A stretch of DNA of 63,818 nt, the filler included, from Kipferlia bialata (Eukaryota), in NCBI GenBank assembly GCA_003568945.1. It is 6 parts of 6 records of this genome, joined end to end, with 100 filler letters (N's around TTAATTAATTAA, not from the genome) between each part and the next. Parts side by side here need not be neighbours in the genome. Positions count along the whole stretch, not along the records: positions 35,009 to 46,561 come from BDIP01001226.1; 5 more parts are not named here. One strand, 5' to 3'. The notes beneath the pieces are model-generated. The model was not told the origin of the DNA, did not search any database, and saw only the letters and a program-made list of their open reading frames with translations. Shown here piece after piece: positions 1 to 63,818 of this stretch. The stretch's first letter is position 1. Every line of letters begins with the position of its first letter. Position numbers and translations under genes: made by a program.

Positions 1-26883: not shown

Positions 26884-27824
26884 AATCGCCCACGCATCTC
26901 CCTCCTGCTCCCCCACCTGACCTCTCTTCTGTTGGAGGGCATGCACCTGTGTGACACAGACTCACTGGGATCCATCACCACACACTGCACGAGGCTGGAC
27001 TATGTACTTGCATTGCAGGTATATATTGATGTCTATACTACATACACCCTGCACAAGGCTGGACTATATACTAGCACTGGAGGTATACATTGGAGTATAT
27101 AGTAGTGATATTCTGTACCAACCCATTGTATATAGTACACTCTTCCTACCCTCTCATTTTTCTGACCAAACCAGGTCCAGGGTCTTGCCCCCACCCGCCC
27201 CCCCTCCAAGGTTGCAGCTGTTGCCTCTATGTCTGTGTCACAGCCCAAGGAGACGGTCAACTTGCCCAGATGGTGTGTAGTCATATGCTATACACATACA
27301 GTACCAGTGTGTTAGTCAATCATTGTCTAGATATACTAATACCCCAGCACCAGCCTGTCCAGATGGTATGTATGCATGTATATATATATACACCCACCCA
27401 CCCACATATATATACCTCCAATAGTATCCCTGTCTAGATATTCTCACCCCCCAGCACCAGCGTGTCCCTGCTGCAGTGCCCTGCCCTGCCCTGCCTCACC
27501 CTCTATGCACCCATGCTGGACAGCCTGTCACTCCATGCAATGCCATCACTCACTGAGGTATGTGTGTGTATATGTACCCTATACTATACTAGTTTCATAC
27601 CATTTATATATAGCTACTGGTATTGTAAGTGATATACCTGACACCAGGTCAACATTCTATCCCCACAGAGCCAGGCCTTGGGAGTGAACCACGAGGCTGC
27701 GGGCACCCCCTTCTCTCTCTCTCTCTCTGACATGCCTATCACTGCCATCAAGGGCACATTGTGGGACAGCAAGAGACTGAGGGAGGTGGTGGAGAGGGGG
27801 GAGACCACTCTTTCCACAGTGTAG
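26884..27824 (+). CDS. 3' fragment of a hypothetical protein (continuation of the exportin with exons missing, or a different gene)
   Basis: NRPRISLLLPHLTSLLLEG...DYVLALQ|VQGLAPTRPPSK...|...|SQALGVNHEAAG...GETTLSTV-TAG. The splice phase is incompatible with the exon ending at 26780. Confidence 0.6.
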
Positions 27825-28102
27825 GTCTCATAGAGAGAGAGAGAGGTGGAAAGAGAAGTGTGCTCTAGGTGTATCTGGAGAGAAGTGTGAGTATTATTAT
27901 CAATACATGTGTGTAGTGTGTACAAAGAATAGAAACAACGTTGCTTGGTGTGCATATAGTTATTCGGTCCTCTAGAGGTCTGTGACAATCGTGGTGTGAG
28001 TCACAACTTGTCACAGAGTCACTCGATTGTGTTTGATGAATGAAGGGTTGATAGAGAGACACCCGTGTCCACTCCTTCCCTCTCTTTCATGATCCATTCT
28101 GT

Positions 28103-29184
28103 ATGGCCGGTGCTAAGAAGGCCACTGGCACCAAGAAGACGACCAGCAAGAGGGGTACGTGACGTCATAACAATATATTTCTCCTTCCTAGTCTCTCCCC
28201 CTCTTCTTGCAAGCAATGTATGAACCTCCATAGTGACTCCTACACCACTTCTCTCTCTCTCTCCCCCCCCCTCTCTATATACGTTTGTATGTGTCCATAT
28301 CTGCCACTCTTACACCAGGTGTGTCCAAGAAGAAGTATGCCAAGTCTCGCTCTCCCTCCCTCCCTCCCTCTCTCTCTCTCTCTCTCTGTGTCTCTCTCTC
28401 TGTGTCTATATCTCTCTCTCTATACATATATACCTCTTTCACCAGGTGTGTCCAAAAAAAAGAAGTCTGCCTTCCCCATTGTCCGTGTCTCCGCGTCTGC
28501 ACCCCCATGCCCATCCACCAGTACTGACCCAGTCCTTAGTGTTGTGGCACTCAATGTTAATGGAATAAGGTGTATAGTGTTTCTCTTTGCCTAGTATACC
28601 CCCCCTTCCCCCCGCACAGATCACCTCTTCCTCTCCCCCATTGTTTCTCTCTCTCTCACTCCAGGGCTGCCCTTGGTAAGAAGTGCCAGGGACAGACACT
28701 GGCAGAGGTGAGCTATTCTATCCTCTCTCTCTTTCTCTCTATACCCTTCTCCCTATATGCATTCCCAGTAGCGGCTCTGTTGGCAAACTAACCAACTAGT
28801 GGGTTGCACAGGAGAAGCCAGATGTATTCTTCATGGGGGAGACCAAGCTGGGCACGAGGTCAGTTTCTCTCTCTCTCTCTCTCTCTCCCCCCACCTCTCC
28901 CTCATCATCAGTGCCTTCGATCTCTCTCTCTCTCTCTCTCTCTCTCCAGCTCATCATCAGTGCCTTTGACAAGTATGCAGCCGAGTACTGCGTAGATGGC
29001 AACTCCCCCTTCAAGGGCTATGTAGGACACTACTGCTTGCCAGCACCACCAACCAGACAGGGATACGCAGGTGTTGATAGTTATGTATACATATGTATAT
29101 GAATACGTAATTATTATGTATATACATGATTGATATACTCTACTCTGCTACTATGTACATACAGACAGGGATACACAGGTGTTG

Positions 29185-29216
<32 letters not shown>

Positions 29217-31598
29217 ACATACACACATATTCTATCCTTAGGCTCATGTGTGTTCATTAGAACTGTTCTTCTCTCTCTCTCTCTCTCTCGCTATATATAT
29301 ATGTATGTATATATATATATGCAAATATCACCAACCCTTAGGCTCCTGTGTGTTCATCAGATCTGGTGTTGCCTACACTGCGGTCACCCATGGCCTGGGG
29401 GTGGAGGAGCACGATACAGAGGGGAGGTAAGAGATACATAGAAATGGGACTGGTGTAATACGTATACACACTTCCTATATGTATATATAGTATACATACT
29501 ATACTTCTAACATCAGGTTCTGCACAGTTGAGACCCCATCTGGGTACCTGTGCCATGCATACGTGCCCAATGCAGGTAAGGAATATATATATACATACGT
29601 ATATACATATATACGTATATATGTATAGAGTATATATAGAGTATATATGGACATACCTGGGTACCTGTGCCATGCATACGTGCCCAATGCAGGTAAGGAC
29701 TATGTGTATACTGTCATTATATATATATATATATATAGTGTTATATGTATATAGTGTATATCTATGGGTATACCTTTGTACCTGTGCCATTCATATGTGC
29801 CCAACGCAGGTGGGAGACTAGACACATATTCAATGACTCTCTCTTTGTAATCATATATATGTGTGTGTATATATGTGTAATAATATACACATATGTATAC
29901 CTATCTGACCATCCAGGTAGAGGTGCCAAGTCGGGCCAGAAGGGAGAGGCCCTGCCCAACCTGCACTACAGGTATATGTATACTATATATGTATATAGTA
30001 TATATATAGTATATGCATATACAGTGTACAGTGTACTATATATGTATATATGTATATGTAGTATACAAATATATGCAGTGTATGTATATATTGTCTATAT
30101 AGTAGAGGCCCTGCACAACCTGCACTACAAGTACAGTGTGTGTATATGTGTATACTACAGGTACAGTGTGTGTGTAGACAGAGTGAATATATCGATCTAT
30201 CTATGTATATAGTGTCTATACAGAGTGTATATAGTGTGTGAGAGGACTCGTGGTGTTATTGATTGGTATATTGTTGGTATACCAGTCTCACCCCCAGGAC
30301 CGCAGTTCTCTATAGCCCTCTATGTGTATCTGTTGTATATACCCATCTAACCCCCAGGATAGCCGGGTGGGAGGAGACAGTGCGGTCCCACATCGCATGC
30401 CTCAGACTCATGAAGCCAGTCATATACATAGGTACTCTCTCTCTCTCTCATTCCCTCCCTCTCTCTCTCCCTCTCTCTTACTTCTAGGCGATATGAACGT
30501 GTGCCACCAGCCCATGGACATCCATGACTTCAAGGCAAACAGGGGGAAGCCAGGCGTCACAGACCAGGTATGTATATACATATATACGTACATAATGCAT
30601 ATGTAGCGTACTTATTAATGTATCTATTATGTAGCAGGGATAAGCCAGGTGTCACGGACCAGATATATAGTATAGTTTGCGTACATGTATATATTGTGTG
30701 GTATATATAAAGTGGAGTGTTTGTAGTATATGAGTTAATGGTGGGGAAGCCAGGCGTCACAGACCAGGTAGGCACACACGTACCCACACATACATGTATA
30801 TACACAGTATATGTACATGAATGTTAGTTATTACTAGCCGAGAAGACCCACCCCCAGGAGCGCCATGCCATGACCAACCTCATCAGCGACGGTATGATTG
30901 ACTCGTTCAGGTGTGGGATATCATATACATATACTATATACCATATACCATATACATATCAGGTATGGGATATCATATACTGTATTATATACTGATAGTA
31001 TACTACAAAGTATATAATATATATATATAATATAATATATACAATATATATAGTATGACGGCATGATTGACTCGTTCAGGTATGGGATATCGAATACTGT
31101 ATTAAATACTGATAGTATACTGCAGAATATATACACAATATACAATATATATAGTATATATATTATGACGGCATGATTGACTCGTTCAGGTGTGGGATAT
31201 CGAATACTATATTATATTCTTATAGTACACTACACAATATATACACAATATACAATATATATAGTATATATATTATGACGGCATGATCGACTCGTTCAGG
31301 TGGGTGGTGTATTTTCATATCTGTATCAGAATACGTGTTGCGTATTGACGCAGTAGCCTCACCCTCAGACACCTGTACCCTGATGAGGTCAAGTTCAACT
31401 GTCTTATAGTATTTACGAATGTATCAGTGTATTCATCACNNNNNNNNNNNNNNNNNNNNNNNNNNNNNNNNNNNNNNNNNNNNNNNNNNNNNNNNNTGTA
31501 CATAACTCTCCTGACCCCTTAGGCACCTGTACCCCGACGAGGTCAAGTTCAGCTGGTTCAGCAACTTCTCGAGCAGCAGGGCCATGAAGAGAGGTATG

Positions 31599-31650
<52 letters not shown>

Positions 31651-32219
31651 ATATATCCTTCTCTTCTCACTCCAGGCTGGCGTCTGGACTATGTCCTCTC
31701 TCTCTCTCTATATATATGCCTCTCTGTTATATTCCTCTTCTGACTCTAGGCTGGCGTCTTGACTCTGTCCTCTCTCTCTCTCTATATATATGCCTCTCTG
31801 TTAGTATTCTATCTCTGACTCTAGGCTGGCGTCTGGACTATGTCCTCTCTCTCTCTCTATGTTTGTATCCTCTCTGTTTGTATTCAATCTCTCACCCCAG
31901 GCTGGCGTCTTGACTATGTCCTTGTCGACTCCAACCTACTCGGCAAGGTCAAGGACTCTGAGATATTCGACGACCATAGGTATGTATTGATACTATTACA
32001 AATACTATTAATACGCATACATTCCATCTCATACTGTTATACATGGTCAAGGACTCTGAGATATTCGACGACCATAGGTGGGAGACCTTTGATGGCATTC
32101 TACAGTAGTTCTCTCACACACAAATATCAATACTTGCACCATATACATGTATGTATACATACTAACCCCCCAGGGACTGGAGTGACCATGTGCCTGTCAG
32201 GCTCACACTCACAGAGTGA
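28103..32219 (+). CDS. APEX1: AP endonuclease 1 / exodeoxyribonuclease III (EEP family), complete
   Basis: Basic N-terminus MAGAKKATGTKK, then ALNVNGIR, PDVFFMGETK, GYAG, HDTEGR, AYVPNAG, GDMNVCH, DSFRHLYP, FSWFS, GWRLDYVLV and SDHVPV-TGA (32217-32219). This is the full ExoIII/APE1 motif set. Confidence 0.95.
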
Positions 32220-32612
32220 TATGGATAGATTGACACTCTTGGAGGCTAATTCAATAATTCATTTGTTACACGAACACGTATTCGGACGAACACGTATTCG
32301 GATAGATACACTGATGGAGTTTTGCAATGAGAACCAAAGGCAAAGAGTACATCTCACGGTCAACTTGTCCAATAGACTCACCCACAACTCTCTATTACGA
32401 TGAGGGGTCTACCAAATAGACAATAGACACGTACCAAAGACACTAAACAAACACCAAACGAAACATACAATACACAGTTACACTGGGGTCAACATACAAC
32501 TCAACAACAACACGTCGGTACAAAGGATACACACGCAAAAGGTTCACACCATGTGAGGACACACTGCTACTAGTGTGCCACTCTCTCTCTCTCTATCTCT
32601 CTCATAATTAGC

Positions 32613-33119
32613 CTACATGATGGTGTGCCTCTTGTTACCTGGATGGTGGCCGGGGCTGATGCCTGGGGTCAATAGGAGTGCATTATAATATACATACACG
32701 CAGGCCCTATATATTTATGAATACAAATATTCTATTGGGACTGATGCCTAAGGCCAATATGGGAGAGGTACACTATGATACTTGCACATGCAGACACTAT
32801 CCTACGAATATGAATATACACTGTCTATACCTAGGTTAGAGTCGTGCATGGATATGGCCGGGGACTCGGCATCCAGTACAGTCCTGGGGGTTAGTGACGC
32901 ATATATTCATAGTTGTATGTAGAGAGAGAGAGAGAGAGAGCAAGAACAACACAAAGGGATATAAGAGAGTATGAAGCTTGAGAGTGACAGAGAGAGAGAG
33001 AGAGAGTACCTGGGTGTGCGTGGCAGGAGTGCATCACTCCCCAGCTGCATAGCCCCACTCTTCCTACGGCCAAGTGCGGCCCTGGAGTTCTGGTCCAGCT
33101 GCGCCTGGGGTTAAGCAGG

Positions 33120-33161
<42 letters not shown>

Positions 33162-33656
33162 AGGACTAAGGGTCAGGACGGACTTCACCTACACCATATA
33201 TACACTATACCATATATACCCTGTACACAATACACACCTTAGTGTCCTGCAGCAGCCCCATCCACCTGTCTGCGTCTGCCTGGCACCTGGCCTTGAGAGA
33301 CACCAACACCCCAGGGCACACTATCTGGTGCATCAGGGGGTCATCCCCTGGGCCAGGCCACACAATCTTGGCGTGCTTCAGGGGGAGCTGGGCCTTATAT
33401 TAGAACATAGTGGATATAGATATTCATAATGTCATCATATACTATGTGAACTACACACCTTGAGCCTGTACTTGTGTGCCCCTCCCCTGAGACTCCTCTT
33501 GATGCCGTGTTCTCCACTGTCCTTGTCCTTGACTACAAGGAGTAGGTCAGTCAATAGGAACACATGCCTCGGCTTCATGCCCTCCTCCTCGGGCTCCTCG
33601 CCTGAGGGGTAAGAGAGAGAGAGAGAGAGAGCGACATACTTCCATAATATTACGAA

Positions 33657-33687
<31 letters not shown>

Positions 33688-34861
33688 TACCTGGATCGTG
33701 TCTGGGGCTGAGGAATGCCGAGTCGGGTCCACTGCTGAGCAGGTCTGCCATGTCGTTGGGAGAGACAGTGGTCTTGGACACCTCCATCATCATCTCGGAT
33801 ATCACACTCCTGAGGTGGGAAGGAGTATAATGCACATGAGTATGCAAATATGTATACACCAGGTACACTACGTTAGTTCAATGCCCACCTGTGGGGCTGG
33901 ATGAGGTCAGGGGGGGCACTCTTGAGGTTGCGCTGCAGCTCAAGAACCTGGGGGGTGAGTTAGGGTTACTCCAATAGTGTGCCAAAACCTAGTCACCAAC
34001 ATACTGCCGCCTCACCTTTGTCTTTCCCTCCTCCACCCTCTTTGCGTCGTTGATATATTTACATACACATACATATAATATATATATATATATACATAGT
34101 ACTTCAATACTCTCATACCTTTGTCTTTCCCTCCTCCACCCTCTTTGCATCGTTGATGCCAGTCACAGTGGCAGTCAGCTTCTCAATGGCAGTGTTCATG
34201 TCCTGGGGTGAGTGGAAAAAGCTATACAAACATATAATACTATACTATATATATTATATATACAGTGGTATTGGACAGATTCTCAATGTCAGTGGTCTAG
34301 GGTGAGATACGCAGTGAAATAGTGAACACAGTGATTACAACGTAGAGATAGTGTGATATGCTTGTACCTCCCAGTCCGGGTGTGCCTCTGTCATCTAAAG
34401 TACATACGTATATGTAGAAGATCATACATCTAGAAATACTAATGTATGCATATGCACATTACCTCCCAGTCTGGGTGTGCCTCCGTCATCTTCTTCCTAA
34501 ACTCCAGCAGCAGCAGCCTGAGCCTGGGCAGCCTCTGGATGGGCTCGATCAGAAGGTCATCGATCCTAGGGGTCAGAGAGAGATTTACATAGACACATAC
34601 CAAGAATGATACATTGTAACACCAGTCCACATACACACATAGTATACATCTGGTCACACATCAGTACCTATATCCATGCTCAGCCGACATTGCCGTCAGT
34701 GCCTTCTTGACATCTGAGGGTGCATCGTGCTGGAGGAAGTTGGACACCTCGGCATGGGACCGCACATAGGGCTTGTACAGGTTGAACTCTTGGGGTGAGA
34801 GAGAGGAGGGGGGAGGGGTAAGACAGAGGGAGAGAGGACATAGGGCTGTACAGGTTGAACT
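32613..34861 (-). CDS. Dbl-family RhoGEF, DH-PH domains (3' part)
   Basis: FNLYKPYVRSH...|IDDLLIEPIQRLPRLRLLLLEFRKKMTEAHPDWE|DMNTAIEKLTATVTGINDAKR (DH), then RHVFLLTDLLLVVK...ADRWMGLLQ (PH). TAG at 32613-32615. Confidence 0.92.
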
Positions 34862-34908
34862 CTAGGGGTGGGGGGGGGGGGGGGGAGAAATAAAAACACA
34901 CAAACCAA

Positions 34909-35008
34909 NNNNNNNNNNNNNNNNNNNNNNNNNNNNNNNNNNNNNNNNNNNNTTAATTAATTAANNNNNNNNNNNNNNNNNNNNNNNNNNNNNNNNNNNN
35001 NNNNNNNN
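34909..35008. other. Artificial scaffold linker
   Basis: N44-TTAATTAATTAA-N44. Confidence 0.97.
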
Positions 35009-35059
35009 CTTCCCCATTTTTCCACAACCCCCCCCCCCCCCCCCCCCCCCCCACTCCAG

Positions 35060-35456
35060 GCTGGAGGTCGAGGGCCGTGCTGACATTGAGCGTGCCCTGG
35101 GGGATGTGGCCGAGCGCATAGCCACCCTGGAGAGGGACATCCAGCAGCTGACCGAGAAGGAGGCAGGGCGGTGCTCCCTGTTGGAGCAACATGTGGAGGA
35201 GCTGAGGGCTGCGTCCACCCTGGCCGAGTCCTCTCTCACTGGCATGATGCAGACATGGGCATGCAGGGTGGGGCAGGTGGAGGAGGCTATGGCGGCACAG
35301 TGCACGGCAGAGAGCAGGGGTCGCCCCGAGGCCCGGCAGGCCCTGCTGGAGAGGGAGGCCATGCTGCAGAGGATGGTGGACCAGTCAGACAGGGATGTGG
35401 AGGCCATCCTGGCTGCCAGGGTCAGGCTCTGCAACGACAGGCTGGAGAGTGGGTAG
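35060..35456 (+). CDS. Last exon of a coiled-coil protein
   Basis: Acceptor ccactccag followed by a GC-rich open frame LEVEGRADIERALGDVAERIATLERDIQQL...RLESG-TAG. Confidence 0.7.
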
Positions 35457-35851
35457 AGGCAAGGGTGCTTCTTGAACATAACTGGTCTTGCACCTGTTTG
35501 TTTGACTCTGGTCGTACTTGCCCCCGTCTTTCGACCCACTCCTCATAGGACATGTATGTGACTTCCCACCAACGTGTCGCATTGGGAGGACTAATGGTTA
35601 CTGTGCTTCAACCATGTCTGATATTGACTCTTGCTCTGCACACCCATTGGCTGTCACTGGAAGGATTAGACAGGAGACTTGTCTCTGATCCTGTGCAGTA
35701 CGGGCACAGATTCCGCACTTTGTAGGACTCAACAGGGAGTGATGAGTAATGATTGCATATGCTAGCAGCCGGCAACACGAGTCAAGTGAATAAAAGTTCC
35801 ATTCTATTGTAAAACACACACAAACTAAACGTTGCTATTCTTGACTACTGC

Positions 35852-37225
35852 TCATGCCATCATGTCCCGCACTGTGACAATCTCTGTGTGGGTGGCACCC
35901 CCAGACAGCACCAGGTCCAGCTTGATGCGCAGGGCCTTGGTCCCAGCCAGCCTGATCTGCTGGGTGATGGGGCCCTCGTTCATGCCGGTGGTCTTGCCAG
36001 AAACAGGCTGCAGCTGCAGGGTGGCGTTGGGGGGCTTGGAGAAGGCCAGAGACACCGACACCTTGGGCAGCACGGTGGTGACGCGGAAGGTGGCCACGAT
36101 GGCGTCCCCCTTCATGTTGGCTGTCTTGCCGATTGTGACGCCGTGCCCCTTGTAGACCACAGTCTCGGAGGGCACAGCAGGGGACGACAGCTCAGACATC
36201 AGGTCGCCCATGCCGCTGTTGCCACCGCTCCTGGCTGGGGAGGGGGTGGGTGCTGGGGACAGACCCATCAGCACATCCATCAGGTCCTGCTCGGCAGGGG
36301 GTGCCTGGGCTGCTCCGGAGTCCCCGTCCATGCCCAGGTCCACAAGGTCTCCTCCCATGTCCTGCCCAGCCTCGACCTCCTCCTCCTCCTCCTCCTCGTT
36401 GCCTGCCCTGCCTGCCTCAGTCTCCCTCAGGGGAGGGGCGTCGATGGGCTCCAAAAGGGCCATAGCCAGTGCCCCGGGGGCACACAGCACAGCACTGTAC
36501 TCCACCACCCTCTTCTGGGTCTCCACGGCCAGGCTGTTGCGGAGGGGACCGTACATGGCGCCGATGCTCTGCTTGGTCTCGGGTATCTTGGCAGCTATCT
36601 TGCCCAGGGCAGTCACCACCAGGTCCCTGCACCCTGGGGTGTCCAGGTGGGTGGAGATCACAGACACAAGCTCCTCAGACGTCACGTGGGGCTCCCCGGC
36701 CAGACAGGACTCGGGGTACTCTCCCAGCACAAACACAGCCGTGGTAATGAGCTCCTTGCTGCACTGACCACCCTGTAGGGACAGGAAGAGCTGCTTGCAG
36801 GCGTGTTGCCTAAGGACTGGCTGCCTCTGGAGGAGGGAGGCGGTGTTGGCGATGATGTCGTGGCCCACAGACTGCAGGGCGGCGGCGTCTGTCTGCAGCA
36901 TCCTCAGCAGGATGTCAAAGTGCCACTTGGGGGAGGGGGCGTAGTGCTCGGCAATGAAGGCAACGGAGGTGATGAGCTCCGGCCTCAGCTCGTCGACTGT
37001 CTCGTCCAGGGTCTGCAGCAGATCGGCCACCAGGGCCTTGGCAGATGATACATCGGCCAGGAGGACGAGGAGGGCCAGGGCACGCCTACGCACAGAGAGA
37101 GAGGTCTCGCTCAGACAGAGCAGGACTGTCCTGCGGTGCCTCTGGAGGGAGGCCACGTTACCAGATGCCCTGACCAGCTTGGCCAGGTGGGACAGAGCAG
37201 CATAGCGCACAGTGGCATCCTTGTT
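35852..37225 (-). CDS. AP1G1: AP-1 complex gamma-adaptin, C-terminal ~457 aa in one exon (trunk end, hinge, GAE ear)
   Basis: NKDATVRYAAL...LQRHRRTVLLCL...SVRRRALALL...AEHYAPSPKWHFD...VFVLGEY matches the gamma-adaptin trunk. The acidic hinge has DLMD-type motifs and the ear has LQLQPVSG...ITQ...LRIKL. Acceptor ctcacttcag. Confidence 0.9.
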   Translation of the reverse strand, partial: NKDATVRYAALSHLAKLVRASGNVASLQRHRRTVLLCLSETSLSVRRRALALLVLLADVSSAKALVADLLQTLDETVDELRPELITSVAFIAEHYAPSPKWHFDILLRMLQTDAAALQSVGHDIIANTASLLQRQPVLRQHACKQLFLSLQGGQCSKELITTAVFVLGEYPESCLAGEPHVTSEELVSVISTHLDTPGCRDLVVTALGKIAAKIPETKQSIGAMYGPLRNSLAVETQKRVVEYSAVLCAPGALAMALLEPIDAPPLRETEAGRAGNEEEEEEEVEAGQDMGGDLVDLGMDGDSGAAQAPPAEQDLMDVLMGLSPAPTPSPARSGGNSGMGDLMSELSSPAVPSETVVYKGHGVTIGKTANMKGDAIVATFRVTTVLPKVSVSLAFSKPPNATLQLQPVSGKTTGMNEGPITQQIRLAGTKALRIKLDLVLSGGATHTEIVTVRDMMA

Positions 37226-37280
37226 CTGAAGTGAGAGGGGGTGGGGGGGGGGGGGGGGGGGGGCTTTCTTTTTTTTGCCA

Positions 37281-39072
37281 CTGACAGAGACGTGGCTGGA
37301 GAGAGGGCAGCTAGGTATGGTCTTATGGAAGGACATGTAATTGTACGCTTGATTTATGAGTCTATTTCACCAAGTGAGCAGTCTAACTATCTGCAGTGTT
37401 GTGTAGTGTTGTAAACCTTGTATATACCCTGACCCGCCACTATGTCTGTGGCAGATACGATGTGCACTTATATGTATATCTTCTGTATATATACAATAAC
37501 ATACATACGTATACCATATATACTTATAGCTAACTCAGGATGTCTGTGGCAGATACCATGTTTGCCCTGATAGCCGTGCCTGCCCTGCTGAGACTGGAAC
37601 ACGTGGCAGGGTATGTTATAATGTATAGTACATACATATATATACACACACATATATATAGTAGTAGTAGTGTGTATTCCGCAGTATATATACTGCCCTA
37701 CTGAGACTGGACGTGGCAGGGTATGATGGTGTATATATACTATATATGTATATATGTACTAATAGTGTACATTGCCAGGACTCCGTATTCATGGATTTTG
37801 GATTATCTATATGGTATTCATATTGTATTCATAGTGAACATATACTGTGCCTCACTCCGGCCGTGTCTCAGCCTCTCCCTAGACTATGAATGTATGGGTG
37901 TATATGATCATACATTGGTGTATATCAAAGAGATACACCTCTCACCCCAGCCGTGTGTCTGCCAAGACTCTATATACATGCGTGTATATATATTATATGG
38001 TATAAGTATATGGTATATAACTATGCCTCACCCCAGCCGTGTCTCCGCCTCTGCCAAGAAGACCTTCCAGCCAGCCAGGGTCTATGCATGCCTGGACTTC
38101 ATAGGTACAGGGGTATATATATATATATATATTGATGGGTACATTAGGTTATGTGTATATACATTTTATACATATATAGTTTGAATTTACATACAATATG
38201 AATATATAGAAATATGCAAATATATGTCTTTATTAATCTATGCATGTCTGGACTTCATAGGTATAGGGGTGTATAGACTATATACTATATATACTATATA
38301 GACTCTATAGACTCTATATACTATATAGACTATCTATTATTGTGTTGTCAATATCTCTCTATTGGTCTATGCATGCCTGTACTTCATAGGTACAGTATGT
38401 GTGTATATGAACACATTCATTATATGTATATATATATACCTGTGGATATATATATGTATGTATACATATATTCTTGTGAAAGTGTGTATATGGAGATGTA
38501 CATAATATATCTCCCTCACCTGTCATGTTCCCTGGCCTTCACTTGACACCGTCATCCATATATACCACTATGTCCACTATATATCTGTCCAGTATACATG
38601 TATATTTATACCCTCACCTGCCAGGCTCTCTGGCTCATCATAGGTACATTAGGTTATGTATGTTTATATATTCATTTTCATAATATGTATCTCCCTCACC
38701 TGTCAGGCTCCCTGGCCCCTCTGTCCGGACAGATAGAGGCACTGTTCAGAAGGGCAGGTATGCAGATATGTGCAGATATATACATATATATATATATATA
38801 TATAGTATAGTGCTATTATTATTAAATGTATTTTGATACCCTCTGTCCGGACAGATAGAGGCACTGTTCAGAAGACCAGGTGGGTATATATATGTGTGTG
38901 TGTGTATATGTAGGTCGATGCCTTGTTCATCAAGAGACAGGTATAGTTGGACATGGATATGTATATATATGTGTGTGTGAGGCGGATATTCATCTCTCTT
39001 TCTCTATATATGTGTGTCATACACCTCACCTTAGCCCGTGACCGTTCTCTCTCGTCTGAGGCCGATGGGCTT

Positions 39073-39116
<44 letters not shown>

Positions 39117-39868
39117 CATTGGCGTGTATATGTATACTCTTATACCTCACCTTAGCCCGTGACCGTTCCCTCTCGTCTGAGGCCGATGGGCTAGACCTGT
39201 GTCAGGAGCTGTACTCGAGGACAGTGGCCTTAATTAGGTAGAGATGATGTATATGTATATACTATAAGTCATCTATATATGTATATGTATATATATATCT
39301 TGTAGGAGCTGTACTCGAGGACAGNNNNNNNATATGTATATGTATATATATATCTTGTAGGAGCTGTACTCGAGGACAGTGGCACTGATCAGGTATTATA
39401 CTGTACTAACCATACCTATTACAAGTGCATATATATATATACATCTATATATATACTATCTATATCTACCTATATATATACCATATATACTGTACTCGAG
39501 GACAGTGGCACTGATAAGGTATGGATGATGTACTACATACTATGTACACTGTATACTATGTACTACATACTATGTACACTGTATACTATGTTATACATAC
39601 TATGTACTATCTATATCTACCTATATATATACCATATGTACTGTACTCGAGGACAGTGGCACTCATCAGGTATGCTACACTCACTTTATATACTGAATCT
39701 CTCTCTATTTTCATCCTATGTACTGTAGACTCTTGGATAGTTGCCCTGATCTGGTATATACATGACATCATACTGTTATACTGTGTGTATATGCTATAGG
39801 GAATGCACTCTAGGATACGTCTAACCCCTCCCAATGGACAGGCTCATAGCGTCTCTCTGCATATGTGT

Positions 39869-39912
<44 letters not shown>

Positions 39913-40017
39913 ACCCCCTAGGGACAGGACGTCTGGGGCACTCCAACTGGCCAAGCAGGTTAGGGAAGATGGATATATGTGTATATATATATTGTATATA
40001 TTATATATATTGGGTGG

Positions 40018-40049
<32 letters not shown>

Positions 40050-43000
40050 GTAAGTACTGTAAACATCAAACTGCCCAAGCAGGTGGGGGAGGGTGTATCC
40101 AGATATTCAGACCAGCACCATGTCTACTATGTATATGTAGTATGTATTTGTAGTATATATGTATATGTATATACATAGTGGCAGTGTGACTCCAACTGGC
40201 CAAGCAGGTTAGGGAAGATGTACATTTACAACACAGATATACATTGATACACAATTTATGACAGAGAGCATTTGACCCTTTCCTTTACCTGTGCAGAAGA
40301 CTAGCATGTTATGTGTATATAGGGTATATATATTGGAAGAATGCTAATATCAGACCATCACCAGTGCCAAGCCCACCAATATATGTATATATATAGAGAA
40401 AGAGAGAGAGAGTATATGTATGTATGGAGTGTATATGTGAAGTGAAAATATGGGAAGTTGCTGATCCAGTGCCAAGCCCACCAATATATTATATATATAT
40501 ATATACATGTATATATATGGATGCGACATACCCTTTCTCTATGCAGGCCAAGACCTTGTAGTAGTAGTACATTGGATATATTCGTAATAACCCTTATGCC
40601 AGACCAGCACCAGTGCCAAGCCCACCAACGTGTGTGGTGTCCTGCCTGCATGTTTCCAGGGACTGAGGAGACTGTCCATTCTGTCACAGTACAGGTACAA
40701 TGGTATATATGTACTATATACACATTACACTATATACTATAAATACTACATATAGTGTGTGTTCACATGTATACTGTATAGTGTCTGATATTGATACTGT
40801 CCATTCTGTCACAGTACAGGTACAGTGTATATATATATAGTACATCCACTGTATATCCATACTAACACCCTAGGTCCATGCTGCAGTCCATGGACGGCCT
40901 GTCCTTCTCATCTCTCTCTCTCTATATATATATGTGTGTGTGTATATCTATATAGATATGTGTCCTCACCCCCAGGTCCATGCTGCAGTCCATGGACGGC
41001 CTGTCCTTCTCCTCTGTGATAGATGACAGCATAGCCATACTCCTCAGGCAGATAGAGAAGGGGGTGCAGGTATATATATAGTGTATATATATATTTATAT
41101 ATATACATGTATGTATATATATATGGTATGTATATTTAGTGTGATAGATGACAGCATAGCCATACTCCTCAGACAGATAGAGAAGGGGGTGCAGGTATAT
41201 ATAGTATATATATAATATATATAGTATATATATATATATGATATGTATATATATATATATGACAGCATAGCCACACTCCTTGGACAGATAGAGAAGGGGG
41301 TGCAGGTGTGGAGGGGGTATAGTCTGTATGTATACGGTATACTTCTTCATGTATATGCATACCCACCCCAGGACCACAGGGACATGGATATTTATATTGA
41401 CTCCAGATATGTATGTGTGAGTGCAGTATACAGTTGTCTATACTACTGGATGTCTATCTCTATTGTGAGAGTGTGTATGAATATGTGTGTTTTGTGTATA
41501 TACTCCTATGTACATACCCACCCCAGGACCACAAGGACCCTGTGGCCAGAGGGGTGTTCCAGCTCAACAACATCAGCTACATCAGGTGGGGGTATATATG
41601 TATAGTGCATAGATTGAGTATGGATGGATAGGTATTACATACATAGTATTATTCTTTGCCTATATGAATGTGTATTGTATGACATATGTTATTATACCCC
41701 AACCCACCAGGACCACGCTCCAAGAGCATCCATACCAACATCATATTTCATGTATTTGTGCGTCTTTGTGTGCATATGTATTGACACATACCCTGACCCT
41801 CCAGGACCACCCTCCATGAGCACTCCTCCCTGTCACTCGGGTCAGACAGCCTCAGGTACCAGTCCTTCTTACACTAGACTCCTGTACACTTACATTCTCG
41901 TCGTTGGATCCATATAAGTGTATGATACTATACTATAGTGTAGTGACAGTCCCTGGGGTCAGACAGCCTCAGGTACACACTGTGTATAGAGTGTATAGAG
42001 TACATTTTTGTATATATATAGTATGTATACTGCCTCTTGGGTCAGACAGTCTCGAGGTACGGATAATGGTGTATTTGTTTTATGTAGAAGATGTGTTTGA
42101 AAGGAGGTTATACACATATGTGACCCCAGGCGTGCCCTGGATGCGAGGCTGGACTCCACCCTTGACACATACATAGACCAGTGCTGGGCAGGGGCAGTCA
42201 ACTACCTGAGTGTGGAGAAGGTGTGTATACACATATAGAAATATATATATGACATGTACAGATGGTATAAAGTAATATACATATAGATTATGGATAGTAC
42301 TATTAGAGTATATCTACTTGAGTGTGGAGAAGGTGGGTGGGGTGTGTATTGTAGCACTATGTATGTATACCCCCATGCCTCTGAACGTCTGTGTCTCTCT
42401 CTTTGCACACATACAAGTCCTCCCCCCCAGATCCACGCTGTGCTTGAGAGGACTGACCCCTCCCTGGGTGGCACAGTGGGGTCACCATCACCAGACATGG
42501 AGGACAGGTATGGGTGTATGTGTATCCATGTATATATGGATAGAGATGTATACTCTAAATACATGGTGGGGTCATCCCCAGACATGGAGGACAGGTATAT
42601 ACATCTATGGATATACATGTGTGTGTATCTGTCTGTCCATGTATATCTGTTGATTCATATGTATACGCTGGTGGGATCACCATCCCCAGACATGGAGGAC
42701 AGGTGTGGAGGCATATATGGATATGGTTGTATGTATATATACATTAACTTCATGCCCCCACCCCAGTGAGACTGAGCCCCTGGTATTGATGTATATATGT
42801 ATGGGTAGATATACTATATTTTGTATATATGTATGGGTATCCCTCCCACCCCAGTGAGACTGAGCCCCTGGGTGCTGTCACCAGAGAGTCATCCCTGGTA
42901 GATGACACAGACAACCAGGTGTGGATATAGATGTATGTATATTAGAGAGAGAAGGGAGAGAGAGAGAGAGAGAGAGAGAGTGTGTGTGTGTCATCCCTGG

Positions 43001-45621
43001 TGGATGACACGGACAACCAGGTGTGGATGGATGTGTATATATATATATATATATATAGTGTGTGTGTATAGAGAGGGGGAGAGAGAGAGAGAGAGTCATC
43101 CCTGGTGGATGACACGGATAACCAGGTATAGACGTGTTTAGACATATATATATATATTTGAAAGAGAGAGAGAGAGAGAGGGAGAGAGAGAGTCATCCCT
43201 AGTGGATGACACGGACAACCAGGTGTGGATATGTGTATAAATGTGTATGTATTATTGCATGTGTATTGTCAGAGGATGTCTTCACCCCCCACCCCAGACT
43301 CACAACGCAGAGTTCAGTGTCTCTCCCATTCTCTCTCTCTCTATATCTATCTCTATATATACACCCCACCCCACCCCCACCCCAGAGTGCCATCACCGAG
43401 TCCAGCCTCATGAGCAATGTGACAGCAATGAGCATGGCAACAGGTGTGGATACACACATATATATCTTTGAATTATAATGAATCAACCTGTATACGTGTA
43501 TATCTCTGTTCCATATTGGTGTATACCCCCCCCCCTCACCCCCAGCCAACATGTCCAAGGGCATATTTGTATATGTACATATGTATCTTCATGTGTGTAT
43601 ACCCCCCCCTTCCCCCAGCCAACATGTCCAAGGGCATATATGTATATGTGCACATATGTATATAGTGTATACGCGTGTGTATAATATCCACACCCCCACC
43701 CCCCAGCCAACATGTCCAAGGGTGAGGCCAGGAGGCACCTCAAGGCACACGCACTCACAAAGAAGGTACCGATACATGTTAGTATATATCTATATATATG
43801 TGTGTGTGTCTACACTCAAGGCACACGCACTCACAAAGAAGGTATAGACCCAACCTGTTCATGTGTACCTATACTGGTACTATATACTGTATATATACTG
43901 ATGCTGATACTCACCCCCAGGTCATCAAGACTGCCATGAGAGGGTTCCAGAGAGAGATTGCCCTGCTCAGCGAGAAGCACAAGGTGGGGGATGGTGTCTG
44001 TATACATATACATACATATATACACTCATATATACTAATACTGATACTGATATTGAGTGAGAAGCACAAGGTGAGGGATACCAGTCTCTCCCTTCCGTCT
44101 GTCTATATATATATCCCTCTAGCTCTCCGCTCACCCCCAGCTGTACCGCATCTCATTCCCCAGACACTGTGTATATGTATATATGTACATATATATATAT
44201 ATATGCATGTATCTGTATATGTATCTGCCTCAGTTCTATTCATATGCTCACCCCCAGCTGTACCGCATCTCATTCCCCAGACACTACATATGTGTATACT
44301 ATGTATGTACATATATATATATAGATATATATGCATGTATCTCTATGTATATCTGCCTCACCCCCAGCTGTACCGCATCTCATCCCCCAGACACTATGAA
44401 TATGTATATACTATATATATATATATATATATAGTTATATCTACATATGCTCACCCCCAGCTGTACCGCATCTCCTTCCTCAGACACTGTGTATATGTAT
44501 ATACTATATATGTATATATATATATGTATATATAGTATTATACTCACCCCCAGCTGTACCGCATCTCCTTCCCCAGACTATATATGTGTGTACTATATAT
44601 GTATATATATATATATATATATATGCATGTATCTGTATGTGTCTCTGCCTCACCCCCAGCTGTACCGCATCCCATTCCCCAGACACTACATATGTGTATT
44701 GATACATGTATATATATATATATATATATAGATATATCCCCCCACCCCTCACCCCCAGCTGTACCGCATCTCCTTCCCCCAGCTGAGTGTCAGGGTGGCA
44801 CAGACAGTGGCAGGGCATGTGGTGCAGAGGTGAAGACAATATATGTATATATATGCATATATATATTGTATATGCATGTATACTATACATACTATACTAT
44901 GTCAGAGTGGCACAGACAGTGGCAGGGCTCGTGGTGCAGAGGTATATACAGTGTATGTCTATATGTGCATTTGAGGTTAGAGAGAGAGAGAGAGAGTGTG
45001 TGTGTGTGTGTGGCTGGGTACGTAGTACAGAGGTATGTGGATGGAGTGTGTATACTCTTGACATGACTGCATACTCTTACCCCCAGATACGAACAGTACC
45101 GTCTGGTCTGTGAGAGTCACACCCTCTGTCAGATGCCATTCAGAAGGTATAGAGGGGATATATATATGTACATATATATATATATATATATACAGTATAC
45201 AGTATATACTATTGTCACACCCTGTGCCAGATGCCATTCAGAAGGTGTGGCATATGTATATAAAGTAGTCAGCGACTGTGTGTATTTGGCTGTAGTTATG
45301 TGGAAATATGGGATAGTGTTGTGCTCTGTGCAAGTGACACTCATATATTTCTGCATCGACTACGTATGACACGTGTAGCACCCTGGATATGTACTATATG
45401 CAATGAGTGTTTTGAATATGTACCCATATTGCATGCAAAATACTCTCACCCTAGGTATGACACGTGTGGCACCATGGATGTCCTGAATACTAATATATAT
45501 GTATATATATTTATTAGTATGTGATGTGTGTATGGTATGATGATATGTGTGCACTGACCCCAGGTATGACACGTGTGGCACCATGGATGTGCTGGAGAAT
45601 GAGATCAAGAGGATGTTCTAG
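37281..45621 (+). CDS. EXOC7: Exocyst subunit Exo70-like (5'-truncated, ~19 exons)
   Basis: DPVARGVFQLNNISYIR (Exo70 FLxNNxxYI), YIDQCWAGAVNYL, VIKTAMRGFQREIALLSEKHK|LYRISFPQLSVRVAQTVAGHVVQR|YEQY, and C-terminal MDVLENEIKRMF-TAG follow the order of Exo70 C-terminal motifs. Confidence 0.7.
44130..44775 (+). repeat. Tandem array of 7 copies of acceptor + exon start (CTCACCCCCAG|CTGTACCGCAT...), ~100 bp period
   Basis: Copies at ~44130, 44247, 44357, 44450, 44543, 44649 and 44748. Only the last continues into the full exon and donor. Confidence 0.95.
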
Positions 45622-46509
45622 TTGTTGCGGAGGGAGGAAGAGAGCAGATGACTGGCTATCTGTTGGCGGTAGACCCCTTCCTTAGCCATACACTTGGGAC
45701 AGTTAAGACGCTTATCAGAGATTATTGTCCCTGTGAATAGACCGATGAGGACTAGCAATGTGTATTTGTAAGTCCTGTTTCAACCTGTCGTCGTCACTGA
45801 CCATCGTTGCACCAGCCCCCCCCTCAAGATCCGAAAATTTGGAATAATTGTTCCGGTCCCACCTCAGTTATTCCTGGGTCACTTTAAAGAAGGGGTCGAG
45901 ATGGATAGAGTCACTAACTGGGTATAGGATGCTTGATTGAGACAATCTGCCAAACAATATCTCTATTCCGAAACAGACAAAAAACTTCAAAGGGTCTATT
46001 GACCAGCCACCGGTACCGGTACCGTTTTCATATCAGCAGCTACTGTGGCTAGAGGCGTACGGGACACTGTACGACAGTACTGAGCAAGGGCTGCTTACCC
46101 TTGTTCCACCGATACACCCTCGACTGCCCTCTGAGGGAAGAGTGATACCCCAGTACCCAGTGCCTGATATATATATATAGATGTCCTGTGGTGTCAGTGC
46201 GCTGCCTGACATGAGTGAGGACCCGGCAGACGCCCTGCTGCTGTACACACAGGTGGGTGATGAGGGCATTATGGATAGTATGAGTGCATCTTGGTATCAT
46301 GTTCATATCCCATGGATTGTCCATTCTATGCTATCTTCTATGTTTAGTGCTTGTGTGGGTGTCACATGCCCACTGATGGCTTGTGATATCTTTAGTAGCG
46401 CATATTGTTGCATCATCCGTTCATATAGTGCATATGGAGGTGTATTCATATGAGGCAGCTGTATCGGTACCGGTACCGGTACCGACTTTTCAAGAATCGA
46501 GATTTAGAC

Positions 46510-46560
<51 letters not shown>

Positions 46561-46561
46561 C

Positions 46562-46661
46562 NNNNNNNNNNNNNNNNNNNNNNNNNNNNNNNNNNNNNNN
46601 NNNNNTTAATTAATTAANNNNNNNNNNNNNNNNNNNNNNNNNNNNNNNNNNNNNNNNNNNN
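46562..46661. other. Artificial scaffold linker
   Basis: N44-TTAATTAATTAA-N44. Confidence 0.97.
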
Positions 46662-49465
46662 TCTTCTTGGGAGTCTTCTTGGGAGTCTTCTTGGGAGTCT
46701 TCTTGGGAGTCTTCTTCTTGTGAGTCTTCTTCCTGTCCTTCTTCTTGGGGGTCCTCATCTTCTTATCCTCCTTGTTCTGCGTGGGCTTCTCTGTCACCGC
46801 AAATGGCACAGACTGGAGTGAAGGGCCAACTCTGTCCACCAGAGCACTCTCATACGCCTCCTTGTGCTCGGACACGAACATTAGGATGACGTCAACGTTC
46901 TGGGCTACTCTGGGGACAACGTCGTCCACGATGTCCAGCTCCATGTTCTCTCCCACAGGGATATACTCCTGAACAAACAGCATCCTAGCAGTAGATGGCA
47001 GGACTGGGTTTTCACCCCCATGCACCTCTTGGGGGGTCATCTCCGAGAAGGCAACCTTGAAGGCACTAAAGAGAGAACTACGCAGACCGGCCTTTGCTTC
47101 CAGGAGATATACCAGCTTGGGCGTGCTGTCGTAGATGAATCCATCGTGTGAGGCATTCCGGCGAGATGGGTAGAGATTGGCCAGGGTATAGCCAGGGACC
47201 AGTACGGGGTTGACAGCCCGCAGCTTCGCCCCCACCACAGCGATATGAAGCAGTGGCAAGGGAAGCCGTTTCACCGACACGTCCCGGTACCATGCTTCAG
47301 CCCCATAGATCCCTGCAATCTCTTCCATGAGGTTGCCAACGGTGCCAGTGATGTGTTGGCACCTATCACCGTTGACGTAGTCGACCAGGTCCAGCACCAC
47401 CTTTTGTGCTGAGCCTAGTCTCTTGTGTAGCATTTGGCTCTCGCATACAGCATGGCACAGAAGGAATCAACTTCGTAAAGCAGGCCCTTAACCATCTCTG
47501 GAACAGCAGCGAAAGTACCAGCAGTGACAAGGGCATTAGACACTCTCAGTATCATCTCCTCGCCCTTGGCAGACGCGCCAATCTGACCAAGGACGTATAG
47601 AGCAGCCACAGACACCATGGGTACACATACGGGGTAGTCGATGCGTAGAGGCGGCAGTGGAGAGGCTTGAGTGACGCTCTTCGGTCCCAGCTGTGTCCCA
47701 AGTGGATCTGTGCATGGAGGTGTCCCAAAGCCATGGTGGACAAGAGCACTGAATACGTCATATGACAGTACACTGCGGCTGCCAAGGGATCCACCTAGCA
47801 GAGGAACAATGGCAGCCAAGACACTCTCGGCGCCCATTGATGCCCCCCTAGACCCCACTCGGGATTTCACACACTTAAGGACCGCCTTGAGGCCCTTGTA
47901 CATTGTGGACTGGTCACAGAAGGATGAAAGTATGATGGGGGATCCCGTGAGCAGAGCAACGAGTCTGTCCAGTCCTGCCTTGTCTCTAGGGAGCCCTGTC
48001 ATTTGGCCAGCAAGACTGTCAAGCACAGCCCGTACCGTGGCCTCATTGACATATGTGTCCACAAAAAGGACCTGGTGGCAATGGGGCGCTGCGTATGATG
48101 GTCCCCAAGTGGAGCTGCGAGAACCACGCGAGTATGTCGTGATGGTGGCTGTGGTGTCATTGAGAATGGCGGCTGAGTGGTACCCCTTACATGCCTCTCG
48201 CAGCCATAGGGCAACACTGACAGATGCCTCTCTTGTGACCATGAAGCTGGCAAGTGCAAGGTCCGTGTTGGGACCAAACATGCCATGCCAGCTGCTTAGG
48301 GCCTCGTCGAGAATGACGAACACCGGCTTTACCCCATGCTTCTTCAATGCCTCTAGAAGGGCTGCCCTGACCCGGTCACAATATCCCTTCAGTGCGGACA
48401 CGGGCAGGAAACGGCCGCCAGGCATGCACTCCTCCATGTGCTCCATGAACGTTACATCGAAGACCTTGTTCATCGTCTTCTCTCCTGTCACAATGTCAAG
48501 GATGGAGTGGAGAGTAGCGTACTGTACACTCTGGTACTCTGGCTGCTCCTGCACATGTGAGTGGAACCCACTCTCATCGTCACCCTCCATGACCTTGAGT
48601 GCATTGACATCAAGGCCTTCAAAGTAGGACTTCAAAGGATACCGAATATTCTTGGTACCCTGGCACAGAGGGAGGAAGACAACATGCCCATACTGCTCAA
48701 GGAACAGCATCCCAGTGGTCTTCCCACAACCCGAGTGTCCAACAACTTCAATGAGAGCCACATCCTCACCCCCTGCAGCCTCGACAATGCGCCTGGTGAT
48801 GCTGATGTTCTGGATGTCCATGGATCCATTTCTGCCGCGTTGGCGCCTCATGAACTCGCAAGCATAGCGAGAGAGCATGGTGGATGTTAGCCGCTCTGGA
48901 CTAGTCTCACTGTCGGAGGACATATCCGTCAGCACTGGTCCATTCCTTTCCTGGCGATCAGACACCACTCAAACCATCCTCACACACGTCGTAGAGAGAA
49001 GCAATATCGAGGAGGACAATATACTATCAACCGGTGTAGAGATTAACGGTATCATTGAATATGAAACAGTACAATGCCATCATTGAGCAACACGCCTACC
49101 CGATATACTTGGTCTATATGTATTTGCATAACAGACCCACCCACGGGAGGAGGAGTGGAGTAGGTTGAGAGAGAGTCAGACTCAGATACAACAGCAGTAA
49201 AGTCTACATATTTACGGGTTCGAGGTACCTGAAGGGACCGCACAACGGCCTCGTGCAGCTTGATCTTCCACAAAGTCTTCCACTTGGTATTCTGAAAGGA
49301 GCACTTCCTCCTGTCGGGGTCTCCCAAGAGGTACACAAGATCTTTCACATTCGCCACACCTTCCCTCTTTCTCAGAAACTTGCAAACCTTTGCACATTCC
49401 TTAGCATCCTTAAAACCGGCCTTGGTGACATAGTCCTCGAGGGTCATATCGATGGGGGGATCCAT
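46662..49465 (-). pseudogene. SAM-like header + P-loop NTPase + PD-(D/E)xK nuclease + TPKK-repeat tail (Crinkler/RHS-like architecture), with a frameshift at ~47415-47433
   Basis: Exon 1 is 49465-49109; the intron 49108-48951 (gtatat...ctgatcgccag) joins in phase. Walker A GHSGCGKT, Walker B VFVILDEA. After the frame change: HDGFIYDSTPKLVYLLEAKAG and KKTPKKTPKKTPKK, running off the scaffold. Confidence 0.65.
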
Positions 49466-49821
49466 CACCCTTGCCTTGTTAGGTAGTGTAGGCGGATATC
49501 AGTGGCAGACAGGTGTATATGTCGCACGTGAATGGGGTCCCGGCTAGAGTGAGTGACAGTAGGATGAGAGGGAGGGGTGGAGGTGGATAGAGAGGCAGAG
49601 TGATTCACAACTGAGGGGCAAGAGTGTGAAAGAATGTATACAGGGGAGAGAGGATGGTGAGGCTGTACACCAGAGACATTAAGAGAAGAATCATTGACAA
49701 TAGATAGACACCACACACCTTGACGAGGCCTGAGTGAAACAGGGGTCCCAGCAGGTGGGTCCAGCCTGGAGTGAGAGAAGCCATGGAAGAGGGAGGAGAC
49801 TCTTTGTAGTACTGGGGAGAA

Positions 49822-49856
<35 letters not shown>

Positions 49857-50133
49857 GTTTGGGGGGGGGGGGGGGGGGGGGGGGGCATATGACCATTAAG
49901 GGACTTCCGGCCTTGTTCGGCAGATAGACAGAGAACACATCTACTTGACAGTACATACTTTGGCTATATAGAGCTTGCTAGTCTATTCCTTATTGTTACA
50001 TGGTGTTTCTGTCCCAGCTACACGAGTCCCCAATGGTGAGTGTCTATAGGGGGAGTCATGGGTAGGGAGAGAGTCAGTCTAGGGGGGGTAAGCATATATA
50101 TAGAGAGAGTGTACTCGCTCTCTCTATACATAT

Positions 50134-50256
50134 CTATGCATACATCTGCCCAACTGGGCCAGGTGCATTGACAGCTGTGACCTGTCCAGCTAATACGGCC
50201 ACAAGACGGTCGTAGTCACTGGGAGTCAGTAAGGCAGACACTATATCAGAGAGAGA

Positions 50257-50287
<31 letters not shown>

Positions 50288-50460
50288 GTCGCATGCGACG
50301 GGGATTAGTCAAGTCAGAGAGCAGGAGACATGGGGATGATATGATAGATATACTCGAGTACACCAATGTGCCGGAATACCCAGGAGAAGGGAGCTGCGTG
50401 ATGTGGTATAAGCACAGCATCACATGATGATTATAACGTAGTGAAGCCCCCCCCCCCCCA

Positions 50461-50499
<39 letters not shown>

Positions 50500-51005
50500 C
50501 CTCACCTAGGATTGGCTGTGATCTCAATGGTCGACCTCCCCTTGATGACCGTGACGTGTATCTCCCTCTTCTCGTCATCCAGTCTCACGCACTGCATCTG
50601 TGCTGACCCCTGCCAGGGTGTGACGTGTAAGAAGGGCGTCTTGCAGCCAGAGAAGGCAATGATGAAGCGGGAGGGTGTGATGGCAATGGAGCCCTGGTAC
50701 CTGCTCCTCTTGTACTTGCAAAGAGACCTGGCCACCCACTTGCAGTCAAAGGAGTGGTCGAGGAACAGGGCACCCCCATCCTGGGCCACCTGGAATAAGG
50801 CAAAATACAGTAGTTATGGTACATGAGATAGGGGATAGGAGAGGTGGTAGACAGTCGAGCACATGTATCCGCGAGAGAGATATGGACAATGCCGTTGCAG
50901 TTTGGAAGGATCAGATTGAAAGAACACAAGTATAAAAACAATACCCATCCATGTACGTACCAGTTGGTTGACGTATATGTTCCCGGAAGATGGCACAGCT
51001 CCCAT
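50134..51005 (-). CDS. Small (~140 aa) protein with putative N-myristoylation signal and PH/GRAM-like beta-rich domain
   Basis: MGAVPSSGNIYVNQL|VAQDGGALFLDHSFDCKWVARSLCKYKRSRYQGSIAITPSRFIIAF...IEITANPS|DYDRLVAVLAGQ...QMYA-TAG. Three exons with canonical junctions. Confidence 0.7.
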
Positions 51006-51199
51006 TACTGACACCTTGAAGAGAAGCGATGTTGCGTCGATCACTGACAACTCAAAAATAGCATCTGCACCCTTACGCTCAGAGTTAAAAATAGATTTCA
51101 CACTAATACGGGTCTAAATATAGTATGTATAGTTAACGCGTAAGTAGAGGCCTTGGAGAGAGTATATATAGTGCCTGTACCAGTAATTATTATATATAT

Positions 51200-52736
51200 C
51201 TATATCATCCCGCCGTTGTCTGTCGCCTCGCGTAGACACTCCTGCGCGTACACATCACCATTCGCCGCGTCATAGAAGTACCCTCCCAGGTGCTGTTCCC
51301 TGCATAGTGCCCATTCCAGTGAGGTGTCAGGATACATCCACCCGGGTGGCCACATGACTGTACCTGTGTGGGGGCCTGCTATCATGTTGCCGCAGCCATC
51401 GTCTATGCCACTCCCTCCACTGACTGTGTTGAAGAGTCCCCTTGATGAGAACTCACCAGAGATGGTGTCCAGAGCATAGACCTCGTTGAAGTCACCGAAG
51501 GTGAGGAGGAGACGTCCACACCGCCTCACGGCATTCGCACACTTGAGGTACCTGGTAATCTCGTGCGGGGGCCTGGATACCCAACCATGTCTGAAACTGA
51601 ACTCGACGAACTTTGGTACAGCCCCGGAAATTATAGCAGACACGTGATCTCCAAAGGGTACTGTCCCGTCTGAACCTCCATACTGTGCATTCCCGTAACT
51701 AACACAGGCTGGTGGCATGTCAGGATATCTCTGCCACACTAGAGAGTCGGGGTCAAAGGCCCAGATGTCAGAATACCCCAGGCAGTACGTTGGATGCTGG
51801 GAGTCACTTCCACTGTCGAGATCAGAATCTGACTGGGAAGAGGGTATCTCAGGCCATCCGCCAAAGAGGAGCAGCTGGTCATTGAGAGCAACACATTGTG
51901 GGTGGCCTCTATCGGAGGGACATTCTCTCTCTCTCTCTTGGCCCCCCGCAGACACAACCCGCCACTCGAGAGATCCCAAGTCAAGCATGTATAGTACACC
52001 CTTGAACGCTTTGGCGATCGCTATAAGGTAGCCCCCAGCAGCGACGTAGCTTACATAGCCAGTTAGTTCGGTTAAGACAGGGTGGAGCTCTGCCCTCTCC
52101 TCCTCTTCAAGAGCAGAGTCCGGGTCTCTCCTGCACAGAAAGACTGCCTCTCTCACATGTATCTCCACCAGTCGGTTGGGGTCAAGCAGGATGATAGGCC
52201 TTCTCCTATATCCAAAGCCAGTTCTCTTTGCAAGAGCCTCGTCATCTAGGGCAGCTAGGGCAGGCTCCTCTCTAGTGGGTATGGGATGGGGGAGGGCCCA
52301 TTCTGACTCATCCCCAATCACCATGAACTCCTCCTCTGGGGGAGGGGGTCTGGGGGTGAGTAAGAGGGGAGGGACTGTAGGTAGAGGTGGGGGTCTGGGG
52401 TTTAGACAGTAATATGAACACACCGGATATGAAGAGAGAGAGAAAGATGAGGTGGGGTCTGAGGTTTGGAGAGTGACACTTAGCAACTTAGAGCTGCCGC
52501 CAGTAGCTGCGACATGCCACAAAGAGGAAGATTATAGAATGAAGTGTATGCGAACACTACACATCATATTGTGGCAGTACAATGTTGCCAGGTTAGAGAC
52601 ATAGTAGCACGTAAGGTTTATAAAGTCTAAAGATGTATGGTATATATACTAACTGCAGAGTGTTACTGTCTCTGACATGACCCCACCTCTGAGCCTGTGG
52701 CATCTCTACAGACACCTCACTGTAGCTGTACTCATC
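51200..52736 (-). CDS. Kelch/galactose-oxidase-type beta-propeller protein (5' end uncertain)
   Basis: Long last exon with LYMLDLGSLEWRVV, LLLFGGW and DIWAFDPDSLVWQRYPDMP. Acceptor ctcacccccag at ~52351-52361; probable upstream exon DEYSYSEVSVEMPQAQR. Confidence 0.75.
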
Positions 52737-52848
52737 CTGACATATAAGACCAATAAGACAATACGCAACAGTGCAATAAAAAGATATATATATATGAGCG
52801 AAAGGAGAGACACCGCTGAGCAGTAAAATGAATCCAAGGCGGCGGCGG

Positions 52849-52895
<47 letters not shown>

Positions 52896-53788
52896 ATAAG
52901 GCGCAATGTGAATCCCATACCTGCGCTGACTCCTGTCTGTCTCAATGTCACTAGGCAGGGGTGGCAGTCTGGCATCCCTACTATGATCCCTCTCCCTCTC
53001 TCTCTCTCTCTCACTGTCAGAGTCAGAGAAGGAGCCCTCAGAGCCATCGGTCCCCGCATACCTACAGTCAGCACCCTGTAACTAGTATACACTCCACCCA
53101 GTATTATAGTATCAGTATATATATACCTCCTGAGTGTATATGGGTCCGGTCTGATGAAACAGTCGAGGGAGGACTGCACAAAGGACACCTCCTCGTCACT
53201 CTCCTCACTATGCCGCGGGGCCATCTCTCACAGAGTACCCCTCACGCACTACGGGGCCACAAGGGTGTAACGTTGTCACTAGGGGTGATGACTTACAGGA
53301 GACCACTGCTTACAGGACAAGGAATCTTCCCCAAACCCTTTTTCCACGAACAAACCCGTTCTTCAAACGGCAGGGTAGTGCTCCCCTTATCTTGGTGCAT
53401 CAGCAGAGGCTAAGCATTCATATACCTGACACAGAAACCATACTAGTGGTGACCATTTAGTATATTAAGTGCTCATCAGCCTCAAGTATAGAGAGAGCTA
53501 TTATTAATACCACCAATATCTGCGGTTGCAACAATGCATGGCAGCAACACTCAGCTGCTGACACGTTACAGGTGGGGGCACACCTGATCGAGGAGTTGCC
53601 TGTTCAGTGGTGCTCGATATACCGGAATGGTGACGGCGGGAGCGATGGCGCACTCGGCGACGTGATACCCTACGCTCTGCAGCTGCTCTCTTCCTATCCA
53701 GTCTCCTCTGAGCATAATACACAAGACGGTGCTCCAGTTTCAAACTCATCATGTGATAGAATTTTCTGTATGTAAATGGAAGTCAGAC

Positions 53789-53828
<40 letters not shown>

Positions 53829-54414
53829 TACATCAGATGTTGGCCAAAGACTACTCACTTCCTCTTCAACCCGTCGTACGTCAACCAAAGAGAGCTATCC
53901 CGAGGGATGGAGTCCTCTGGATCAGGATACTTGCACAAAAACCTGTGGGGAGGCAAGAGAGAATACAAACCAACAGAGTTGCCTTGCCATAGGGTAGAGG
54001 CAAATCAAGACGCAAGACCAATTCTATACCTGTCAAGCTCCTCCGTTGCCAGATTAGCAGCCAAAACGAAGCTTTCAGACACCTCAAGTATATTCCTTTC
54101 CTGTGGCATCAAGGAATTCAATAGAGGCAAAGAGCATAGGTGTTGTGTTTGGAGTGTCCTCTGCACCCTTATGTGTTTTTCCTCATTTCCCTTTGACAGT
54201 CAAAGTTTGACTCAAGACATGATCATGAATCTCTACAGTGGCCCACACGATGTCATGTCAACCGATACCACTCCATGCCCCTCTCGTCTCTCTCTCCAGT
54301 TGACATTGAGTAGTGGCCCTTCCTGGCTTTCCAGCTTTGGACCCAGGAAACTGACATCCGAATCACTCATATATCACTGAGAGAGAGAGAGAGAGAGAGT
54401 AGAGTGAGTGAGAG

Positions 54415-57400
54415 ATGACTAGCACTACCATCTCGTACAGGACGGTGGATGTGGGGTATCAGAGTGACAAGAGACCCGCCATGGTGTATGTAGGTACCCT
54501 CACAGATGGTGGCCAGATACCCACAGCCCTAGGGCCAGGTGATGTGTACCAGGTGCTGGTGGTGGGATGGAACACTGCCAACCCCAGCCACAGCTGCATG
54601 CTCTTCACCCTGGACCCTGCGTTAGGCACTATTGCATCCAAGGTGATACAGTGCCCCCTCCCTGCCAACAATGGGTATGCCCCTGCAGCCCGTATAGGTG
54701 ACACAGTCTATGTGTTTGGAGGCAAGACCAGTGGCGACTCCCTCTTCACCTACTCCATCGAGCATGAGACGTGGACTCAGGTGGAGAAGGGTGGTGTCTG
54801 GCCAGGGGCTAGGTACTGCCACTCCTCCTTCACCCTCGGTGGCAAGCTGTACATAGCAGGGGGTAGGGGGGCCAGGGACTGCTGGTGCTATGACCCTGAG
54901 ACTGGTGTGTGGACAAGGCAGGCTGACATTCCTCTAAAGTGTGGGTCATCCGCTACGACAGTGGTAGGTGAGGGTGCCAAATGATACTAAGAATATATTT
55001 GAACCCATATATACCTATATTGCATTGTCTCATCCCAGGTGATGTGGTTCACATGATTGGGACTGCCTGGAGCGACAAGCAGCCCCACTTCAGACTGCAC
55101 CTCACCTTCACTCTCTCCCGTGGGTGGCACAGAGAGGCGGACCTTCCCTCCGAGTACCACAACACTGGGTGTGTGAGTGTGGGGAGTGACATCTACCTCC
55201 TTGGTGGGCCTTCCTCCCCAAGGGGTGTCCGTGTGTACAACACCCACACCAAGCAGTGGAGGCACGGTAGAGACCTTCCAGTGCCTTCCAAGTCGGGAAG
55301 AGCCTGTCTGATCAGCCCCAGAGTACTGCTGCTGTGCAGTGAGCAGATGGTGGTGGGAGAGATACCGGAGTCACATCAGGAGAGGAGAGAGAGAGAGAGG
55401 AGGGAGAGAGAGTCACTGGTCAGCGCCCTTGTGTCTCTGGGGGTACCTGCAGAGGACCTGCCTCACTCGCCCACCCCCATCACTCTAGCTACCTGCCTCC
55501 CGCTCCTGGGAGGTGAGATCACCCGGCTCAAGGAGACAGTGAGTGAGATCCAGAGGCAGGACACAGCAGATACCCGCACCTTCTCCTGCTTCTCCCCTGA
55601 CTCCCTACCCTTGGTGCAGGCACTCATAGAGCAGGCACGGGGTATTGACATGGCGGTGCTGAGGTATGGGCTCTCTCTCGCCATATATCTCTCACCTAGG
55701 GAACCTACTATGTGTATATAGTACCCTCTAGTAGAAATAGTAACAGTATATTCCACTTTGTCATACAGAGACCCTATCTGTCTCCCACCCCAAGACTCAC
55801 CTGTTCCTCTTCCTCTCTCTCTCTCTCTATTTGTCCCCCTAAACTCAGGACCCACCTGTCCCGCCTCTCCACCTACCTACCCCTAGCCCGTAGCCTCTCT
55901 CTCCTAGTGTCGAGGGTACAACAGGTCATAACAGAGCACCCGATGGAGGAGGTATACTCTATATATATATGTAATATATACCGTGTATATTATATAGAGA
56001 TTTATCGTTGTCTCTGTCGGTAGACGTGTAACAGTTCATGTCGAGAGGTGGGACATGTATGATTGTATATTCATATATACGTTAGAGTGGGGGGTTGGAC
56101 ATGCATTAGTCTATCTCTCTCCCTGAGATTGCATGTGTATGAGGACTCCTAGCACTATCCCCCCAACAATACCGCCTATCACCCCGCCGCTAACGACCCT
56201 AACCCTAGCTGGTGACTGAGGACGGTTCTGCCCTCTCTCTCTCTCTTCCTCCCCCCCCCCCCTCACCCCCTAGCTACCTACTGAGGACTGCTCTGCCCTA
56301 CTCACCACCCTGACCTCTGAGCACACCGCCCTCCACACTGCATACCAGGGGGTACGGGCACTAGACTTCGACCCAGCAGAGAGTGTGGCATATCTAAAGG
56401 GAGTGGCAGATCTGCTGGAGACCATAGACAAGACACCCATCATCCCACTGCCTTCTGACTACTCCTCTCTGCCTCTGAATGGAAAGAGACAGTACTTCCA
56501 GGTAAATACTTCAACATTACTCCAAGTGTGACTATGTTACAGATAGTACCATCTCCCATATCATCCACTTCATCAACGAATTTTGAGTGTATCTTAGCAT
56601 CTCACTCCAGGCCAAGCAGTTCAATGGAGCTGTGGAGAGTCTCTGTGCAGCGGCAGGCGAGGTATAACTAGGAGACCTGGTAGCTGTTTGATATTTTCAT
56701 TGAAATCGCTGATTCTCTCTACCTATTGAGCCTCAGATCATCGAGTGCCAAACCTTTATTGAGCAGGGCATGTGTATTTGCTGTATAGAGTACACACTCT
56801 ATGTGCATACTAATGTATATACTCATCCCAGATCATCGAGTGCCAGGCCACAGTCGACCAGCACATGTCTGGGCTGGCTGAGGTGGAGACACCAGATCCA
56901 GACGTGTGTGACAGGGTGATGGCAGAGGCCAAGGCACTGCTGCAGGTATGTGTGTATATATATAGTATTATAGTGATTCACTCGTATTGCTATATACCTA
57001 CAGACAAGGGTGACAGGGTGATGGCATAAGCCACGGAAATAGTGAAGGTACATAGCAAGCTACTCTATCCATCTATGAGTATATATTTTTAGGCTATACT
57101 CCATGTGAGCTCCCGGGGTGTGTAAGAGGACACTGCTGTTAATTTACTATCCACCTGTCATAACCTTTACTACGCTGTATACCTAATCCTTGCTCAACCC
57201 AGATCCTTTCATACCTGGCTCCCAGACGAACTAGGGCACTGTCTCTGGTCGCTGAACTGGAGGGGGTGCAGAAGGTGTGTATTGTATACTGAACACTATA
57301 TATATGTGTGTGTATACACTCGGATGCCAGTTATTGACTAACATCATACTACCACCATCTCTGAATATCTTCTACTTGTCTACTGACGCTATAGGTCAAC

Positions 57401-57715
57401 CCCGGTGCTATTGATGTTGCTCAGAGGGACGTTGCGGATCTAGAGTGGCACCTAACGAGACCTAGACTCCCAGAGAAGGAGAGACAGACCCTCACTAGTG
57501 ATCTAGTTGAGTGGAGAGAGATGCTTAACACCCTGCAAAGGGCTCAGTCAGAGAGAGAGCAGCTCATAGAGCAGTTGCAGGGGTACGTCATCTTCCCTGA
57601 GGTGGCTGCTGCCCTGGGTGTAGAGAGACAGCCCTTAGAAGAGGCAGTGTCAGCACTGGACAAGTGCAACGGGGTGGTGGGTGTGATGGTCAAGGGGGAG
57701 ATAGTCAGAGCCTAA
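54415..57715 (+). CDS. Kelch-repeat protein with C-terminal helical/coiled-coil region
   Basis: ATG at 54415; kelch repeats ARIGDTVYVFGG, WPGARYCHSSFTLGGKLYIAGG, CWCYDPETGVW and VGSDIYLLGG. Downstream spliced helical exons end GVMVKGEIVRA-TAA. Confidence 0.85.
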
Positions 57716-58209
57716 AGATAGAGAGGGAGGGGGGGATAGAGAGAGAGGGGGGGATAGAGAGAGATTGTGTCTGGCATGATGGTCAAGAGGGAGAGAAAGA
57801 GAGTCATTGGATAGGATACAGTCCACTCAACTGGTCTGTCAAAGGCATTTAGTATATATATCAATGTACTATTCTCTTGTGTGATGGGGACTCCCCAGGA
57901 TAAAGGAGAAGTGATCACACTCTGCCTATCTCTGTTGAATTGGTACCTTGGGTGCTCCCTCTGTTCTTGGTTGTATCGCTGTCTTTCGTGTGAGGGGCCC
58001 TATAGTATAGCCTCTCTATGTTTGTGTGTGGTGATCCCCACCTTGTATTTATGCCTCCTGTTAGGCTGTTGTTGAGGCCTAGAGGCACTCGTGTTCGTTA
58101 CAAACTCAATAGGTTACTAGCTACAGTCTATAAATGCCTGAAATCTCTCGGGTTTAATGAAACAGACCAAGCAATGAGAGCAGGCCTATATCAAACTATT
58201 CACGTTGGG

Positions 58210-58309
58210 NNNNNNNNNNNNNNNNNNNNNNNNNNNNNNNNNNNNNNNNNNNNTTAATTAATTAANNNNNNNNNNNNNNNNNNNNNNNNNNNNNNNNNNN
58301 NNNNNNNNN
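58210..58309. other. Artificial scaffold linker
   Basis: N44-TTAATTAATTAA-N44. Confidence 0.97.
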
Positions 58310-58372
58310 ATATGTACACATACATATGGTAGGGATAGTAACAGTAGTACACATATACTATGTACATGGATA

Positions 58373-59306
58373 CCTTCTCTGCTGTGCCTTCCTGGCGTTC
58401 TCCTGGGCTGCCAGCCTCCTAGCGGCATCTGCCTTTCTCTGCCTCTCCTCCCTCTCCCTCTGCTGCCTGGCGTGTCTGTCCTTGGCGGCCCTGGGGTTAG
58501 AATAGGTATAATATATAATATTGGTGGTATATGTAACGGAGGCTTAGAGAGTAAGTGATACATATGGTGGTACATGATAGCGACTGCCACTTGGATACCT
58601 GATCTTCTCTGCCTGTTGCCGGGCCATCTCACTCTTCTTCAGAGCAAGCTGCTCCTCCTGAGGATGAGGATAGACAGAGGTCAGGGTAATAGACAAGATA
58701 TTAATGGAGGAGGCAAAGGAATGGGAAAGAACAAAGGTGAAGGTGTAGGGAGGACACATGATATCACATGGCAATCACTGGTGGCATCACAAGAACTACA
58801 CATAATTACGGAAGGGTATTACCTGCTCCAGCTTGGCCAGTCTGTTCTTGAGCAGACGCACATCCTCCTCTGAGGGTGAGACGGGGGAAAGGATTTGAAT
58901 GCCATTGATAGAGAGACAGAGCACATGGGAGGGTATGTACAGAGTCATATACAGGTGCCATTACGGATCTATGCAGTGATAACTTGCACACACAATGTCT
59001 GAGAGCCGGCAGGCAAGGTTGGGTACACATGAAACACAGGTGTCACAGACAGACAAGATTGGAACAGTACGTAGAAGAACCCAACCCGGCTAAATAACCC
59101 ACAACCAGGCTCATATGCCCTCTACCCCTACCTGCGTACTGCACTGTCCTCTTGGCCTCCAGCATCTGGCTGGGGCTGATGGGGGTCTTGCCTCCACTGC
59201 GTCTGGGGGTGCTCACAACGGGGACAACGGAGCTGTTGCCTGGCACAGAGATTGTGGGGTGCCTCATCCGGGAGGAACCCTCTCCCATGCTGTCAGAGGC
59301 TGGCAT
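58373..59306 (-). CDS. Coiled-coil protein, 5' part
   Basis: MPASDSMGEG...LEAKRTVQYAE|EDVRLLKNRLAKLEQ|EEQLALKKSEMARQQAEKIR|AAKDRHARQQREREERQRK..., truncated at the scaffold end. Confidence 0.75.
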
Positions 59307-59627
59307 TGTCGCTCAAGGCCTTGTTCTTGGAGAGGACAGCCAGTCTCCGAGAACAATCCGGAAATCATCCGATACATCCGACTTGAGGGTGTAGAGGTTT
59401 TTGTGCTGTTTTCAAGTGGGTACAACTGTCATAATTGGCTGTGACTCACAGAGTGACGTGTACGGTACCTTGATCTAGATGTCTATTGGCTCGAGAGGAT
59501 ACACATACACACACAAAGACGAACACAATTCAATTCAAGGGAACACACTCTCACCAAAGAGCCCAATGTCTGACACCTAATGAGACTATACAGCCTCATT
59601 CATCAGTGTACCAGCTATTGTGCCTCT

Positions 59628-62600
59628 CTAGCCATACTGGTTCTTCCTCTTGGCAGGGAATGGAGAGTGCACGGCACCCCCCTTCCTCTTGAGTCTAGAC
59701 TTGCTAGAGGCAGGGGTCTTCTTGCTGGACTTGCTGGACTTGGAGCCCTTGCCGCCCTTGGCGTGGATGGCAAGCTGGGGGTGAGGGTACGTGTATATTC
59801 AGTAGAATAGAGTATAGCAATCTGCATTTACACTAGTACACACCTTGTTGTTACTGGCCACTGGTGGCTTAACCTCTACACCGAAGAAGGTGTTGATCTC
59901 ATTCCTGAACTCCCTATGGGTCAGAGTGGGTCACATGACTTCTAATACTTGTATATAGAAGTATATATACTATTATGTGAGAATACACATGCACACTCAC
60001 TTGATCTTGTTTGGACACCCCTTGAGCTTGTCCTTGAACTTGGAGAAGGACATGAACCTGGGGGTTAGGTATATGTATAGACACTTACATATATATAGTA
60101 CTCACTATAGATATATGGTCCTTTGTATATGAGAAGGAAAATATTGTGAGAGAAGGAGATATACACCCAACTTATAATAGCACAAACACTTGGATATGAT
60201 CCTAATACATATACACAATATATACACAGTACAAATATGCCACTCACTTTGGCACCACCCACTTGGCATAGACGGACAGGACCAGCTTGGCCGTGGGGTC
60301 GTTGCCCACAGCATCACCCATACCGGCATCAAATGCTATGCTGGGGGTGGGGGAGATTGGGTGGTCATATAGGCGAAGAAGAGATCGAGACCCGACAAAC
60401 CAGAAGCGTCACAGGCGCTGTGGCAATAGTGGGTCATAATGAGACTGATACAGCTAGAGAGAGGGTGGCGTACCGATAGTGGAACCTGTTGGCCCTGGTT
60501 GGCTCCTCCAGCACAGTGCCTAGGGGGTAAGGGGTATGTATGTGGATATGGATAGAGGTGTATGCACACGTATATATATATGTATATATATTAATACTTC
60601 TAGGTTAGTAGCAATCCATCCCCCCCACCTGTGTAGAAGCACGTTGTCTCTGGCCAGAAGGCAAGGCACTTGGAGTTCTGGGGTGGGAAGGGAATGATCG
60701 CCATTTACTCAGGAATATTATGACACTTTGGCCAGTATACACCTGTATTTCCTCACCTTTGGCACCCTGACCACCAGTCTGGCATCCACACACACATCCA
60801 CACACAAATGACATACACTCATATATATATATGTATATATATATAGGTGACCAAATTCATCTACCCACCTTAGGTACCCTGACCACCAGTCTGTCATCCA
60901 CTGGGTCAAAGAGGGGGATCACGTCCCAGTATCTGGGGTCAGGGGGAGGGCTAGTGCAGCAACTACATATACAGTATAGAGTACGTGACACTACATATAT
61001 ATATACCACCCCCGTACTTGACCACGCTGGGCAGGTGCTGCTGTGTCTCCAGGAAGTGTGTCTCCATGGATACGGAGGGGGCAGGGGGGAACACAGAGGA
61101 GTACTCAGCGTCGGTAAGCTTGGGTCTGCACCCTGGGGGTGGGGGACTGTATATATACAGTATACACACATATATGTATCCCATGACCCACTCACCCACA
61201 CTGCATGGCACAGGTCCCTTGAACTCAACCTCGGGGAGGGAGGCCTCCTGTACAGCCGCAGTCAGGTCGGCTGGGGGTGGGGGGTGGGGATGGGGGATAT
61301 GTTTGTGGTGACAACTACCACCCATATAGATCATTAGCAGGGTCGGGTAGGTTATACTCTATATCCAATGTACCTGCACTCCTGACCCCCAGACATGCAA
61401 ATATCTATCTATCTATCTATCACATGTATATCTGTATATATCTCTGTACCTGCACTTCTGACCCCCTGGTATGCATCGACAGAGGCATCGGGGCCAAAGG
61501 CGTAGTTGGTGCCTGGGGTCAGACGGAATACTCGAGCAAATCAACTATCTATCGCAATAGCGAGATGAATAGAACTATATACCATCGTGGTGTGCGTAGT
61601 CGAGCTCCGCTATTGTCATTCTGTGGGCCAGTTCCAGTCTCTCACGCACAGACAGCTCCTTGGCATTCTCTGGAGGTCAGAGGGACAGTGACACTGTTAC
61701 ATATATAATCAATGCGGACGTAAATATGGTCTGTCTATTCTCTCAGTTGGCAGATGCAAGATAACATGACAATCTACGCATGTCGATATATGCACTATAC
61801 ACCATACGCCACAGTACCTGTTGAGAACACGGGCCTGAGGTCTCTGAGCTGGTTGGCTGTGAGGGACACAGAGGGGATGAGGCGCTTGTCCCCTGGGGGG
61901 TAGAGAGAGAGAGAGAGAGAGGTGTATTACTAAAACTCCATTTCCATACATGCTTCCACCCCCACCTGAGAGCAGGGACTCTGCGTCCTGTGCGGTATAC
62001 TCCTTCTTCTTCCCTCTCTTCTTGGCCTTCTTGTCACTCTCCCCCTCCCCCTCACTCTCACTGCCACTCTCACTGTCGGACGAGTTGTCATCGCACGCAT
62101 ACAGGTGGCTGGGGGTGAGCCGTAAGGTTAGATGTGTTATACACACTTAGATACATACATCCCCCACCTGTCGTAGTCTGGGAACTCTGCATGGGACAGC
62201 ACCTCTATGTCCTCGGGGTCGGCACCTGGGAAGGTCACGTCCTGGGGGTGGGGGCAGAGGATATATGTATATACGTATATGCATATATATACTTCCATAT
62301 GCATAATACACACACTGTGCATACCTTGACCACGCAGAGTGTGAACTGGGTCTGGTCGGGCTCTGTCCCATACATCAGAGTCACAATGTCATCATCCCCA
62401 CTGCGCTTGGGGCGGGGCTGGGGGTTAGGAAGAGATACACATACTCATACATACATACTACAGCTATGCACACCGCATACATCTACTCCTGTCGACCCAC
62501 CTTCTTCTGGGCGTTCAGTTTGCGGCATGCAATCTTGAACTCGGGGGGGACACACTCTGACGTGAGGCAGATGTGTACATCACTAGGGGATACTGATATA

Positions 62601-63550
62601 TCCCACTATATACTGAATACAGTATATATATCCACACCCCACCTGCTGTGTACTGTGCCGTGTGGTTGTTGACGAGGTTGGCTACTACCAGATGCCCAGG
62701 CCTCAGGGACAGGGGGTCGAAGGACCTGGGGGTCAGGGCATGTCATCATCTACTACATATGTATCTATACAAAAATACACACCACTCTCTGTCTTTCCAT
62801 ACCTCGCTGCCCACTCCTCGAGGTATGTCACTCTGTCTGGCAGGACCACATCTGGGGGCAGGGTGCATCCATTGTAGTCGACAAAGGTGTACTTCTCAAC
62901 CTGGGGGGTCAGTTGCAAATAGCATACTTATACACATGAATACAATGCAAAGAAACATATAGCAAGGTGTACTTCCCAACTTAGGGGGGAAGCATCAAAT
63001 GGTACATAGTGGCGCAGGTGAACCACTCCATACCTCGTCTATCTCTGCCTTGACTGAGTCGGACATGTGTCTGACATGCCTGGGGGTGAGGGGGGTTGTA
63101 TGGACATAATACTGGTACTAGGACAGCATTATACCCTACACCCAGTGTATATACCCACCTCATGAGGTCTGGGGACTGTGTGAACTGTTGGAGGGTGTGG
63201 ACACTCTGGGCTAGGAGGTCCTGGGGGTGGGTGGGGGGGCGGTTGGTGGCTATATATATATATATATATACCCAAGGACAGTCGGGTGTCCTATAGAATA
63301 TGGTATGTTAGTCATATATGAGTAGCTAGTAAATATACATATACCATTCAGCATGTACTGCGACACCCCATCCACAGCCACCCAAGAGACAAATATATCC
63401 TTTTGTTCTAACTGATGAACAAGGTACAAATACATCCCTACCTGGTAGCATGTGAGCATGAACTGGGACACCCCCTCCAGGGGCTGCCTCCCCCCGTCCT
63501 CCGTCTCCTCTGTCTCAGACCGACGGAGGAGGTCCATGAACCAACCCACA
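59628..63550 (-). CDS. SGF29: Sgf29-like tandem Tudor protein (SAGA/ADA H3K4me reader), 5'-truncated
   Basis: YWDVIPLFDP...VPK|NSKCLAFWPETTCFYTG|TVLEEPTRANRFHYR|IAFD...VYAKWVV matches the Sgf29 second Tudor (VIPL...LALYPQTTCFY...Y.V.FED...YVV). LRPGHLVVA...QFTLCVVK resembles the first Tudor. The basic tail ends in TAG at 59628-59630. Confidence 0.7.
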
Positions 63551-63636
63551 CTGGGGGTTAGACGTATACACATACATGAATACGGGTATATGAATGGAGA
63601 GAAAGAGAGACAATACATTTACTCACCCAATATAGT

Positions 63637-63667
<31 letters not shown>

Positions 63668-63818
63668 CGGGAAGTGTGTGAGAGAGATAGTGAGAGCAAT
63701 GGAATCCTTCATCCAGTGAACACTACGCCCAGAGAGAGACTGGGAACAAAGAGACAGTGAAGAGATGCAATCAATAGGGTGAGGGGGGGGGGGGGGGGGG
63801 GGTGGGTATGCCCATCCC

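What the first reader, a model, noticed from the sequence alone, without database searches (positions are those of the whole stretch)
44130..44830. Six perfect decoy 3' splice sites precede the real Exo70 exon
Seven identical CTCACCCCCAG branch-point/acceptor signals are each followed by the same exon start. The first six dead-end in TA repeats after ~20 nt with no adjacent donor. First-AG or intron-definition splicing would choose a decoy, so the organism must use strong exon definition, use recursive or stepwise splicing, tolerate heavy NMD loss, or delete the array at DNA level. Similar acceptor arrays occur at 13320-13605, 31665-31925 (GWRLDYV x4), 20050-20365 and 43535-43725.
Basis: partly seen in the sequence, partly recalled or inferred. 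Interest (0 to 1): 0.75.

Follow-up and report, generated by a model that had tools for sequence, protein, structure and literature searches.

The report
Introns stacked with duplicated exon ends
In the free-living protist Kipferlia, about half of the introns examined hold spare copies of the neighbouring exon ends with intact splice signals, which the spliced RNA skips in the gene checked; the copies differ mostly by silent codon changes, so they are likely pieces of old working alleles left by recombination and likely tolerated because splice sites are paired across the exon.

Summary
The array is real: seven copies of acceptor plus exon start in the Exo70 gene. A spliced RNA contig joins the first donor to the seventh acceptor, and uses the outermost sites in 10 of 10 introns covered, past 24 intact decoys. 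It is one case of a window-wide pattern: 79 of 146 introns hold one-sided boundary copies (71 acceptor-side, 93 donor-side; null 0.5), spaced about 100 nt, usually leaving an intact ordinary-size intron nested inside. Decoy sites score like true sites. The surprise: decoys differ from the true exon, and from each other, mostly at silent positions (pN/pS 0.14; neutral simulation about 0.45). Plain duplication and decay cannot give that. Most likely the copies were taken from diverged working alleles by recombination, and survive because sites are paired across short exons. Recursive splicing and DNA deletion are not supported. The six focal decoys alone look neutral. Other isolates and raw RNA reads would decide.

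The parts
37539..45621 (+). Exo70 gene, 18 exons in this contig (5' part likely missing)
   Evidence: Model equals P0005; Pfam PF03081 71 bits; spliced RNA contig over 10 introns
43921..43983 (+). Upstream true exon; true donor GT at 43984
   Evidence: RNA contig positions 323-385; open frame
44056..44076 (+). Decoy donor: copy of the last 15 nt of the upstream exon plus GT at 44071
   Evidence: 14 of 15 nt match, score 8.7 against 7.9; inside DNA contig record 3
44071..44140 (+). Intact nested 70-nt intron between decoy donor and decoy acceptor 1; not the unit removed in the RNA contig
44130..44161 (+). Decoy acceptor 1 plus 21 nt of exon start
   Evidence: DNA contigs records 3 and 4
44247..44278 (+). 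Decoy acceptor 2 plus 21 nt; 40 nt identical with copy 1
44357..44388 (+). Decoy acceptor 3 plus 21 nt; private Phe to Ser change
44450..44479 (+). Decoy acceptor 4 plus 19 nt; private Pro to Leu change; weak in-frame GT at +30
44543..44574 (+). Decoy acceptor 5 plus 21 nt identical to the true exon start
44649..44680 (+). Decoy acceptor 6 plus 21 nt; private Ser to Pro change
44748..44758 (+). True fused branch-point/acceptor, with a C-rich run upstream
   Evidence: RNA junction 43983|44759; score 16.5
44759..44829 (+). True 71-nt exon (LYRISFPQLSVRVAQTVAGHVVQ)
   Evidence: RNA contig positions 250-322, no other letters
43519..43722 (+). Acceptor array, two decoys plus true site 43707
   Evidence: RNA joint to the last copy
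42883..43232 (+). Donor array, true site 42919 plus three decoys with silent changes only
31661..31922 (+). Acceptor array, three decoys plus true site 31901
4883..5427 (-). Donor array, five decoys; the longer ones encode the same peptide with different codons
   Evidence: true site agrees with P0004
2194..2604 (-). Donor array, three decoys of about 50 nt, many silent changes and one amino-acid change
13319..13638 (-).
   Evidence: not in the curated intron set
20040..20365 (-).

Best explanation
The six extra acceptors are DNA tandem copies of the intron end plus exon start, skipped in the spliced RNA, and one case of a pattern in about half of the introns examined, in which such copies were likely taken from diverged working alleles by recombination and are likely ignored because splice sites are paired across the short exon. 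Step 1 (shown): units of about 100 nt that span one splice junction are repeated in tandem, which by geometry leaves truncated acceptor copies upstream and truncated donor copies downstream of the true site, and an intact intron nested inside. Step 2 (shown): across the window the copies diverged under protein constraint. Step 3 (inferred): repair or unequal exchange with a diverged homologue copies an exon end with its splice site and joins it out of register in the TA/CT-rich intron, sometimes through a few shared bases; later exchange multiplies and refreshes the copies; between exchanges they decay. The focal array came from one such junction and was then multiplied. Step 4 (outcome shown for one gene, mechanism inferred): the spliceosome pairs an acceptor with the nearest donor across a GC-rich exon of about 70 nt, so one-sided copies followed by TA repeats are not used. 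Step 5 (inferred): selection removes copies that add a whole exon or lie too near the true site.
For: RNA: junction 43983|44759 exact; outer sites in 10 of 10 introns (6 listed joints, 2 from contiguous contig positions, 2 from loose ends), past 11 intact acceptor and 13 intact donor decoys. Scale: 79 of 146 introns, 164 copies on the expected side, 3 on the wrong side, null 0.5; donor copies precede acceptor copies in 26 of 28 introns with both; inner intron median 91.5 nt (n 72) against 97 for 67 decoy-free introns; spacing median 102, quartiles 91-112, n 144. Site strength does not decide: 29 of 60 intact decoy acceptors and 45 of 87 decoy donors score at or above their true site. Using the nearest decoy would give exons of 137 nt or more (5th percentile, n 99) against a 95th percentile of 129 for 132 internal exons. 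Codon signature, 151 of 164 decoys, 1293 codons: mismatches 4.5/3.3/18.2% at codon positions 1/2/3; pS 0.257, pN 0.035; decoy against decoy 0.297 and 0.041; one decoy per intron side, 97 units, pN/pS 0.13-0.28; neutral-decoy simulation 0.44-0.47, lowest 0.29; with the detection rule included, position ratio at most 2.1 against 4.67 seen. Changes private to one decoy in 10 arrays of three or more: 26 silent, 10 not (12 and 4 without the most diverged copy). pN/pS falls with copy length (0.33 to 0.10-0.12) and array size (0.28 to 0.04) and rises towards the junction, as refreshing by exchange predicts. Three stops in 1293 codons fit decay after capture. Context: fornicates lack NHEJ and Rad51A and have two Dmc1 (PMC8516963, section 8); Dmc1 stabilises mismatched joints (PMC6719624 abstract).
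Against: No second allele was seen: no other isolate was found, and the laid runs come from one sample, so the diversity the model needs (silent divergence about 0.2) is assumed. The six focal decoys show no codon signature: three private amino-acid changes and one shared silent change. Acceptor-side copies show it less (pN/pS 0.28 against 0.09) and four small genes hardly or not at all (0.55-1.18). Intron parts of neighbouring units are mostly not recognisably alike (median z 0.5; 11% of 148 above 2), which fits very diverged alleles but also weakens any simple copy model. Shared bases with a dinucleotide repeat could be tested at only 24 of 139 junctions (mean 2.6 against 1.4, p 0.004). Only 2 of 7 informative site pairs show mosaicism. 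Cross-exon pairing cannot be told from a TA-content rule here; exons of 228-625 nt exist; U1-70K and U2AF35, the usual cross-exon partners (recalled), were not detected in this species (PMC6679479 supplement). RNA evidence is one contig of one gene, and contigs drop rare forms. My gene models assumed outer sites; the 40 of 40 junctions that agree with P0004 and P0001 are predictions too.
Confidence: 0.55

Rival explanations
1. The copies are still under selection as exchangeable exon ends: deletion or gene conversion between the direct repeats puts a decoy into the working gene often enough that harmful changes in decoys are purged.
For: Very low pN in arrays of three or more (0.014); decoy GT kept in 87 of 93 against 77 expected at the exon-part rate; private changes mostly silent.
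Against: RNA contig carries the true copy with no other letters in the 8 pieces listed; no DNA joint removes a decoy unit; 3 stops, and 11 of 71 AG lost; focal decoys carry private amino-acid changes. It also needs a very large population, so it overlaps with the best explanation.
Confidence: 0.18
2. Same origin, but site choice follows base composition as in dicot plants: TA-rich sequence marks intron, and sites buried in it are masked, with no cross-exon contact needed.
For: Introns 41% GC against exons 58%; TATA/ATAT density 0.10 in decoy introns, 0.031 in others, 0.001 in exons; long exons exist; U1-70K, U2AF35, SF1 and Prp40 not detected; AU-rich sequence defines plant introns (PMC2682935 passages).
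Against: Several arrays have CT or GA repeats, not TA, after the copy; TIA1 not detected while SR proteins were; the gap between true and extended exon sizes.
Confidence: 0.15
3. Plain slippage or sister-chromatid duplication followed by neutral decay.
For: Explains geometry and the link to microsatellites; fits the six focal copies, with one junction and related spacers.
Against: Predicts pN/pS about 0.45 against the true exon and 1 between decoys; seen 0.14 and 0.14. It would need working exons to change about five to seven times faster than decoys, and even then not explain silent changes private to several decoys of one array.
Confidence: 0.04
4. Decoys are used often and the products are destroyed by NMD.
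For: Use of any focal decoy gives an early stop (5 of 6) or a frameshift (1 of 6); contigs hide rare forms.
Against: 17 of 17 Exo70 introns hold decoys: a coin-flip choice would leave about 1 in 100,000 correct mRNAs (arithmetic); only the outer-site contig was laid.
Confidence: 0.04
5. Recursive or stepwise splicing consumes the decoys.
For: Intact nested introns and site scores equal to true sites; the inner intron could be cut first as a side step.
Against: No GT after the focal AG; six acceptors but one decoy donor; exact final junction; AG kept no better than exon-derived bases (60 of 71 against 60.6); gives no reason for codon bias.
Confidence: 0.03
6. The arrays are assembly artefacts or are deleted from somatic DNA.
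For: Short-read data; copies 3-6 were not covered by a listed DNA contig; the DNA run may be the source of the window.
Against: A 1592-nt and a 653-nt DNA contig piece run through many decoys with no other letters at depth 350-440; 40-nt contig at depth 845 fits copies 1 and 2; copies differ from each other and share old junctions.
Confidence: 0.02

Closest known systems
Exon definition with the cross-exon proximity rule (Carranza et al. 2022, PMC9225289; abstract and passages seen)
   Same: Among competing sites of like strength, the pair closest across the exon is used, giving the shorter exon.
   Different: There the rule holds for flanking introns over about 250 nt, and shorter introns pair across the intron. 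Here 30 of 79 decoy introns are 250 nt or less, three of them RNA-checked, an intact inner intron of about 90 nt is passed over, and the organism has a reduced spliceosome.
Tandem duplication across an intron-exon boundary (potato RdRp gene, Ma et al. 2016, PMC4974935; abstract seen)
   Same: Same geometry: intron end plus exon start duplicated in tandem.
   Different: In potato it is one case, and the upstream copy gave a new donor and a new intron. Here it affects half the introns examined, both sides, up to six copies; the extra sites stay unused and carry a silent-change signature.
Composition-defined introns of dicot plants (review PMC2682935; passages seen)
   Same: AT-rich introns, GC-rich exons; composition could mask buried sites.
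   Different: Plant signal is U/AU-rich; here alternating TA, CT and GA repeats; not tested.
Fused branch-point/3' splice site introns of Giardia, Spironucleus and Trichomonas (PMC6679479; passages and one supplement seen)
   Same: Branch-point-like CT(C/G/A)AC a few bases before the AG.
   Different: Those species have very few introns with long conserved donors; here donors are weak on the intron side and strong on the exon side (xAG in 116 of 146).
Recursive splicing at AG|GT ratchet points; mutually exclusive exons; ciliate pointer-guided DNA deletion (all recalled, no call)
   Same: Several usable-looking sites or direct repeats inside one intron; mutually exclusive exons also diverge by silent changes.
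   Different: No regenerated GT; copies are one-sided, not whole exons (164 against 3 wrong-side); arrays are present in DNA.

Membership tests
Exon-defined splicing | Competing sites resolved to the pair nearest across the exon | tested here: met
   10 of 10 RNA-covered introns, 24 intact decoys passed over; one contig, one gene
Exon-defined splicing | Choice not explained by site strength | tested here: met
   29 of 60 and 45 of 87 decoys score at or above the true site; in the focal array the true acceptor does score highest
Exon-defined splicing | Loss of the downstream donor blocks use of the upstream acceptor (exon skipping) | not testable with these tools
   Needs a reporter or mutants
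Exon-defined splicing | Cross-exon bridging factors (SR proteins, U1-70K, U2AF35; roles recalled) | tested here: inconclusive
   Literature only: SR proteins and U2AF65 found, U1-70K and U2AF35 not detected in a draft proteome
Boundary-spanning tandem duplication | Truncated copy upstream of acceptors and downstream of donors | tested here: met
   164 expected-side copies, 3 wrong-side, null 0.5
Boundary-spanning tandem duplication | Unused copy decays neutrally from an identical start | tested here: not met
   pN/pS 0.14 against simulated 0.44-0.47; met only within the six focal copies
Intron gain by tandem duplication | The duplicate creates a new spliced intron | tested here: not met
   No extra intron or micro-exon in the RNA contig
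Recursive splicing | Acceptor AG directly followed by a donor GT | tested here: not met
   All seven focal AG are followed by CT
Recursive splicing | Lariats and intermediates at internal sites | not testable with these tools
   Only contigs were available
Mutually exclusive exons | Each copy has its own acceptor and donor and keeps frame | tested here: not met
   Copies are one-sided; acceptor copy before donor copy in only 2 of 28 introns; 30 of 99 nearest-decoy distances keep frame, as by chance
Programmed DNA elimination between direct repeats | Joined form present in DNA | tested here: not met
   No DNA joint removes a decoy unit; DNA contigs run through decoys; rare forms would be missed
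Capture from a diverged allele | Copies diverged under protein constraint on separate lineages | tested here: met
   Decoy-decoy pN/pS 0.14; private changes 26 silent, 10 not
Capture from a diverged allele | A working allele or paralogue matching a decoy exists | tested here: inconclusive
   No relative in metagenomes; one protein, one cluster member for the exon searched; whole genome not held
Exo70 (PF03081) | Pfam score above the curated cut-off | tested here: met
   71 bits against 24.1

The most novel reading that the evidence does not exclude
Kipferlia introns are stacks of exon ends from many diverged working alleles: a Dmc1-only, NHEJ-less repair system keeps copying exon ends between haplotypes, spare and working copies trade places by recombination, and a reduced spliceosome with no detected U1-70K, U2AF35, SF1 or Prp40 picks the right sites across the exon even in short introns. 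One genome would then hold a record of its species' past allelic diversity and tens of thousands of natural splice-site competition tests.
Probability: 0.35. Interest if true: 0.9.

Novelty: new variant of a known kind. Interest (0 to 1): 0.76.

Why it matters
Whether short-intron protists pair splice sites across introns or exons is open, and the usual rule puts the switch near 250 nt (PMC9225289). Here intact short introns sit nested inside longer ones and are passed over, in a species with 87 of 174 surveyed spliceosomal proteins (PMC6679479); public RNA reads could test this genome-wide. The silent-change signature in untranslated copies is unexpected and points to exchange between strongly diverged haplotypes in a lineage whose sexual life is little known (my knowledge). 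Sequence outside the inner introns makes up 16,056 of 33,351 intronic bases in the curated set, so the process accounts for about half of intron length here. It also warns annotators: my gene finder took decoys for micro-exons.

Tried and rejected
No whole genome held, so all counts are for this window. Reads could be laid only up to the end of the true exon, so the next junction rests on a loose end of the contig. DNA bins over copies 3-6 had no cover; a hole proves nothing. No listed run is on record as RNA; X2 is a guess, though its contig is spliced at GT..AG. Single exons of 21-31 aa gave no Pfam match. The adaptin fragment found no longer homologue at E 1e-20. Two metagenome scans for other alleles found none. 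Earlier findings of the scan: none. The spacing and rank figures had a donor-order bug; spacing was redone and ranks are not used. In-frame 30-nt micro-exons from copies 1 and 4 are absent from the RNA contig. Special conservation of the seven acceptors: 0 changes in 66 decoy positions is within chance at the rate seen in the copied exon bases (about 3 in 126; arithmetic). A stronger C-rich run as a general mark of the true acceptor: not so window-wide. Literature searches that found no description of this architecture: (listings only); the species' genome paper has no word starting 'duplicat'. Subscription journals were not searched.

Full report
Setting. The window is several contigs joined by N spacers. 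Two window proteins are 100% identical to entries named Kipferlia bialata, a free-living fornicate. The published genome has 124,912 introns (PMC5874029, passages). No whole genome was held, so all counts are for this window.

The observation. Seven copies of an 11-nt branch-point/acceptor plus the same 11 exon bases lie at 44130-44769; shuffles give none. The first six share 19-21 nt with the true exon and then run into a common junction and TA-rich spacers that are related to each other (pair scores 19.5-54 against 1.3 plus or minus 10.5 for other introns). An 18-exon model with first donor and last acceptor gives one open frame, equals public protein P0005 and passes the Pfam Exo70_C cut-off. 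There is also a decoy donor at 44071, which with decoy 1 bounds an intact 70-nt intron. Weak GT sites exist in the spacers, so 'no donor' means no donor of the usual xAG|GT type.

What the RNA does. One contig of run X2 (3044 nt, depth 98) is a spliced Exo70 transcript. Its positions 323-385 and 250-322 lie on 43919-43981 and 44757-44829 without a gap, that is the junction 43983|44759, with no other letters. Six more joints are listed, one more follows from contig positions, and two from loose ends; all 10 introns use the outermost sites and pass 11 intact acceptor and 13 intact donor decoys, also in introns of 155, 210 and 219 nt. This is one contig; rare forms would not show. Use of any focal decoy would give an early stop or a frameshift.

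What the DNA does. Run X1 has contig pieces of 1592 and 653 nt that run through many decoys, including the decoy donor and decoy 1, with no other letters at depth 350-440, and a 40-nt contig at depth 845, the exact length shared by copies 1 and 2. Copies 3-6 were not covered, and X1 may be the source of the window.

Scale. I predicted genes with a small finder trained on Exo70 and edited by hand: 17 predicted exons dropped as decoys or doubtful, 9 boundaries changed, 2 exons added, Exo70 taken. In the 146 introns left, 79 hold copies anchored at a boundary: 71 acceptor-side in 53 introns, 93 donor-side in 54; exon ends of other genes give 0.5; 3 copies lie on the wrong side, all among the repeated tail exons of one gene. 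In 26 of 28 introns with both kinds the donor copies come first, leaving an intact inner intron; inner introns have a median of 91.5 nt against 97 for decoy-free introns, and units are spaced 102 nt (quartiles 91-112). The load is uneven: 17 of 17 introns in Exo70, 3 of 24 in the gene at 58374-63550. The models assume outer sites; 40 of 40 junctions agree with P0004 and P0001, 23 of them with decoys, but those proteins are predictions as well.

Site choice. With leave-one-out matrices decoys score like true sites (medians 10.3 and 10.5; 9.4 and 9.3), so position, not strength, decides. In human data short introns pair across the intron and long ones across the exon, with the switch near 250 nt (PMC9225289, abstract and passages). 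Here 30 of 79 decoy introns are 250 nt or less. Use of the nearest decoy would make exons longer than nearly all true internal exons. This fits cross-exon pairing, but a rule based on base composition, as in dicots (PMC2682935, passages), fits nearly as well: decoy introns are richer in TA. A survey found SR proteins and U2AF65 but not U1-70K, U2AF35, SF1, Prp40 or TIA1 in this species (PMC6679479, passages and supplementary file 9 read whole); absence from a draft proteome is weak evidence.

The surprise. For 151 of 164 decoys (two genes without a clean frame left out), mismatches to the true exon are 62 of 1385, 46 of 1395 and 252 of 1382 at codon positions 1, 2 and 3. pS is 0.257 and pN 0.035; between decoys 0.297 and 0.041. 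One decoy per intron side (97 units) gives pN/pS 0.13-0.28. A neutral decoy beside a constrained exon gives 0.44-0.47, at least 0.29, also when the detection rule is included. In 10 arrays of three or more, changes private to one decoy are 26 silent and 10 not, against about three times more non-silent sites; without the most diverged copy 12 and 4. Arrays at 4883-5427 and 2194-2604 show the same peptide in several codon versions. pN/pS falls with copy length and array size and rises towards the junction; 3 stops in 1293 codons and lost AG or GT in 17 of 164 show decay as well. Against: the signature is weaker on the acceptor side, absent in some small genes, and absent among the six focal copies; intron parts of neighbouring units are mostly unalike; microhomology could be tested at 24 of 139 junctions only.

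Most likely mechanism. Repair or unequal exchange with a diverged homologue copies an exon end with its splice site and joins it out of register in the repeat-rich intron; later exchange multiplies and refreshes the units (inferred). Fornicates lack NHEJ and Rad51A and have two Dmc1 (PMC8516963, passages and section 8), and Dmc1 stabilises mismatched joints (PMC6719624, abstract); this is context, not proof. No second allele was found. The copies persist because the spliceosome uses the outer sites (shown for one gene), likely by pairing across the exon (inferred). I put the whole at 0.55; the duplication origin and outer-site use alone at about 0.95.

Known and new. The geometry is known from a single potato gene, where it made a new intron (PMC4974935, abstract); the cross-exon rule is known for long introns. 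My searches (listings) and passages of the genome paper and of PMC10711314 found no account of boundary copies in half of an organism's introns, nor of a silent-change signature in them; subscription journals were not searched. Earlier findings of this scan held nothing. Verdict: real, ordinary within this genome, unusual among genomes; new variant of a known kind; interest 0.76.

Noticed in passing
window 11579-11678, 23252-23351, 34909-35008, 46562-46661, 58210-58309: N44 plus a 12-nt spacer plus N44 join separate contigs of about 11.5 kb; genes are cut there, often at poly-C or poly-G runs.
   Followed up: partly
window 37220-37320: Likely mis-join at a poly-G run: an adaptin fragment on the minus strand (Pfam Adaptin_N positions 278-520) and Exo70 on the plus strand both lack their 5' parts; the Exo70 RNA contig (3044 nt) is far longer than the model, and a small further exon seems to lie near 37289-37316 (read by eye).
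   Followed up: partly
window 12417-12656: Three copies of a last exon end with its stop codon and a GA repeat: the duplication also happens where there is no splice site.
   Followed up: no
window 38625-38652: Chimeric pseudo-exon: acceptor and start of the next exon fused to the end and donor of the previous exon; called by the gene finder, not in P0005.
   Followed up: partly
window 17787-18864: p23-like co-chaperone (label recalled) whose Gly-Met-rich tail is built from whole duplicated exons kept in frame, beside one-sided decoys; the only wrong-side copies are here.
   Followed up: partly
window 43280-43330: Unused strong acceptor followed by sequence matching the next exon start at 15 of 24 bases (by eye): probably an old decoy below my threshold, so counts are lower bounds.
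   Followed up: no
window-wide: Exon ends are strongly fixed (xAG in 116 of 146, G in 136) while intron-side donor bases are loose; acceptors have a branch-point-like motif fused to a C run and AG.
   Followed up: partly
window 46662-63818: Genes here have far fewer decoys (3 of 24 introns in the last gene, 3 of 6 in the kelch gene) and little TA repeat; the load differs strongly between genes.
   Followed up: partly
window 47418-48923 (-): Intron-free 502-aa frame with a P-loop-like motif, only a weak AAA_22 match.
   Followed up: no
window 28103-32219 (+): Exonuclease III/AP-endonuclease-like gene (label recalled from the WRLDY motif) with decoys in 9 of 12 introns.
   Followed up: partly
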